Positions 1 through 64,000 of a stretch of 64,000 bases of DNA are shown piece by piece; the first letter of the stretch is position 1; every line of letters begins with the position of its first letter. Made by a program: the position numbers and the translations under genes. A model generated the notes under the pieces. The model was not told the origin of the DNA. It searched no databases and saw nothing but the letters and a program-made list of their open reading frames with translations. This DNA comes from an uncultured virus (IMG/VR IMGVR_UViG_3300017642_000077). Taxonomy: Duplodnaviria > Heunggongvirae > Uroviricota > Caudoviricetes. The DNA is taken from the IMG/VR virus record IMGVR_UViG_3300017642_000077; one strand, given 5' to 3'.

Positions 1-2280
1 TCATACGTCCTCCTTCTCCAGGGCCGCCAGCACGGTCTCGGGCGAAACGGGCAAACACGTCACCGTAAGCCCGATGGCGTCGTGGAGCGCCTGGGCCACG
101 GCCGGACCGGGGCCGTGGGTGCCGACCTCGCCCATGCCCTTGAGCCCCATTGGGCCCGAGGGTTCATTGTCTTCCAGGGCCAGGCATTCGATTTCCGGCA
201 GGTCGGCGGTTGTGGGGATCAGATACGTGCTCAAATCCCCGGCCCGGATACGGCCTGCTTCGAGGGACACGTCCTCGAAAAGCGTGAACCCCACACCTTG
301 GGCGGCCGCGCCCTGGAGCTGCTGCTGCACGCCGGCCGCGGACAGCACCCGGCCGCAGGCAACAACCATAAGGCAACGTGCCAGTTTGGCCCTGCCCGTC
401 AAGACGTCTACTTCCACGCCGCACAGACAGGCTCCATAGGAATAGAAACGGTGGGGGAACCCGAGCTTGAACTCCCGGCCGGTGTCGGGCGGATGCTCCA
501 CCACGGGCATCACGCACTGGTCGACGCAGATCCTGTCATCGCGAAGAAGCAGGCCGCCCAGACGGGCCAGGGGGAACATGCGTCCGGTCACCGGATCGGA
601 GACGCCACCGGGCACGAGTTCGAGCCGGTCCGGCCGGTCGCACAAAAGCGGCAGCGCCGCCCGGTTGCGCAGCTTTTCCGCCATGGTTCGGCAGGCCCCA
701 AGCAAGGCGTTGCCAAAGGTGTAGGTGGTGCGGCTGGCGGCAGACGAACCGGCCAGCGGACAGACCCTGGTGTCGGGCTGGACGCACGCAAAAGCGTCCA
801 GGGGTTGGTGCAGGGCCTTGGCGGCCAGGGCTACGAAGGCCGAGACATTGCCCTGGCCCATGTCCGGCACGGAATTGTAGATGCGAAACGTGCCTTCCCG
901 CGTCAGTTCCAGCTTGGCGGCGGCATGGTCGGGCAGACCCCGTCCGTAGCCCATGGCGTTTTGCATGGAGACGAGGCCCACACCGCGCCGGACAAACGGC
1001 GGAGCCGCGCGTTTCCAGGCATCCCGTCCGGCCCAAAACGGATGGTCCTTGGCGGCCGTGAGGCAGGCGGCGATATCGGTCCCGGGTTCGACCGGCACGC
1101 CGACGGCGTTTGTTTCACCCGCATGCAACGCGTTTTGGATTCGCAGGCCAACCGGATCACGCGAGAGCCGCGCGGCCAGTAGGTCCATGGCCCGCTCCAC
1201 GGCAAAGCTGGCCTGGATCACGCCGAAGCCCCGGAAGGCCCCCCCCACGGGGTTGTTGGTATAGGCGCAAAACCCTTCGATGCGCGTGCCGGAGATGCGG
1301 TAGGGGCCCCCGGCGTGTTCCATGCCCAGGGCCATGATCTCGCCGCTTAAATGGGCGTAGGGGCCGGCGTTGAAATGCATGACGCAGTCCAGCGCGCCAA
1401 GCGTACCGTCGGCGTGCGCTCCCAGCCGGATGTCCACGACGGCGGGATGGCGCTTGTAGCCGGCCACGAAGGTCTCCTCGCGGCTCCAGACCATCTTGAC
1501 CCACCGGCCCGGCACCCGTAAGGCGGCCAGGGCGAGCAGGCACTGCACGGTCGCCCCGTCCTTGCCCCCGAAACCGCCGCCCAGATACGGGACACGAATT
1601 CGGATGCGCCGGGGATCAAGGCCCAGGGCGTGGCCGATTTCGAAGGGGTCCCGGTAGGGAGCCTGGGAGGAAACGATCATGTCCAGACGTCCGGCCGGGG
1701 AGAACCGGGCCAGACCGTTGGGCGGTTCCAGGGACACGTGTTCCTGCATGGGGGTCGCGAACCGGCCGCCGACCACCACCGCGCACCGCTGGAACTCGGC
1801 CCGGGCGTCGCCCTTTTCCATCAGCCCGTGGGCGAGGAGATTGCCTCCCTCGCGGCCGGGATGGACAAGCGGCGCGTCCGGCAACAGGGCTTGCTCGGCA
1901 TCGAACACGCCTGGTAGCGGTTCCAAGACTCCTTGGATTCGGGCCAACCCTTCGGCCAGGGCCTCCCGGGTTTCGGCCACGACAAGCGCCACAGGATCGC
2001 CGCAGTGCCGCACGCGCTTGCCGCACAGCACAGGTTGGTCCTTGGACACGATTCCCTGGCGGTTGGTGCCGGGCACGTCAGCGCGCGTCAGCACCGCCAC
2101 GACACCTGGCACGAGGCGGGCGGAAGCGACATCCAGGCCGACGATCAGGCCATGGGGAATTCCCGCCCTCCGCACACCCGCCCAGAGGCAGTTCGGCGGC
2201 ATTGCATCCACAGCGTACCGTTCACGACCGCAGACTTTGTGCAGAGCGTCGGTCCGAGGCGGGGAATCAAGATGTCGCAT
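1..2280 (-). CDS. Xanthine dehydrogenase/aldehyde oxidoreductase family molybdopterin-binding subunit (host gene)
   Basis: 759 aa with motifs GGGFGGK, GAFRGFG, DMGQG, SAASRTT and GLKGMGE, typical of XdhA/CoxL-type large subunits. Confidence 0.92.
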   Translation of the reverse strand: MRHLDSPPRTDALHKVCGRERYAVDAMPPNCLWAGVRRAGIPHGLIVGLDVASARLVPGVVAVLTRADVPGTNRQGIVSKDQPVLCGKRVRHCGDPVALVVAETREALAEGLARIQGVLEPLPGVFDAEQALLPDAPLVHPGREGGNLLAHGLMEKGDARAEFQRCAVVVGGRFATPMQEHVSLEPPNGLARFSPAGRLDMIVSSQAPYRDPFEIGHALGLDPRRIRIRVPYLGGGFGGKDGATVQCLLALAALRVPGRWVKMVWSREETFVAGYKRHPAVVDIRLGAHADGTLGALDCVMHFNAGPYAHLSGEIMALGMEHAGGPYRISGTRIEGFCAYTNNPVGGAFRGFGVIQASFAVERAMDLLAARLSRDPVGLRIQNALHAGETNAVGVPVEPGTDIAACLTAAKDHPFWAGRDAWKRAAPPFVRRGVGLVSMQNAMGYGRGLPDHAAAKLELTREGTFRIYNSVPDMGQGNVSAFVALAAKALHQPLDAFACVQPDTRVCPLAGSSAASRTTYTFGNALLGACRTMAEKLRNRAALPLLCDRPDRLELVPGGVSDPVTGRMFPLARLGGLLLRDDRICVDQCVMPVVEHPPDTGREFKLGFPHRFYSYGACLCGVEVDVLTGRAKLARCLMVVACGRVLSAAGVQQQLQGAAAQGVGFTLFEDVSLEAGRIRAGDLSTYLIPTTADLPEIECLALEDNEPSGPMGLKGMGEVGTHGPGPAVAQALHDAIGLTVTCLPVSPETVLAALEKEDV

Positions 2281-2385
2281 CCTTGCTGCCCGGCTACGGG
2301 TTGTTAAAAGTGTTCAGAATTCCCCAGAAATAGGGCCACCGCTTGAGACGACCGCCCAACAAATTACCTATCAGTGTTGGGTAAG

Positions 2386-2422
2386 GAAAAAGGGCTTACA
2401 GCCTGTTTTGCTGTAAGCCCTT
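2386..2422 (-). terminator. Rho-independent terminator downstream of the tRNA-Glu 3' fragment
   Basis: 13-bp inverted repeat AAGGGCTTACAGC (2390-2402) / GCTGTAAGCCCTT (2410-2422), followed by a T-run on the minus strand. Confidence 0.8.
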
Positions 2423-2431
2423 GAATTAGCT

Positions 2432-2476
2432 TGGCGTCCCCAAGGGGATTTGAACCCCTGTTACCGGCGTGAAAGG
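2432..2476 (-). other. Prophage attachment site: displaced 3' half of tRNA-Glu(TTC), anticodon loop to CCA
   Basis: Minus strand reads CCTTTCACGCCGGTAACAGGGGTTCAAATCCCCTTGGGGACGCCA. The 5' half of the tRNA is absent, and the site lies at the host/phage boundary. Confidence 0.88.
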
Positions 2477-2548
2477 GCGCTATCCGCCCGGCGCGATTAC
2501 TGTTTTCAACTCTCCCCGCTTCTATCCTGCCGTTATCATTCCCGCCTG

Positions 2549-2580
2549 TTTACCCCCATTTTTACCCCTGATTTTACCCC
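2549..2580 (+). repeat. Three TTTACCCC direct repeats at 12-bp period (possible integrase arm-type sites)
   Basis: TTTACCCC starts at 2549, 2561 and 2573, about 70-100 bp from the att core. Confidence 0.55.
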
Positions 2581-2759
2581 ACGCGCCCTCCGACGTGACA
2601 GGCCGCTGAATGCCGATTTTCATCCCGCTTTCACGCCGTTTTCCGGTGCTCCGGGGCCTGGCATGGAGTCTGGACGGAAAAGAAAAGCGTACCGAAGGAG
2701 GTGATGCCCTATGCCCTTGAGCGATCTTGATAGAATGCGCGTCAGAGGCGAAATTTAAC

Positions 2760-2802
2760 GACGCCCCGGTAGCCGTATGGCCGCCGGGGCGTCTCTTTTT
2801 TT
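2760..2802 (+). terminator. Intrinsic terminator at the end of the tail operon, possibly bidirectional
   Basis: GACGCCCCGG...CCGGGGCGTC stem followed by TCTTTTTTT. Confidence 0.7.
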
Positions 2803-2812
2803 GGGATCGATG

Positions 2813-3238
2813 TCACGATGCTGGCAACGAAATCTCGACGCTGATCGCCCGCACGGCCGCCACCGTCTCCGCCGCTTTGACCTGATCGTAAATAGCTTGC
2901 CGCTGCCCGATCACCGCGCCACTGATCGCGGACCAAGATTCGCGGTTGATCAGGATTCGTTGGGCCAAAGCGGCGACTTCCATACCTCTGGCCGCAGCCA
3001 TGGCCGAAAGCATGGGCACCGACGCGGACGGGTTGGTCATAAGCGCCGTAGCCTCGGTCACCTGCTGGTCCCACGTCGCTGTCTCCCATCGGCCATACTC
3101 GGTCCCAAGGGGCTCAAGTACGGCGTCGCAGGCCGCCTTGGCTTCCGCGTTCTTGGCCGTTTTGAGTGCGGTCAGATCGGGCGTCAGCCACTCGCCGCCG
3201 AACAGCGGGATGCCTACCGGTGGATCAACTACCTCCAC
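2813..3238 (-). CDS. Tail fibre assembly/chaperone-like protein (start uncertain)
   Basis: E.ATWDQQ..EA......P.A..PML.A.A.ARG pattern of phage tail-fibre assembly proteins, last gene of the tail operon. Confidence 0.65.
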   Translation of the reverse strand: MEVVDPPVGIPLFGGEWLTPDLTALKTAKNAEAKAACDAVLEPLGTEYGRWETATWDQQVTEATALMTNPSASVPMLSAMAAARGMEVAALAQRILINRESWSAISGAVIGQRQAIYDQVKAAETVAAVRAISVEISLPAS

Positions 3239-3270
3239 CCCCTCCGGCCAGGTCGCGGCATGATCGCGGC

Positions 3271-3612
3271 CTACTCATCCGGCACACTAATCACATTATC
3301 CTCACACCCCCACCCCACAGCGTCAGCGACTGTTATGCCCCGTCTCGTCAACCCATTGGTCTCTTGTAATCCCCACTGATAGAGATATCGCTCTGTGACC
3401 GTTCCGTCAGCGTCCGTTATGTCAACGATTTTGTGCCCTGCTTCTTCGGCTGGTTTATCTTCAGTAGGGTCTAATTGGCCTTGTAATACCCATCCATACC
3501 GCTCGTTAAGCCATGTTTGGATGTCGGACAGAACTCTGGACTTATAAGTATCAATAGCAATAAGATTTTCTACGTCTGCTTTTGTCGCAATCGATTTTGG
3601 ATACCCAATCAT
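3271..3612 (-). CDS. Phage hypothetical protein downstream of the Mtd-like gene
   Basis: AGGAG SD then ATG at 3612 (MIGYPKSIATKADVENL...). Confidence 0.7.
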   Translation of the reverse strand: MIGYPKSIATKADVENLIAIDTYKSRVLSDIQTWLNERYGWVLQGQLDPTEDKPAEEAGHKIVDITDADGTVTERYLYQWGLQETNGLTRRGITVADAVGWGCEDNVISVPDE

Positions 3613-3631
3613 ATTGACTCCTATCTTGTCA

Positions 3632-4921
3632 TTACAGCGCCACGGCCAACGGCTCCGCGACCCCGCGCGCACCGATAGCCGTATCCAGATACAGCGGACC
3701 GTAAATCCAAAGCGAACTGCGCGAGCCGCAATACGACCCACTATTCCAATAGCCGCCCGCGATCCCACGGTTGGGGGCGTAATACGACTTACCAGCCACG
3801 CCGGAATCGTTGGCGTTATAGGCATCCACCCAGGAGGCCGCTGCATAGGGGCCGCCTGCCTCGCAGAGCCATTGCCAGAGGGCGCCACAGCAGTCCTCAC
3901 AGCCACAATTACTGATCATACGTCTGCCGGCGGTGTCAGAGTGGCCTCCCGTGGTGCCAGGATCGGCGCTCCCGGAGATATTGGTGCCCTGATTGCTGCC
4001 CAAGCTGGCAGACACAAACTCATGCTGGGACAGCGGTCGTTTGCCGACCTGCCCAAACCATTGCGAGAATTTGTAATAGTGGAAGGCCGGGCTACTCCCG
4101 CCATCGGCAGTCGTGCCACCATTAACAGAGACCAGCGCCCCGCTGCTTACCGAGGCCAGATAGATATCAACCCATTTGCCGATGCCGGAAACGTACACCA
4201 TGCCCTCGGGCGAGGACACGGGGCGGTGCTTCAGGTCCCAGACGCTGGCGGGGAGGATGTCGCCGGCAACATAATCGGACAGGGAGTGGCCAGAGATTGT
4301 CCCAACAGCCAGGCACAGGCAATGAAATCCGCCCGCCTTGCGGCTTGTTGAGGCGGTATATCCTGTCGGATAGGTTGAATTTGCTGATACGACCAATTTA
4401 ATCGACCCACTATCGAGACACGCGTAGACATAAAAGTCTTTGCCCGCACGATTCGCCGCTACGGTGTAGTCGGTCGCTGTGCTGTCCCATGCAGACGAAT
4501 CTGACAGCACAAAAGTCTGTTGCTCCGAGAGCGTAAGCAGTACGCCGCCAACATCAATAGCCATCCGCGCGGGAGAGAGGAGTGTAAGCCGGTCGGCAGC
4601 GGCTGAAACCGTTTTTGCTGCCCAGGCGCTATCCCGCGAATAATGGCCGGGCATGGACGCGATCAGGGCGGCCGCTAGATCGTAGGTGGAGGCCGACCCA
4701 CTGTGCGGGTTGGCTGCTGCCTCATGCGCCTCACGGGCAGCGGCCTCGGCCGACAACTCGGTGCTTGTCGCGAGCCCAGCCCGAACATGTACTGCTGTAA
4801 CTTTTTTGGTGGTGCCGTTGGCCCCGTCTGTCACATCACTCATATCCTGCACGACAAAGATATCATTATCGGCCGGAAGTTCAGCCAACTCAGTCATTTC
4901 GGGAAGGGTTTTAAGCGCCAT
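3632..4921 (-). CDS. mtd: Major tropism determinant (Mtd)-like receptor-binding protein with C-terminal CLec/FGE-type domain
   Basis: GGFH, WVDIYL, G.EDCCG.LWQW and C-terminal GGYWNSGSYCGSRSSLW..GP......IGARGVAEP resemble Bordetella phage BPP-1 Mtd. Confidence 0.75.
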   Translation of the reverse strand: MALKTLPEMTELAELPADNDIFVVQDMSDVTDGANGTTKKVTAVHVRAGLATSTELSAEAAAREAHEAAANPHSGSASTYDLAAALIASMPGHYSRDSAWAAKTVSAAADRLTLLSPARMAIDVGGVLLTLSEQQTFVLSDSSAWDSTATDYTVAANRAGKDFYVYACLDSGSIKLVVSANSTYPTGYTASTSRKAGGFHCLCLAVGTISGHSLSDYVAGDILPASVWDLKHRPVSSPEGMVYVSGIGKWVDIYLASVSSGALVSVNGGTTADGGSSPAFHYYKFSQWFGQVGKRPLSQHEFVSASLGSNQGTNISGSADPGTTGGHSDTAGRRMISNCGCEDCCGALWQWLCEAGGPYAAASWVDAYNANDSGVAGKSYYAPNRGIAGGYWNSGSYCGSRSSLWIYGPLYLDTAIGARGVAEPLAVAL

Positions 4922-4923
4922 TG

Positions 4924-7233
4924 TTACCCCTGATAGGCCAGCTTGTCGCCGGCAGTTGTTGCAATGATGTTGCCGTCACTAGTAGCCAAACAGCCGACAG
5001 ACACGCCCCGCGCCGGCACCGGCACCACAAACCGTTGCCAGGACTCCCAGCCATCACGCACGCTCTCTATCTCGACGCGCATGGCTTCCCCCACGCGTTC
5101 CTCGCGGTCCGATAGCTCTGTGGCCAGTGAATACGTCCACGCCCTGGGCTCGGTGGCCAGGCCGGTCACCGACCGGATCAGCGCGGATGTGGCCGCGTCA
5201 TAGAGGTAGATCGAAAGAGTTGTGCCGGCCTCGGGCAGGATGTTGCCGGCGGCCTGGTCATCGATGGCCCCGGTTTGCTCAACCCGATTACGATTGTCCC
5301 AGGTGAGAGTGATACTAGAGTCATCGGCGAGTGAAGTGGGGAACGCTACCCCATTGACGCGCACGTTAGCCGGCGGATACGGTCGGATTGCCCGAGCGTT
5401 GAAGATTTTAGTATTTTCCGACGCGTCATCTAATGACAAAACGCCTCTGGTCGTCATCGGGCAGACCTTGAGCCGGACCGTCAGGCTCTGGAGATAGACG
5501 GATCGGCACAGGCCATAATCGTCCACCCCGACAAACCAGATTTGCGCCCCATCGGTGTGCGTAGATGGAACGGTATCAAGGACCCCGCGACCGATGGTCA
5601 GGGTCGCCGTACCGAGATCGGTATCCACCGTTCCCGATTTTACCCACACCCATTCGTTGTCGATTACCGCAAGACAATCGAGTCCTGGCGTGATGCGGTG
5701 CGGCTCGGTGATTCCCTCGACGGATAGAGATGTTGTCGCGGGACCAATGTCTGCGGATATGATTCCGGTCGGAGTGAACAGTTGATTTCCACGATCAATC
5801 CAGGCCGAGCGGGATGCAACGTATTCATAGAGTTCATACCCCAGGGATGTGCTTGACGGACGGCCGATGAACGTCGCCATGATGCCGGACGTTTCATCCC
5901 GACTGGCGAGGTCTGATTCGCTGACAACTCCATTGACCAACAAATGGTATGGCAACTCCGTCAGGGAGCGATACTCTGCATCCTCGGGAAGAGCCGCACG
6001 GCTTGCGCCTTCCACCGCTCCAGGTCCAGAAAAAATGGTGTAATCAAGCCCATAAATATCCTCTGAGCACGTCACAGTGACCTGCTCGTCGGTGAGACTT
6101 CCGTAATCGATTTCCAAAACACGCATGACCACGCGAACAGCGCCATAGTCACTGTTTGACCATGCAAAAACATCCCCGCGCACAAGTTGCGAGAGTTTGC
6201 GATTCCCGATGAGTTCCGCCACAGCGAACGGATACGAGTTTTGCAATAATTTACGCTCAGCCACCCGCTGGGCAACGGATCCATTCGTAATATGTTTCCC
6301 GTCCACATCCAGGATGATGGGCTTTCCTTGCAGCGCTTGGGCAGCAGGGTTATCCAACGGGAGAGTTCGGACGGTTTCACCATCACCGTCCTCTTCATTA
6401 ACCTGCGTCCAAGTAAGTAAGACCTTGTTGTAGAGGTCTACAGGCTCTTTACGAGAATAGTTATTTACTTTTGAAATCGTTGATTCATCAAAATGCTGAA
6501 TATTATCTATATCATAATCGCCACGGAACAATTTAATGGTTTGCAGCCCTGTCCGGGGATGCTCGAAAACAATTCCATCAATGTAGTCGCAAATATCTGA
6601 AATAAAATCATCGTCTGATGTCCCACCATCCTGTGTTGGAGCAAGCCCAAAACCTTCATTATACAAAGTCTGCGCGGCGGCGAGGAAGGCCGCTTCATCA
6701 ATAAGGGATGTATCCAAATGCGATCCCCACTCTCCAGCCCCACCATTTGATGTCTCTATGTCCCAGATAATATGCACGGGATTCATGCCCGTCACTGTAT
6801 CATCAATCTTGGGGAGCATGAGTTCTGGATGCCAATCAACCGTATCGTCTTCAACCAGAAAATCCCAGCTCTTGAGGTAGGGGTTGACTGCCGCAATCTT
6901 GCCATTGCGGACAAGCGCGGTAACAAGCCCGCGATAGGCTGGTTGGTCGGTGCCAGATCGAGCAGTCAGATAGCTACTGATCTCCTGGTCTGGATTTCCA
7001 TCCATCAAGTCGATTTCGGCAACAATCCCTCCCTCGGAGCTTTCTCCCCCAAAGAGATTCGGCTGGTTGATGGAAATACGCCCAGCCGAAGCATCGCCAG
7101 TCCAGGCAATCTTATCCCCGACCTTGATCGCCTTAAGCTTCGACATGCTATGGCAAAGTGCAAACAGGATGTCCACCAAATACCAATAACCGACGACGTA
7201 GGATTGGTTTCCCTTCCCCCCGCCACTGCTCAT
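4924..7233 (-). CDS. Tail tip / host-specificity (gpJ-like) protein
   Basis: 769 aa, LFGGE..EGG, PAYRG, MNPVHII, RGVLDTVP and PYPPANV motifs of D3112/YuA-type tail-tip proteins. Confidence 0.8.
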   Translation of the reverse strand: MSSGGGKGNQSYVVGYWYLVDILFALCHSMSKLKAIKVGDKIAWTGDASAGRISINQPNLFGGESSEGGIVAEIDLMDGNPDQEISSYLTARSGTDQPAYRGLVTALVRNGKIAAVNPYLKSWDFLVEDDTVDWHPELMLPKIDDTVTGMNPVHIIWDIETSNGGAGEWGSHLDTSLIDEAAFLAAAQTLYNEGFGLAPTQDGGTSDDDFISDICDYIDGIVFEHPRTGLQTIKLFRGDYDIDNIQHFDESTISKVNNYSRKEPVDLYNKVLLTWTQVNEEDGDGETVRTLPLDNPAAQALQGKPIILDVDGKHITNGSVAQRVAERKLLQNSYPFAVAELIGNRKLSQLVRGDVFAWSNSDYGAVRVVMRVLEIDYGSLTDEQVTVTCSEDIYGLDYTIFSGPGAVEGASRAALPEDAEYRSLTELPYHLLVNGVVSESDLASRDETSGIMATFIGRPSSTSLGYELYEYVASRSAWIDRGNQLFTPTGIISADIGPATTSLSVEGITEPHRITPGLDCLAVIDNEWVWVKSGTVDTDLGTATLTIGRGVLDTVPSTHTDGAQIWFVGVDDYGLCRSVYLQSLTVRLKVCPMTTRGVLSLDDASENTKIFNARAIRPYPPANVRVNGVAFPTSLADDSSITLTWDNRNRVEQTGAIDDQAAGNILPEAGTTLSIYLYDAATSALIRSVTGLATEPRAWTYSLATELSDREERVGEAMRVEIESVRDGWESWQRFVVPVPARGVSVGCLATSDGNIIATTAGDKLAYQG

Positions 7234-7442
7234 GTGTTTTCTCCACCTGCGGCGGCAAAACGCGTCAGAGCCGTCACCATCACGGCCTTAATACGTGCAT
7301 GGTCAAACTGTTTGAGAATTTCGATATCAATTCCATTTTTCCTAAAATCGTTCCAATCGAGGCCGTGCCCTCGACAAAAGGCACGCCCACCATCGCAGCA
7401 ACACCCCGGAGTCGACATGTAATCCTGCAGGGTAACGATCAT
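7230..7442 (-). CDS. Small tail assembly protein
   Basis: C..G.RAFC..HGLDW.DF.KNGI motif typical of this tail-tip cluster, overlaps both neighbours. Confidence 0.7.
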   Translation of the reverse strand: MIVTLQDYMSTPGCCCDGGRAFCRGHGLDWNDFRKNGIDIEILKQFDHARIKAVMVTALTRFAAAGGENT

Positions 7443-7687
7443 CCTTTTTTCCCACCTGCATTCTTGCGTATTGGGATGGTATTCACATTTCCGAAATATA
7501 AAACAGTTGCATTTTTTATCCAACGCCGATGCCACACCTTCTTGATGTAATCACCCTCCTTGGCCATATTGACATCAGACTCTTCAATAGTCCCAGGAGT
7601 GGCGTTGCTTGACTTCTTTGCTGGCGTAAGTAGATAGCTAACAAATGAAAGAGCTAGGGATGCTATAAACAGTATTGCTTGCAGCAT
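7439..7687 (-). CDS. Small tail protein
   Basis: Hydrophobic N-terminus, C-terminal IRK..GGKKG, translationally coupled within the operon. Confidence 0.65.
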   Translation of the reverse strand: MLQAILFIASLALSFVSYLLTPAKKSSNATPGTIEESDVNMAKEGDYIKKVWHRRWIKNATVLYFGNVNTIPIRKNAGGKKG

Positions 7688-8490
7688 TATGCCACCTTAT
7701 CTCCAGTAAATGGATTATCCAGGGGGATGGTTGGGCCACCACCAAAATTTTCCAAGTTGTTAAATTTCGTTTTGCAAATTGAGATAGACAGATTGCAGCC
7801 TGGATAAAATGTCACGGTCAAGCCGGTTGTCCCAACGTTGCTCAAAGCATAATGCAAGGTAACGTCCGTCCCGGCATGGGCAACGATCATGCGCCGCTCG
7901 CCCGTGTCGAGTTCGGCATACCCCCCGCTCCACCAGCCGTCCTCTTGGCCAGCCAAGCCGGAATGAGTCAGAGTGCGTGAGCCGTCACTTGTCACGCCGG
8001 CCAGACGCACCGCATACTCTGACGCAACCAACCCACATTGGCGGCTGTAAATGGCATGCCTGCATTGACGCCCCATCCTGACCAAGCCGGTCTGACGAAA
8101 TTGCGTCCGCGAAGTGTCACACTGCAAGGTCGCCTCATCTCCGGCCAGTGAACCGTCCGTCACGCGTCCCTGCCAGATAACCATCGCCTCCGTATCTCCT
8201 ACATGGAGGCGATAGATCGTGATGTAGGCCACATTCTCTGGTGGTGGCCCTGCGTACCGCGATGCAATGCCCAAGGTGCGGGCCATCGTGAGTTCGAGGC
8301 TTCCTTTCAGTGCGTTTTGCGTTGACTTGATATTCCCGCTTTTTATCGTAGCCGCCTCATACACTTCACCATTATACGTGATATCACGCGAGGCAGACGT
8401 GTAGCGCCATGCCGTTGATCCGGCCACGAAGCGAAAAAGGACAATCGGCCGCCCACCAAAAATGCTGTTCTCGAAATCCCAGAAGCTCAC
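7687..8490 (-). CDS. DUF2163/BR0599-family tail tip protein (gpL-like)
   Basis: CRHAIYSRQCG and PGCNLSISICKTKFNNLENFGG Cys motifs, GTG start at 8490. Confidence 0.82.
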   Translation of the reverse strand: MSFWDFENSIFGGRPIVLFRFVAGSTAWRYTSASRDITYNGEVYEAATIKSGNIKSTQNALKGSLELTMARTLGIASRYAGPPPENVAYITIYRLHVGDTEAMVIWQGRVTDGSLAGDEATLQCDTSRTQFRQTGLVRMGRQCRHAIYSRQCGLVASEYAVRLAGVTSDGSRTLTHSGLAGQEDGWWSGGYAELDTGERRMIVAHAGTDVTLHYALSNVGTTGLTVTFYPGCNLSISICKTKFNNLENFGGGPTIPLDNPFTGDKVA

Positions 8491-10172
8491 TGTGCGACCT
8501 CCTGGATCATGAGCGAGGCCTTGAGCGCCGGAGCCGTGCTCCAGGTCAACTCGGTGTCGTCCTGATCCAGCCGGACCAGATTCAGGAAGCACATCGTCTT
8601 GATACTCGCGACCGGCACCTCGACGCCCAGGGTGTCGCTGATCGTCAGCACTTCGGTGCCTGGCGCGCCGCGCTTAATGGATGTGACCTGCCGGAAGTAT
8701 TGCACACCGGCTGTGGTCTCGACGAACAGATGCGTCCTGGTCGGATGGCCCGAGAGCATGGCGAATCCACAGTCCTCGACCAAAATGGTCTGATCGCTGG
8801 CGCCGATGGCCTGCGCCGGGGCCATGGACGCGTCGTAGTTGGGGTACCAGAACGGCACCCGCCGACCGTAGCACCGGGCCACAAACTGCCGGGCCGTAAA
8901 CGCGGCTGCACGGTCAATGGCCACGATGTCTACCTGCACCTGTTGGGACGTGAAGTCGGACGGGCTGGAAAAGAAGACCGTTCCGGTCGAGTAATCCAGT
9001 TCGGAGATGACCCGGGTGAACGTCACCGGCTGGGTGGAGGACTGGAGAAACCGGGATGGGTAAACGAAGACGTCCAGGCCGAGGTATTGCGGCAGCGGCA
9101 GGCCGACGTCGAGGTCGCGATCATCCAGGAGCCGGAACTCCAGGGTGTACTTGTCCTCCACGGCCGGGGCGCGTTCCTTGGTTGGGGCCGAGGCGAACCG
9201 GGCCAGTTGCACCGGGATTGCGTAGACCGGGCCGGTGTGCCCGGCTGGCGGCGAAAGAGGCTTAGTGACGGTGATGCTCGATGCCGTCAGGGATTCAACT
9301 GGCAAGGTCTGGGTCGCCGTCTCAGACCACCAGATGCAGACCATATCGCCTGCGGCCAGGGACATGTTCGTGGTATCCACGGCTACCGTGGCGTCGCCCT
9401 CGGCCGGGGCGGTGGACAGGCGTTCGGCCTCGTGGAAGAGCGGGAGAGACCATGAATTTGCTCGCCACGCCTGGACCTGATTTTCAAGCCGTTGCGCCAA
9501 CGCTGATGTTTGCGGCCAGATCACGAGCTTGATCGTTCTGCGCGGCTCTTGGCGCACCTGAATGCGCTGCTCCAGGCCAGTCCAGGACGTAAGCACATCC
9601 GTCAACCAGGAAATCGTCTCCACGAGCCCATCCTGGGGCCATTGCGTCAGCACCACGGCCCGGGTGCCGGTCAGGGTGATGAGAATGTTTTCAGTTCCGA
9701 AAACAAACGTGTGCGCGGCCGCGATATCCACCGGGCCAGCGGAGCCGATGACGTAGGTGACAATCTGGCTGGCCAAAGGGTCGAGGGTAAAGGGCGTGCC
9801 CGGAGTGTTGTGCGTGATCCCGTCCATTTCGGACTCTATGTCATTGGAGCAGGTCACGGCGTCCAGAGAGGCGTTCCACAATTCGACCGTGGATTCCGCA
9901 CCATCGATCACCGTCCCCAGATCAATGTCCGCCGACGGCAATGCGTAGACATGGCCAAATGCAAATCCAGGCAACAGCACCCCGGCGTGGCTGGCTGGGT
10001 GCATTTCGATGGGCGCGTTGCTGGTCAATGCACCGGACAACGCTCCATCCAGCACCAGGCAGGCATTGCTCGCCAACGGCCACGTATTGGGGCCTGGCAT
10101 GGACGGCGTATAACTGACCTCGTCAAAATCGGTCAGCAACGCCGAGGGAAGTGTGCCGGTGTAGGTGCTCAT
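8487..10172 (-). CDS. Virion structural (distal tail-like) protein
   Basis: 561 aa, E..SWLTDVL.S..G.EQR...R.EPRR and GRR.PFW.P motifs. Confidence 0.72.
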   Translation of the reverse strand: MSTYTGTLPSALLTDFDEVSYTPSMPGPNTWPLASNACLVLDGALSGALTSNAPIEMHPASHAGVLLPGFAFGHVYALPSADIDLGTVIDGAESTVELWNASLDAVTCSNDIESEMDGITHNTPGTPFTLDPLASQIVTYVIGSAGPVDIAAAHTFVFGTENILITLTGTRAVVLTQWPQDGLVETISWLTDVLTSWTGLEQRIQVRQEPRRTIKLVIWPQTSALAQRLENQVQAWRANSWSLPLFHEAERLSTAPAEGDATVAVDTTNMSLAAGDMVCIWWSETATQTLPVESLTASSITVTKPLSPPAGHTGPVYAIPVQLARFASAPTKERAPAVEDKYTLEFRLLDDRDLDVGLPLPQYLGLDVFVYPSRFLQSSTQPVTFTRVISELDYSTGTVFFSSPSDFTSQQVQVDIVAIDRAAAFTARQFVARCYGRRVPFWYPNYDASMAPAQAIGASDQTILVEDCGFAMLSGHPTRTHLFVETTAGVQYFRQVTSIKRGAPGTEVLTISDTLGVEVPVASIKTMCFLNLVRLDQDDTELTWSTAPALKASLMIQEVAQ

Positions 10173-11221
10173 CAGACCCCATCATACTCGACGGCTAACA
10201 CGCTATTAGAACTCCCGAGAACGGTATAAATTGGCAGAAGCATGTACTCTTGCCCAGCGTATGTAACTACTTGCTCGAACAATGACACTGGGACAGACGT
10301 TATTTTAACGTGTGACAACTCACCAAGAAATGAGGTATTCGTTAGTGAGATATTTCTTATCATCCTCACCTGCGCTGGGAAAAGAAGTATTGGAGAAACA
10401 ATACTAGATGGGAGTACCTGTAAATAGCTTGTGTTAAAGCTACCTGAACACGACGTTACTGTCCGTGATGTAAGGCTCCAATACCCACAATTGGGAGGCA
10501 AGAAAAGGGTATCGGATGTAGTCCCAGAAGACGCCCGTCCAGAAGTCACCCAGGTCCCACCGCTTGGGACAACTCCGGCTGTTGAAATGTTTATAGCCCC
10601 ATTGACAGAATACTCTGCCGTTGTGTAGCTAAACAAATACAACAATGGATATCCGCTAGACCCTGTTGAATTTTTTGTAGAATCGCTATCGTCTACTCTG
10701 TTTGAACTAAAAAAGAACTTTCCCCCGTCCCACGCCCCGTACTTCGCTGACATTTCACCAAGATAAATGTAAGACACAAAAGTAGACGTAAAATTTAAAT
10801 AGACAATTAAAGTAAACGGACTATCAAATAAAAATATTTTATACGATCCTGCTTGATTACACCAAGTAAAACCAGCCAAACCATACCCTGTTGCGTTTTC
10901 TATTGGCGCGCCTGTCTGCGATATCCAGTTCTTTGATGGATCATACCCGGTGCCTAAATTAAACCCTATTCCGTATCTTCCTCCGTTTGTGTTTTGAGGA
11001 AATATTGACGCCCCTTTTGTGCTTCGAAAATTAACATAAACTCCATTTTTATGAGCGTGGAGACGCTTAGCGTTTGCGGAAGTTTCTGGCGAGTATGTTG
11101 GGCTATATGAAGAAGAATCGTATGTATATGAGTCTATAGTGTACCCGTTGTCTTCCAAAAGCAGCTTAATCTTTCCAAGAAGATCAAATTGATCCGTGAA
11201 AGTTCCAGATGAGTAGGCCAT
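10172..11221 (-). CDS. Virion structural protein (low GC)
   Basis: MAYSSGT start, C-terminal LGEL..V, position after the TMP, AT-rich. Confidence 0.7.
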   Translation of the reverse strand: MAYSSGTFTDQFDLLGKIKLLLEDNGYTIDSYTYDSSSYSPTYSPETSANAKRLHAHKNGVYVNFRSTKGASIFPQNTNGGRYGIGFNLGTGYDPSKNWISQTGAPIENATGYGLAGFTWCNQAGSYKIFLFDSPFTLIVYLNFTSTFVSYIYLGEMSAKYGAWDGGKFFFSSNRVDDSDSTKNSTGSSGYPLLYLFSYTTAEYSVNGAINISTAGVVPSGGTWVTSGRASSGTTSDTLFLPPNCGYWSLTSRTVTSCSGSFNTSYLQVLPSSIVSPILLFPAQVRMIRNISLTNTSFLGELSHVKITSVPVSLFEQVVTYAGQEYMLLPIYTVLGSSNSVLAVEYDGV

Positions 11222-11224
11222 TGT

Positions 11225-12142
11225 TTACTCCAGTTTGAAGGCGGCGTAAGACCGTCTTGATGTCCTATACGCCGATGCAATAATTATGTATGTGTCAGAA
11301 CCAATGGTTATTGTATCTTCTGGAACATTGTTAATTGATGGAACTCCGAAAACCCCGTCTAGCTCACCATACACCCCTCTTGTAACAGAGGCATAGTTTG
11401 ACATTAGGATACAAGGTAAAACGGGAAAAGAACCGTCAATGTTTTCTCGTAGGCTATAAAATTCATAAATAGTCGGAGACGGTGATTCTTCACTTGTTGG
11501 GGTCCCGCAATATGGATGGATTACGAGGCCATAACCGTCTCCACCCCGATTAACAACACTCATCCACGTGTTGTTTGCCAGGAACGTAGACTGTGGCCTA
11601 CTACCAGAACTTGACACTTGTGGATTCCAAAATGAAAAATGCTCAAACTCTTGCTCTGTGTATGAATTAGAAACAGAGTTGTGGCTGCCTCCAATAAATA
11701 GAGGATACGAGAGCTGCGATTCTGGAGCATAGGGGATAATCAAACCTAAATAAGCGCACTCATAGCTCAACCCACATTTTGCTATAACGATCACGCGCCT
11801 AGAGTTTACAATAAACCAATATTGAATAGTTCCGTTTGTTAGAAGTAACGGAGCGTTCGAAGTTCCTGAAATGGCCCCTGGCTGGGAAGCAAAATCAAGT
11901 AGTGACGAGTATCCAGTGTAGCCCCGCAATTTCCAATTATAATACTGGCTATCAGAATTAGTATATGTCTGAATACCAATGTAAATCTCGTCCGTCCCTG
12001 TAAGTCCTGGACCCATGGCGACATATTCGTAGACATCGCCCGTGGCATAGCGTTTTGTGGCCCAGCCCTGGGCTTCTAAGAATGTCTTGAGTGCATCCAA
12101 AAGGGCAATGTGCCCGGTACAGGTCCCCGTCGCGTAGGACAT
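11225..12142 (-). CDS. Virion structural protein
   Basis: MSYATGT start, YPLFIGG and YGELDGVFGV motifs, ATG overlaps the original TMP stop (TAATG). Confidence 0.75.
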   Translation of the reverse strand: MSYATGTCTGHIALLDALKTFLEAQGWATKRYATGDVYEYVAMGPGLTGTDEIYIGIQTYTNSDSQYYNWKLRGYTGYSSLLDFASQPGAISGTSNAPLLLTNGTIQYWFIVNSRRVIVIAKCGLSYECAYLGLIIPYAPESQLSYPLFIGGSHNSVSNSYTEQEFEHFSFWNPQVSSSGSRPQSTFLANNTWMSVVNRGGDGYGLVIHPYCGTPTSEESPSPTIYEFYSLRENIDGSFPVLPCILMSNYASVTRGVYGELDGVFGVPSINNVPEDTITIGSDTYIIIASAYRTSRRSYAAFKLE

Positions 12143-12259
12143 TACATCACCCCGTTGCGCCGCATGACGTTCACAATTATTTTTTCGCCGGCGGCGCTTT
12201 TCATGTAGTCACCGAGCACAGCGCCATCCAACACGTTGATGACCTTGACTGGGACGTTC
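12142..12259 (-). pseudogene. Detached 3' end of the tape measure gene (36 codons plus stop)
   Basis: Removing the IS and one target-site copy restores ...NVTANV-PVKVINVLDGAVLGDYMKSAAGEKIIVNVMRRNGVM*. Confidence 0.88.
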
Positions 12260-12437
12260 TGTCGGCGACCGCCCCAATGAGTCCACTGGGTGCTCAGCTA
12301 ATGGAGCCACGGAGTGCTCGCCCAATGGAGCCATTCGGTGATCATCTAATGGAGCCAGGGCAGCGATAGGCGACCGGGTTTCGGACCTTCGAGACGCCGC
12401 GTACGTCCTCTCGATCCACAAACGGGAGGAGCGCGGG

Positions 12438-13973
12438 ATGTCCAATCGGAGGTTCGAGATGTATGAGTATCATCAAGCCCTTGTTCGGATGCGTCTTGGC
12501 GAGTCGGACAGGCAGATCGCCAAGACCGGGCTGATGGGCCGCAGAAAGCTGGCCCAGGTCCGTGAGATCGCCGAAAAGCACGGCTGGCTGGTCGCGGAGG
12601 CGAGCTTACCCACCGACGCGGCCCTGGCGCTGTTTTTCTCCGGCCGGGCATCGAAGCAGCCCTCCACATCCAGCATTATCCCCTACCAGGACGAAGTCCG
12701 GGACTGGGTCAAGCAGGGCATTGCCGGCTGCACGATCCATCAGGCCCTGATTCGCAAGTACGGCTTCACGGGCGCCTATTCCAGCGTCAGGCGTTTTGTC
12801 GCCAAGATCAAGCAGACGCCTGCGAAGGCCACGGTGATGCTGGATTTTGCGCCGGGGAAGGCGGTGCAGGTGGATTTCGGTGCCGGCCCGGTGATTACCG
12901 ACGCCTTCACAGGTGAAGTCATCAAGACCCATTTCTTCGTGATGACGCTGGCCTGGAGCCGGCATCAGTATGCGGAGATCGTACGCGACCAGAAGATCGA
13001 GACCTGGCTCGGCTGTCATCGTCGGGCGTTCGAGTTTTTCGGCGGCGTCCCAGCCAGGGTCATCATCGACAATCCCAAGTGCGCCATTACCAAGGCCTGT
13101 TACCACGATCCCGAGGTTCAGCGCTCCTATGAGGCCTTTGCCGAGGAGTATGGCTTCCTGATTTCGCCCTGCCCGCCGCGTGAACCGCAGAAAAAGGGCA
13201 GGGTCGAGTCTGGGGTGAAGTTCATCAAAATCAACTTCTTGCCGACACGGACCTTTCGCAGCCTCCATGACGCCAACGCGCAGCTTCTGGAATGGGTCAT
13301 GGGCTATGCGGGGAATCGCACCCACGGCACAACCAAGACCCAGCCGTTGGCGTTGTTTGCCGAGACGGAAAAGCACATCCTGCGCCCTTTGCCGGACGTG
13401 CCGCCGGAACTGGCTGTTTGGGCCAAGGTGAAGCTGCACGGCAACTGCCATGTCGAGTTTCGCCGCTGCTACTACTCCGCCCCCTGCCGACTGGTGCATC
13501 AAATCCTGTGGCTTCGCGCCACGGAAAAGACCGTGCAAATCTTCCACGACAACGAGTTGATCGCCATCCATTCCCGACGGTTAAAGCCGGGGAGCAAGGC
13601 CACCGTCCAGGAACACCTGCCACCAGAGGCCCAGGCCTACATCATGCACGATCCGCAGTGGTGCCTGCTCCAGTCCGAAAAGGTCGGGCAGGCCTGCCGT
13701 GAGTTCATCGATGCACTCTTTGCCCACAAGGTCCTGGACAATCTCCGGGCCGCCCAGGGAACACTGCAACTCAAGAAGAAGTACGGGGCCAAACGCCTGG
13801 AAGACGCTTGCCGCCGCGCCTTGGACCATCACGATCCCCGCTACAACACCGTCAAACGCATCCTGGAAAAGGGGCTGGATGTCCTGCCTCGACCCGTTTT
13901 CCACGAGGAGGTGAAAGATATCTACAGAGGAAAATCGAAGTATTGCCGAGAATTACGAGGAATCCTGCAATGA
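12438..13973 (+). CDS. istA: IS21 transposase
   Basis: 511 aa, QVDFG, IIDNPK and KGRVE DDE motifs. Confidence 0.95.
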   Translation: MSNRRFEMYEYHQALVRMRLGESDRQIAKTGLMGRRKLAQVREIAEKHGWLVAEASLPTDAALALFFSGRASKQPSTSSIIPYQDEVRDWVKQGIAGCTIHQALIRKYGFTGAYSSVRRFVAKIKQTPAKATVMLDFAPGKAVQVDFGAGPVITDAFTGEVIKTHFFVMTLAWSRHQYAEIVRDQKIETWLGCHRRAFEFFGGVPARVIIDNPKCAITKACYHDPEVQRSYEAFAEEYGFLISPCPPREPQKKGRVESGVKFIKINFLPTRTFRSLHDANAQLLEWVMGYAGNRTHGTTKTQPLALFAETEKHILRPLPDVPPELAVWAKVKLHGNCHVEFRRCYYSAPCRLVHQILWLRATEKTVQIFHDNELIAIHSRRLKPGSKATVQEHLPPEAQAYIMHDPQWCLLQSEKVGQACREFIDALFAHKVLDNLRAAQGTLQLKKKYGAKRLEDACRRALDHHDPRYNTVKRILEKGLDVLPRPVFHEEVKDIYRGKSKYCRELRGILQ

Positions 13974-13986
13974 AAAGGAGGAAGTC

Positions 13987-14763
13987 ATGAACCCCATGCC
14001 AGCGCTCGAACCGGCGCTCAAGCAACTGCGTCTCTCCGGCATCCTGGACTCCATGGAGATCCGCAACAGGCAGGCCATCGAGGACGGCCTGTCCCACGTG
14101 GAGTTCCTGGCCATGCTGATTGGGGACGAGGTGGCCCGCCGGGACCAGAAAAAGTTCTCGCTTCGTGTGCGCCGGGCCGGTTTCCGCAGCGAAAAGACCT
14201 TGGAAAGCTTCGACTTCGGCTACAATCCGGCCATCAACAAGGCGCTTATCCTGGACCTGGCCACCTGCCGTTTCCTTGAGGAAAAGGCCCCGGTGCTCAT
14301 CGTCGGCCCCTGCGGCACCGGCAAAAGCCATATCGCCCAGGCACTTGGCCATGCCGCCGCCCGAAAAGGCTACGAGGTGCTGTTTACGCCTGTCGGCAAG
14401 CTCCTGGGCATGCTTCAGGCGGCCAAGGCGACCAACGCCTACGACAGAAAACTCTCCGCCCTGGCCAAGACGGATCTGCTCATCATAGACGACTTCGGGC
14501 TGAAACCCTTTAAATCTTCAGAGGATGAGGATTTCCATGACCTGATCGCCGAACGCTACGAACGCGTTTCGACAGTGATCACCAGCAACCTGGACTTCGC
14601 CGAATGGGGAGAAGCCTTCAATAACAAGCTGCTCGGGGCGGCGACCTTGGACCGGATCCGGCACGGGGCCTACAAGGTCATCCTCGAAGGACGGAGCTAT
14701 CGAAGCTCCAGGGAAGAGGCGGCACTTAAAAACCGCGTTGCCGGTGCGGAGGAAAACACCTAA
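13987..14763 (+). CDS. istB: IS21 AAA+ helper ATPase
   Basis: Walker A GPCGTGKS, Walker B LLIIDDFG, ITSN, LDRI. Confidence 0.95.
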   Translation: MNPMPALEPALKQLRLSGILDSMEIRNRQAIEDGLSHVEFLAMLIGDEVARRDQKKFSLRVRRAGFRSEKTLESFDFGYNPAINKALILDLATCRFLEEKAPVLIVGPCGTGKSHIAQALGHAAARKGYEVLFTPVGKLLGMLQAAKATNAYDRKLSALAKTDLLIIDDFGLKPFKSSEDEDFHDLIAERYERVSTVITSNLDFAEWGEAFNNKLLGAATLDRIRHGAYKVILEGRSYRSSREEAALKNRVAGAEENT

Positions 14764-14810
14764 CTTTTCGATGCGTCCGAACCCCGGAAACGCCACCCAA
14801 GGTGGCTCCA

Positions 14811-17800
14811 TTAGGGGTGCACATCGCTGGCTCCATTAGGGCGGTCAATGACAACGTTCGCTGTGACGTTGGTTGGCTTGCTCGATTGGTTTTTTTGGCC
14901 CACGTCTACCTTGACGCCCAAGTCGTTGTTGCTCATGCGCTTAAGCGGCATGATAGCTTCATAACCCTTCTCGCCAGCCACCCCGAGCCCGCCAGATGCA
15001 AACGCGTGGAAGCCGCTATCCGCCGTCGTGAATAAGGTCGGTGATGTCAGGATGGAGTTCGTGGGAAGAGTTGTTCCAGAGAAAGCGCCGCCGTTTGCAA
15101 AACCGAAAATGCTCAGGAGAGACCAGCTCGAATTTGCGGTGCTTCCAAAAAGTCCACTGAGAAAATCACCCGTGAACTGCTTTGCTATCGAATCGAAAAT
15201 ATTATTCAGCCACTGCTCAAGAATCTTTTGTGCGAAGTTACTGAATGCGTTCCCAAGGTTCTCAAGCAATGAGGACCAAATGTCCTCCATATCCAGGGAG
15301 CCTTGCGCGAGCCCCTTAAGAAGATCACCGAATGTATCGCCAATCGCAGAAGAAATATCACGCGACAGATCGAACAGAGATTCACCAAGCATTTTGGCGT
15401 TGTCTCTCATCCTTGACATATCATCTTTATACGTACCGAATTTGAGAGACAAGGTTGCATAAAATGCGTCTGTTGCATTCCCGTATTTTTGGATATCTTT
15501 TAACGTCTTCTCCATCGCGTCTTCTTTGTTTACCTTGGAAAAGGCTTCACTCTCTTTGTCTCCAGCCTTTTGTGCGGCGGCTATAATCTCATCGTATGCT
15601 GCCATGCGCACAAGGACCATCTTAGAAGATATTTCGGAAAAGCCCTGGAGGTCTTGCTCGTAGATTTGCAATCTAGCCTCTTGGGCTTTCTTCTCCTCGC
15701 TATTGATCTGATTGTAGGCGCTGGCGTACTCTTCAAATGACCCCGCCGTTTCCAACTTGATTTGAGCTGACTTATTATTGGCAAGCAGATGTAGGACATC
15801 GATCATCTTGTCCAATTCAGGACCGGCCGGGAATTTCTTTCGAAGGTCAAACTCCTGAGCTTTTTCCCACAAGGACACCTCAAGCTGCCGGCCCTGGCCG
15901 AGCATGGATACGTCGCCAACAGCTTGGCCATACTCCTTCCAGAGGTTGGCCTTGTTGATCAGGGACTGTTCCTCGTCCCGATCAAGCTCTTTGAGCTGCG
16001 CCGACCGGCTTTGGGCAAGCTGCGCATCGATGGCCGCACGCTCTTCAGCAGAAGCATTTATATAAGCGTCCCGCTTGTGGACTTCATCAATTTCTTGTTG
16101 AATTAAAGTACGCTTGTACTGATATTCTCCCATTTCAATGGAATTGATCTTGTTTGTTGACTCTTTTTTCAAAGAAACGATATCGTTTGAATCCTTGGCG
16201 TAATCAGCTAGTGAGCGATCTGTTTTGTCTCGTTGAGCAGCAAGAGGGTCAACTACATACGCCATCGCCTTGCCACCGCCCACCCGCTTTAGATAGGTCG
16301 ATGCATCTGTCATGCGCAGACCATGGCTCGACATCTCGACTATTTTGGCAGCGCCAGTTGTTGCATCTCTATAAAACGCGACGATATGGTCTATCCCGCG
16401 ATAGTGATCTTTGTCCCAATCTTTCGGCCCGGTATCAAACCCCAAAAGCATACCAGTTTTTAGGGCGTCAATGTTGATGCTTTTCGCAGCACCTTGAAGC
16501 ATCGTCCCCGTCGCGTTTTGAAGTTTCTGGATCATCGCTCCAGAACTATTTGATTTGCTTACTGCGCTAAATATGGCGCCGTCTGTTCCTGCGGCGCGAA
16601 GCTCTTGCCCCATATTTTTATCCAAAGCCTTGAACCAATTCGCGATCCACCCGGAACAATCTTGAGCCCCGCTGGACAAGTCTTTTGCCCCGCGCGCATA
16701 TTTAAGCCCCAAGGACAATGTCTCATTGTAGAAACCGGAAAGATTCTTTCCCACTTCATTGACAAGCATCTGGTTCCGCTCGTCCTTGGGCATGGCGGAA
16801 TAAAGTTCTGTCTTGGACGCCTGTTCTTTTTTTGCCTCGTCAACCTTATTTGAGTAGACACTTTTTGCGTAAGACGTGTCAGACAGCTTGTCGGTGATGG
16901 TCTTGATTATGCCAGCATCATTCGTAAGCGCTGCATTCGCCTTCTCAAGTTGCTCAGTGAAGAACTTTACTGCCTCGCCGGCGCCTTCGGCCTTCGCCTT
17001 GTCAAGATTGTCGGTGAAAAATTTGACGGCCGATTCGTCTTGCGCCTTCGCTTCATTGGCCTTTACGAGGTCGGCCTGGAGAGTCGCTTCAACAGCATTA
17101 ACATTCCCAAGGCTTCCCTGGGCTTTTCGCACCTTATCAAGCGCAGTCCCCTCAAGAAGCTTGTTGAGCGTAGCGATTGCTTCAGTCAGCTCTTGCGTAT
17201 TGACGCCGATCTTGACGTCTTGGTTGTTGAGCTTGTCGAGCTTCGAGCGAATGTCGTCGATCTGGTCGGACGTCTCTTTTAAGGCGTGATTCGTGGCATC
17301 CGTCTTAATCGGTGTGTTATTTAACTTGTCATATCGAGACTTGAGTTCTTCAAGCCGTCCCTGTAATCTGTAAAAATAGTCGGTCGTTGTTTCGGTAGCG
17401 CGTTGCTTTGATGATTCACTCGAAACATAGGTGGAGGCGGAGCTAGAACTATATGAAGAAATTAGCTTCGCCCCTGAAACGTGAGCCGAAACGAGATCAG
17501 TTTGAGCTGTTTTTGTTTTAAATATTTGAGTTCTTACTTTTTCAAATTCATCAATAGACTGATTTACATCCTCATATATTCCACCAATAACAGCTCCAGC
17601 CAAAGTTCCGGCGCCATTTTTTGTAAACAAGAACCCAGTTGCCCCGCCAACAAGCGCCCCACGCAACCTCGGGTCTATTGAATTCCATGAATTTGAAATG
17701 CCAGCGAACCTATCCGGTATGCTTGAAAGTGCATCTCCAAGAGACTTGATGCCGTTTGCGAAGTTGTCAAAATCCGTCTCGTCAAGGCTCAAGGCCCATT

Positions 17801-18665
17801 CTCTGAACTTGACAACCACATCCGCCACGGCAGACGCAATGTGCTCAAGCCCCGCCTGAATGCGTGGATCTTGGACTTTAATGCCCAAGTCCTTCATGGT
17901 GTAGGTCAGCTCATCAACAAGAGTGGAGGTGGCGGGGAGAAGCGGAGTCCCAAGATTCCTCTTGAACTCTTCAAAATATCGCGGGAGGCTGGAAATTTTC
18001 TTGCCAGCAGTGGTCAGGGCCGCTTCATAGACGCCAACATTGCGGGCGGCCACCTCTTCAACGGCCCGGGTCCTGGCAAGCGTCTTTTCTCGTTGTGTCA
18101 GAGCATCAGAATTCTTGTTGAGTTCCAGGCCAAGCCGCTTGTAGCTGGCCTCGAAATCAACGTTTATACCGATCTCGCGCAGGATCTCGGTGTCACCCTT
18201 CTGGATGCCGGCCACCATGCGGCCGAAGGCTTCGGAGGAGTTGATGCCACCAATGACCGCAGCGTCCTGTGCCGCGCGGGCAAGCGTTGACGCCTCGGCA
18301 AGGTCTATCTGCGCCTGGATCATGGCGATGATCGAGTTCCGTGATTCCTGGGCTGTAATGCCTCCCTTGCGCATCGCCATTTCGACGTCATACATGCGCT
18401 GCATGGAGACGCCGGCGGTTTTGCCTATTTGCTCCATGACGACGCCAAGCGTCTGGTAGCGAGCAGCCAACAAGGCCGCATCCTGGACGTAGGACGCGAC
18501 CTTGTAGGTGGCGAATGCGGCTGCGAGGTATTTGGCGGCCTTGGTGAGGCCGTCCATGGTCGTTTCGGCGTTCTTGCCGGCCTTGGTCAGGGCGTCGAGG
18601 TCTTGGGCCGCAACCTTGGCTTCAAGGGTGCTGATCCTGATATTGAGTTCGGCCAGGTCGGACAT
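14811..18665 (-). CDS. Tape measure protein, C-terminally truncated by IS21, with internal NlpC/P60-like domain
   Basis: 1284 aa, Ala/Lys-rich, FANGG and GEKG.EAIMPL lambda-H-like C-terminal motifs, follows the tail chaperones. Confidence 0.9.
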   Translation of the reverse strand: MSDLAELNIRISTLEAKVAAQDLDALTKAGKNAETTMDGLTKAAKYLAAAFATYKVASYVQDAALLAARYQTLGVVMEQIGKTAGVSMQRMYDVEMAMRKGGITAQESRNSIIAMIQAQIDLAEASTLARAAQDAAVIGGINSSEAFGRMVAGIQKGDTEILREIGINVDFEASYKRLGLELNKNSDALTQREKTLARTRAVEEVAARNVGVYEAALTTAGKKISSLPRYFEEFKRNLGTPLLPATSTLVDELTYTMKDLGIKVQDPRIQAGLEHIASAVADVVVKFREWALSLDETDFDNFANGIKSLGDALSSIPDRFAGISNSWNSIDPRLRGALVGGATGFLFTKNGAGTLAGAVIGGIYEDVNQSIDEFEKVRTQIFKTKTAQTDLVSAHVSGAKLISSYSSSSASTYVSSESSKQRATETTTDYFYRLQGRLEELKSRYDKLNNTPIKTDATNHALKETSDQIDDIRSKLDKLNNQDVKIGVNTQELTEAIATLNKLLEGTALDKVRKAQGSLGNVNAVEATLQADLVKANEAKAQDESAVKFFTDNLDKAKAEGAGEAVKFFTEQLEKANAALTNDAGIIKTITDKLSDTSYAKSVYSNKVDEAKKEQASKTELYSAMPKDERNQMLVNEVGKNLSGFYNETLSLGLKYARGAKDLSSGAQDCSGWIANWFKALDKNMGQELRAAGTDGAIFSAVSKSNSSGAMIQKLQNATGTMLQGAAKSINIDALKTGMLLGFDTGPKDWDKDHYRGIDHIVAFYRDATTGAAKIVEMSSHGLRMTDASTYLKRVGGGKAMAYVVDPLAAQRDKTDRSLADYAKDSNDIVSLKKESTNKINSIEMGEYQYKRTLIQQEIDEVHKRDAYINASAEERAAIDAQLAQSRSAQLKELDRDEEQSLINKANLWKEYGQAVGDVSMLGQGRQLEVSLWEKAQEFDLRKKFPAGPELDKMIDVLHLLANNKSAQIKLETAGSFEEYASAYNQINSEEKKAQEARLQIYEQDLQGFSEISSKMVLVRMAAYDEIIAAAQKAGDKESEAFSKVNKEDAMEKTLKDIQKYGNATDAFYATLSLKFGTYKDDMSRMRDNAKMLGESLFDLSRDISSAIGDTFGDLLKGLAQGSLDMEDIWSSLLENLGNAFSNFAQKILEQWLNNIFDSIAKQFTGDFLSGLFGSTANSSWSLLSIFGFANGGAFSGTTLPTNSILTSPTLFTTADSGFHAFASGGLGVAGEKGYEAIMPLKRMSNNDLGVKVDVGQKNQSSKPTNVTANVVIDRPNGASDVHP

Positions 18666-18668
18666 GGA

Positions 18669-18980
18669 TCAACCCCTTTTCTCTGCGATCTTTGCGGCTG
18701 CGCCCAAATAGGCCACGTCCATTTGCCGTAAAATTTCGACTTCCCATGCCCGTGGAGACGTTCGCAAAAGCCGACCCCAGGCCTCAATTTCGGCGTATGT
18801 CAGGGGCGCTGGCCCAAATCCTCCGCCGCGCCCCTGGTGCAAGTCCCAGAACCAAAGCCAAATATGCTTCCCTTCGGGCGGAATCTCCGGCGGTTCGACC
18901 GGCCTCCCCGCCTGCATCAGATTTTGCCGGAGCGTTGTTCCGCCCTTGCGGGGGGTGTCCATCTCGACCAGGAAGTCCAC
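18669..18980 (-). CDS. Tail assembly chaperone, gpT-like frameshift extension
   Basis: W.WF.DL...R..G.GP.PL.Y.EI.AW motif, reached by a -1 shift from the upstream ORF. Confidence 0.8.
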   Translation of the reverse strand: MDFLVEMDTPRKGGTTLRQNLMQAGRPVEPPEIPPEGKHIWLWFWDLHQGRGGGFGPAPLTYAEIEAWGRLLRTSPRAWEVEILRQMDVAYLGAAAKIAEKRG

Positions 18981-19000
18981 CCCCGCGCAAAGGGACTGGG

Positions 19001-19408
19001 TTAGCCAGGCAAAAAATTCGAACGATCCTCCACGAAGGAGGAGACCTGTTCGAAGACCCAGGGCTGGATCATGAGCTCCAGGGCGACGGGCTGGGTGACG
19101 TCAAGTTCCTGGCCGCCGAGAAACACCTTGCCCCCGGTCACGGTGCAGGCCAGGAGCTCACGGCCTTCCTGCTCGGCCTCGGCCGCCGACAGGGGGGACG
19201 TCCGGGACTTCTGGCGCCGCGCGTGCTTGTCCAGGATGAGGCGCAGGTTGTCGCGATAGGCCTCGCTGTCACGGCCGATCACCATGAAGTACATGGTGCT
19301 TTCGTCCTCCTCACCGTAGGTGAGCGGCTTGCCGGTGACGGGATGGCGAAGGTTCATCCGCACGGCGGTGCCGGCCGCCGAAACAACATCAAGATTCTTC
19401 AGGTCCAT
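19001..19408 (-). CDS. Tail assembly chaperone (gpG-like)
   Basis: Between tail tube and TMP, LRHPVTG motif, ends ...EDRSNFLPG over a slippery T-run. Confidence 0.8.
   Translation of the reverse strand: MDLKNLDVVSAAGTAVRMNLRHPVTGKPLTYGEEDESTMYFMVIGRDSEAYRDNLRLILDKHARRQKSRTSPLSAAEAEQEGRELLACTVTGGKVFLGGQELDVTQPVALELMIQPWVFEQVSSFVEDRSNFLPG
19010..19016 (-). promoter_or_regulatory. -1 programmed ribosomal frameshift site T-TTT-TTG
   Basis: AAT TTT TTG CCT GGC TAA. The -1 frame is open (FAWLTQSLCAGVDFLVEM...) into 18669-18980. Confidence 0.78.
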
Positions 19409-19411
19409 CGA

Positions 19412-20323
19412 TTACACTCCAGGGATGCGGGTGATTTGGAAGTTGGTGCCGGTAGTGGCGTCGTAGAGAGCCTGAAAAGGCATTTCGACAACGATGCCCT
19501 TCTCATCCTTCACAGGGTTGCTGCCGTCGCTGTATTTCAGACGGGGGATCAGGGACGTGTAACTTTTGGACGTGCCGTTCCCGAGAGTAAATTGCAGCGA
19601 GCTTTCCGTCTCGTTGATGAATTTGTTGAGCAGGTTCAGGTTCTCGAAGTAAGCGGACAACGTTCCGGTGAGGTTCGAGCGGCCTGGGATGACCCCGGCA
19701 GCCTGGTTGCTAAAGACCACATAGGCGGGGTCAAGGTTGTTCTCCAGGCTCAGCTCTAGGCCGGTAACGACGGCGATACTGGAACCACCCTCAAGCAACT
19801 CCCCTGTGAAAGAGTCGAAGGGGAGATTTGTCTGGCTGGCGGTCGGGGAGGCGTCCAGGGGGGAACTCGAATAGGAGCCACCCTTGCCGATCAAGCTGAA
19901 GGTCCCGCTGATAATCTCATTCGGTTTAACCGAGAGCTTCAGCGTTTTAACCATGCAACCCGTAAACACCCCATACTGGCCGATATCGGCGAACGCACGT
20001 TCGAAGGTGAAACTCTTGGCCGTCGTCCCGGCCTTAAGTACATTGGTCGACCAAGTCCCGAACAGCGCCCCCTCGAAAAGAGAGTCATATTCACCGTAGG
20101 AAAGTTCGAACTCAATATCCCCTTCGATCTTCTGGGTGCCATGGCGAAAGTCAGAAATCTGCCGGTCATCGCGCAACTCGGCGCTCTGATTCGTCTCCTT
20201 CGCCAGGACCAACGAGCAGGTCTTGTGCCGCAGCTTGACCATTTCCGGCGTGGTTGGCGTTGTCCCCCACGTGGACTCGGCCACATACCGCAGCCCGTGA
20301 AACCCGCCTGTCGCGAATGTCAT
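19412..20323 (-). CDS. Major tail (tube) protein
   Basis: YVAES.WGTTP, S.ELR.DRQ, GDI.FELSY, ENNL motifs. Confidence 0.88.
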   Translation of the reverse strand: MTFATGGFHGLRYVAESTWGTTPTTPEMVKLRHKTCSLVLAKETNQSAELRDDRQISDFRHGTQKIEGDIEFELSYGEYDSLFEGALFGTWSTNVLKAGTTAKSFTFERAFADIGQYGVFTGCMVKTLKLSVKPNEIISGTFSLIGKGGSYSSSPLDASPTASQTNLPFDSFTGELLEGGSSIAVVTGLELSLENNLDPAYVVFSNQAAGVIPGRSNLTGTLSAYFENLNLLNKFINETESSLQFTLGNGTSKSYTSLIPRLKYSDGSNPVKDEKGIVVEMPFQALYDATTGTNFQITRIPGV

Positions 20324-20345
20324 GATGTTTCTCCTTCTTTTCCGG

Positions 20346-20768
20346 CTAGGCCGGGTCCATGTAGGCTCGGAACGTTATGCTCACCGGTCGCTTGTACCGC
20401 GTAGCCTCTTCCATCTCCGGTCCCATCGCAGCGGTTTCGATGACCACTTTGGCATCCGTCATGGTCCCAGAAGTAAGCGTCATGCCACGCCGAAAATGTG
20501 CCCGCAGCGCGTCACCTAGGCCGAAAACAGCCCCGCGCCCCTTACCCGGGAGCCCCAGAACATCCACCTGATAGACGCCGCGCTGGAGGTCTTGCGCTTC
20601 TGAGCCAAGCCCGGCTGCCCGTGTTGTCGCCGGCAGGAAGTGCGGCCGGAGGTAGGCGGCATCGGGCGGCGTGAAAGCCCGATTTTCCCAGGCGACGGCC
20701 AGAGATTGCGCAGTCGCGAAAGCGGAGAGGTGGCCATCGAGCAGGCCTGAAACCGTGGACCAGCTCAT
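20346..20768 (-). CDS. Tail terminator-like protein
   Basis: VAWEN..FTPP and G.YQVDV..LPGKG motifs, lies before the tube gene. Confidence 0.75.
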   Translation of the reverse strand: MSWSTVSGLLDGHLSAFATAQSLAVAWENRAFTPPDAAYLRPHFLPATTRAAGLGSEAQDLQRGVYQVDVLGLPGKGRGAVFGLGDALRAHFRRGMTLTSGTMTDAKVVIETAAMGPEMEEATRYKRPVSITFRAYMDPA

Positions 20769-21169
20769 TGCGCACCCCCGGAGATGGAGCTGAAATGAGC
20801 GATCAATTCTTCGACGCTGATGCGGTAGACGCCGGCCGGGGCTTGCTTTGAATGACCGTATTCGAGGGGGATGGCGTATTCGACGTTGTTGTAGATGAAG
20901 ATCGTGTCCCCGAGCTTGTAGGAGCCGAGCTTTTCACTCCCGCGACCGACCGTGATGCTGCCATCCCCATGGGCCTCAAATTCCAGGACGGCGCCACCTG
21001 AAATGCTGTTGATGTCAATCTGGTTGTTGGCCCGGAAGCGTCCGGTATCGACAGGGGATCGGGCCACAATCCGCGACAGGAGGTCGAGGGCGATCTTGCT
21101 TACGACCAGGCGCATCTTCTCCTTTGTCTTTACGCCAAAGCGTTCCAGGTCGAGTGTGAAGCTACCCAC
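20765..21169 (-). CDS. HK97 gp10-like tail completion protein
   Basis: SPVDTGRFRAN, NNVEYA.PLEYGHSKQAPAG. Confidence 0.85.
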   Translation of the reverse strand: MGSFTLDLERFGVKTKEKMRLVVSKIALDLLSRIVARSPVDTGRFRANNQIDINSISGGAVLEFEAHGDGSITVGRGSEKLGSYKLGDTIFIYNNVEYAIPLEYGHSKQAPAGVYRISVEELIAHFSSISGGAQ

Positions 21170-21521
21170 GACGGACCTGCAGCTTGTAGAGGAGGGGGGT
21201 CCCGGCGGGCTCGACGGCCGAGACGGAGACCACCCGCCAAAGGGTTGAGCCGATGGCGACGACATGGTTGGGCTCCGGTCGAACGGCCACTTCCGGGCTC
21301 ATGAGCACAATCTTGTCCCCGGCCAGCACAAGGGACCCGTCGACCAGATAAACTTTGACGTCTGTCAGAACCCCAACGGTTTCGTAGGCCGGATCGGTCT
21401 CGCTGGAGTCAGTGCCGGAGACGGGGTCGAAACTGCCCTCGGTCGGCACGCGCAGGGTCATCGAGGTCCCGGCCTTCTTGAGCATGGCAGCGGCACGTTT
21501 GGCGGTGGCGGCGTAGTTCAT
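21162..21521 (-). CDS. Head closure / head-tail joining protein
   Basis: FDPVSG, VDGSLV..GD, ends LYKLQVRR. Confidence 0.72.
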   Translation of the reverse strand: MNYAATAKRAAAMLKKAGTSMTLRVPTEGSFDPVSGTDSSETDPAYETVGVLTDVKVYLVDGSLVLAGDKIVLMSPEVAVRPEPNHVVAIGSTLWRVVSVSAVEPAGTPLLYKLQVRRG

Positions 21522-21712
21522 GCGTGCCCCTCCCCGGCCTTTTTTCTGGCCACGGCCTCGGCGAACATGGTCCGAACTTCTTCCTCGGAAAGCCCCATTC
21601 CGCTTTTGGAAAAGATGGCCGACATCCAGGAAAGGGCGCGAAAACCATTGTAGGTCCCGTCGGGGTTGCGCGCGGCCTCATCCAGAGTCTTGGCGTAGCG
21701 GGGATCGGTCAT
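21518..21712 (-). CDS. Hypothetical protein
   Basis: Short ORF coupled to both neighbours. Confidence 0.55.
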   Translation of the reverse strand: MTDPRYAKTLDEAARNPDGTYNGFRALSWMSAIFSKSGMGLSEEEVRTMFAEAVARKKAGEGHA

Positions 21713-22179
21713 GGCAAGCACCAGCCTTCCACGCGCTGCCAGCGCGGCGATGGATCAACATCCCAAAGCCACCGGTAGATGTGCGCGAACCACCGTCCGA
21801 ACTCGTAGCAGACCTCTTCTTCGGCCGGCATTTCGTCACGCTCGAGAATGGCTCGGTAACTCGGACAGAGGATGCGGAGGCGATGCAGGATGGCGTGCTG
21901 GAGTTCGTGGGCCACAACTTCCATGTCCCAGGCGCCAGCCACGAAATGGACCTCGCCCATCTTGGGTGCCGGGAGCAGCTCGCCGCTTTCCGGATCCATG
22001 GACGTTGGGCACGGGCAATGGCAGCCAGTCGCCTGGCCATCTTCCATCCCCTTGGTCCCGCCGATGAGAGCCGGCTTGTCGCACCAAAGAAAGACGTGCC
22101 AGTAGTGCGGCCGACGGCTTGACCGCATGATGGCCTGGGCTACGAGCCCAGAGAAGTCTTTGATGCGACGGATCGCCAC
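21709..22179 (-). CDS. Hypothetical protein with HExxH (zincin-like) motif
   Basis: VVAHELQHA followed by EEEVCY. Confidence 0.6.
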   Translation of the reverse strand: MAIRRIKDFSGLVAQAIMRSSRRPHYWHVFLWCDKPALIGGTKGMEDGQATGCHCPCPTSMDPESGELLPAPKMGEVHFVAGAWDMEVVAHELQHAILHRLRILCPSYRAILERDEMPAEEEVCYEFGRWFAHIYRWLWDVDPSPRWQRVEGWCLP

Positions 22180-22449
22180 TTACGCCCCCACCTTCTTCAA
22201 GTCGTCCGGGAACTCGGCGGCGCGCCCGTCATCGAACGGACATTCTTTCGGCAGCACGTCGAGCGCGGCGACGACATCCACCTGGGCGTAAAGCTCAAGC
22301 GTAACCCTGGCTGTCCGGTCTTCGGCCCGGATCTCGAACTTAATGCTGTAGACGCCGGGGATTTCTTCGCCGGTCGCCGGGTTGATGACCTTGGTGCGGC
22401 GCGGGTCGCCGTCACTGATTACGCGGACAAGGCGTTCGGTCGCGTCCAT
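22180..22449 (-). CDS. Hypothetical protein
   Basis: 89 aa within the neck operon, SD AGGGG. Confidence 0.55.
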   Translation of the reverse strand: MDATERLVRVISDGDPRRTKVINPATGEEIPGVYSIKFEIRAEDRTARVTLELYAQVDVVAALDVLPKECPFDDGRAAEFPDDLKKVGA

Positions 22450-22451
22450 GC

Positions 22452-22979
22452 CTACCCCCTCACCAGCTCCACACTGGCTCCGGACTTCAAAAACGGCCGC
22501 AGCAACGCCTCGACCGCGAGGAACCGCGTCCCGGCCGGAGCGCCGGCCACGTATTGGGTCGTGAGAACGTCAACCCTCTCCATCACAATAGCTCCGCCGC
22601 GCTCAAGGTCCGGGAGCATGTCCGTCCCAACAAGATAACGAAGCGCGACTTCGCATTGTGCTTGTGGAATAGCCGGGGGGATTTCGTTGGAAGGCCAATA
22701 GTAGCCCTCGTTAATGTCATAGCTTTCCGGCAAGCCAACGTCGTCGATGGGGACATTGTATCTTGGCCAGCACATGGCCTGACGGTAAGTGATGCGGTAG
22801 CCCCGCCAATTGAGGCAATTAAGATATTGCCCGGCACGAATAAGCGAGGCTTCTTTCGCGGCATCCGTCCCGGTCCAGTCCGTCATGCCTCGGTCAGAAA
22901 AATAAGCGTCGGCATCGGTCACGTTGATAAACGTATTCGCGCCTGTGACGCGTGCCCCTGTTTCGACGACAAGCGCCAT
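22452..22979 (-). CDS. Head-tail connector (DnaT-like-annotated family)
   Basis: MALVVETG, ADAYF..RG...W, Q...WPR, IP.AI..AQCE.AL. Confidence 0.8.
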   Translation of the reverse strand: MALVVETGARVTGANTFINVTDADAYFSDRGMTDWTGTDAAKEASLIRAGQYLNCLNWRGYRITYRQAMCWPRYNVPIDDVGLPESYDINEGYYWPSNEIPPAIPQAQCEVALRYLVGTDMLPDLERGGAIVMERVDVLTTQYVAGAPAGTRFLAVEALLRPFLKSGASVELVRG

Positions 22980-22982
22980 GGT

Positions 22983-23246
22983 TTATGCCTTGCCCCCGGA
23001 ATGAAGCGTAAAGTCTGCGGCCTGAATCACGGCCAGGATCGCATCCCTGGTGGTGGCGTCGGCCCCAAGTGTGACCCCATGCTCCTTCGCGAAGGACCGA
23101 AGTTGAGGGACTGTCATCCCTTCAAGAGGAACGATCTCAGGCTCAGGCTGCACGTTCGTCCATCCGCCCCGAGCGAGCAATTCCCGGGCATCCACGTCAT
23201 GAACTTTCAGCGGAGCGCCCGATTCGATATTGTAAACGATGGCCAT
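22983..23246 (-). CDS. Hypothetical head-region protein with small helical (SAP/Rho-N-like) tail
   Basis: LEGMTVPQLRSFAKEHGV motif. Confidence 0.6.
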   Translation of the reverse strand: MAIVYNIESGAPLKVHDVDARELLARGGWTNVQPEPEIVPLEGMTVPQLRSFAKEHGVTLGADATTRDAILAVIQAADFTLHSGGKA

Positions 23247-23287
23247 TTATCCCTCTTTGAAGGGGCGGGTTTCCCCGCCCCGACATT

Positions 23288-23749
23288 TTACGACAGCGTG
23301 ACGCCGGCTTCGGCCACCACAACCCACTTCTCCGCCGTGCTTACAAGCACGAGCGTTTCTCCGGCCGCATTGAACGTGGCGGTCGAAGCGGCGGAACCGC
23401 CGATAACGTTGGTCAACGCCAGGGTGACCGCGTTCGTGGACGTGGTGCTGGTCATGGTGAGGACCAACAGTTGCCCAGCCCGCGCCGGGGCAGCCAATGT
23501 GATTGCATAGGTGCTCGTGGCAGGCCCGACGATGGAGACATGGTTAGCGTTGACGTCGACCGCTCCGGCGGCGGTAATAGCCGCCTGGATGGCCCCGGAA
23601 AGCGCCGCGCCGAACGCCGTCCCACCGGTAATGGCCACGGCATCCGGCTCCTGCAACGCCATGGCGCCCATCGTTACGTCCTTGATCTGTTTGACGCCTG
23701 ACGCCGGCAGCGTATGGGCTTCGACGATGCCCGGGTTGATGGCGGACAT
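23288..23749 (-). CDS. Head decoration / head fibre-like protein
   Basis: Ala/Thr/Gly-rich, follows the capsid genes. Confidence 0.6.
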   Translation of the reverse strand: MSAINPGIVEAHTLPASGVKQIKDVTMGAMALQEPDAVAITGGTAFGAALSGAIQAAITAAGAVDVNANHVSIVGPATSTYAITLAAPARAGQLLVLTMTSTTSTNAVTLALTNVIGGSAASTATFNAAGETLVLVSTAEKWVVVAEAGVTLS

Positions 23750-23755
23750 GACGAT

Positions 23756-24217
23756 CTACTCCATGGGCACGGCATAAGCCGTGTAGTTGATGCCCGTGGC
23801 CACGTCGCCGGCAACAGCGGTGTACACACGCAAATAGCGGTAGTAGGTGCCGTCGTTTTCGTTGTCGAAGTAGAGCTTGAAACGGCCGGTTGAATCGTCC
23901 TTGTTGCAGTCTGACCGCTTCACTTCGGCTGCGGACAGGTTCAGGGCCGCCAACTCGGCAATGGCCGTATCGGTGGCGAAAGCGGCCACGGTCGAGCCCT
24001 GGACAATGATGTCGTAAATCTCCGTGTTGGAGGCGATCTCCAAAGCGGTCACGTCGATGATCATGCAACCGCGAAAAAGCCCCTCGCCCACGTCGATCAC
24101 CTTGGCGGCGGAATCGACGGTGGCAGCGGCGGAAGCGGCCACAAGGCCCGCGTCCTTGAACTCAAGGTTGGCGTCGAAAGTGCCCTGGGGGCGCTTTTTG
24201 GCTCCGGTAATGCTCAT
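23756..24217 (-). CDS. Capsid decoration (cement) protein, putative
   Basis: 153 aa directly after the MCP, YRYLRVY beta-rich motif. Confidence 0.6.
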   Translation of the reverse strand: MSITGAKKRPQGTFDANLEFKDAGLVAASAAATVDSAAKVIDVGEGLFRGCMIIDVTALEIASNTEIYDIIVQGSTVAAFATDTAIAELAALNLSAAEVKRSDCNKDDSTGRFKLYFDNENDGTYYRYLRVYTAVAGDVATGINYTAYAVPME

Positions 24218-24241
24218 GATGTTTCTCCCTTTGCGTCAGGC

Positions 24242-25168
24242 TTAGGCAGTGACAGCCGCGTCCTTGACCCCACCCAGGCGGGCGGCGGCGCGGCCGTGGT
24301 AGCAGGCGATTCCGGCGAGCCATTCAACGCGAGTGCGCATGGCCGGCTTTTCCTGCAGCTCGCCCAGGTCGCGGACATCCATCACGCCGTTCTGGATTCC
24401 GCCAAGCATGCCGTCGCCAAAGCTGACGCAGTAGATGCTCGATGCGGTGGCCGTAGAACCGGTGTAGCCAACCTCGGTGAACGGCAGAATGTCGTCCCCA
24501 GCGTTGTCGTAGTCGGCAATCAAAATGGGCAGGTCGGCGTACATGGCGATCTTGCGGCCGAAGGCGCCCAACTCGTACGTCAGGAACCCGCCGATGGACG
24601 TGGACCGGGAAGCAGCGGACAGGCGCCGACGCATGGTCTTGTTCATGATGAGGTGCGTGGGGCTATCCACGCGGTCGATCAGCTCATCGAGCTTGGCCAG
24701 GGACAACGCGTCCCCGCCGTCAGTGGTCCCGGCGTAGAAAAGCTGGTTTCCGACCAGCCGCGCCTGGAGACCGTCAAAACCGCGTGGGTCGCTGACGCTG
24801 TCACCCTTCAAAAACTGCTTGGCCCAAGCCAGGGCAAGGGATTTGACTTTCATGCCTTCCTGGGTGGACCGCTGGGCCATGCCCATGGTGCGCAGGATGA
24901 ACATGTCAACGTCCAGGTCCCCGCCCGCGATGACGAGGGGTTCCGTCTGCGGGTTGAGAACGCCGGTAGACTCGGTGTAGGCTTCGTTCACGCCACGGAA
25001 GCCGACGCCGGGCAGGGTGTCTTCACGGTTGTAACGCAGCGCGTTTCCGGTGATGTCCTGGAACGGCAGCGCCGCCATGATGTCCGAAGCGGCTGCATAC
25101 ATTTCGATGACAGCCGACTGGACGGGGTTATCGGACCGCTTGGCGGCCTCAACGAGAGTCAGGGCCAT
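24242..25168 (-). CDS. Major capsid protein (HK97 fold)
   Basis: MALTLVEAAK, LPGVGFRGVNE, FDGL..R, LDELID.V, TSIY.VSFG. Confidence 0.9.
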   Translation of the reverse strand: MALTLVEAAKRSDNPVQSAVIEMYAAASDIMAALPFQDITGNALRYNREDTLPGVGFRGVNEAYTESTGVLNPQTEPLVIAGGDLDVDMFILRTMGMAQRSTQEGMKVKSLALAWAKQFLKGDSVSDPRGFDGLQARLVGNQLFYAGTTDGGDALSLAKLDELIDRVDSPTHLIMNKTMRRRLSAASRSTSIGGFLTYELGAFGRKIAMYADLPILIADYDNAGDDILPFTEVGYTGSTATASSIYCVSFGDGMLGGIQNGVMDVRDLGELQEKPAMRTRVEWLAGIACYHGRAAARLGGVKDAAVTA

Positions 25169-25180
25169 GGTAGCTCCTTG

Positions 25181-25933
25181 TTAAACGCCCCGCGCCTGAT
25201 TCAATCGCTCGACAGGCGACAGGTCGTGCCAGTTTTGATTCGTGGCTCCGGCCCGCCCTCCGGTGGCCCCGCCCCCGGGTTGGAACTTTGTGTCCACGAG
25301 GTTCTTGTTCTCGGGCAGTCCCAAAAACGCCTTGACCGCCTCGGCAGCGGGAAGGTTTTTTTCGACACGCTTGTCACCGTCCAAGACGGTGACCGTGGTT
25401 TTTGGGACGTACTGCCCGGTAGGCCTGCCGTCGTCGCCGATGACGGGCTCAAGCACCGTGCGCCCCGCCAGAAGCCCATGGATTTGGGCGGCGGAAAACG
25501 CACCGGCTTCCTGTGCGGCCCGGGTAAGCACGGCCTCGATTGTCGAGGTTGTGTAAAGCTGTTGGTAGTGGTCAGCCTGGGCCTTGATCTTGGCGGTTTC
25601 TGCGGCCGCCTCTTCCCGAGCCTGCTTGATCTTTTTGGCGGCCAGCTCGTCACTGGAAAGCACCTGCTTTTCCAGATCGTCGACTTTCCCCTGGAGGTCG
25701 GCACGCTGGGCATCCGTCAACTTGTGGTTTTCCAGCAATTCATTGTACTGCCCGAGCAGCTTCTTTTTTTCGCTAAGCAGCTCTTCATTCTTGGACTTCA
25801 GCCCTTTCACTTCCGACTCGGACACAAGGCCGCCGTTTACGTCGAGCACATACGCTCCGTCCTTTTGGACGTAAGCCGAGCGCAGCACCTCGGGCACCGC
25901 GTCCAGCGACTGCAACTTGAATTCAAGGCCCAT
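25181..25933 (-). CDS. Capsid scaffolding protein
   Basis: YVLDV.G, GLKSKNEELL.EKK coiled coil, C-terminal GGGA.GG, directly upstream of the MCP. Confidence 0.82.
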   Translation of the reverse strand: MGLEFKLQSLDAVPEVLRSAYVQKDGAYVLDVNGGLVSESEVKGLKSKNEELLSEKKKLLGQYNELLENHKLTDAQRADLQGKVDDLEKQVLSSDELAAKKIKQAREEAAAETAKIKAQADHYQQLYTTSTIEAVLTRAAQEAGAFSAAQIHGLLAGRTVLEPVIGDDGRPTGQYVPKTTVTVLDGDKRVEKNLPAAEAVKAFLGLPENKNLVDTKFQPGGGATGGRAGATNQNWHDLSPVERLNQARGV

Positions 25934-26151
25934 GGCTCCCCCGGGGAGTAACGCCGGCCCCTGGCCAGGCGGTTGGAGTTGTAGAAAAACAAAAAGGCCG
26001 TAAACCTGGAACGATTCACGGCCTATAATACAGGGGATGGTAAGTTTATTTTAGACGGTGGTTGCCGCTAGAGGCAAAGGCCCCATTGAAATCTTTGTCA
26101 CGCCGCATGTATTATGCCCCCAGTGAACAAGCAAAACCAATGGGGGCGCGT

Positions 26152-26391
26152 ATGGCAAATATGCGAGACACGGTCGAAGAGTTGCGCGGCATATTGCCGC
26201 CCGTCTTTGCGGGCCAAAGCCTCGACGACATGACGGGCGGGGCCATCAACTGGCGAACGATCCTCAACGCCAGGGCGCGGAAAGAGGTCCCGCCGTCGTG
26301 CTTCATGAGGAGCGGGAGAAAGGTGCTGGTGAAGCGCGATCCGTTCTTGGAGTGGTGGAAAGGGACGCTGCGGGAAGAGGGGGGCGAGTGA
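26152..26391 (+). CDS. Small excisionase/AlpA-like DNA-binding protein
   Basis: 79 aa, WRTILN...P...RSGRKVLV.RD.FLEWW winged-HTH-like pattern. Confidence 0.6.
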   Translation: MANMRDTVEELRGILPPVFAGQSLDDMTGGAINWRTILNARARKEVPPSCFMRSGRKVLVKRDPFLEWWKGTLREEGGE

Positions 26392-26924
26392 TGGCGCATA
26401 CCGACGCCTGCAAGTACCAAGTCTGCCAGCTCGTCGAACGGCTGGTGAAAAATGGCCAATCGGTGAATGAGGCCAGCAAGCACGTGCAGGTTGAAAGCGA
26501 TGGCATCCCGGCCAAGACGATCCAACGGTGGTGGAGACAAATTCAGGACGAAGCAAACGGGTTGCTCAATAATGAGCAACAGCCCGAAAACCCAGCAACC
26601 ATGCCGGTTCAGGGTGGTTGCACTGGTTGCAAGCTTGATCCGGTCAGGGTTGTTTCCAGGATCGACAAGATGGTCGAGCAGGGGAAGTCAATCCGTGAGG
26701 CATCCGAGGTGATTGCCAAAGAAACAGGAAGGCGCCCGTCTGCGATTCGAAGTGCCTACGTCCGCGAGCGTGACAAGCTGGCCCCGGAAGACGAGCCGTC
26801 CGAGGCTTGGCAATTCGTCGAAATTGCCATCTCACAACTGAGCAGGATCAGAAAAGACGACCCCGGGCGGAAAGAGGCCTTCCAAAAACTTAAGAACTGG
26901 ATTGCGGTCCAGGAGGGAAAATAG
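26391..26924 (+). CDS. Hypothetical protein with two HTH-like repeats
   Basis: G.SVNEAS..V...TIQRWW and G.SIREAS.VIA...IRSAY.R, coupled start (TGATG). Confidence 0.6.
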   Translation: MAHTDACKYQVCQLVERLVKNGQSVNEASKHVQVESDGIPAKTIQRWWRQIQDEANGLLNNEQQPENPATMPVQGGCTGCKLDPVRVVSRIDKMVEQGKSIREASEVIAKETGRRPSAIRSAYVRERDKLAPEDEPSEAWQFVEIAISQLSRIRKDDPGRKEAFQKLKNWIAVQEGK

Positions 26925-26925
26925 C

Positions 26926-27705
26926 ATGTCCAAGGTCCTTGAGTCTCGAAACTATGGGATGTTCTCACTCCACAGCTTCAACCGTGACGTTGAAAAAATC
27001 GCCAAGCTCGAAAAAAGTATGCGGCTGCATGGCTGGATTTCCGCATACCCTATGCACGTCATCCGCGAAAACGGGCACCTGAAGATCAAGGGCGGACATC
27101 ATCGGTTCGAGGTCGCCAGGAAACTCGGCATCCCGGTCAAGTATGTCGTTTGCGACGACAAGGCGACCATTCACGAGCTGGAAGACGCAACCACGCCGTG
27201 GGATTGGCCGGACTACTTGGAGTCCCACGCCAGGACTGGGAACGTAAACTATCTCAAGATCAAAAAATACCAGGGCGAAACAGGAATACCCCTCACGTGC
27301 ATCGTTTCCATGTTTGGTGGCTACACGGCCGGATCAGGCATTTACGCTGGTCCGTTCAAAAGCGGGGCTTTTAAGATCAAAGACACCGATCACCCCTCCA
27401 TCGTGGCTGACCTCGTGGCCGTCGCAAGGTCGGCAGGATTCAAGGGCTCGACCATCCGCAATTTCGTCATCGCCCTGTCAAAGGTGGCTAAGACCGCCGA
27501 AATCGACCTCCCCCGCCTCAAGGCCAAGATGAAGGCGCATCCCTACCTTCTCCAGAAACAAACATCCGTGGATGGCTACCTTGCCATGCTCGAAGAGGTC
27601 TATAACCGGCAACGAGCCGACAAGGTTCCCCTGGCTTTTATGGCCAACGCGGCGGCCAGGGCTCGCAACATCATCCCGCCCAAAGGACACAATCAAGCCG
27701 CCTAA
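26926..27705 (+). CDS. ParB/Srx N-terminal domain protein
   Basis: NRDV..I.KL.KSM...GW...PM.V...IKGGHHRFEVA.KLGIPV.Y, SD GGAGG. Confidence 0.7.
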   Translation: MSKVLESRNYGMFSLHSFNRDVEKIAKLEKSMRLHGWISAYPMHVIRENGHLKIKGGHHRFEVARKLGIPVKYVVCDDKATIHELEDATTPWDWPDYLESHARTGNVNYLKIKKYQGETGIPLTCIVSMFGGYTAGSGIYAGPFKSGAFKIKDTDHPSIVADLVAVARSAGFKGSTIRNFVIALSKVAKTAEIDLPRLKAKMKAHPYLLQKQTSVDGYLAMLEEVYNRQRADKVPLAFMANAAARARNIIPPKGHNQAA

Positions 27706-27728
27706 CCATCGCCATATCACGCATATGC

Positions 27729-27753
27729 AAGCCGCCTTTCGGGGCGGCTTTTC
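27729..27753 (+). terminator. Intrinsic terminator
   Basis: AAGCCGCC-TTTCGG-GGCGGCTTTT. Confidence 0.7.
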
Positions 27754-27783
27754 ATTTCTCTCGGCCGAGCATAAACTGACCCC

Positions 27784-28035
27784 ATGAAATTCGGCCCCCG
27801 CGTCCCCTCCCTTCGCAAGCGCATAGCCGCCCGCACGTCTCCGGCCCGGTTCCTGCGGCATTCGCTCGGGTTCAAGGCCCCGCGTGGTTGGGGCTGGCTG
27901 ACGAACCCGAAGCGTGCGCTCTACAACCGGATTTACAACCGGACGACGTTCAGCATTCTCCCGAGCGGTTGCTTGATGCCGATCTTGACAATATTTTTTA
28001 TAGGCATATTTGCAGCTATCAGATTAATATTCTAA
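27784..28035 (+). CDS. Basic phage hypothetical protein with C-terminal TM segment
   Basis: MKFG.R.PSL.KRIAARTS...GWGWL.NPKRALYN.IY.RTT. Confidence 0.7.
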   Translation: MKFGPRVPSLRKRIAARTSPARFLRHSLGFKAPRGWGWLTNPKRALYNRIYNRTTFSILPSGCLMPILTIFFIGIFAAIRLIF

Positions 28036-28056
28036 CAGCGCAAATGGGTATGAAAA

Positions 28057-28278
28057 ATGAAAGTGCAATTTGTCGTTGAAGCGTCTTGGCTATGCAAACA
28101 ATGCGGATTGAAACAAAGCGATCCGGAGTTAATCGTCGAAATCGGAGGGAAAGTAACTCCATTTTGCAAAAAATGCACAAGTAAAGATATGATTTTTATG
28201 GGTGATGAAAAAACAAAAAAGCTATGGGAGCTCTACGCCTATAGAAACTTGTCATCATCCGACCGATTTGACTTTTAA
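28057..28278 (+). CDS. Small Zn-finger hypothetical protein
   Basis: CKQC...CKKC. Confidence 0.5.
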   Translation: MKVQFVVEASWLCKQCGLKQSDPELIVEIGGKVTPFCKKCTSKDMIFMGDEKTKKLWELYAYRNLSSSDRFDF

Positions 28279-28399
28279 TCCGCCTCCCCCCCCCTCCATT
28301 TCTCGCCCCGCCCGCCAGCGGGGCTTTTTTGTGCCCAAGTCTTGCCGGGGCGACATGAAAACTGGTATCGGGGCGGGAAACGTCGGGAGGCGGGATGAC

Positions 28400-29332
28400 A
28401 TGAAAAAATTTTTTACGCTTATGATACAGACAAGCTTATTCTGTATAGTGCTATTGCTTGTTATCCCCTTTTTCTCTTATGTTGACGCAGGCGAAAATAA
28501 AAATACTGGCAGAGAAGAATATTTTAAAAATAAAAAATGCTGTATAAATATTGACGATATATCAAAAACTATCAGCGCATTATCAACAGCTGGGGTCTTG
28601 CCGGGCAAAGGAGAGTTTGAGACCTCTGCTATGTATAATGAGAAGGTAAAATTTTTTAAAGAAAAAGAGCATGAAATTATAAATAAATATTACTTATTCA
28701 AAATAGTTCAAGACGCTATGTGGTCAAAATACAATGCTGACAACAATAATCTTGAGTTTGGCATAAAGGACTCGGCCAATTGCAGCCCGTCAATGCATAA
28801 CCAACAAAATGAAAATATAGTTTTTGTGATTGATATAGAAAAAGAAAAATCAGACCGTGAATATGTTGGAGAAAATTCATTTGGGGTTAAGCGTACGGTT
28901 ACAGAGCACACCCGGTCTACTAAATCAATTTATTTGTCAAATTTTAGTTTGCTGCGCAAATCCGTCCGTATTGGAGAGTTTGGTCATGTTTATTTAAATA
29001 TTTTTTCTAAAACCTATAACGCTGAAGATGCTAAAGACATCAAAAAACGAATAGAAATGTTTGTGCTTGTGAGGCCAGACAATATAGAGCGGGGAGATAT
29101 GGTTTGTCCTGTCTCTGTGTATGGGAAGAAAAAGCAGTGTTATATATGGGAGTATTCTTATTCCACTAAACCAACAATTGACCTACCAATTGCAGATACG
29201 GGGCGTTATTATCAACTCAACGCGAGCCTTGCGGCTGTCGTGTCTGTAGACCGCGAAACTAATGAAATAATAAATTGTACGTTTTACGACAAGCATCAAC
29301 CTAGTATCAGTAGACATTTTTTAACAAACTGA
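28400..29332 (+). CDS. Exported/membrane-anchored hypothetical protein (AT-rich)
   Basis: MKK plus hydrophobic signal, KGEFETSAMYNEK (EFET motif), SD GGAGG. Confidence 0.65.
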   Translation: MKKFFTLMIQTSLFCIVLLLVIPFFSYVDAGENKNTGREEYFKNKKCCINIDDISKTISALSTAGVLPGKGEFETSAMYNEKVKFFKEKEHEIINKYYLFKIVQDAMWSKYNADNNNLEFGIKDSANCSPSMHNQQNENIVFVIDIEKEKSDREYVGENSFGVKRTVTEHTRSTKSIYLSNFSLLRKSVRIGEFGHVYLNIFSKTYNAEDAKDIKKRIEMFVLVRPDNIERGDMVCPVSVYGKKKQCYIWEYSYSTKPTIDLPIADTGRYYQLNASLAAVVSVDRETNEIINCTFYDKHQPSISRHFLTN

Positions 29333-29348
29333 CTTAAAGGAATGGGAT

Positions 29349-30146
29349 ATGCAAGACCCTGATTACCAAGCGGTAGCTATGGCAATACGTGATGCGATCA
29401 ATGACTCTCCGAAAAAATCTCGTCGCATCCTTCTGAAGACGCTTCTCAAGATGTACGGCTTCAAGACCAGACAAAAGCATTGGCTTGAGGCTATTCAACA
29501 GAGCCTTGACGGCGCTGGTATTATTAGCGCTCCCTCCGTTTCCGAGGCGGATCGTGACGATTGGGTGGTCCTTTCTGTCACGACTCCGCACATCCCCGTG
29601 GACGACTTCACGGCCGTCCCAGAAGGAGAAGATGGGGAGCAGGCCCCAACAGGTGACGACCCGTGGATTTCCACCATCGCATCCAAGACTTTCCGCAGCG
29701 AGAGGGAGGTTGAAATACGTTTTGTCCTTCCGCTCTTGGAGCGCCTCGGGTACGACGAAGACGACCGGTCAGATGGATACCCGGTCGAACAAATTGTCGG
29801 TGTCAGAAAATCTAAAACAGAAGCAGATTTTGTTTTATTTGACGGACTTAACCGGACAAAGAGCAACGCATTGCTGGTCGTTGAAGCAAAAAACGTGGGG
29901 AAAACCCTCGTTGATCACATCGGACAAGCGAAAAGCTACGCCATGTTCTTGGGAACTCCATATTTTATGGTAACAAATGGAGACGATATTAGAGTTTTTC
30001 TTTACAGAAGTCCCATTGAGTCTGACGTTGAAGTGTTCAAATCGAACAGAAATGATTTAGTTTCCACATTCAAGGCCCTTTACAATATCGTCAGCAAGAG
30101 AGCTGTCGTCGAATACAAAAAGAAGAAAGCTGCGATGTTAGGATGA
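29349..30146 (+). CDS. Stand-alone HsdR-N-type (PD-(D/E)xK) endonuclease domain protein
   Basis: SE.EVE.RFV.PLL..LGY, ADFVLF, VVEAK, QAKSYA, VTNG. No helicase domain. Confidence 0.8.
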   Translation: MQDPDYQAVAMAIRDAINDSPKKSRRILLKTLLKMYGFKTRQKHWLEAIQQSLDGAGIISAPSVSEADRDDWVVLSVTTPHIPVDDFTAVPEGEDGEQAPTGDDPWISTIASKTFRSEREVEIRFVLPLLERLGYDEDDRSDGYPVEQIVGVRKSKTEADFVLFDGLNRTKSNALLVVEAKNVGKTLVDHIGQAKSYAMFLGTPYFMVTNGDDIRVFLYRSPIESDVEVFKSNRNDLVSTFKALYNIVSKRAVVEYKKKKAAMLG

Positions 30147-30261
30147 TGCGGCGTTGTGATGCTCCACGCCGGCAAGTAAGCAATTTCCGTGGCCATGGCT
30201 AGCAGCCAGGTTTTTTCTAGCCCCCTGAGTTATCATGGGGCCTTTTTTTCTTGACTCTACT

Positions 30262-30627
30262 TTATATCACTTCGGTCTCTTTAGACCTGTCTCTATAAAT
30301 AAATTTTTTCCCGCATTTTGGGCACTCGCTAGGCATGTATGTAATGTCAATTCCGCATTCTGGACAAAATATTTTATGTGGAGCCATGGGCAATTCGCGA
30401 CCACAGTGCTTACAAACAATAGCCTCTTGCTTCACATATTCCGCACAAGATGGGCATCTTTTATGCCGAACTGGCGCATGCCATGTCGGCATAAAGCCCA
30501 CAATAAAAATAGCAAGCGGCCCTAAAAGCATCCCGAGGAACAGCCAATCGAACCAGCTTCTATTTTTGGCGTTGGCAATGACTGAAGCGCCTATGCCACA
30601 GCATATCCAGGCGAAGATAAAGGCCAT
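30262..30627 (-). CDS. Membrane protein with double zinc ribbon
   Basis: Two TM segments (IANAKNRS...LGMLLGPL), then CPSCAE..K.EAIVCKHCG and CPECG...CPKCG. Confidence 0.75.
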   Translation of the reverse strand: MAFIFAWICCGIGASVIANAKNRSWFDWLFLGMLLGPLAIFIVGFMPTWHAPVRHKRCPSCAEYVKQEAIVCKHCGRELPMAPHKIFCPECGIDITYMPSECPKCGKKFIYRDRSKETEVI

Positions 30628-30731
30628 CTTTTCGTTCTCCCTTTCTCCAAACCGATACCGCCCGCCACATGGGCAGGGCAAGCCTGCGGGCGGTGTTTTT
30701 CTTGAAATGGGGATATTTTTTACGAGACGGA

Positions 30732-30760
30732 TTGACAAACATGACTAACATGTTTAACTC
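30732..30760 (+). promoter_or_regulatory. Sigma70-type promoter overlapped by inverted repeat AAACATG-N5-CATGTTT
   Basis: TTGACA at 30732, palindrome at 30737-30755, AGGAG SD before 30781. Confidence 0.6.
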
Positions 30761-30780
30761 TTGAATTAGGAGACGGGCAC

Positions 30781-30930
30781 ATGGAAACAACCAATATCGG
30801 GATCAGAAATTTTCCGGTCGAACTTCGCAAGCAGGCGAAGATAGCGGCCCTGAAGGAGGGAATAACGCTGCAGGAGTGGTTTATCGAAGCTGTCAAGGAG
30901 AAATTGGAGCGTTCCAAAGAAACCCAGTAA
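30781..30930 (+). CDS. Arc/Mnt-like ribbon-helix-helix repressor (49 aa, not in the ORF track)
   Basis: METTNIGIRNFPVELRKQAKIAALKEGITLQEWFIEAVKEKLERSKETQ. Confidence 0.75.
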   Translation: METTNIGIRNFPVELRKQAKIAALKEGITLQEWFIEAVKEKLERSKETQ

Positions 30931-31005
30931 CAAAAGCGGCCCCGGCCGGGTGTACCACCACCCAACCAGGGCCTAGCCCCAGCACACCTTACCAGGAGGT
31001 GCACC

Positions 31006-31983
31006 ATGGCTCAGGCTATTTTATCCGAACCCGTTTCGTCGGGCAACGGTCTTCCGGGCGCAATGCCCATCCTGTCCCTCGTCAACGGGCATCCCAGGGC
31101 TTCTTCCCTCGCCGTGGCCGAGCATTTCAAGAAGCGACATGACAACGTGATGAGGGCGATAACCCAAACCTGCCATCATCTCCCAAGCAATTTCTGTGCC
31201 CTCAATTTTGAGGAGACATCCTCGGCAGTCCCTGGGCCGAAGGGCGGCACTCGCCAAGAGCGCGCCTACCTCATGACCCGCGATGGCTTCACGCTGATCG
31301 TGATGGGCTTCACCGGCAAAGAGGCGATGGCCTGGAAGCTGCGGTACATCGAGGCCTTCAACGCCATGGAAGCCGAGCTTGCCCGGAAGTTCCCGACCGC
31401 AGGAACCCTTACCGCCTCCCAGCAGCAGGAAATCAAGGAGTTGGTCCAGGCCAAGGCGTCGGCTTACCCGGACGCGGTGAAGCGCAAGGTGTTCTCGCAA
31501 ATCTGGATGCGCCTACAGCGCAAGTTCAAGGTGCCGCGCTACGAGGAATTACCCGTCGCCCTGTTCGGCGAGGCCCGGGACTACGTGATCGCCATGCAGA
31601 TTCGGAGCGTGGCGGCGCCGGCCCTGGAAGGAGCCGAACCCGCCAAGTCTCTCCCACCTGTCCGCCGCCGTAACACGCTCGACGACTACAAGGCCATGTA
31701 CCGCGAGCTTCCCGACTCGCCGCAACACTGGCTGCGCCTGATCACTGAGACGTTTAACGCGACGGAAGCGTTTGGCAAAAAGCTGGATGCAATCAAGGCC
31801 GAGGCGACGAAGCCCTTCCGGTCCGGCCGGACCTCCGACGTGTCCAGCTACTTCGATGCGTCCATGTCGCCTGTCTTCGACCTGTTCTCCGTCGCCGACG
31901 AGCAGCTCAGGCTGACCTACCGCTGCGTTTATAACGCGCTGGAAGGATGTCGGAATACCTGGATGTTGCTCAATAAGGGGTAG
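31006..31983 (+). CDS. Rha-family / ORF6C antirepressor-like protein
   Basis: SSLAVAEHF.KRHDNV.R.I, Y.MTRDGFTL.VMGFTG.EA..WKL.YIEAFN.ME, then an ORF6C-like L...FKVPRY.EL. Confidence 0.88.
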   Translation: MAQAILSEPVSSGNGLPGAMPILSLVNGHPRASSLAVAEHFKKRHDNVMRAITQTCHHLPSNFCALNFEETSSAVPGPKGGTRQERAYLMTRDGFTLIVMGFTGKEAMAWKLRYIEAFNAMEAELARKFPTAGTLTASQQQEIKELVQAKASAYPDAVKRKVFSQIWMRLQRKFKVPRYEELPVALFGEARDYVIAMQIRSVAAPALEGAEPAKSLPPVRRRNTLDDYKAMYRELPDSPQHWLRLITETFNATEAFGKKLDAIKAEATKPFRSGRTSDVSSYFDASMSPVFDLFSVADEQLRLTYRCVYNALEGCRNTWMLLNKG

Positions 31984-32117
31984 GGCCATGAGCGATCCCA
32001 AGCGCATTGACGCGGACGTGGCCCTGGCCCTTGCGATTTTAGAACTCAACAAAGCGTTCGCCCGTGAACGGGATGGGAAACGACAAGGGCCGGCGCCCGA
32101 ACCGGTGAAGGCGTAAA

Positions 32118-32146
32118 AGAAAGGGGCCGCTCGAAAGGGCGGCTCC
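32118..32146. terminator. Terminator between the convergent packaging operon and accessory island
   Basis: GGGGCCGCTC-GAAA-GGGCGGCTCC stem with an A-tract on the left. Confidence 0.6.
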
Positions 32147-32152
32147 TATCAT

Positions 32153-32398
32153 TCAACCCCCGCAAACCTCCCGCCACACCGGGTCCATCTGGATCGATTT
32201 GAATCGCAACCCGCATGCCGGGCACCGATGATATCTCTCTCGGATGTCGTCCTTCCAAGGCTCGCGATGGTAGGCCTTCACAGGCAATTCACCGCACCTC
32301 GGACACCGGGCGCCATACCGAGGCGAATACGATACGCCATAGGCTTCCTGGGTTTGTATCGCCTGGGCATTGGCCTGCGTCAATGATTCAATTTCCAT
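32153..32398 (-). CDS. Ogr/Delta-like zinc-finger protein
   Basis: CPRCG...RYHRCPACG.RFKS. Confidence 0.6.
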   Translation of the reverse strand: MEIESLTQANAQAIQTQEAYGVSYSPRYGARCPRCGELPVKAYHREPWKDDIRERYHRCPACGLRFKSIQMDPVWREVCGG

Positions 32399-34478
32399 GC
32401 ACACGCTTTAGTTCCTCCAGGGTCAACAGGTCCCCTTTGCTATCCACCAGATCGCCGAATTTTACCTTTCCAGACTTCAATAGTTCCAGCCGGCCAGGCC
32501 CCACAGCATTGAGTTTGAACGAATCGCTTTGTTTCTCGAACCAGCTCCCGTAGTCGCCCTGGTGAAAACCGTATTCCTCGATCTCACGCGCTCCGCCAAC
32601 CCCTATGGTTTTGTCAGGGCGCATGGTGTAGGGCCGGGCAGCGTCCTGCAGTTCGTCAAGCGGTATGCCGAGGTCGCGCCAGGAAATCGTCTCTGGTGTT
32701 GTCACGCAGCGACAATTACTGGACAGAAGCCCGCCTACATAATAAAGTGATGATGCAGTTTGGAGGTCATAAACATGCCCAGTAAAGTATCTGACTCTTG
32801 TGAAAGAGACGTATGCAGACGTTATACTTCCGGAGAATCTTCTGGAGAAATTGCGAAGGACCACGGAGTTTCTATTTCCTGCATCGCGTCCATTCTCAAA
32901 AGGAACGGTATTCGTCCCGATGGAAGGAAGCCAAAGACAATTCCCAAACGAAGGTTGAACATCCCTCTTGAAGAGGTGACTTCCTTGTATTTGTCCGGGA
33001 TCTCTGAAAACGAAATTGCTAAGCGCTTTGGCGTTAGCCGGGCCGCAATTCGCCCCCGCCTCTTGTCCGCCGGTGTACCCATTCGCGACAGCGCCCAAGC
33101 TAACCGCCTGATGATGGCTGGCCGAAGCTCCGAGGAAAACTTCCGCAACACTCAGGCCGCGCATGAAGCCGCCCGAGGCAAACCTCAACCAGAAGAGTGG
33201 GCCCAAAAAGTTGCTCTCGGCCGGGAGCGGAACAAGAGGCACATCGGGCCGCAGGAGGTCGAGCTTGCGGCCATACTTACGAGCAAAGGCTTCACGGTCA
33301 CCCCTCAAAAGGCTGTCGGGCGCTATAATATCGATATAGCCATTAGCGAATTCCCCATCGCCGTGGAGGTGTTCGGTGGCATGTGGCACGCGTATGGTCC
33401 CCATGCCCGGCGTTTTCGCAAACGCTTCGACTACCTTTTGGATTGCGGATGGATTCCTGTCATCGTGTGGATCAGCAAAGATTTTCCTTTGGGCCTCGGG
33501 GCTGTCAAATATATCTGTTCCCTCGCGGAGCGCCTGCGCAGCGGTAAATCCGTCCCTCGTCAGGAACAGGTGATTCGGGGTGACGGCAAACCGACGTCCA
33601 TCGGAAAGGCCAATATCGACTACCGGGCCGCTGTAGGGGGCGACAAAAGCGGCGATTTTGTTCGGGGCAAAGACGGGCGTTTCACCCGTGAGGCAGCGAG
33701 GGTGTAGCGGACAATTCGGCCGACTCGTATCGTCCAAGGCCCACGTCCGACCATCGAGCGCCGAACAGCGGAGGCATGTTCCGTGCCCTGTATTTTTATA
33801 CCCAGGCTCCAACGTCGCCCGCCATTTTACGCGCTTCACCACGTCAGCATTCTGTTTATAGACTGCTTCCATGGCCGCAACATTGGCCGACTGCACATAG
33901 GTTCTGGCCAGTGTAGTTGCTTGTTCCTTGCTGAGCATGTCGAACCCCTGGGAGAGGCGCTTGACCAACTTCGGATAGCCTTCGCCCTGAAGCATGCCGA
34001 CGTTCAGCTCTTCTTTGATTCCGTCCTTGACGGTGGTGTCGAAGGCGGCATCGACCCACGCCGAAAGCGTCTTTCCACCCAGGGGCGTGTCCACGAACAT
34101 CTGGCGAATCTGCTCGGCCGAGAGGGATACGAAGCTCACATTTACGGCCGCTCCGCCCACACTCAGGATGTCCGAGTGCTCGGCGAGGGAATGTTGGCCG
34201 GCGAACCCGGCCGCCTCGCCAATCTGGTCGGCCAGGGTCAGGCGAACGCCCTGGGTCAACTCATCGAGGGCATAAAGCACCTCTTCTGCCCGGGAGGCCG
34301 ACCAATCCGTGCGGAGAAGCTGCGCCTCGAACTTGAGTTGGATTTCTCGCCGGGCCGTTGCCAAGGATCCCTGTATGCGCTTGAGGACCTCGTTGTCGTA
34401 GGCGTCGAGCTTGTAGCGCCAGGCAATTTGACGACCCAACCAATAGATGTTCAGGAGGTCTTGCGGTGCGGTTCCCAT
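32388..34478 (-). CDS. Head morphogenesis / minor capsid protein (Mu gpF/SPP1 gp7 family) containing an intein
   Basis: ARTYVQSAN, W.ATL, C..C..LDG and PLHPR-[intein]-CRC, located after the portal. Confidence 0.88.
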   Translation of the reverse strand: MGTAPQDLLNIYWLGRQIAWRYKLDAYDNEVLKRIQGSLATARREIQLKFEAQLLRTDWSASRAEEVLYALDELTQGVRLTLADQIGEAAGFAGQHSLAEHSDILSVGGAAVNVSFVSLSAEQIRQMFVDTPLGGKTLSAWVDAAFDTTVKDGIKEELNVGMLQGEGYPKLVKRLSQGFDMLSKEQATTLARTYVQSANVAAMEAVYKQNADVVKRVKWRATLEPGYKNTGHGTCLRCSALDGRTWALDDTSRPNCPLHPRCLTGETPVFAPNKIAAFVAPYSGPVVDIGLSDGRRFAVTPNHLFLTRDGFTAAQALREGTDIFDSPEAQRKIFADPHDDRNPSAIQKVVEAFAKTPGMGTIRVPHATEHLHGDGEFANGYIDIIAPDSLLRGDREAFARKYGRKLDLLRPDVPLVPLPAESNFLGPLFWLRFASGGFMRGLSVAEVFLGASASHHQAVSLGAVANGYTGGQEAGANCGPANAKALSNFVFRDPGQIQGSHLFKRDVQPSFGNCLWLPSIGTNTVPFENGRDAGNRNSVVLRNFSRRFSGSITSAYVSFTRVRYFTGHVYDLQTASSLYYVGGLLSSNCRCVTTPETISWRDLGIPLDELQDAARPYTMRPDKTIGVGGAREIEEYGFHQGDYGSWFEKQSDSFKLNAVGPGRLELLKSGKVKFGDLVDSKGDLLTLEELKRVHGN
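32715..33695 (-). mobile_element. Intein (327 aa) in the head-morphogenesis protein
   Basis: Block A CLTGETPV, block B VTPNHLFLT, block F GHVYDLQT, block G LLSSN/C. Splicing restores HPRCRC. Confidence 0.88.
32775..33707 (+). CDS. HTH + Vsr/DUF559-like endonuclease encoded antisense within the intein (putative homing endonuclease)
   Basis: GGAGG SD at 32762, ATG at 32775, two HTH repeats (YTSGES..EIAKDHGVS, YLSGISENEIAKRFGVS), E......L..KG......Q..VGRY.IDIA......AVEV.GG.WH....R..YL...GW..V.VW. Confidence 0.8.
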   Translation: MPSKVSDSCERDVCRRYTSGESSGEIAKDHGVSISCIASILKRNGIRPDGRKPKTIPKRRLNIPLEEVTSLYLSGISENEIAKRFGVSRAAIRPRLLSAGVPIRDSAQANRLMMAGRSSEENFRNTQAAHEAARGKPQPEEWAQKVALGRERNKRHIGPQEVELAAILTSKGFTVTPQKAVGRYNIDIAISEFPIAVEVFGGMWHAYGPHARRFRKRFDYLLDCGWIPVIVWISKDFPLGLGAVKYICSLAERLRSGKSVPRQEQVIRGDGKPTSIGKANIDYRAAVGGDKSGDFVRGKDGRFTREAARV

Positions 34479-34753
34479 TCGGCTACACCCCCGCCATGGA
34501 GAAAAAACCGAGATGCCCGTTTACACCCGAGGAACTCGAAGACAGTGACGCGGGGATGCTTGCCCGATATCGCAAGCGCATCCGCGAACGCCATCCCGAG
34601 ACCATGGAAAACATCGCACGCGGGAAGGCCTTGTTTATGGCTACCGTCATTCCGCCCGACGTATGGGCAACCGATCCAAGCATAACGGGTAAACAGGTCG
34701 AGGGGCCAACCATGGCTACGCCGCCTGCCCCAGACCCTGACCTGCCGGAGTAG
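34466..34753 (+). CDS. Hypothetical protein antisense to the late operon, between portal and head-morphogenesis genes
   Basis: AGGAGG 7 nt before GTG 34466 (alternative ATG 34496), charged protein-like sequence. Confidence 0.4.
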   Translation: MRFPFGYTPAMEKKPRCPFTPEELEDSDAGMLARYRKRIRERHPETMENIARGKALFMATVIPPDVWATDPSITGKQVEGPTMATPPAPDPDLPE

Positions 34754-36305
34754 TCCCGCCGGCTGCAAGCATCCTGTCCGCCAGGCTGGCCGCATCCAAC
34801 GACGGGCCTGTCTGTTGGCGCGCATCGGCTTCAATCTTGGCCTCCTCTTCGGCATGGTCGAAATCATCCGCTAATACGCCCCTGCGTTGCAATTCCCGCC
34901 ACCACGTCCGCTTCGAAAGCCCCCCGTTTTTCCACGTGTCCTCCAAGACCGTCATCGCGGTGTCGTCCCCAATGATCGCCGGGCGGAATTCGGTATTGAT
35001 CTCTATGGATGGGGCCTTGATGCTACCACCCATGAACACCGTGGCGAACACGAAGGCCTGTTCCAAGGCATCTTTGAGTTCCATTGCCCACCCCTTGAGC
35101 GTGGAGTCGTTTTCCCCTGAATTGATCGCCTTTTCCGTAGCCGTCACATCACCTGTGCGCGGCATAAGAAGCTGCAATCCAAAAAGGGCCATTTGGCGTT
35201 GCAAGTCTTCAAGCTCTTCTCGGGACGCGGTAACAGAAGAAGGGTCAACGCCGAACGACTTGATATCACCACCAGTTGGGACCCTGGTCACAACACCAGG
35301 GCCAACAGGGATAGGTTGTTCCATGCCGTCAGGGCCAATAGTCGCGTCGGCGCCAATCAACGCCGTTCCTGGGGACCGGACCCACACCATCATCTGGTTG
35401 TGCTCGGCCTGCTTCTGCCAATGCTCGATGTTTTTTTGCGCAAGCGACTCCAGTGCCGGGCAGCACGTCACCTCTCCAAGCGGCTTCCCTGGGCGGAAGA
35501 ACACTCCCGGGATTTCATCTCCAGGAAGATTCCCCTCGTCAAAGAGGGACCACACATCTTTGTCGTTGTCAGCCCGACGCCACACCTCAAAACGACCGGG
35601 CCGCAACACCCGAACCTGTTCTCTGATTACATCTCCCGCGTCCCACTCTCCCATCTCTTTGTAGGTTTCCAGGAGACGCAGTAAGGTCAGTTTTTTTGTC
35701 CCGCCTCGCAACTCAAAACGCCACCCAAGCACGTTTTCGGCCCGGACATGGATAAACCTTGGCCGCAGCCCAATCGCCGCAGCGTTTCCGGCATGGAGCG
35801 GTTCCCATTGTTCTTGCCCGAACTCGTCCATCCCCGCCAAAAATTCTCGCCCGCCACCCTCGCCACGTCGGCTTTCGACATGCGGGGAATCGATCAGAAT
35901 CAACCCAAACCCGTCGTTGATGCTGGCATGGAAGAACCGTTTTGCCCAAACGGTCAGGTTGTTCCCCTCGCCGTCTGTGTTCTCAACAATCTCTGCAAAC
36001 GGCCCCAGGGCGGCATCTTGCTCTGTTGCGCCATCGCCTACCACGCGAAGGTCCTTGGCGAAGACCTGGCCACCCAGATAAGCAAGCGTGCGCTCATAGA
36101 CGTTGAGCAGCGTTGCACCTTTAACTCTGGCGGCCCATTTCTTTTCCGGTTCTCCGGGGAATTGCCGGAGATACCGTGACCCGGCGGCCCGCATAGCGTC
36201 CTGACCGCCCATAAGGTCTTTGACCATTTGGAGCTTTGGGCGGTAGGCCACGATGTCGGCGTTCGGCGTGGCGACGGTGATAAATTTGCTGTTGAGCACA
36301 GACAT
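34716..36305 (-). CDS. Portal protein (DUF4055-like)
   Basis: MGG..AMRAAG..YL.Q.P.E, D.EGNNL, LA..NI.HWQ, TATE, follows terL. Confidence 0.88.
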   Translation of the reverse strand: MSVLNSKFITVATPNADIVAYRPKLQMVKDLMGGQDAMRAAGSRYLRQFPGEPEKKWAARVKGATLLNVYERTLAYLGGQVFAKDLRVVGDGATEQDAALGPFAEIVENTDGEGNNLTVWAKRFFHASINDGFGLILIDSPHVESRRGEGGGREFLAGMDEFGQEQWEPLHAGNAAAIGLRPRFIHVRAENVLGWRFELRGGTKKLTLLRLLETYKEMGEWDAGDVIREQVRVLRPGRFEVWRRADNDKDVWSLFDEGNLPGDEIPGVFFRPGKPLGEVTCCPALESLAQKNIEHWQKQAEHNQMMVWVRSPGTALIGADATIGPDGMEQPIPVGPGVVTRVPTGGDIKSFGVDPSSVTASREELEDLQRQMALFGLQLLMPRTGDVTATEKAINSGENDSTLKGWAMELKDALEQAFVFATVFMGGSIKAPSIEINTEFRPAIIGDDTAMTVLEDTWKNGGLSKRTWWRELQRRGVLADDFDHAEEEAKIEADARQQTGPSLDAASLADRMLAAGGTTPAGQGLGQAA

Positions 36306-36308
36306 GGC

Positions 36309-37625
36309 CTACCATCCTGTTTGCTGTTGAAGGGAAAAGACGCGCTTAATCAGTGGGTATTCCTGATGAATGAAATACCCGGCAGCATCAACGGGGTGAT
36401 CATGCCCCGTTGTCTTGTCAGGCTCACCATTTGCGGACCACGCCTGTTGTTCCAAGGCATCGGCATAGGTTGGGCAGGTCGCTTGGTTCACAAGATAGCG
36501 GCGTTCTCCGGCTGCATTCAGGAACATGGCGTTCATGGAGTTCACGCGATCCTTAACCGGAGGGTTCGCGGCAGGAGCGGATATGGTAAACCCAGCCTGC
36601 TTAAGCAGCGCGATATCAGTCTCAGACGCGTTTTGCGATTTCCTGGAGCCCCCTGAAGCATCCGGGTAGACTCTGATTTGCCGCGAAGGCTGGTACATTT
36701 TCCCGTCGTAACGCCAGAATCGTTCCTTAATGCGACGAATCATATCCGGCGTGTCATAGGCGCCGACGATCTCATCAACCGCTCTGGGCAAGCCGTCGCG
36801 CTTCACGTGGACAATGGCCGCCATCTTGCCGACATTGAAATCCATGCCGACGAAAATGGCCTCGCCATCTTGAACAGTATCATTGCAGGTGCTCAGCTTT
36901 CTGTCATAAGCGACATAGACAGTACCTGTCTGAAGATTGACGAATTTCCCATTGATGTAGGCATCAATCAATTGCGGGGGGTACGACTGGAGAAGCGACG
37001 GGATGTAGTCGTCAGGAAGATTTGCGGCGTTATCGTATGTTGAAGCTTGGATAATCCCATATAAATTTTGAAGCGATTTGTTTTCTCGGATTTGTTTTAC
37101 AAATCTCGTATAGATAAAACGGAAACCTTCTGGCGTTGTTGTGACGTCAATCCCATTAAGCAACCCGTCACGCTTTACGCGCATCCGAGCAAGTATTTTT
37201 CTCCAAGCAACACCAGCCTTTTCCATTGAAAGAACGTCTATTTCATCAACAAGAGCTTTCCCTATTTTGAACCCGACAATCGAAGCCGGATCTTCCATTG
37301 ACCGGCACTTAATTGTCCCCATGAATGTACGACCACGATACACGTCTACCTCGTGATCGCCTTGCCGAACCTTTGTAGTCAACCCCCAGTCTGCCAAAGA
37401 CTCTTCGACCGTGGGGTAAAACGTGTCCTTAATGTCTCGGTATGTCGGGGCAAAATATCCTGCGTCTACACGCGGCCACTCGTAAAAGTGCTTTCCAAGC
37501 GATCCGGCGCCAACCCACGTTTTCCCTCCTCCAAATCCCGTAACAAAGGCCTTGAACTTGTGGGGCATTGCTATAAAACGCGATTGTGGAACATTCATGG
37601 TCGGTCGGATGACGAGGTCGCTCAT
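36309..37625 (-). CDS. terL: Terminase large subunit
   Basis: GFGGGKT, LVDEID, TTTPEGF, GMDFN, YPDASG, DH.VDA.GY. Confidence 0.95.
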   Translation of the reverse strand: MSDLVIRPTMNVPQSRFIAMPHKFKAFVTGFGGGKTWVGAGSLGKHFYEWPRVDAGYFAPTYRDIKDTFYPTVEESLADWGLTTKVRQGDHEVDVYRGRTFMGTIKCRSMEDPASIVGFKIGKALVDEIDVLSMEKAGVAWRKILARMRVKRDGLLNGIDVTTTPEGFRFIYTRFVKQIRENKSLQNLYGIIQASTYDNAANLPDDYIPSLLQSYPPQLIDAYINGKFVNLQTGTVYVAYDRKLSTCNDTVQDGEAIFVGMDFNVGKMAAIVHVKRDGLPRAVDEIVGAYDTPDMIRRIKERFWRYDGKMYQPSRQIRVYPDASGGSRKSQNASETDIALLKQAGFTISAPAANPPVKDRVNSMNAMFLNAAGERRYLVNQATCPTYADALEQQAWSANGEPDKTTGHDHPVDAAGYFIHQEYPLIKRVFSLQQQTGW

Positions 37626-38182
37626 TCCTTGCGCCCATCCATAACCGCGATTTCAATCTTGACTGGCATCGGGCAATCGTCGCCGCCGGGGTTCTCTCGG
37701 AACAGGCCAAGGTGATTCCCAAGGTGCTGGAGAGCCCTCACCTTATCGTGCAGCTTAAACTTGGTTTTTTTTACCGTCTCGGCGTCGTCTCCACGGCCTT
37801 CAGTGTAGGTATCCTGGGTGATTTCGGAGACGGCGGCGAGTTTGACGTCATCGGCGTTAGTAAAGTCGAGGATAGGAACGCCAGTCCCTTGAATCTTGAC
37901 GAAGTCGGCGATGTTTGCAAACCCGACCTTAGCAAGTTCTTGGAGCACACGGTCTGCGGTGATCTCAGTGCGCTTGGCCCGTTCTGCCATCTCTTTCTTA
38001 ATCGCTTCCTGAACTGAACTTTTCTGAAGCAGATTGGCTCCGATCCGATAGGCGGTTTTTGGGCTGTACTTTGCTCGAATTGCGGCCTGAGTCGCATTCA
38101 GATCGATCATGTATTCCTTAACGAAAAGGCCTTGCTTCGGAGAAAGTACGCGTCTCTTTGGGTTTTTCTTAGGGGAGCTCAT
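37622..38182 (-). CDS. terS: Terminase small subunit
   Basis: KQ.LFV.EY.IDLNATQAAIRA.YS.KTA, KLHDK..AL..LG.HLG.F. Confidence 0.93.
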   Translation of the reverse strand: MSSPKKNPKRRVLSPKQGLFVKEYMIDLNATQAAIRAKYSPKTAYRIGANLLQKSSVQEAIKKEMAERAKRTEITADRVLQELAKVGFANIADFVKIQGTGVPILDFTNADDVKLAAVSEITQDTYTEGRGDDAETVKKTKFKLHDKVRALQHLGNHLGLFRENPGGDDCPMPVKIEIAVMDGRKE

Positions 38183-38381
38183 CCACCACCACCTTCCGCA
38201 TCGCCTTCGTCTCCTCACTCCCACACCACGGGCATCTCCCGAGTCCGATACCTCGCAGCATCTCAAACACTGTCACCATAAACACGGTCCCGCACTCCCG
38301 GCATTGCCGCTGCATCCTGGACGGATGCCAGCATGGTACGCGGTCTGTCCCTGGGTCGAGATACTCGGTCTCGCGGATCAT
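38169..38381 (-). CDS. Small Zn-ribbon hypothetical protein
   Basis: CRECG...CPWCG, overlaps both neighbours. Confidence 0.55.
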   Translation of the reverse strand: MIRETEYLDPGTDRVPCWHPSRMQRQCRECGTVFMVTVFEMLRGIGLGRCPWCGSEETKAMRKVVVDELP

Positions 38382-38854
38382 CCCGCCTTTCTCGCTTTCC
38401 GCTTCCGCATCGGCCTGCGCTCGGCCTCGCGTTCGGTCTTGAAAAGCTCCAGTTCTCGATTCTCGCGGTTGCTGCCGGCTGGCCTGACTTTATCCAAGGA
38501 CGGGTTTTCCAACGTAGGGCAATCCGACAGCCTCTTTAAAGAATGATCTAGTAAGGGACGCTCAAAAACGCGGTATTCCCGTTCATAGAGTCTCCCCTTT
38601 CCATCGCGCCGTCGTGAACCCCTGACGATATATCCAGCGGACTCAAGCTCCCGAATCGTCGCCCTCACGCTGTCCCGGCCATCCGTGGCGTGAGCCACGA
38701 GGTCGTGCTCTTTGACGATCCAATCGTCCGGCTTGGAGAGCAGGTAAGCGAGAAGCCCCTTCGCCTTCCAGGACAACCCCGAATCGTTGATGCTGAATTT
38801 GTCGAGCATCACGTACGGATTTTCGCGGTTCTTCTGGATGCGGAATGTAGACAT
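38378..38854 (-). CDS. Winged-HTH protein (replication-initiator N-terminal-like)
   Basis: LSWKAKGLLAYLLSKPDDW...DL.....DGRDSV...I.EL..AGY. Confidence 0.75.
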   Translation of the reverse strand: MSTFRIQKNRENPYVMLDKFSINDSGLSWKAKGLLAYLLSKPDDWIVKEHDLVAHATDGRDSVRATIRELESAGYIVRGSRRRDGKGRLYEREYRVFERPLLDHSLKRLSDCPTLENPSLDKVRPAGSNRENRELELFKTEREAERRPMRKRKARKAG

Positions 38855-38857
38855 GTG

Positions 38858-39151
38858 TTACTTGCCCCCCAGCAGATGAGACACGGCCGCGCCGGCCGCA
38901 GCTCCGACAACTGTACCCACAGCGGTCAGGGTGGCCTGTTGGCCCCGGGAAAATGATCTGTGTTCCTTGAGGGCTTGGAGATCATCGCGTTGCTTGACCT
39001 GCTCGGCCTCGACGGACTCCAGCCGCTGCGACCTGGCCTCGCACCGCTCGGTGAGCATCGCCCGGACCTCGCGGACGAGGGCTGTCAACTCAGCGACGGC
39101 GGATCGTAGCTCATTGACCGCTCCCCACAGATCATCGATATCGTCACCCAC
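38858..39151 (-). CDS. Coiled-coil protein with C-terminal TM (holin/XhlA-like)
   Basis: Coiled coil followed by a hydrophobic tail, within the lysis cluster. Confidence 0.55.
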   Translation of the reverse strand: MGDDIDDLWGAVNELRSAVAELTALVREVRAMLTERCEARSQRLESVEAEQVKQRDDLQALKEHRSFSRGQQATLTAVGTVVGAAAGAAVSHLLGGK

Positions 39152-39509
39152 GCCCTCGCCCTCGCAGTTGTTTGTGGGCGAGCTTGCGCCCGTAAAATCG
39201 ACGGCCAAAAAATGTGACGGCCAGGTAATAGGTCAGACAGCGCAGAGCCCGCAGCGGCAGCAGCCACCGCGAGCCACGTCCACACAGGATCAGGAGATTG
39301 CACAGGAGCATGATATCGGCACGGGCCTTGGGACACCCCGTCCCATAGGCAACATCATGGCGGGCGCAGGCGGGATAGATATCGATCCCCCAGATTGAGT
39401 CGGGGACGAGCCACCGCGTCCACGTCCCGGCGCCACCGCACCCATTGATGAGGCGGGACCGCTCGTGGGGTTTGAGTCTGGACCATGCTGGTGGTGCGAG
39501 TAATTGCAT
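39144..39509 (-). CDS. Phospholipase A2-like protein
   Basis: NGCG...AC..HD..Y....K..AD......YY.AV..FG pattern. Confidence 0.65.
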   Translation of the reverse strand: MQLLAPPAWSRLKPHERSRLINGCGGAGTWTRWLVPDSIWGIDIYPACARHDVAYGTGCPKARADIMLLCNLLILCGRGSRWLLPLRALRCLTYYLAVTFFGRRFYGRKLAHKQLRGRGRG

Positions 39510-39514
39510 GCGCC

Positions 39515-39790
39515 CTAACTCCCCGCGACCGCCGTAGCGACCGTAGCCGCAGCCTTGGCCAGATATTGAGCCCATGCGACGTAGCCGGCGAGCTGCTTGG
39601 CCGTAGCCTCGTCGGCAGGCACGGCGGGTAGATTGGCGAGTGCGGTTGCCACCCCGTCCGCCTGTGTGGCGATGTCGGTAGCAGAGATACCAACCCCGGA
39701 GCCGGCGGAGGATTGGCCGGCCCCGAGATTGGCACAGGCGGGGAGGACGAGGCAGGACACGAGCAGTAGAGACACGGAAATATTACGCAT
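39515..39790 (-). CDS. Lipoprotein (spanin candidate)
   Basis: Signal peptide with lipobox LPAC, hydrophobic Ala-rich C-terminus, in the lysis cluster. Confidence 0.55.
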   Translation of the reverse strand: MRNISVSLLLVSCLVLPACANLGAGQSSAGSGVGISATDIATQADGVATALANLPAVPADEATAKQLAGYVAWAQYLAKAAATVATAVAGS

Positions 39791-40169
39791 TTGATGATCC
39801 TTTGGGCGGCTTGGCGGTGATGCGCCCCCAGGTAGCGAGCGCGGCCAGGCCAGAGGCGATGTACGGGTACATGCCGGCGAGCGAGTAATGCTCATTGCCG
39901 TGGTACAGGCCCCAGTCCAGGCCGTCCGGTCCGAGGATCTGGAGCCCGAGCATGCCGACCACGCCCCATTGTGTCTTGGAGGTGGCAAGCATGCGCAGAA
40001 CCGGCGTTATGACAGCCAGGAGCGCCGATATACGGCCTCCCACCGGCTGGCCCACCGGAGCGCTCGGGGGCGTGACATCCCCAGATCGAGCAGCCGGCAC
40101 CGGACATGCTGTGGATTGAGCCGGTGTTGCAGCCACATCCGCAACCTGGACCACAAGATCCTCACTCAT
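39783..40169 (-). CDS. Holin, putative
   Basis: SKT.WG and LA.WGRI.A motifs with two hydrophobic segments, follows the endolysin. Confidence 0.65.
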   Translation of the reverse strand: MSEDLVVQVADVAATPAQSTACPVPAARSGDVTPPSAPVGQPVGGRISALLAVITPVLRMLATSKTQWGVVGMLGLQILGPDGLDWGLYHGNEHYSLAGMYPYIASGLAALATWGRITAKPPKGSSNA

Positions 40170-41023
40170 TTGTCCTCCCAGAGCGCGGCCCACGTTTTTG
40201 GCCCCACCTGGCCATCAATCCCGAGCCCTCGCGCCCGCTGAAACGCCCTCACCGCATCGCAGGTACGACGCCAGTAGAGGCCATCAGCCCGACCAGCATC
40301 GGGATAGCCGAGCGCGACCAATCGCTCCTGGAGCAGGCGCACATCGTCGCCCGTGGATTGGAGCCGGAGCACATGGCCAGGGTAGGGGTGGGACTCGACG
40401 GGTTCGGGATCAGACGAGACAGGGGTGACGGACTCGGCATCATACGGGTGGCCGCAGTCAGCGAGCCCCCGCAGCAGGGCCATAGCCCCGCATTGCTTAC
40501 TGACCGCCGTAGCCGACCACGTACCGTCCCCAACATACTTTCCGCGTGTGTACGCGGTCGTGTAGCTCCACAGGTAGGGGCTCGGCACCTCGGGATGATG
40601 CAGGCGGTAGCCCCAACCGTTGTAGCCCTCCAGGACGTAGCACAGGCCGGGGATGGACCAATCGGACCACTTGTTGACGTTGTGCATAATCAGGGCATCG
40701 CAAGCGCTCTCCTCCCATGAGTAGGGCGGGGAGCCGGCAATAGGTCGCCCGGCCGGCACATGGGTGGTCCTTGCTTTGAGTGGATCGCCATTATGGAGAT
40801 GCCGGGTAAAATCGAGCCCGCACTCCATGGCATGGATCAGGGCGACTAGATGGGCCGGGCAACCCAGGGAGGAGGCTACCTCCTCATACCGAGGCCAGGA
40901 CGCGGCCAGCCTGCGGGCCACTCTGGCGACCTCAGCCCGCCGCTCGGGGCGGATCGTGGCCTCGGCATAGAGCCGGGCATACTCAGCTCGGAGCGCATCG
41001 GTGAGACTGATTTTTTGGCCCAT
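40166..41023 (-). CDS. Endolysin (lysozyme-like plus C-terminal peptidoglycan-binding domain)
   Basis: IH.ME, LHNGDPL, E.YNG.GY, SPYLWS, GKYV.DG, PG_binding_1 (LQ.RL..LGY...DG...AVRAFQ..RGL.IDG.VGP.TW). Confidence 0.9.
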   Translation of the reverse strand: MGQKISLTDALRAEYARLYAEATIRPERRAEVARVARRLAASWPRYEEVASSLGCPAHLVALIHAMECGLDFTRHLHNGDPLKARTTHVPAGRPIAGSPPYSWEESACDALIMHNVNKWSDWSIPGLCYVLEGYNGWGYRLHHPEVPSPYLWSYTTAYTRGKYVGDGTWSATAVSKQCGAMALLRGLADCGHPYDAESVTPVSSDPEPVESHPYPGHVLRLQSTGDDVRLLQERLVALGYPDAGRADGLYWRRTCDAVRAFQRARGLGIDGQVGPKTWAALWEDK

Positions 41024-41138
41024 GCCGCCTCCCGCCCGGACGGTCCGGGCTTTGGGTGGAGGCTAACCATGCGCGGGGCGAGAAAACTAGGGTATATGGG
41101 CTATATAGGAAAAATCTGGACAAATTTTTCGGGCCGAC

Positions 41139-41169
41139 TTGACAATCTACAGGCCTAGGCCTATATATT
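41139..41169 (+). promoter_or_regulatory. Consensus-like promoter with palindromic operator in the spacer
   Basis: TTGACA (41139), 17 bp, TATATA(TT). AGGCCTAGGCCT palindrome at 41151-41162. Confidence 0.65.
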
Positions 41170-41218
41170 TATTAACGGCGGACGGGATAGGCCCGGGGCT
41201 AAAACGAGCGAGAATGCC

Positions 41219-41692
41219 ATGAGCGTGATAAGCGAAATCCACGAGATCATAGAGTCCGGAGAATACGCCTGCTACGCTACCAGGGTTGCCTCCGACCACG
41301 TGATTATTGGTCAAACGATGCCGGCTAGCCGTAGGTGGTACGATGGCTCCCCGGTCAACTCCTATAGATGGGTCGCCGAAGGAGACGTTAGAGAATTTGA
41401 ACGCATGGGCTATGAACGTATGACCAATGAAGACGCTGAATTAATGCAGGCCAACGGGTATTGGGGAGAAGGTGGAGTGCTCATGGTAAACTGGAACGAA
41501 TACGAATTACTTGACGGTACGTGCGGTGTGAACATCAATGGCAGAACAATTGAAAAGTCTATTGAAGTTTCGAACAAGTACAATGGAGACTATATAATGC
41601 TGATAGCTGGTGATAATTTTGAAGAAGGCAACGACACAAGAGAAGTTGTCATAGAGAATGCCACAGTCCTTGGTGTCTGGCAAAAGCAATGA
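41219..41692 (+). CDS. Acidic hypothetical protein (anti-defence candidate)
   Basis: 157 aa, Glu/Asp-rich, first gene of a two-gene opposite-strand operon. Confidence 0.7.
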   Translation: MSVISEIHEIIESGEYACYATRVASDHVIIGQTMPASRRWYDGSPVNSYRWVAEGDVREFERMGYERMTNEDAELMQANGYWGEGGVLMVNWNEYELLDGTCGVNINGRTIEKSIEVSNKYNGDYIMLIAGDNFEEGNDTREVVIENATVLGVWQKQ

Positions 41693-41892
41693 ACCAGATC
41701 CTATTAACCACCACCGAAGCCGCCGCCGCGCTTGGCTTGAGCATCAAAACCGTGCAATCTCTCATCAAGCGCGGCCGTCTCCCGGCCGAGAAAAAAGGAC
41801 GCGACTGGATGATTAAGCGCAAGGATGTGGAGGCTCACGAAAGGGGGAAGGGTGGACGCCCTAAGCGTAAGGTTGATCCCCTGGATATCTGA
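41689..41892 (+). CDS. HTH_17/excisionase-like DNA-binding protein
   Basis: LTTTEAA..LGLS.KTV..LI.RGRLPAEK.GRDW.I plus GGRPK, ATGA overlap. Confidence 0.82.
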   Translation: MNQILLTTTEAAAALGLSIKTVQSLIKRGRLPAEKKGRDWMIKRKDVEAHERGKGGRPKRKVDPLDI

Positions 41893-42043
41893 CCCTCAAA
41901 ATAGTTTCCCCCGTCACAACCTGACGCCCACATTTCGGGCATAGACGGACTCTCTCGATGGATTTTTCGAGGGGGTCCGTCTCGACAACACGGATTTTTG
42001 CCCCGCAATTGGGGCACAACGTCAACTCGCTCACCCTATCCAC
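41861..42043 (-). CDS. Ogr/NrdR-like zinc-ribbon protein (possible late activator)
   Basis: CPNCG..RVVET.....R.R.CPKCG...T.E. Confidence 0.55.
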   Translation of the reverse strand: MDRVSELTLCPNCGAKIRVVETDPLEKSIERVRLCPKCGRQVVTGETILRVRYPGDQPYA

Positions 42044-42095
42044 CTCCTACGCAGCCCTTCGCCGGTCCCTACGCAGCAACTCGCCGGTTTCAAAA

Positions 42096-42647
42096 TTACG
42101 CCGGAATTTGCTTGATTCTCCACTTCCCGCCTTTCCACTGGCACCAATAAAAACAAATGGTTGCATTCATTCTCGCGGCGACTTTTGCTTTTACCCTGGC
42201 ATCATCCCAGACGTGGGCGCCTTTAACCTCGTGGCACTCCTCCCGACCGTCTGCCAGCCGACACCACCAGTCGGGCGTATAGGTGCAGCGATGGGCCAGC
42301 TCGAATGTGCGCCCCTCGAATACGCACTCGGCAATCTCCCCTGACAGGATGCGCGGGATTAAAAATTCATCTCGGTACCGCTGTTCGGTCTGGTTGGGCA
42401 CCCCGGTCGTGTGGCTATTTCGTCCTATGCTGCCACCTGCTGCGTTTTTCTGCCCATCCGTGGTAGATTGTTCGTCCCGACTACCCATCGCGCCTCTCGT
42501 GACCGATTTGACGCAAAAATCAGTATGTGCATTTTTTGCACACACTGAGGCCTCTCTATTCGCCTTGGCCGACATCGCGGCAATCCAGGCAGCGGGACCG
42601 CCGGGATAGGCGTGGAGGGCGGAGGCGGGGTAGGATTCTTGGGTCAT
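42096..42647 (-). CDS. DUF1064-like PD-(D/E)xK nuclease
   Basis: N.TE.RY, FE, YTPDW, HEVKG, DDARVK.K.AA. Confidence 0.75.
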   Translation of the reverse strand: MTQESYPASALHAYPGGPAAWIAAMSAKANREASVCAKNAHTDFCVKSVTRGAMGSRDEQSTTDGQKNAAGGSIGRNSHTTGVPNQTEQRYRDEFLIPRILSGEIAECVFEGRTFELAHRCTYTPDWWCRLADGREECHEVKGAHVWDDARVKAKVAARMNATICFYWCQWKGGKWRIKQIPA

Positions 42648-42841
42648 AAGTTGTTAAGTTTTTCTTCTTGATACTGGACAAAATCATCTCGTCTTTTCTT
42701 GGATTCTGGATTGTTTTGTATATTACGTCTCTCTTCTGGAGAAAGACAGACATGTGCACTCCCAAATATAAACTTGTTTAGGCAGACAACCTGCCCGCAG
42801 ATTGGGCAAACATCGTACATCTTTTTACCGATGAGTTTCAT
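42644..42841 (-). CDS. Hypothetical protein
   Basis: 65 aa, CPICG...HVC, GAGGA SD. Confidence 0.5.
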   Translation of the reverse strand: MKLIGKKMYDVCPICGQVVCLNKFIFGSAHVCLSPEERRNIQNNPESKKRRDDFVQYQEEKLNNL

Positions 42842-43132
42842 ATTCTATCTTCCTCACATCCCCTCATCCGATGCAGATCGTTCCAGGCGCTGATAAGGAA
42901 CTTCAAATCATTTGCATTAAGATCGTAACCAGATACTGCATTATTCCTCCTCAAAATCATATTTGTTTATAAAGTTTTTTTACTTCGATTCGAGAGAGAC
43001 GGCGCCGGGCGCGTGCCATAATTTTTCGCGCTACCTTGCCCCATGACCGTGGTTCTTTTGGCCAACACCATCCAAACAACCGCTTTTCTGTTTTACAGAC
43101 TGGTTTGGCCATTATTACCCTCGAAAAGCATG

Positions 43133-43360
43133 TCATATGCCCTCGTCATCATCTTGTTTGGTTTCATTGTTTTCCGACCATCCGCCATATGGACACAAAT
43201 AGGGCACTTTCGTAAAATCTCCAGTAAATTTATGCCTTACAATTATTGTTTTGCCACATTTTCTACACCCATAAATAAGATGGTATTCCCATCCACAATA
43301 TGTTTCTTTTTTTAATACATAATCATGTTTACATAATAATCTTCCAAAAAATCCTTTCAT
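43133..43360 (-). CDS. DUF1660-like small Cys/His protein
   Basis: RLLCKHDY...CRKCGK. Confidence 0.5.
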   Translation of the reverse strand: MKGFFGRLLCKHDYVLKKETYCGWEYHLIYGCRKCGKTIIVRHKFTGDFTKVPYLCPYGGWSENNETKQDDDEGI

Positions 43361-43675
43361 TTATCCCCCATCCCCGCGAATTCTCACGGTCCCCATCCAG
43401 TTATTGGCCTCGCAGCGCTCTCTAATTCTAGATAGGCGTCCATTCAACTCTAAGTTCTGCTCCAATATCTCTTCAACAATAGCTTGTAGACCAGCAATTG
43501 TCTTTCGACGATATTGCGCATCTCCCATATCGTCTTCCGTGGCCACGTCATACGCAAACATGGACGGTCGTTCGCACATTGGGCAAATAACCTGAGGCAT
43601 AAACGAATACGCAATTATCCCGCAATTCATACATTTCCAAGAGGAGTGGACCTCAAGCCTATCATTTTTGTCCAT
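43361..43675 (-). CDS. Hypothetical protein (rubredoxin-like CxxC pairs plus coiled coil)
   Basis: WKCMNCG...CPMC. Confidence 0.5.
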   Translation of the reverse strand: MDKNDRLEVHSSWKCMNCGIIAYSFMPQVICPMCERPSMFAYDVATEDDMGDAQYRRKTIAGLQAIVEEILEQNLELNGRLSRIRERCEANNWMGTVRIRGDGG

Positions 43676-43724
43676 CCTGTATTCCTTGCCCCGCCCATCG
43701 TCGAACGGGGCTGCGTTGCGCTGG

Positions 43725-44042
43725 CTAAGCCCGCGTCTCGTCCAACCGATGGTCACCGCACCAATCCATCGCAAAAACCGGCACAAATCCGTTCATGGTC
43801 GGACAGTGCCGACGGCAGCGTCCGAGAGGACCCCGGGAATCACTGGTCTCCAGGACAGTAACAGGCCGATAATTTTTTGCCACAAACCACATGCAGGTGT
43901 GGCACCGCATCCCGTCCGAACGATGCAGCCAGGGATCTTTCGGAGGCGTAGAGCACGGTTTTTTGCAGTCGTCGAGAGACTGGCGTTGTAATTCTGCTTT
44001 TTCCTGACCCATGGGAGTCATGATCTTTTCGTAGTCGTTCAT
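43725..44042 (-). CDS. Cys-rich phage hypothetical protein
   Basis: C.TC.WF...GRCRRH.P...DWCG.H, AGGAGG upstream. Confidence 0.6.
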   Translation of the reverse strand: MNDYEKIMTPMGQEKAELQRQSLDDCKKPCSTPPKDPWLHRSDGMRCHTCMWFVAKNYRPVTVLETSDSRGPLGRCRRHCPTMNGFVPVFAMDWCGDHRLDETRA

Positions 44043-44056
44043 GTTTCTCTGTCCTC

Positions 44057-44482
44057 CTACTGCTGCACTTCGGTGGCCGGCTTCTTGGTCCGTCGTTCCC
44101 ACAGGCGCATGTCCTTCATTTTCTTGCGCCGTTCCCGTTGCAGGGATTTTGCGGCCAGGGGCGCGCCCTTCTTGTAGCCCCACTTGGCCCGGTACTCCTC
44201 GGGAGTCAGGCCGTGGGTGGCGAGATGCTTGCGGGTGATGACCTTGAAGCTCTTGCCGCACTCAAGGCAGGTGATGGAGGACTCCCGGATAGCCTTCTTG
44301 GGGTCCATGGCCGGGGCGGGACTTCCGCCCGGCTCAGGGACCGACATCGTCCCCGCCGCGACCTGGATGCCGTGGGCCACGTTGCCGATCATCGAGACAA
44401 TTTCGTCCTCGGTCATGGGGCGAGCCGAGGCCTGGGCGCGCACGATTTCAACAGCCGCTTGCATCGCTTCTTTCTGGTCCAT
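44057..44482 (-). CDS. MucR/Ros family transcriptional regulator
   Basis: ITCLECGKSFK.IT.KHL..HGLTP.EYR.KWG......L.A..L...RR. Confidence 0.9.
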   Translation of the reverse strand: MDQKEAMQAAVEIVRAQASARPMTEDEIVSMIGNVAHGIQVAAGTMSVPEPGGSPAPAMDPKKAIRESSITCLECGKSFKVITRKHLATHGLTPEEYRAKWGYKKGAPLAAKSLQRERRKKMKDMRLWERRTKKPATEVQQ

Positions 44483-44494
44483 TTCCTGTTCCTC

Positions 44495-44806
44495 CTATCT
44501 TTTTGCAGGCTTCTTGATATAATAATCAGAATCCCATTGAATTGTTTTCTTCAGTTCTGTCGGCATAACAACACCCCTGTTCAACAACGAACATACGCGT
44601 GCTGCGGTTTCACGCACCTTCACAGCATCGTCTTTTGGACCAACGACGCGAGAAAATACCTTTCCTTTTTTTACACGATCATTCCTTGGTTGCGGGTAAG
44701 CCTTTTCTACCCACTGAAAAATTCCCAAGGAAAAATTGTTTCCTTGAACGCTCGAATGGGCTGGGTCACACGAACCGAAAAAATCATATTGGCCAACGTC
44801 AGGCAT
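44495..44806 (-). CDS. Hypothetical protein
   Basis: 103 aa with GGAGGA SD. Confidence 0.55.
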   Translation of the reverse strand: MPDVGQYDFFGSCDPAHSSVQGNNFSLGIFQWVEKAYPQPRNDRVKKGKVFSRVVGPKDDAVKVRETAARVCSLLNRGVVMPTELKKTIQWDSDYYIKKPAKR

Positions 44807-45042
44807 CTTTCCTCCTGCCGGCTAGGCCGGGTTGATAGTGCTTTCTTTGATCCATATCTGTATTTCTGGATCGTCAATACAGTATCCAGTCCAGAACAGA
44901 CATCGTTTGCAGGGACGTTTACATCCTGGGCGCGGACCGCATCCGACAAAATTAACACACTGCCTCGACAATCCATCATCACAATTTTCTGGGTCTTCGG
45001 CTATGCGCTCATACAACGGAACAAGCAGATGATGGATGTTCA

Positions 45043-45594
45043 TTACACCAACAATCCACTTTGCAGTGCAGCCACAACCAAAGCGGCCAAGGGCACCAAC
45101 AACACGGCAAACGGCACGTCGTCCATGCCCGACGCCTCACTTGGGAACGCCGGCCCATCCTGCTCTCCGGGTTGCGGCTCGTATTGCCTCCTCCCCGAGT
45201 TTTGATTCCCCCTGGCCGGCTGCGGGCGTTCCTGCGGCGGCTGGTCGTCCTTATCCGGCCAATCGATGGGCGTGACACCCATGCCCGGAGCACCGACCAG
45301 GATTTCCACCTGGCTACGCTTGTTCCCGTCCTTATCCTCCCAGGACCGTTCCGACATTTCGCCTTGGACCAGGACACGCTTGCCCTTACGAATCCAGTGG
45401 TCGATAAACTCTGCCTGTTTCTCAAAGGCCTTCACACGGACCCATAAGGTACGCTCAACTTTCTGGCCGTCACGCCCCTTGTAACTTCGGTCCACAGCCA
45501 CGGAGAGGTCCATAACGGCGTTCCCATTGGGCAGGTAGGACAACTTGAGGCTCCCCACACGGCCTAAGCACTCATAGCGATTTAAATCAGCCAC
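45043..45594 (-). CDS. ssb: Single-stranded DNA-binding protein with hydrophobic extension after DDVPF
   Basis: LN....GRVG, KGKRVLVQG....RSWEDKDG.KR...EI, acidic DDVPF. Confidence 0.88.
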   Translation of the reverse strand: MADLNRYECLGRVGSLKLSYLPNGNAVMDLSVAVDRSYKGRDGQKVERTLWVRVKAFEKQAEFIDHWIRKGKRVLVQGEMSERSWEDKDGNKRSQVEILVGAPGMGVTPIDWPDKDDQPPQERPQPARGNQNSGRRQYEPQPGEQDGPAFPSEASGMDDVPFAVLLVPLAALVVAALQSGLLV

Positions 45595-45757
45595 TATCTT
45601 TGTCTCCTGTACCATTCCCGGCACTTTTCGATCCACTTGCACTCTTCCACCTGCTCCAATGGCTTTGCCTTGCCGGGCTTCCCGTCCCAGTACGTCACGC
45701 CAAAACAGAGGCCGGCATGGGCACAGGGGATTTCCGGGCAGGTTGAGCAGGGGAGGG

Positions 45758-46165
45758 TCATTGCACCCATTCTTCATCCTGACGCGGCCTGCTTTGCGGC
45801 ATCCTTTTCCCCTGGCTCACCATGGCCAGGATTTTCCGCGCACCCTCAATGTTGCGTTTATATTGCCCATCGACGTCCGTGTCCCAGGCAGGAAGGGCGG
45901 GAAGTTCGCGGTAAGGCGTTGCATCGGCTAAAGCCTTATCTGCGGCCAGCAAGTCGGCCGTCGTCGGCAGGAACGAGGATATCTTGCGATGCTTCCGGCA
46001 GGCGTTGGCGAAGCGTTCCGACGTCCAACGCTCTTCCAGCAGGTCATCCAGGATCATGGCCGCCAGGATATCCAGCTCATCCGGGCTTTTCTGCGCCGCT
46101 GCCGAGAGCCGCATGTTGAACAAATCCATGGCTGACCTGACCTGTTGCTGCGTCAACGCTTGCAT
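45758..46165 (-). CDS. Replication accessory (helicase loader/inhibitor-like) protein
   Basis: F..AC..HR..S.FLPT.ADL motif, follows the initiator. Confidence 0.55.
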   Translation of the reverse strand: MQALTQQQVRSAMDLFNMRLSAAAQKSPDELDILAAMILDDLLEERWTSERFANACRKHRKISSFLPTTADLLAADKALADATPYRELPALPAWDTDVDGQYKRNIEGARKILAMVSQGKRMPQSRPRQDEEWVQ

Positions 46166-47084
46166 TTGAAATCCCCATTGCCGCCTTTAGGCGTTTGGCT
46201 GTTTGCTCGCTCTCCATCTGCCGCTGATCCCGGAATGTGCGCGGCTGCGGGCTTGCCCTGGCCCTTTCGCGCGGCTTCGGGATCGGATCGAGCCATTTCT
46301 TTTTGCTCAGGTATGTCGAGAGGTTCATGGGCACGTCCATGCGCCGCCATGCGTCGGACTGACCACGAGTGGCGATGTCGTCCACCACTCGGTCTTTCGG
46401 GAAATTGAAGCGCATAGGCAAAAACGTGCTGTAGGCCGTGACCGTGTCCACGTTTCCACCGGCATCTTGAAAGACCGCAGCGATGTCCTGGAACTCAATC
46501 AGGCACTCGCTCAGGTCGGACACGTTGGCGTTCGGCTGGGCGTCCGGGTTGTCCTCGGGTGAGGCAGGTATGGGATCTTTTGGCTCAGTTTTTGCTATAT
46601 GCGCGTGCGCGCTTTTATTTTTTAAATCTTCCCTTTCCAATTCCCTTTCCAATTCCTGACAGGGTATGGATACGGTATTTGATGGTATGGATACGGTATC
46701 AAATTCCCCGAAAATTTGAGGATACCGTTTGCAAAGTTCTTTTTTGATTTTAAGGCTTTCGACAGCTTCAAACTGTCTTTTAAGGGAAAGGAGTATTTTT
46801 GGACTGGTGTTTGTCTGGTGCTTGATGAAATTGACAGTGAAAATGAACGATCCATCGACAACAACCTTTTTGTCCTTTTCCATAAGAGAAAGGCCAGAGG
46901 CTACACCCCCAACATCGAGGCCGGTCTCAAATGCAATTTTTTTATGGGAGATATCGAGAATACCAAGGTTATTTACGTGAGGGTTGGTAAACAGGTAGAT
47001 ATATAGGAGCTTGTCTAAAGGTTGCAGACTTTCAATATATGGGTCATCCCAAAATGAGACGCGCATTGTTCTATATTCGGCCAC
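46077..47084 (-). CDS. Phage replication initiator (replisome organiser-like)
   Basis: YR.....FWDDP.....DKLLY.YL.TNPH.N..GI......IAFETG, internal iteron-like repeats. Confidence 0.78.
   Translation of the reverse strand: MAEYRTMRVSFWDDPYIESLQPLDKLLYIYLFTNPHVNNLGILDISHKKIAFETGLDVGGVASGLSLMEKDKKVVVDGSFIFTVNFIKHQTNTSPKILLSLKRQFEAVESLKIKKELCKRYPQIFGEFDTVSIPSNTVSIPCQELERELEREDLKNKSAHAHIAKTEPKDPIPASPEDNPDAQPNANVSDLSECLIEFQDIAAVFQDAGGNVDTVTAYSTFLPMRFNFPKDRVVDDIATRGQSDAWRRMDVPMNLSTYLSKKKWLDPIPKPRERARASPQPRTFRDQRQMESEQTAKRLKAAMGISNASVDAATGQVSHGFVQHAALGSGAEKPG
46629..46730. repeat. Putative phage origin (iteron-like repeats inside the initiator gene)
   Basis: GGTATGGATACGGTAT twice at 21-bp period (46663, 46684), TTCCCTTTCCAA twice, AT-rich flanks. 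Confidence 0.6.
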
Positions 47085-47088
47085 AGTC

Positions 47089-47541
47089 CTACCCACCCAC
47101 CACGGCCCGATAGCGCCGTTCGACGGTGCGCCAGTAGTGGCGCAGGAATGAAAATGTCGCCCGCTCGGCGCCGCGCCGGTCCTGGGCAAAATAAAACGGA
47201 AGCCGATAGCGACTCATGAACGCGAAAACGGACTCCAACGCGGCTTTGGGATTGAGCTTGGAACGGTATTGGCCGGTGGCAAGATCGGTAATGGGCGACT
47301 CGACGACCAACAAAATGGATTCCATCGCCCGCAGCCTCTCCAACTCCCGTTCAAACCGCTCCCGCTCGCGCCCCAAACAGGCCACCAGATCGGGTAAGGA
47401 CTTGCGCTCGACTGCAACCATGTCCTCCAGCCCTACAAGGCTGTAGTCGCCGGCCTGGAGCGTTCCAGGCACCACTTCGGCGTCGTAGCCGGCGAAGGGA
47501 AATGGTTCCTGCTCTCGGGAATCAGTGACGATGCGGATCAT
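47089..47541 (-). CDS. ERCC4/XPF-domain nuclease
   Basis: DSREQ, L..GDYS, VERKS..DL. Confidence 0.88.
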   Translation of the reverse strand: MIRIVTDSREQEPFPFAGYDAEVVPGTLQAGDYSLVGLEDMVAVERKSLPDLVACLGRERERFERELERLRAMESILLVVESPITDLATGQYRSKLNPKAALESVFAFMSRYRLPFYFAQDRRGAERATFSFLRHYWRTVERRYRAVVGG

Positions 47542-47870
47542 TACGGCAATCTCCACTCCATCAGGTTCGGGCGGTCATCAAATTCCGTCATGCCTCGCAT
47601 TTCGTAGGCCATGAGCGTAAAGCAGTTCCACCCGGCGTGGGCTAAGTGATGGAGTTGGTCATCCTGGTCCAAGGCAATGCCACTCCGCCATGCCTGCATG
47701 TGGCGCTCCAGGGCGGCATAAATACGACTGTAGGAAATCCCCTTGAGCCAGTTTCCCTCGCCATACCTAGCGGCCCCGACCGTATAAACGCGCACCAGTT
47801 CGGCCAGCGCGTCCGGCGGAACGAGGTCGTAACGGAGCTTTCCGCCATCGTCCTTTCGGCCTTCGGTCAT
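47541..47870 (-). CDS. dATP/dGTP diphosphohydrolase domain protein (DUF5664)
   Basis: K.D.GK.RYDL.P, GA.RYG..NW.KG, A..RH...W..G...D.D..L.HLAHA.WN. Confidence 0.85.
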   Translation of the reverse strand: MTEGRKDDGGKLRYDLVPPDALAELVRVYTVGAARYGEGNWLKGISYSRIYAALERHMQAWRSGIALDQDDQLHHLAHAGWNCFTLMAYEMRGMTEFDDRPNLMEWRLP

Positions 47871-48505
47871 GCCGACTTTCCTCTTTTTTTCCCAACAACA
47901 CGCGCGATCCCGTCTATGTCATCCACGGTATATCCGGCCGCCTCGACGGCATAACGCTGATGTTGATACCGAAAATTTGGACCACCATATTTTACAGCTA
48001 AATTAAGGACGGCTCGGACAGACGGAGTTCCGCGCAATGCGCGAAAAGCTTTGCGGATAAATGGTGCTGCCTCAAAGTATTTTCGTTTTGGATTTGGCTT
48101 CTTTTTGGCCTTTTGTATTGTCTGTTTGCTGACAAAAGAAACGTTATTTTTATTTACAGAATGGTTTTTCTTTATTTGGAGCTTTCTTTCTGGGATAATG
48201 TTCGTTTTGTATATTATTGCAGGAGACTGGGTTGGGCGGGAAAGTTCTCCAGCCTCATATTTAGCCAACAACAATTTCCCAATAGAACAGCCGCAATCCC
48301 TGGAGCACTCCGGTTGCCCAGACTGGTAGTCTGATAAGCAAACAAACGGCGATATCCAGCCCCTATAACGACCGCGCACGCACGGAGCGTCTTTCCCGTG
48401 CGCACGACGGTCCCCATGGATGTCAGCGGCTGCGGCAGCTCGTAAAAATGTTGCTGCTTGCATACTGTGGGCAACAGGCGATCCAAGTCCGCTACTAAGG
48501 TCCAT
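47867..48505 (-). CDS. Hypothetical protein (start uncertain)
   Basis: Cys cluster followed by a basic C-terminus, within the PR operon. Confidence 0.5.
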   Translation of the reverse strand: MDLSSGLGSPVAHSMQAATFLRAAAAADIHGDRRAHGKDAPCVRGRYRGWISPFVCLSDYQSGQPECSRDCGCSIGKLLLAKYEAGELSRPTQSPAIIYKTNIIPERKLQIKKNHSVNKNNVSFVSKQTIQKAKKKPNPKRKYFEAAPFIRKAFRALRGTPSVRAVLNLAVKYGGPNFRYQHQRYAVEAAGYTVDDIDGIARVVGKKRGKSA

Positions 48506-48671
48506 CAGTTATTCCCCCTCTTTGTCCCCAAACGCCATTTTCCACCTCTGGCCATGGTCAACGTCTGGCCCACGGGGCACACGAGACAGGCCGGGCACTC
48601 CCGATCAAGGTTTGCCCAGCACAGGGCCGATTCACGCGGTACGTTGGGATTTTGCGGGCAGGTGGAGGGGA

Positions 48672-49142
48672 TCATGCGTGTTCCTGCTCCCATTGCGTCT
48701 CGTAGAGGTCCAAATCCTGGCCCACCTCGTCCACGTGCTTGTCAAAGGCGTCTCGAACGACGCGCGGATGTTCCCCGGTCTGCATGAGCTCATGGACAAG
48801 GGCCAGCGAGGGCAGATCGTCTAGGCATTCTTCGGCCACAGTGTCCTTGTTGGGTTCGGTTGTGGCCTTGCCGCCGCATCGCTCATTAATGGATTCGGCA
48901 AGGTAGTTGAGCATCTGCCGAACCTCGTCCGGCTCTCCGGCATCATGGAGTTCGTCAAATAGATTGCGGAGTCGCACCAAAACACTATTTTCCGAATCGG
49001 AGGTGAATTTTGGATTGCGGCAATACCTATTTGCTTGTGTTGTCCCAATCCCAAGCAACCTCTGAAACGTGGCCAAGCCAAGGATTCGCTTGGCATTCGC
49101 CATCATTTCCCACGGCTCTACCGGGGGTTTTTGAAAGTTCAT
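48672..49142 (-). CDS. CII-like regulatory protein, putative
   Basis: HTH-like N-terminus, downstream of cro, GAGGGA SD. Confidence 0.5.
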   Translation of the reverse strand: MNFQKPPVEPWEMMANAKRILGLATFQRLLGIGTTQANRYCRNPKFTSDSENSVLVRLRNLFDELHDAGEPDEVRQMLNYLAESINERCGGKATTEPNKDTVAEECLDDLPSLALVHELMQTGEHPRVVRDAFDKHVDEVGQDLDLYETQWEQEHA

Positions 49143-49183
49143 CTGTCCCTCGCTATTGTTCTCGGGCCTTGTATTGTGGCCCC

Positions 49184-49414
49184 ATGCAAACCCTGAACGT
49201 CTCCATTGAAAAAGATGACGTCGGCCTTCTCGTCACCATATCCGTGGTCACGAGAGCCGCCGCCCACTTCCGCCGCTTCCGCCCGCCGGCCGGCACCACG
49301 TTGGCCGACATCACCAGCGAGGCCGAGCGCATGGCCCTGGAACGCTGGCCGGGGGAAATCTGCTACAGACTCCCGCTCCCCATGGAGGATTGCGGATATG
49401 TCCCCGACCTGTAG
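49184..49414 (+). CDS. Small hypothetical protein antisense to the PR operon
   Basis: TATTGT 6 nt before ATG (leaderless geometry). Confidence 0.45.
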   Translation: MQTLNVSIEKDDVGLLVTISVVTRAAAHFRRFRPPAGTTLADITSEAERMALERWPGEICYRLPLPMEDCGYVPDL

Positions 49415-49574
49415 CGAGTGCGTGCACTGGCACGATGCACTCGTCGTGCAGCGACATCCGGTCGAGGTGCGCGCCTGCCTGGTGGCGCAACGGCTGGTCC
49501 AGACGGACACGCCGGCGGATGCGGAGTGTTTCGAGCGTCTGGTCACGCTCAAAACCCCCAAGGAACGCGGTTGA
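49398..49574 (+). CDS. Small Cys-containing hypothetical protein
   Basis: GGAGGA SD, MSPTCSECVHW...C...C. Confidence 0.45.
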   Translation: MSPTCSECVHWHDALVVQRHPVEVRACLVAQRLVQTDTPADAECFERLVTLKTPKERG

Positions 49575-49960
49575 GTTCGCGGTCGCAGAAATCGCAGCAG
49601 TCCACAAAATCGGCCAGTTGCCGGTCGCGCTTCCGCTTCTCTTCGGCCTCGTTGTGCTCGATCAAACCCTGGACAAAGTCCGGGGTGATGCGGCCGGTAC
49701 GTTCAAATTCGGTCCATGTGGTGAGGTCCATCATTAAACTCCGTCTTGCGGTTCGAGTTCGTCGCCCCAAAGCCATTCCAAACGAGGAGAAAGGTCTGCC
49801 GTGGGGTGAATGCGATCCAAACCGACCACCCAGCGGCCGCCACGACACAAAGCCAAAGTTGGGTTTGCGCCAGGGTAACGATGAAGAATTACGCCAACCC
49901 TGCCCGGGCAAATTTTGCAGCAAGATCGAACGCTAACGCGTTGGCCAGGGTATGGTTCCA

Positions 49961-50218
49961 TCACGCGGCCTCGTCGGGGTGGGGCTGGGTGGGGTCGGAG
50001 GGGAATGCCGTGGATAGCGGGGACGGGAGGGGGTGGAGCGGATGGGTTTCTCCGTAGAGGTAGGGCCAAAGCTTTTGGATATTGGCATAGCTTGGCTTGG
50101 CTCCCTCAACATTGAGAAGCCGCCAGATGGTGGATTGAGGAACCCCGCTTTTCCTGGCGATTTCCGACTCGGAAAGTCCTGAGTTTTTTTTCGCTTGGAG
50201 GTCTTTCAAAATGTCCAT
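49961..50218 (-). CDS. cro: Cro-like HTH repressor
   Basis: SESEIARKSGVPQSTIWRLL, divergent from cI. Confidence 0.85.
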   Translation of the reverse strand: MDILKDLQAKKNSGLSESEIARKSGVPQSTIWRLLNVEGAKPSYANIQKLWPYLYGETHPLHPLPSPLSTAFPSDPTQPHPDEAA

Positions 50219-50224
50219 GACGGG

Positions 50225-50277
50225 ATACTACCCAAACTTAGATAGCGAGTCAATGATCAATCGCCAAACTTGGGTAA
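50225..50277. promoter_or_regulatory. OR operators and PR promoter
   Basis: CTACCCAAACTTAGATAG (50228-50245) and ATCGCCAAACTTGGGTAA (50260-50277). Minus-strand TTGACT-17-TAGTAT. Confidence 0.78.
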
Positions 50278-50321
50278 GACAAAGTCTTCGCGGTTGGGTA
50301 TGGGAAGATTGGAGGCCTTCC

Positions 50322-51047
50322 ATGCCGTTCCTGGAAGATGTCAGGCAAAGTCTCGCTCGGTTTGAAAATAATCAGTCCGAGCTTTCCCGGTTGAGCGGGG
50401 TTCCCCAATCGACCATAAATCGAATTTTCAAAAGCCAGGGCGCACCGAGGGCCGACATTTTGGGGAAGCTTCTAGACGCCGTCGGCGCGCGAATCGTCTT
50501 CCCCGGCGAGCGCCAGGAACTAACCCGGGACGTCTGCTGGGTGGATGCCAAGATCGTCCCGGCCGGGAATGGGCAGGCACTCCCGCCGTCCGAAAGCTAT
50601 TTTGCCGTCCCGCTCGTGGGCGAGGCTGGGGCCGGGCCGGGCGTGATGCCGACTGAGGAAATCAAGTCGTGGGTGCTGGTCTACCGCCACCAGCACGCCA
50701 TCCGCTTCAAGCGTGACCTGCTCGCCGTTGAAATCGAAAAGCATAGCACGTCCATGGTGCCGCTGCTGCGGCCTGGGGATATCGTGCTCGTGGATCGCAC
50801 CGACTTCGAGCCGACCAAGCCGGGCGGCATCTTTCTGGTGCGCGAGCCGGGCCAGGAAGGCGGGGCCATGGTCAAGCGGGTGTCCGTGAAAGATGTTCCG
50901 GACGATATCCTTGTCACGTTCTACAGCGAGAACGCGGCCGAGAATCCAGCGGACACATACAGCCTAAAGCGCGATTATGACAATGAAATTTCAAAGGCCA
51001 TAGTCGGACGCTGCGTTTGGGCATGGTCGGATATTACGGGGAAGTGA
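50322..51047 (+). CDS. cI: CI-like repressor (HTH + S24 peptidase)
   Basis: QSELSRLSGVPQSTINRI, AGAG cleavage site, SM.P...PGD.VLVD, VKR, GGAGG SD. Confidence 0.92.
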   Translation: MPFLEDVRQSLARFENNQSELSRLSGVPQSTINRIFKSQGAPRADILGKLLDAVGARIVFPGERQELTRDVCWVDAKIVPAGNGQALPPSESYFAVPLVGEAGAGPGVMPTEEIKSWVLVYRHQHAIRFKRDLLAVEIEKHSTSMVPLLRPGDIVLVDRTDFEPTKPGGIFLVREPGQEGGAMVKRVSVKDVPDDILVTFYSENAAENPADTYSLKRDYDNEISKAIVGRCVWAWSDITGK

Positions 51048-51097
51048 TAAACCGTGCGGTGGTGGACAAATCAACCTCGAGCCCTTAAAATTGAGGC

Positions 51098-51997
51098 ATG
51101 ATCGAAATGAGCGACCTCCCCGAGGACAAACGGCCGGACTTTTGTCTGACCATAGAATTCGCCAGGGACACCAAAAATCCAGGGCGAATTTTTAAGTCCA
51201 TGGCTTCGTTGATCGAAGCCATGGAGGGGATTGATTCTATCCTTATTGAGTCTATTGATTCAAAAATAAAGCCAGTTCTTTTGCTTGACTCTGTCGAGTC
51301 AGGGTCTGTAAAGGTATGGCTAAAGCAATTTCTTGAATTTTTCCCTGATGACGGGCTGAATAAACTAGACTGGAAGCCGCTCGTCGGTCAATATTTGGTA
51401 AAGGCCAAGCATTTTTGGCTTAGCAAAATTGACACAAAGGAACCACTACCGACGCGAGAAAGCATTGATGCAATATCTACTGGCATAAATGAAATTGCCA
51501 GAGAGACAAACGTAAAGCTACTCCCAGTTTACAAAAAAATACCAGCGATTGAAATCGCCCGTGGCATTAAGATGTTGGCCGACGCTACTGCTAAACTTGA
51601 CCAGGGCGATTCTGTAAAATTTTCATCAGACGATGGTGACGCGCTTGTGCCATCATCCATCATCATAGAACAATCAAAAATAAATGAGATACTGTCATTT
51701 GAAACCATACAAAATGAAGCCGTAAAAATATTAATGGTCAGGAGACCTGATTTTCTTGGGGATACGGCGTGGGAGTTTCGACATGAAGATAAAAAATACC
51801 CTGCCAAGATAGACGACAACGAATGGCTTGAAGAGTTCAGGGACGGGAAGCATGACATCAGGCCCGGAGACGCGTTGAAGGTTAAGATACTTGAAACGAC
51901 TTCCTACGATATGAACGGGGAAGTCGTGAGCGATACAAGGTCAATAATAAAGATACTTGGTGTTATACGGCAACGCCGGATGTCTCTTATAGAATAG
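51098..51997 (+). CDS. Hypothetical protein in the rex position (lower GC)
   Basis: 299 aa with its own promoter TGGACA-17-TAAAAT and a terminator at 52091-52120. Confidence 0.75.
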   Translation: MIEMSDLPEDKRPDFCLTIEFARDTKNPGRIFKSMASLIEAMEGIDSILIESIDSKIKPVLLLDSVESGSVKVWLKQFLEFFPDDGLNKLDWKPLVGQYLVKAKHFWLSKIDTKEPLPTRESIDAISTGINEIARETNVKLLPVYKKIPAIEIARGIKMLADATAKLDQGDSVKFSSDDGDALVPSSIIIEQSKINEILSFETIQNEAVKILMVRRPDFLGDTAWEFRHEDKKYPAKIDDNEWLEEFRDGKHDIRPGDALKVKILETTSYDMNGEVVSDTRSIIKILGVIRQRRMSLIE

Positions 51998-52145
51998 GGA
52001 ATATGTCTGCACCCACTGGGTGTTTAAGTCCTTGTGGTTCGTCCGCAAGGCCGCCGCGCAACGAAGAATGCAATCCCACGCGGCGTCAGGAAGCCCCGCC
52101 GACGCGGGGCTTTTCTTTTCCCGACCCATCCGCTATCCAATCAGC

Positions 52146-52571
52146 ATGAAGCACCACATCTACCTCGCCGGCCCCCTCTTCACCCACGCGGAACGCCAGT
52201 TTATGGCCTCTCTCCGCGACCGCTTGCGCCAGCTCACCCATGTCACCGTGACCTGGCCGGGCGACCTCTTTGACGATGCCCACCTTGCCTCCCTTGGTCC
52301 CAAGGCCAAACAGCACATCTTCGCCGGTTGCCGTGACGAGATCCACGCCGCCACGCACATAGTGGCCATCCTGGACGGCCCCCAGGTGGACGACGGCACG
52401 GCCTGGGAGATCGGCTACGCCTACGCCCGGGGCCTGCCGGTTATCGGCCTGCGAACGGACTTTCGGCAGGCAGGCGACACTGCCCATTCGGTAGCAAACG
52501 CCATGATCGAGTGCTCGTGCGTGCATATCTACCGATCCGCTGATGAGCTTCTGGCCGCCCTGGCCGGATAG
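52146..52571 (+). CDS. Nucleoside 2-deoxyribosyltransferase / Rcl-like N-glycosidase
   Basis: IYLAGPLF..AE, DG..VDDGTAWEIGYAYA.G.PV..LRTDFR, N.MI. Confidence 0.9.
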   Translation: MKHHIYLAGPLFTHAERQFMASLRDRLRQLTHVTVTWPGDLFDDAHLASLGPKAKQHIFAGCRDEIHAATHIVAILDGPQVDDGTAWEIGYAYARGLPVIGLRTDFRQAGDTAHSVANAMIECSCVHIYRSADELLAALAG

Positions 52572-52595
52572 CCAACCCCCGCCATCTCTATTTCT

Positions 52596-52632
52596 ATCCC
52601 CGCCCGGCTTCGGCTTGGCGGGGATTTTTTTT
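52596..52632 (+). terminator. Intrinsic terminator ending the immunity region
   Basis: ATCCCCGCC...GGCGGGGAT followed by a T-run. Confidence 0.75.
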
Positions 52633-52640
52633 GGGCTATC

Positions 52641-52692
52641 TTATTCAAGTTTGGAAATTGACCTTGCATTACTACCCAAACTTGGATAGATT
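52641..52692 (+). promoter_or_regulatory. OL operators and PL promoter
   Basis: TTATTCAAGTTTGGAAAT (52641) and CTACCCAAACTTGGATAG (52672). TTGCAT-17-TAGATT. Confidence 0.8.
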
Positions 52693-53001
52693 CTCCTCAA
52701 CGAGCAGCCACCCGCACCCCGCACCGCTCCGGCCTAGGCCGAGGGGCAAGGGGACAGGTGGCGGGGCGAGAGGCCGGAACGCGACCGGAAATCCCTGCAA
52801 CAGCAAGCGCCGCGAGGATGCACGCCACGGGAGGGGATGGGAGCGGGACGGCCAGGAAGAGAGAAAAAGCCTTTTGATTGAAGAGAGTTGAGCGGCAGGA
52901 ACAACGATCCATCAACCACATGCCCATCAAGCGGGCGGCCGGATCAAGGGGCATTAAGAGTGTCTCGGCCGGCAATAAAACGAAACCTTTTGGAGCATGA
53001 C

Positions 53002-53604
53002 ATGGAAATATTAAAACTTCATTTTAAAAAGGACGCTAAAGGACGTTGGCTTGGATTGTTTAGATGTAAAAATTGTGGAGTAATTTATATTAGGGATTTA
53101 AGCGCTGGCAAAAAATCAAAACAATGCAAAAAGTGCTATAAAAATGGAATAGCGAAATTAAATTACAAACTATATCACATTTGGCACTCTATGCGCGACA
53201 GGTGTTATAATAAAAATAATAAGAATGCTAAATATTACTACAAAAAAGGTATAAGACTATGCAAGGCGTGGAGAAAGTTTGAAAATTTTTTAGAGTGGGC
53301 AAATAAAAACGGTTGGAGACCAGGATTACAGGTTGACAGGATAGACAGCGAAAGGGGTTATTCCCCAGATAATTGTAGGCTGGTTACTAGTTTGATAAAC
53401 ATGCGAAATAGAAGTTGCTGTAAACTGTCTATTGAAAAGGCTGAAACAATCAGGCTCCTTCATGCTGAAGGAAAGACTTCTAAAGAAATTGCAAATGAAT
53501 TTTGCATAAGCAGGGCGATGCTAAGTTATGTTTTGCATAATAGGTGTTGGTCGGTCGAGCCCCCTACGCAGCGAGCAACCAACTCAACCGTTGGAAACGG
53601 CTAG
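53002..53604 (+). CDS. HNH-type endonuclease with C-terminal HTH (AT-rich)
   Basis: LY.IW.SM..RCYN......Y..KGI..C..W..FE.F..WA, DRID...GYSPDNCR..T...N.RN. Confidence 0.82.
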   Translation: MEILKLHFKKDAKGRWLGLFRCKNCGVIYIRDLSAGKKSKQCKKCYKNGIAKLNYKLYHIWHSMRDRCYNKNNKNAKYYYKKGIRLCKAWRKFENFLEWANKNGWRPGLQVDRIDSERGYSPDNCRLVTSLINMRNRSCCKLSIEKAETIRLLHAEGKTSKEIANEFCISRAMLSYVLHNRCWSVEPPTQRATNSTVGNG

Positions 53605-53708
53605 CCAGGGGCATGACAACAGAATTTCTCCCTGGGGGACTTCGGTCCCCCTCGGGACTGGCCTCGCGTGTTCGGCGTGGGGCCTGACCGAGAAATAAGG
53701 AGGGAGGG

Positions 53709-54761
53709 ATGGGAAAAGAAGAAGAAAACACTGTTGTTCGTGGGTTTAAGGGATTCTCCAAAGACTTTAAATGCCGAGACAAGCAATACGGAACGGACGA
53801 GACTTTCGAGGAAGAAGGCAACATCGAGCTTTGCAAGCATGGAATGCACTTTTGCGAATATCCGCTCGATGTTTTCGGATATTACGAACCAGGGTTAGGC
53901 AGCCGCTATTGCGAGGTGTCAACTGACTGTGCTTCTCCGAAGGCGCAGGGGTCGGATTCAAAACGTGTGACCAGCCGGCTTTCGGTCGGTGTTGAGATCA
54001 GCATACCCGGGATCGTGCAGGCCGCCGTGAAGTATGTGTTGGAGCGCATCACATCCGAAAAAACAGAGTCCAACACGGGCGACCAGAGCGCGGCCACCAA
54101 CACGGGCGACTACAGCGCGGCCACCAACACGGGCAACCGGAGCGCGGCCACCAACACGGGCAACCGGAGCGTGGCCACCAACACGGGCGACTACAGCGCG
54201 GCCACCAACACGGGCGACTACAGCGCGGCCACCAACACGGGCGACTACAGCGCGGCCACCAACACGGGCGACTACAGCGCGGCCACCAACACGGGCAACC
54301 GGAGCGTGGCCACCAACACGGGCTACTACAGCGCGGCCACCAACACGGGCAACCGGAGCGTGGCCACCAACACGGGCGACTACAGCGCGGCCACCAACAC
54401 GGGCGACTACAGCGCGGCCACCAACACGGGCTACCGGAGCGCGGCCACCAACACGGGCAACCGGAGCGCGGCCACCAACACGGGCGACCAGAGCGCGGCC
54501 ACCAACACGGGCTACCGGAGCGCGGCCACCAACACGGGCTACCGGAGCGCGGCCAGTGTCGAGGGCGAGCAATCTGTAGCCATTTCCACAGGAGAAAATG
54601 GCCGAGTCAAAGGCGCTCTAGGCTGTGGGATTTGTTGCGTCGAGCGTGACGAGGACGACGGCCATATCGTCGCCATCAAAGCCGCCATCGTGGACGGCGA
54701 AATCGTCAAGGCCGACACATGGTATTCTGTTAAAAATGAAGAATTTGTCGAGGTTGAATAG
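53709..54761 (+). CDS. Phage protein with NTGxxSAAT tandem repeats
   Basis: N-terminal FKGF..D.KCR..QY...C..G.HFCE.PLDVF.YY, repeat tract, C-terminal VDGE.VKADTWY. Confidence 0.85.
   Translation: MGKEEENTVVRGFKGFSKDFKCRDKQYGTDETFEEEGNIELCKHGMHFCEYPLDVFGYYEPGLGSRYCEVSTDCASPKAQGSDSKRVTSRLSVGVEISIPGIVQAAVKYVLERITSEKTESNTGDQSAATNTGDYSAATNTGNRSAATNTGNRSVATNTGDYSAATNTGDYSAATNTGDYSAATNTGDYSAATNTGNRSVATNTGYYSAATNTGNRSVATNTGDYSAATNTGDYSAATNTGYRSAATNTGNRSAATNTGDQSAATNTGYRSAATNTGYRSAASVEGEQSVAISTGENGRVKGALGCGICCVERDEDDGHIVAIKAAIVDGEIVKADTWYSVKNEEFVEVE
54072..54557 (+). repeat. 18 x 27-bp coding tandem repeat
   Basis: AACACGGGC(G/A/T)AC(TAC/CGG/CAG)AGCG(C/T)GGCCACC. Confidence 0.95.
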
Positions 54762-54932
54762 CGAATTTCCGGCGGGGGATGCTGAGTCCCCCGCCACAAC
54801 TTGGGATTCGAGCGGGTGGCTGACCATGACTCATATGGGGACATGTGGCACTGGGCCGCGAAATCCAGATTGCTGCAATGCAGCGTGGTCGCCCCGACTG
54901 CCCGGACAGCCACCCGTTTGAGGCTCAAGCAT

Positions 54933-55015
54933 CCAGGGGACAAACAAGAGAGGAATCCAGGATGACCCTAGGCACTCTCCTGGAGGCGATGGTTAAAGTC
55001 CATCCCCCTGGTCCA
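54933..55015 (+). ncRNA. tRNA-like RNA (acceptor stem, T-arm and CCA, no D-stem, expanded anticodon loop)
   Basis: CCAGGGG/CCCCTGG-T-CCA, GATGG-TTAAAGT-CCATC, TCCAGGA/TCCTGGA stem. Confidence 0.6.
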
Positions 55016-55021
55016 AAATTT

Positions 55022-55099
55022 CGGGACGTAGCGCAGTCTGGTTAGCGCGCCTGCCTTGGGCGCAGGAGGCCGGGCGTTCAAATCGCCCCGTCCCGACCA
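55022..55099 (+). tRNA. tRNA-Pro(TGG)
   Basis: CGGGACG/CGTCCCG acceptor stem plus ACCA, TAGCGCAGTCTGGTTAGCGC D-arm, CCTGC-CTTGGGC-GCAGG, GTTCAAATC. Confidence 0.93.
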
Positions 55100-56157
55100 A
55101 ATCTCCCTCTTGCGGTTTCCCCGACCGCCAACCCCAACCGGGCCGTCTCCGGTGAGACGGCCCAAACGCCAATCAACGCCCGCATGGTGCGCGGCGGAAC
55201 AGGAGGTAGAGCACTGCTCACCCTGATAGAGGATTGGATTCCCGCAATCCATACATGGCCCGAGGATGGCGCAGCATCAAAGCGCATCCGGGGAGATGGT
55301 ATCGAATACCACCCTGCGGAGTGACTGAGGCAGCAACACGAATAAACAACCAGAGATGTTAGGAGAAAGCATGATCCGAGGACCGACCAGTCGCCGTACC
55401 GAAAAGAATATAGCCCTGGAGAGCATCAGCAAGATCATCATCGGCGCCCACGGCACCGCCCCCGGCAAGAACATCTAGACCGGCGGCTTGGCCATCTGAA
55501 ACGCCCCCCGCTACTTGGCTCACGGGAGGCCTGAAACCACGCATGTAAAAACCAATAGGAGGCGCGAAGCAGATGACAAAAGAAAAGGGTTAGATATCCG
55601 GTGTGGCCCTGATGGTGCTGCACTTTTACAGAGTGACCGTGCCCGGCCAAAATCTACACCAACAGGTGATTTGGCCGGGCTTTTTTAGAGATGGAGCAAA
55701 GAGGCGGTTTGCACCCGCGAGCGTGGCCGCCATGCGAGACCGTCAAGAGCGGCAGGGGAACCCCCGAAGGCAACCTTTGTTCCATCTCTCCCAGCCGGGA
55801 CTTGGCGGTCCTGGACGGGGAAAGGCTTTGCTTCCAGAACCCATCCCGTGGCGGCCGTGGATAGGCCGCGGCTGCTTCGGGGGTGGGGTCAGACACACAC
55901 CACGGAGGCCACCATGGGCATTGCACGCAGACGGGCGCGACGTAGGGCCGGAAAACAGCAACGGAAACGTAAGCGGAGGATGCAACGCCATGTGCTATCC
56001 GTATGAGCCTGACCATATCAAGCACGCGTTCTGGTCGCTGGCGCTGGTCGCCGTCGTTGTTGTTGCGGTCATTGTCATTACCGCATGGTCAAGACCGTCG
56101 CTCGAAGCGCAATATCAAGCCCGGTGTATCGCCGGGAACATATGCGAGGTGCCGAAA

Positions 56158-56477
56158 TGAACATCCCAAGCTATGCGACGTGCTCCATGTGCACCGGATA
56201 TGAGGACGATAAATTGCACCCGGACTGCGGGACTTGCGTCGAATACGACAAGCAAGTCTTGGGAGCTATTGAAGCGGCTTGTTTGCCCAAGCCCAAGTTT
56301 TTCCGTTTAAGCATCCCTTGGGACGCTAAGCCACCCTGCGGATGCGATGGATGGCAGCCCAACGATGAGGAACGAAGGTTCCAAGAAGAGGCCTCGACTC
56401 TTGTGGAGGCCTTGCCCATGGACGACTTTCAGGCTCGCAACATGGAGGCCGGGCGACGGCCGGGAGGTGGAATATGA
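56158..56477 (+). CDS. Cys-containing hypothetical protein
   Basis: MNIPSYATCSMC..., GAGG SD, coupled to the next ORF. Confidence 0.5.
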
Positions 56478-56763
56478 ACGCAACCCCCATCTATATCGCC
56501 CCCGAGCACGCCGCTGTCCGTGACGCATGTATCGAGCGCGGGCAACTGCGGCCCCAGGATCGGGCGGACATCGAGCGCATTAAGGGCATGCCCATTGAGG
56601 AAGTCGGGACCATGCTCGTTGAATCGGTCCTGGCCAGCTATCGGCATATGTTGGCCGTGCGGGGCTACTGATGGATACCCCCAAAAGCGAACCGCCCCGG
56701 TGCTGGAACACTGGGGCGGACGGGAAACAAAAAATCATCTCTCTGCGTTGAAGGAGAGAGCTT

Positions 56764-57606
56764 ATGAGTAATATCGAGGGGCGTCAACTCCCCACGCACG
56801 GCATCTACCCGAACATCTCCCACGACGACTATCACGCCCACCCGGCGGTCTCGAAGTCCGGCCTGGATCGGCTGGAGCAAAGCCCGGCTCACTTCCGCGC
56901 CTATCTGGACGGCGAGGACAAGGACACCGACGCTAAGCGCATAGGCCGCCTGTGCCACATGGCCATCCTGGAACCGGCCCGATTTAAGACCGAGGCCGTG
57001 GTGCCCCCTGACATCAACCGCCGCACCAATGCCGGCAAGGCCGAGTGGGAGGAATGGCAGCGGTTGCATGTCGGTTGTGAGATCATCAAGGACCAAGCCG
57101 AGGCGGACCTGCTCCGGCGTATTCAAGATTCCGTCCTCTCGCACAAAACGGCCGGGGCGTTCCTCTCCTACCAGGGCCAGGCCGAGGTCTCCGCATTCTG
57201 GACAGACCTGGAGAGCGGGGTTGCCTGCCGGTGTCGGCCGGACAAGGTGCTTGGGGGCGGCGTCATCATCGACCTCAAAAGCGCCCGAGACGCCAGCCCC
57301 AGGGGGTTCACCAAGGCCGTCGCCGACCATCGTTATCACGTCCAGCAGGCATTCTACCTGGATGGGTTCACAGCGGCCGGAGGCTACGCGGACACGTTTA
57401 TTTTCGTGGCGTTTGAAAAAGAGCCGCCATTCGCCGTGTGCTGCCACCAGCTGCAACCGGAGGACGTGGAAGAGGGCCGGGCGGATTACAGACGCAATCT
57501 GGCCACCTTAGCCCGGTGCCGCGCCGAAAATAACTGGCCGTCCTACGCCGATGACATCGTACAAATTACCTTGCCCGCATGGGCGAGAAAGGAGTTTCGG
57601 ATATGA
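56764..57606 (+). CDS. RecE/ExoVIII-like PD-(D/E)xK exonuclease (DUF3799)
   Basis: YH...AVSKS.L, G.L.H..ILEP, RCRPD, IIDLKS, YH.Q.AFY. Confidence 0.88.
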   Translation: MSNIEGRQLPTHGIYPNISHDDYHAHPAVSKSGLDRLEQSPAHFRAYLDGEDKDTDAKRIGRLCHMAILEPARFKTEAVVPPDINRRTNAGKAEWEEWQRLHVGCEIIKDQAEADLLRRIQDSVLSHKTAGAFLSYQGQAEVSAFWTDLESGVACRCRPDKVLGGGVIIDLKSARDASPRGFTKAVADHRYHVQQAFYLDGFTAAGGYADTFIFVAFEKEPPFAVCCHQLQPEDVEEGRADYRRNLATLARCRAENNWPSYADDIVQITLPAWARKEFRI

Positions 57607-58778
57607 GCGAAAGCTTGCCTGATTTAAAGAAGGAATCGGCTGCGGCCTCTCCTGATGTGGTCCTCGGATTCGGAAACGCCGCCGGATTCGCCATGCTGCA
57701 ACGGGCAGCCGGCCTATTGGCCAACTCCACGCTGGTCCCGGAAGCCTATCGGAAGTGGATCAAGGACAAGGACAACAAATACGGTCCTCTGGTCGAGAAC
57801 GAAGCGGCCATTTCCAACTGTGTCATCGCCCTCAATATGGCCCAGCGTTTGGAAGCCGATCCAATCATGATCATGCAAAATCTGTATGTGGTCGAAGGCC
57901 GGCCTTCCTGGTCCTCGCAATTCATCATCGCCGCCCTGAACACTACGGGCCGTTTTTCTCCCTTGCGGTTTCAAATCAGCGAACCCGTGAAGAAGACGGT
58001 CCAGGTCACGACGGTGGATTGGGTCAACAAACAGAAGCAGGTGAAGAAGGAAAACATCGAAATCCAGGACCGGACCTGCATCGCATGGGCCGTTGAGAAG
58101 GAGACCGGAGAACGACTGGAGAGCCCGCCTATCTCCATCGAAATGGCCGCCAAGGAAGGATGGCTTACCAAGAAGGGGTCGAAGTGGCAGACCATGCCGG
58201 ACCTCATGCTCCGCTACCGCGCCGCCACCCTGTTCGGACGACTCTATGCGCCTGAAAAACTGATGGGCCTGCAAACCGAGGACGAAAGTCGGGACATTTA
58301 CGACCTTGAGCCGGCCAATGGTGGTTTTTCACTTCCCGAGACTACCCCAGCCGACCATACCGCCGACATCCTGAAGCGGGCTTCCCAGGGCCAGGAAGAG
58401 CCCTCCCAGTCGGTTGAACCCTCCACCAACGGTATCCGCAACAAGCCCACCAAGGCCGAGATGGAACAACGCCGCGAGGAGGCCAAGACCGCAATCCTGT
58501 CCGCCGGCCTGGACCTGGAAGGCGTCGAAAAGTCCCTCAACTCCTACGCTCAAAACTGGAACACCGCGCAGTGCCAGCGGGCCATGAAGATGGCTGAAGA
58601 GGCCCAGGAAGCCGCGAACGAGAACCCTGACGATGACCAGTCGGACGATGCCGCCCAAGCCGAAACTTCGGAAGAGCCTTTCGAATGCCCCAACAACAAA
58701 GGGCCGGTCCGCCTCTCCGTCGAGTGCGCCGCCTGCGACCAGATGGGCAAGTGTCCAATGACGGATGGGCAGGCCTAG
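57603..58778 (+). CDS. RecT/Beta-like single-strand annealing protein
   Basis: S.LVP..Y, NC.IA..MA.R....P..IMQNLYVV.GRP.WSS, KGSKW.TMP..MLRYRAA..F.R...PE.LMG. Confidence 0.82.
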   Translation: MSESLPDLKKESAAASPDVVLGFGNAAGFAMLQRAAGLLANSTLVPEAYRKWIKDKDNKYGPLVENEAAISNCVIALNMAQRLEADPIMIMQNLYVVEGRPSWSSQFIIAALNTTGRFSPLRFQISEPVKKTVQVTTVDWVNKQKQVKKENIEIQDRTCIAWAVEKETGERLESPPISIEMAAKEGWLTKKGSKWQTMPDLMLRYRAATLFGRLYAPEKLMGLQTEDESRDIYDLEPANGGFSLPETTPADHTADILKRASQGQEEPSQSVEPSTNGIRNKPTKAEMEQRREEAKTAILSAGLDLEGVEKSLNSYAQNWNTAQCQRAMKMAEEAQEAANENPDDDQSDDAAQAETSEEPFECPNNKGPVRLSVECAACDQMGKCPMTDGQA

Positions 58779-58780
58779 CT

Positions 58781-59356
58781 ATGCCCACTATCCACTATCC
58801 ACCCCACGTCTGTGAACGCGAGGGATGCACGAACATGACCAGAAACAAGCGGTTCTGCTCGCACAAATGTAGTCTTATCACCTCAAAGGAGCAAGGCGAG
58901 GCGGGCAGGAAAGCAAAATTGCATCCGTGCATGATCTGCGGTGAACCGACAAAAAGAAAGATATGCGGCAAGAAAAGCTGTAGGGCGGAATTCTTTCGGA
59001 GGAGCGCGCTACACAGGGGGCCGCAGGGTACTCGGCGGTGTATCGCATGTGGACAGGAAAAGTCACTTAATGAGTTCCGCCGCCTCTCCGATGCAAGAAA
59101 CTGCTACTTTTCGAGCACCTGCCACGCTTGCCGACCTGAAAACGCTTACGTCCTTGGCCAGACCGAAGTCCCGAGAGTACAGCCGAAACCCAAGCCGGTC
59201 CCGGTTCAAGCGGCCTGGAAGGACCCTGACCCGGGACGTCCTGTGTTACCCATCGCCGTTGACGAGCATGGGCGTCGGTCCGCCATTCCCTGGTCATCCC
59301 TGAATCTGGGAGGGCTGCCCGGGACATCAACAAGCGCAACGCCGTTCGCGGCGTGA
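58781..59356 (+). CDS. Cys-rich (zinc-binding) hypothetical protein
   Basis: Several CxxC clusters (FCS.KC, C..CG..K...EF...C..C). Confidence 0.6.
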   Translation: MPTIHYPPHVCEREGCTNMTRNKRFCSHKCSLITSKEQGEAGRKAKLHPCMICGEPTKRKICGKKSCRAEFFRRSALHRGPQGTRRCIACGQEKSLNEFRRLSDARNCYFSSTCHACRPENAYVLGQTEVPRVQPKPKPVPVQAAWKDPDPGRPVLPIAVDEHGRRSAIPWSSLNLGGLPGTSTSATPFAA

Positions 59357-59557
59357 GGGAGGCGTGATGGCCAGCAAACGTCACCTCCGCCGTAAGGCCT
59401 GTGTAGGCAAAATCCGCCACGAGATCCTGGAGCAGGCTCGGGCCATGGCCTGGAACGGGACGAGCCCGTATCACTGTCCGTTCTGTGGCGGTTATCATGT
59501 CGGGCATTGCCCAGGATATAAGGATCGGTTCAAGAAGCCAAATGGGAGAAGGTACTG

Positions 59558-59821
59558 ATGCTCGAATGGACTGAAGAATATGACCGCTACGACAACACCC
59601 ACTACGAGGCGGCCGGACCGTACCAGGAAGAGGACGGAACGACGTTTTATTATCGTATCGTCCCGGTTCTGCGGGATAACAAGGTCCAGTTCTCGACCTG
59701 CGAATCGGACGCAGAACTGATTTCGGCTGCTGACGCCGAGGAATTCCCGACAGTGGAGGCGGCCAAGGAGGACTGCCAGCAGCGGGACGACAACCTGCGC
59801 GATGAATTGGCCGGGTTGTGA
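59558..59821 (+). CDS. Acidic hypothetical protein
   Basis: F.TVEAAK..CQ motif. Confidence 0.6.
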   Translation: MLEWTEEYDRYDNTHYEAAGPYQEEDGTTFYYRIVPVLRDNKVQFSTCESDAELISAADAEEFPTVEAAKEDCQQRDDNLRDELAGL

Positions 59822-60253
59822 ATTATCAACAAACCGTCCTCCCCATATTCCCCGCGCCAGGATCACTCGTTCGGGTGCCGTCTCCCGGTGGGGGATATGT
59901 TCGGACCTGGACCATGACCGAGGCGCGGGATTTGGGGCAGGGGCTACGGATAAAATGTGTGGGTGAGGGTGAAGTAGAGGCAGGGAGGGTGAAAGAAATT
60001 GCCAGACGTTGATATCATTATTGAGCCAGAACGTGGGCGTTGCATCGTTAGCAACGTCAGGATGATTTCCAAAAAGCAGGTGGAAAAAGCGCCAAACTGG
60101 CACGTTGTAGCGCTGGTTTTCGGTGTCGGAAGCGGCAGAGCAAACGCCCTGTGCCGGGAATGGTGGATCGATCCAAACACAACAGAGACCCGCTAGCCCC
60201 GCCTCCGACCGGCCCTTCGGGAGAGGGGCCGGGAACAACCAAAGGAGAGCATT

Positions 60254-60511
60254 GTGGAACGGAAAGAATACGAGGCCATTGCCACACAATGGAACGACCA
60301 GATTACCGACCTGGAACGCTGGAAGTGGCTCCGAGACAACCCGGGCAAGCTCGTCGTGATGCTGGACAATGACAGCACCCTTGTCCGGTTCGCGGCGGAA
60401 GACGATGCCCCGGAAGACATCATTTTGATGAACTTTGAAAGCTGGGTCGGGAACGATGACGGCATCTTTTATCTTCTCAATGCCGTTGAGATCCGAGCTG
60501 AGGGAGTCTAA
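60254..60511 (+). CDS. Acidic hypothetical protein
   Basis: AAGGAG SD, 85 aa. Confidence 0.6.
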   Translation: MERKEYEAIATQWNDQITDLERWKWLRDNPGKLVVMLDNDSTLVRFAAEDDAPEDIILMNFESWVGNDDGIFYLLNAVEIRAEGV

Positions 60512-60627
60512 TCACCCCCGCCAGCCCCTTCTGGCCCGGCTTCTGAGACGCAGCGGCCACGGTCGTTGCGTCAACTGGAGCCACACTTTTACAGACCGCT
60601 ACGGCGGTCTTTTTGTTGGGGGAGAGG

Positions 60628-60966
60628 ATGGAAGTGAAGTTTACGCCTGGGCCGTGGCGAGTCCGCAAAGATGAAAACGGCAACACCGTCGTTGCTACGA
60701 TGCCAGAGCCTTCCGATATCCTGCATGGGGCCACGCAATCGTGGCACCTTGCCGTTGTCATGGGGACTCCTGGGAAAAGAGACAAGCAAGCCAACGCCAA
60801 CATCATGGCCGCCTCCCCCATATTGTACGAGGCTCTGGAACAGCAGCTTACCCAACTTCAACTAATCTCCAATATGGTTGATGACGACGAGGTTATAGCC
60901 GCTACCATCGAAGCGTCTATGCAACTCATCAACAACGCTCTCCGTGCGGCGCGAGGCGAGAAATGA
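60628..60966 (+). CDS. Phage TPGPW-motif protein
   Basis: TPGPW...ANA.I.AASP.L.EAL. Confidence 0.7.
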   Translation: MEVKFTPGPWRVRKDENGNTVVATMPEPSDILHGATQSWHLAVVMGTPGKRDKQANANIMAASPILYEALEQQLTQLQLISNMVDDDEVIAATIEASMQLINNALRAARGEK

Positions 60967-61457
60967 GTAACGAAGACACCACGAAATACATCCAGGGAAA
61001 GCTCTTACAAGAACATCGTCGTGGACTCGACGCCTATTACCGAACTGAAATTTTCACCGAGCACGGTGTTCGTGTGGCGACTGTCGATCTGTGCCCCGAG
61101 GATGTCCCCAACGGCCAAGTTTATCTGCGCGGCGGGACTGCGCGCCGTCTCGTCGCCTGTGTCAACGCCTGTGCCGGCATCACCACCGAACAACTGGAGC
61201 GCGGCGGCCTGGAAATGCCGTTGCTCTCCACCCTCGCCGACATCCGCCTTGCGTTGGGCGTGGGGGATAGGCCGATGTTGTCGGAGCTGGCCCCGCTGGT
61301 CTCCACGGCCGTCAGGCACAGGGAAATGGCAATCGGCGCACTCCAAAACGCCATCGGTATGTTGACGCTCTACACGTCGCCCACGGATGAACTGGCACAA
61401 AGCGGGATTCAGTCGCTCAAGGATGTTCTTTTCCAGGTCAATGGAGGTAACGGATGA
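60963..61457 (+). CDS. Phage hypothetical protein
   Basis: ARRLVACVNAC.GI.TE.LE motif, coupled to neighbours. Confidence 0.7.
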   Translation: MSNEDTTKYIQGKLLQEHRRGLDAYYRTEIFTEHGVRVATVDLCPEDVPNGQVYLRGGTARRLVACVNACAGITTEQLERGGLEMPLLSTLADIRLALGVGDRPMLSELAPLVSTAVRHREMAIGALQNAIGMLTLYTSPTDELAQSGIQSLKDVLFQVNGGNG

Positions 61458-61951
61458 GCCAATATCTTATCTTCTTCGGTCCGAATCAGGCTTGGTATCG
61501 CCCCGGAGCGAATGGATACACCGATTCGGCGCTCGAAGCAGGCCGATTCCCCCGTGAGGATGCCGTCGAACACGCCCGGCGCGGCAACTGCTTCGTGGTC
61601 GAAGACGGCTCCGATGAAATGCTCATGCTTTGCAATAAGTGGGAGAAGTATTTTTTGCCGAAGATGGCTGCCCACGCCGCCGAGGTTGAGCGGCTGAAGG
61701 TGGAGCGGGATGAAGCTGAGAGGGCGAGGAAATACCTCTATGACGGCGTGAACGAGGCACTTCATCCCAACGGAGGAGGGCCGGAACGCCCGGCTGGATG
61801 CGACCTCGTTGGATATCTTAAACATGATCTGCAACAGCTTCGGGCCGAGCGTGACGCCGCCGTGCGGGAACGGGATGCGGCGTTAAAGATTGCAGAAGAA
61901 GCCCAGATGAGCTCCCGCGCCGCACTCACCAAGATAGGGGGATGGGGATGA
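61454..61951 (+). CDS. Phage hypothetical protein
   Basis: W.RP...GYT.....AGR...E.A plus coiled coil. Confidence 0.65.
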   Translation: MSQYLIFFGPNQAWYRPGANGYTDSALEAGRFPREDAVEHARRGNCFVVEDGSDEMLMLCNKWEKYFLPKMAAHAAEVERLKVERDEAERARKYLYDGVNEALHPNGGGPERPAGCDLVGYLKHDLQQLRAERDAAVRERDAALKIAEEAQMSSRAALTKIGGWG

Positions 61952-62214
61952 GGATGAGCGTCATGTCTAAGCACCACCAAGAGCTGACCAACGGGGCAGG
62001 GAAGTGTTCCGTCCCCATGTGGTCTGGCGGCTGTCCTGATGGCTTTTGCGATGAACCGGCCTACGGATTCCGCCCTGACTGCGAGACGTTCCGGGACGCC
62101 TACACTGGAGAGATAAAGCGCCTCGACGGTCGATATAATGGATACGTTCCAGGCCTCGCTTGCCCCAAGCATGGCGGCCCCAAGAAGCCGGAGGAAGAGA
62201 ATGAACAGTCTTAA
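61948..62214 (+). CDS. Phage hypothetical protein
   Basis: GKCSVPMW.GG.P.GFC..PAYG...YVP.LACP.HGGP. Confidence 0.65.
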   Translation: MRMSVMSKHHQELTNGAGKCSVPMWSGGCPDGFCDEPAYGFRPDCETFRDAYTGEIKRLDGRYNGYVPGLACPKHGGPKKPEEENEQS

Positions 62215-63019
62215 AAAATACAACTTCAAAGATGAACAGGGTCATCCTTTGGAAAACTGCCAAGACTTTATCGAATTGGTTCACCGCGCATCTTCCGCCG
62301 AGTCCTCCCTTGCGGCCATGCGGCAGCGGGCGGAGGAGGCGGAAGCCAGGGCCGCTGAAGAAGAAAAGTCATGCGAAGAGGCGCTGAAGGAACGAGACGA
62401 GCTTGAGGATATCCTTGGGAACCTCGCCGCTTGTTTCGACCAGGAGTTTTCAAGCTCCTACGGTCCTGAGTCCATCTCTCATGACATAACCGAACTCCAG
62501 GAGAACCGGGACATCTGGCAAAGCAAGGTCGAAGGGCTGGAAAAGAAGGTCCGGGAAGCCATCTCCAGGGCAGAACGGGCGGAAGATGCGTTGCGGGATT
62601 TTGTTTCCATCCTGTCCATCCCCCATCCCGTCGAACATGGAACGTACAAAGAGCTGCTGACGACCGCCTTTGGTCACGCCAAGGAACTGTTGGGGATGGT
62701 TCCCGATCCTGGTGCCTCCCCTCCCGCCGACGCCAGCACAATGGGCGGAGACCATAGTGCTGACGCCACCGAATTGGTGGAGGGACCGTGTCCCGACTGT
62801 TCTCACGAGTCCGCTAAAGAATACTCTTGGCACTGCATCGGATGCACAAGCGGCGGTGGGGGCCGGGAACGGAGGCTGGTGGAGGCACTGGAAGCAATAT
62901 CGCGTCGTGCTCCAATAGCTGGAAGCCGGGATGAATACCGACGTGGGCAACTTGACGCGTTAGAGGCGTGTCGAGAAGTGGCACTCGCCGCCCTGGCCGA
63001 GATGGAGCAAAAGTCATGA
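62201..63019 (+). CDS. Coiled-coil hypothetical protein (Ead/Ea22-like region)
   Basis: F.DE.GHPLENC.DF plus a long coiled coil. Confidence 0.6.
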   Translation: MNSLKKYNFKDEQGHPLENCQDFIELVHRASSAESSLAAMRQRAEEAEARAAEEEKSCEEALKERDELEDILGNLAACFDQEFSSSYGPESISHDITELQENRDIWQSKVEGLEKKVREAISRAERAEDALRDFVSILSIPHPVEHGTYKELLTTAFGHAKELLGMVPDPGASPPADASTMGGDHSADATELVEGPCPDCSHESAKEYSWHCIGCTSGGGGRERRLVEALEAISRRAPIAGSRDEYRRGQLDALEACREVALAALAEMEQKS

Positions 63020-63176
63020 AAGCTTTTTGGCTAATACTCGACTTACTCTCCCTGGTTATCCTCCCCATTTCGGCGTTCATGATTGGCGCAAACAACTTCG
63101 ATTACCTGTTTCCATTGTCGGCGTCGTTGGTGGGGCTGATGTGGTCTCTGTTTAAGTTGCACAGGAGATCGGCGTT

Positions 63177-63404
63177 ATGACCGCCCGAGAAGCGATCTAC
63201 AAGACGGCGTTGGAGCATATCAGAGACGGGCACGACATGGTTTGCCCAGTTTGTGGTTGGATGGGTTGCAATGCCGATCTTGAGGGCAGTCCTGAAGTTT
63301 TTTCACTGATGAGGGTTTGTCCTGCGTGTGGGGACAGGCCCATCAAAGGATACCGTCACCTGGCCGCCTACGCCCTGGCTCAGGCCGAGAAGGGGGAGGG
63401 ATGA
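63177..63404 (+). CDS. Small Zn-ribbon hypothetical protein
   Basis: CPVCG...CPACG, AGGAG SD. Confidence 0.55.
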   Translation: MTAREAIYKTALEHIRDGHDMVCPVCGWMGCNADLEGSPEVFSLMRVCPACGDRPIKGYRHLAAYALAQAEKGEG

Positions 63405-63658
63405 GCATAACCATAAAGATGGATCGGCGAGCGAGGGAATATCTTGATCCTCTGGCTGTGTCCGTGTGGCATTTGGACGGTATGGACACGGCCGTTACCC
63501 ACGCTGATGGGAAACGCTGCATCGTCAACACCGACCGCGTGGCTGAAGCCCTTAAGGGCGGTCTGGAAAACGCTTTCGAATACGTCATGGGTGATGGCTG
63601 GAAGTTGTTGTCCTACAATTTCAACACAGGTGTGGCGACTGTGGAGCAAAAGTCATGA
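63401..63658 (+). CDS. Hypothetical protein
   Basis: GGAGG SD, coupled to neighbours. Confidence 0.55.
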   Translation: MSITIKMDRRAREYLDPLAVSVWHLDGMDTAVTHADGKRCIVNTDRVAEALKGGLENAFEYVMGDGWKLLSYNFNTGVATVEQKS

Positions 63659-64000
63659 CCACCCGCTCCCTCATCCTCCACCCCCACGAGGTCCGCGCCG
63701 CGCTCGATGGCCGGCTGCGGCTGATTGTGCGGCCGGTGAAGCCGCAGCCGGAATACCAGGACGCGACAGGCCGGTGGACATTTTGCGTGTCGTCAACGGA
63801 CAAAAACAGCCGCGACAAGTGGAGCTACTGCGTCATTGACGACAACGGCCACCACTACACCGAGCGCGGCCGGGAACGATGCGTATTGTCACTGCGCGAT
63901 CCGTTCGGCGTCCCTGGTGATCGGCTGATCGGGAAAGAGGCCTACTACATCCAAAACACCCACGGACAGCATCGCACCGATGGCCTTCGCTGGGGGTCGT
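63655..64000 (+). CDS. ASCH-like phage protein, truncated by the window end
   Basis: MTTRSLILHPHEVRAALDGR...RPVKPQP...PFG.PGDRL..KE. Confidence 0.65.
   Translation, partial: MTTRSLILHPHEVRAALDGRLRLIVRPVKPQPEYQDATGRWTFCVSSTDKNSRDKWSYCVIDDNGHHYTERGRERCVLSLRDPFGVPGDRLIGKEAYYIQNTHGQHRTDGLRWGS

Follow-up and report, generated by a model that had tools for sequence, protein, structure and literature searches.

The question raised by this locus is where a phage intein that carries no endonuclease motif of its own keeps the nuclease that would make it mobile. Canonical mobile inteins, such as PI-SceI and PI-PfuI, have a LAGLIDADG or HNH domain in frame. Here, we analyzed a stretch of 64,000 nucleotides from an uncultured tailed virus (the window), in which a first-pass annotation had proposed a 327-aa intein on the minus strand that splits the HPRCRC motif of a head-morphogenesis gene, together with a homing endonuclease encoded on the opposite strand. 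We consider it likely that this element is a class-1 MuF intein whose mobility nuclease is a separate, opposite-strand gene. The interrupted gene is organized as follows:

32388 to 34478, minus strand: MuF-like head-morphogenesis precursor gene including the intein (696 aa; Phage_Mu_F, phrog_241)
33696 to 34478, minus strand: N-extein, 261 aa, ending ...CPLHPR (read from the sequence)
32715 to 33695, minus strand: class-1 intein, 327 aa (327 codons), between HPR and CRC at the HPx/CRC site
33312 to 33695, minus strand: N-terminal splicing subdomain of the intein (about aa 1-128; AF2 pLDDT, conservation)
32871 to 33311, minus strand: linker of the intein (about aa 129-275), in which the nuclease gene is read through in antisense (AF2, identity, Pfam)
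32715 to 32843, minus strand: C-terminal splicing subdomain of the intein (about aa 285-327, blocks F and G; AF2, junction motif)
32388 to 32714, minus strand: C-extein, 108 aa, beginning with CRC, plus stop codon (read from the sequence)

The precursor reading frame matched Phage_Mu_F in Pfam (34 bits, passing the cut-off of 29.6) and the head-morphogenesis family phrog_241 in PHROG (E 1.3e-44). It belongs to the late operon, downstream of the genes for the small terminase, the large terminase and the portal, the last of which (34716-36305) lies directly upstream. Stenotrophomonas phage AXL_1 has an intein-less MuF with which the N-extein aligns as far as PAHPNC, and the C-terminal part of the C-extein aligns with the same protein and with phrog_14819; in intein-less MuF relatives the HPNCR motif is uninterrupted. 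The proposed coordinates of the intein were confirmed. Its sequence follows the pattern C-LTGET...TPNH...GHVYDLQT...SSN/C, with C1, block B T39-P-N-H42, block F G-H307-VYDLQT and S-S-N327 ahead of the +1 Cys; the residue before the terminal Asn is Ser, the commoner His being absent. The junction motif ...HVY[DN]LQT...[SH]N/C[RQ]C is kept among homologues. The AF2 model has the HINT fold, with pLDDT mostly at or above 90 in the N-terminal subdomain (model residues 10-133) and 80-98 in the C-terminal one (model residues 290-335). The Pfam profile Intein_splicing scored 17.2 bits on the window intein, below its cut-off of 35.8; 11 of 66 homologues reach this cut-off and 53 of the 66 match at E<=1e-3, the match being split because of the long insert. 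Judging from the sequences, the MuF precursor protein presumably splices, since this essential late gene stays open in 83 of 84 loci.

The centre of the intein is different. Conservation is dominated by the minus frame over aa 1-60, followed by isolated conserved positions up to H111-G-D-G114. In the linker region, amino-acid identity is lower in the minus frame (0.12-0.23) than in the plus frame (0.21-0.41), pLDDT is below 50 over most of model residues 134-280, and no Pfam domain matched, so the model suggests that the linker is probably unstructured. The reported lack of LAGLIDADG and HNH motifs was also borne out by a Pfam search of the intein frame, in which Intein_splicing was the sole family at E<=0.1. 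A novel in-frame endonuclease domain was considered and rejected on the missing Pfam match, the low minus-frame identity and the low pLDDT of the centre.

The opposite strand of the same DNA contains the following features:

32720 to 32748, plus strand: weak sigma-70-like promoter match, uncertain (TGGACA-17-TAAAGT, 9 of 12 matches)
32762 to 32766, plus strand: Shine-Dalgarno sequence GGAGG, 8 nt upstream of the ATG, antisense of the block F Asp-Leu-Gln codons
32775 to 33707, plus strand: predicted homing-endonuclease gene on the antisense strand, 310 aa and a stop codon (Pfam, AF2, homologues, selection)
32793 to 33068, plus strand: two DNA-binding modules of helix-turn-helix type (about aa 7-43 and 65-98)
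33240 to 33542, plus strand: core of the Vsr/EDxHD-like nuclease (about aa 156-256), in which K179, Y184, N185, D187 and E198 are invariant
33543 to 33704, plus strand: C-terminal tail of the nuclease frame (about aa 257-310), antisense of intein blocks A-B (AF2, codon positions)
33773 to 33797, plus strand: terminator-like hairpin with T-run, uncertain, 66 nt past the nuclease stop codon

The plus-strand frame is open over 310 codons, as had been described, and its codons stand exactly opposite those of the intein (register 0); its TAG stop is located 12 nt past the intein's first codon, inside the N-extein. Two helix-turn-helix repeats had been recognized from the sequence alone, and we found CENP-B_N (25 bits, cut-off 21.2, residues 12-43) and HTH_7 (30.6 bits, cut-off 23.8, residues 50-90) above the Pfam cut-offs. 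These modules resemble the DNA-binding domains of transposases, resolvases and GcrA. The suggested Vsr-like core also held: the AF2 model is confident (mean pLDDT 87.5) and its C-terminal domain has a Vsr-type nuclease fold, together with a match to REase_MTES_1575 at residues 162-234 that stays below the cut-off (30.5 versus 38.2 bits). A profile of the nuclease family matched the structures 3hrl (E 4.5e-6) and, marginally, 3r3p (E 1.8e-3). The family profile was needed for this, as phmmer with the single protein gave a weak helix-turn-helix match alone in PDB; a single-protein query for related loci in genome contigs found no relative. Foldseek with the whole model returned no match at E<=0.001 because the multi-domain model dilutes the score. 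The prototype EDxHD homing endonuclease, I-Bth0305I, has a composite catalytic motif of a Mg-binding Asp, a general-base His and a neighbouring Asp (Taylor et al., 2011; PMC3239194). In the family of the window nuclease, D187 and E198 do not vary, H205 is conserved in most members, and the last acidic residue has no mapped counterpart.

One element of the first-pass annotation has to be dropped. The C-terminal RGKDGRF, listed there as a motif, is not one of the nuclease: it arises where intein residues 5-11 are read in antisense, shows a plus-frame identity of 0.07-0.28 and is modelled as disordered. Residues 279-310 of the tail have pLDDT below 50, and in the tail codon position 3 of the plus frame is conserved above position 1, with higher identity in the minus frame than in the plus frame. 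Thus, the nuclease C-terminal tail is probably a passenger.

It could be argued that the whole plus frame is such a passenger, that is, a non-coding shadow of the real intein whose conservation mirrors selection on the intein frame. In register 0, the opposite frame is closed by TTA, CTA and TCA alone, which make up 0.5% of control codons; 1.5 would be expected in the nuclease frame, and the probability of finding none is about 0.21. Within the window alone, two open frames are therefore unremarkable (P ~0.2), and long antisense frames are common nearby (33783-34685, 300 aa; 34837-35664, 275 aa). In addition, a conserved protein in this register automatically yields a conserved antisense translation. 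Since a long open frame is unremarkable here, the evidence for a gene lies in the domain matches, the fold and the comparative data, not in its length. The helix-turn-helix matches pass their cut-offs in the plus frame, whereas the minus frame has none there; the plus-strand protein has a confidently modelled Vsr-like fold, whereas the intein centre does not reach a pLDDT of 50; and the two nearby antisense frames, serving as controls, gave no Pfam family at E<=0.1.

Homologues of the nuclease were found by tblastn in 123 phage records and 120 IMG/VR stretches, with relatives in phages that include those of Salmonella, Pseudomonas, Klebsiella, Vibrio, Aggregatibacter and Idiomarinaceae, and with direct homology to MuF loci of Gordonia phages, where the match is antisense to the annotated gene. 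In each of the four phage records inspected, the homologue lies on the strand opposite a gene annotated as MuF or head protein, and in none of the four is the nuclease gene annotated. The check proposed for the locus, whether the antisense frame of homologues stays open and under purifying selection, was positive: the nuclease is nested in a long minus-strand frame in 83 of 84 loci, in register 0 every time, and its frame is the better conserved one over residues 21-240. Among the non-redundant minus-strand frames, 52 of 66 were MuF-type. Across 65 loci, 6 codons forbidden by the overlap were observed against about 376 expected, and all 6 lay outside the overlap.

Selection in each frame was analyzed with 67 non-redundant sequences. 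Over nuclease residues 21-240, codon position 1 is conserved above position 3, the plus frame's third position being the freest, and amino-acid identity is higher in the plus frame (0.21-0.57) than in the minus frame (0.12-0.42). The pattern is reversed over residues 241-310, where the minus frame is better conserved, so the last 70 codons do look like a mirror of the intein. In a close group of five loci (L080-L084), most substitutions in the core are at plus position 3; such close-pair counts come from few related loci, and one pair (L043/L056) is contaminated by sequence outside the nuclease, so the 67-sequence analysis is preferred. The one non-nested copy (L067) has an intact nuclease gene beside an intein-less MuF, with 17 stops in 328 codons of its minus frame. 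Thus, the codon-position pattern largely refutes the idea of a non-coding shadow, which we regard as scarcely credible. Over about 130 codons, the catalytic core of the nuclease may lie opposite the structured end of the intein N-terminal subdomain, with selection on the two strands interleaved; for example, intein H111-G-D-G114 stands opposite nuclease P194-I-A-V197.

The start of the nuclease gene provides further evidence against mirroring. Its ATG is the antisense of the intein block F His codon CAT. Of 50 homologues, 44 use CAT for this His (39% among control codons, P 8e-13) and 41 use CTC for the block F Leu (20% among control codons, P 8e-21), a synonymous bias in the intein that favours ATG and GGAG on the other strand. 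On this codon usage, the start signals of the nuclease may be hard-wired into synonymous sites of intein block F. The promoter-like and terminator-like sites did not differ significantly from expectation in the region (3 versus 1.2 expected from shuffles, and 5 versus 2.8, respectively). A search of sequencing runs found three metagenome runs sharing 5-7% of sampled words, with no RNA run among them.

With regard to mobility, intein-containing and intein-less alleles occur among near-identical phages. The MuF of Salmonella phage MA12 (347 aa, ...AHPNCRSTTAPV) is intein-less and has 94-95% identity to that of BPS11Q3 (619 aa) outside a 272-aa insert at HPN/C. The long MuF allele was present in 58 of 386 related records, and in Jerseyviruses the intein and the nuclease are gained or lost jointly. 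Among cultured phages, relatives of the window exteins are distant (<30% identity), and no near-identical empty or filled allele of the window MuF was found. The latter result would fit a different history, in which the family is a real nuclease family and the window copy is a vertically inherited, immobile relic, perhaps inactive or kept as an intein linker. A recent preprint also notes signs of vertical inheritance in most VSR-like cases (10.1101/2025.01.02.630785), and some homologues have degenerate cores, such as that of Aaphi23, which is without GGxWH. However, none of the invariant or near-invariant residues of the family is lost from the window copy (K179, Y184, N185, D187, E198, G201, G202, H205, R217 and G225), its GGAGG-N8-ATG start is intact and there is no stop in 310 codons, so we consider a relic unlikely.

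It might also be supposed that the plus-strand protein is a selfish nuclease of the free-standing type or a DNA-binding regulator, for which the intein is a safe harbour, and which has another target or affects MuF and the late genes by antisense transcription. The persistence of the L067 gene outside an intein, the resemblance of the two helix-turn-helix modules to those of other DNA-binding proteins and the convergent orientation of the nuclease gene and the late operon would agree with this. However, in 83 of 84 loci the gene accompanies one type of intein at a single MuF site, in hosts from Actinobacteria to Proteobacteria, which is expected if the nuclease targets that site, and the joint gain and loss in Jerseyviruses also speaks against it. 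We therefore regard this possibility as very improbable.

The preferred reading, a class-1 intein with an opposite-strand mobility nuclease, may be put as follows. The intein occupies the conserved HPx/CRC motif of a MuF-type gene in a tailed-phage late operon, and the mobility nuclease would be a separate gene on the other strand rather than an in-frame domain. The product of this gene has a DNA-binding region made up of two helix-turn-helix parts, and after it a Vsr/EDxHD-like nuclease. The ribosome site and ATG of the gene come from the antisense of block F codons (Asp-Leu-Gln giving GGAGG, His CAT giving ATG). As the three closing codons all have synonymous alternatives, the nuclease would be free to evolve as a protein, and the intein centre would be whatever its antisense spells, a disordered linker at the place where inteins usually tolerate an endonuclease insert. 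The precursor would splice and restore a working MuF; the nuclease, translated from its own message, would cut the intein-less HPxCRC allele, and repair would copy the whole two-strand unit, which amounts to homing.

The proposal of a dual-strand element thus stood with regard to a separate opposite-strand nuclease, at the comparative level of nesting, register, selection, fold and embedded start. The accompanying suggestion that the arrangement was undescribed did not, as antisense VSR-like homing endonucleases in full inteins of actinobacteriophages have been reported (Gosselin, Arsenault and Gogarten, 2025; 10.1101/2025.01.02.630785). The window shares the characters of these inteins, namely a contiguous intein, an opposite-strand Vsr-like frame and no structured in-frame endonuclease, but is not from an actinobacteriophage. 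Our literature search found no other description of an antisense VSR-like intein nuclease. Because this kind of element is already in the preprint, the window locus adds breadth, not a new principle; in the searched text of the preprint, we found no analysis of codon register, of an embedded ribosome site and ATG, or of selection in each frame. According to the same source, antisense LAGLIDADG inteins are known from 1998 and 2002 (Synechocystis DnaX and a Chloroflexus SpoVR-like protein; Gorbalenya, 1998; Gogarten, 2002). They likewise have an opposite-strand endonuclease frame, but of LAGLIDADG type and in cellular host genes, whereas that of the window is Vsr-like.

Fractured genes, in which a free-standing Vsr-like endonuclease gene lies between the halves of a split intein (Dassa et al., 2009; PMC2677866), share with the window a broad Vsr-like family, an association with inteins mainly in phages, and a nuclease gene that stands apart, has expression signals of its own and occupies the point where inteins usually take up an endonuclease. 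However, the nuclease gene there breaks the intein in two and splicing occurs in trans, whereas the intein frame of the window is open and gives a single precursor; the passages of that paper available to us do not mention an opposite-strand arrangement. I-Bth0305I is encoded on the sense strand of a recA group I intron and has NUMOD motifs (PMC3239194); its identity to the window nuclease is 15-16%, and the EDxHD motif of the latter is a putative one. Finally, the window intein has in common with canonical mobile inteins the HINT splicing fold, an insertion at the same structural position and a presumed ability to home into intein-less alleles of a conserved motif. In the canonical case nuclease and splicing are in one polypeptide, whereas here they would be in two proteins from two strands.

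If this reading is true, antisense placement would make the nuclease message independent of the late operon, so that the nuclease could act earlier than head assembly or independently of it. The locus would be a clear natural example of extended dual coding in antisense, with about 920 nt read on both strands, and would show a selfish nuclease riding inside a protein-splicing element without joining its polypeptide. It bears on the view that splicing came first and the endonuclease later in intein origins, and on the emergence of split inteins. It should be noted that genome annotation misses such antisense nuclease genes. Tentatively, the intein and its nuclease may be one inseparable, ancient two-strand unit that is widespread in tailed phages rather than a rare accident of actinobacteriophages, although we hold this more doubtful than the reading of the locus itself. 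The family offers compact predicted nucleases that combine helix-turn-helix and Vsr-type parts and would have a conserved head gene of phages as their target.

The observation that an intein in the MuF head-morphogenesis gene of the window is accompanied by an antisense nuclease ORF, a putative homing endonuclease gene, was confirmed. The first-pass annotation was right on the layout, which is borne out by coordinates, Pfam matches and related loci, whereas its impression that the arrangement was undescribed does not hold, because antisense VSR-like endonucleases have already been reported in full actinobacteriophage inteins (Gosselin, Arsenault and Gogarten, bioRxiv 10.1101/2025.01.02.630785). 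This preprint also lists minor capsid proteins among the hosts of such inteins, reports an HHpred match of the endonucleases to 3R3P and cites antisense LAGLIDADG inteins of 1998 and 2002. Free-standing Vsr-like endonuclease genes between split-intein halves (Dassa et al., 2009; PMC2677866) and the definition of the EDxHD family (Taylor et al., 2011; PMC3239194) are also earlier work. The searchable text of the preprint contains neither 'promoter' nor 'ribosom'; the two 'codon' passages shown in it concern stop codons, and 'Shine' occurs once, in a passage not shown. What is new here concerns details rather than the kind of arrangement: how widely it occurs outside actinophages, its universal codon register, the way selection divides between the two frames, and start signals lying within intein codons.

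The minus strand of the window carries a tailed-phage late operon, whose head genes are interrupted between MuF and scaffold by a plus-strand cassette (26300-32000).

Features of the window
37622-38266, minus: small terminase
36309-37625, minus: large terminase
34716-36305, minus: portal
32388-34478, minus: MuF-type gene, 696 codons (Pfam Phage_Mu_F above cut-off; phrog_241 head morphogenesis)
32153-32404, minus: 83-aa ORF with two CxxC pairs (weak zinc-ribbon and Ogr/Delta-like matches, all below cut-off)
25181-25933, minus: scaffold
24242-25168, minus: major head protein
26902-27705, plus: ParB-like gene of the cassette
28202-29332, plus: cassette gene without PHROG match
29349-30146, plus: cassette gene with a single weak PHROG match of unknown function
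31006-31983, plus: Rha/antirepressor-like gene of the cassette
33783-34685, plus: long open antisense frame, 300 codons, opposite the MuF N-extein
34837-35664, plus: long open antisense frame, 275 codons, opposite the portal gene

The cassette is oriented toward the antisense nuclease gene, and the 83-aa ORF shares 17 nt with the 3' end of the MuF gene.

In the MuF gene, HPR and CRC are separated by 327 codons (32715-33695) beginning with Cys; an intein-less relative reads PAHPNC uninterrupted. TPNH lies at intein residues 39-42 and GHVYDLQT near the C-terminal end, and the junctions are alike throughout the homologues (HPx/C...[SH]N/C[RQ]C). The window intein terminates in SSN (32715-32723), followed by Cys, without the usual penultimate His; both SN and HN are found in relatives. 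The intein model (60 alignment rows; mean pLDDT 66.2) is confident at residues 10-133 and 290-335, and residues 134-280 are mostly below 50.

The nuclease ORF runs on the plus strand from ATG at 32775 to TAG at 33707 (310 residues), with GGAGG (32762-32766) 8 nt 5' of the ATG. By coordinates it shares codon boundaries with the minus frame (register 0), as in every relative, so that plus and minus codons pair off as exact reverse complements: CAT, the block F His codon, reads ATG on the plus strand, intein Asp-Leu-Gln yields the GGAGG, and a Leu codon within extein PLHPR yields the TAG. TTA, CTA and TCA are the sole codons that put a stop in the opposite frame; they make up 0.5% of the window control codons, so 1.5 would be expected in the plus ORF and the probability of zero is ∼0.21. 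In the window alone, the double open frame is no more than chance allows, and ORF length carries little meaning in this genome, given the antisense frames of 300 and 275 codons, which had zero Pfam matches at E≤0.1. Pfam matched the nuclease ORF to 13 families. The HTH repeats noticed at first pass found profile matches above cut-off (HTH_7, 30.6 bits, cut-off 23.8; CENP-B_N, 25 bits, cut-off 21.2), whereas the match to the nuclease core fell below it (REase_MTES_1575, 30.5 bits, cut-off 38.2).

A tblastn search with the plus protein matched 123 phage records (Salmonella 62, Pseudomonas 15, Gordonia 11, Klebsiella 8 and others). All four records inspected (Gordonia phage Malisha, Idiomarinaceae phage 1N2-2, Aaphi23 and Salmonella phage BPS11Q3) have the match antisense to an annotated MuF/head gene, and none has a nuclease gene annotated at that place. 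A profile scan of IMG/VR yielded 120 relatives, 80 of which were retained. At 83 of 84 loci the homologue lies fully within a long minus ORF, in register 0 each time. Clustering at 85% identity gave 66 non-redundant minus ORFs, excluding L005 (a locus identical to the window) and L067 (the sole non-nested locus). A MuF-type Pfam family was found in 52 of them (39 Phage_Mu_F, 7 VG15 and 6 Phage_min_cap2) and no family in three; Intein_splicing matched 53 at E≤1e-3, 11 of which reached the gathering score. Seven of the 66 are portal-MuF fusions, in which the intein-bearing MuF has an N-terminal portal domain (loci L010, L021, L046, L055, L059, L066 and L072).

Intein-bearing MuF is fused to an ADP-ribosyltransferase-like tail in the minus ORF of locus L012 and to a weak CdiA_C-like tail in that of L049. 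A further locus (L039:2351-5284, minus, 978 aa) has a Pfam Hint_2/Vint match at residues 203-279 besides Intein_splicing at 656-960, suggestive of another intein, or the remains of one, in that MuF gene. The Aaphi23 nuclease copy (L003:1501-2400) is missing the conserved GGxWH after the invariant Glu, reads VAVELTAFTGRYR, and may be catalytically degenerate despite its open frame.

Across 65 loci, the nuclease ORFs had 6 TTA/CTA/TCA codons against ∼376 expected from local codon usage, and by coordinates these 6 sit where the plus segment extends beyond the minus ORF end. L067, with similar G+C, has 17 in 328 codons. Here (L067:2348-3827) an intact nuclease gene of 328 codons (2348-3334, plus) faces, in convergent orientation, a short MuF gene without intein (3321-3827, minus) that terminates HPNCRCCLTFKVD. 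The former intein frame opposite the nuclease has 17 stops and retains remnants such as GHRGDG; the locus could represent a decayed intein or a nuclease at a free-standing stage.

A pattern search picked up block F in 54 of 67 sequences and missed it in 13. At the His position, 44 have CAT and 6 have CAC, which read ATG or GTG on the opposite strand, and the other 4 have Pro; of 50 Leu codons in the motif, 41 are CTC. Among control codons of the same genes, CAT accounts for 39% of His and CTC for 20% of Leu (binomial P for the excess, 8e-13 and 8e-21, respectively). On either side of the nuclease gene lie a weak promoter-like match (32720-32748) and a hairpin resembling a terminator (33773-33797), both at chance level.

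As a conserved protein in register 0 yields a conserved antisense shadow, similarity by itself is not decisive, and selection was assessed from 67 non-redundant sequences aligned by codon.

Identity along the nuclease
Residues 21-240: position 1, 0.33-0.63; position 3, 0.29-0.52; plus-frame amino acids, 0.21-0.57; minus-frame amino acids, 0.12-0.42
Residues 241-310: position 1 below position 3; plus-frame amino acids, 0.12-0.35; minus-frame amino acids, 0.24-0.50

Judged from this alignment, purifying selection acts on the plus frame at residues 21-240, whereas at residues 241-310, opposite intein residues 1-67, the intein frame is the selected one. VIRGDG, which looks conserved, is therefore intein block B (FAVTPNH) read in antisense, and RGKDGRF, noted at first pass as a C-terminal motif, is intein residues 5-11 read the same way, its plus-frame identity being only 0.07-0.28. 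Constraints interleave between the two zones: intein H111-G-D-G114 is conserved opposite nuclease P194-I-A-V197, which adjoins the invariant E198. In a close group of loci (L080-L084), plus position 3 takes most of the substitutions in the core and plus position 1 most of those in the tail, which is not independent evidence because only four sequences are involved.

The nuclease model (63-row alignment; mean pLDDT 87.5, residues 279-310 below 50) comprises a pair of HTH modules with three helices each, a helical connector and an alpha/beta core. Foldseek with the whole model gave nothing at E≤0.001; its top ranks include Vsr, I-Bth0305I and NGO0050. By VIA-align, the HTH modules match the DNA-binding domains of GcrA, Tc3 transposase and resolvase. 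The family profile matched 3hrl (E 4.5e-6), 3r3p (E 1.8e-3) and the tandem-HTH protein 2lvs (E 1.5e-8).

VIA-align matches, with the three values for each
1cw0_A, Vsr with DNA: 11.1; 6.9; 129
3hrl, NGO0050: 10.6; 1.6; 89
1vsr, Vsr: 10.5; 2.3; 111
3r3p_A, I-Bth0305I: 9.8; 2.8; 95 of 97

The BPS11Q3 MuF gene has matches in 386 phage records, 58 of which carry the long allele (one place covering at least 80% of the query); below these, most of the matches shown have ∼52-56% coverage in two pieces spanning ∼1,030 nt. MA12 MuF (347 aa) and BPS11Q3 MuF (619 aa) are 94-95% identical on either flank of the 272 residues inserted in the latter at HPN/C. The element is thus present or absent among sister phages, which points to mobility at the family level and not to recent movement of the window copy, for whose gene only distant extein relatives were found. 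We propose that the precursor is translated across the antisense of the nuclease gene, which would form a floppy linker while the HINT halves dock and splice. The nuclease would be made from its own plus-strand message via the embedded GGAGG and ATG, both of which are present in the sequence; alternatively, the message might come by read-through from the Rha-like gene, which is convergent. The nuclease would bind the empty HPxCRC allele with its two HTH modules and cut it with the Vsr-type core, and repair would then copy the unit, as the family and the presence/absence pattern suggest.
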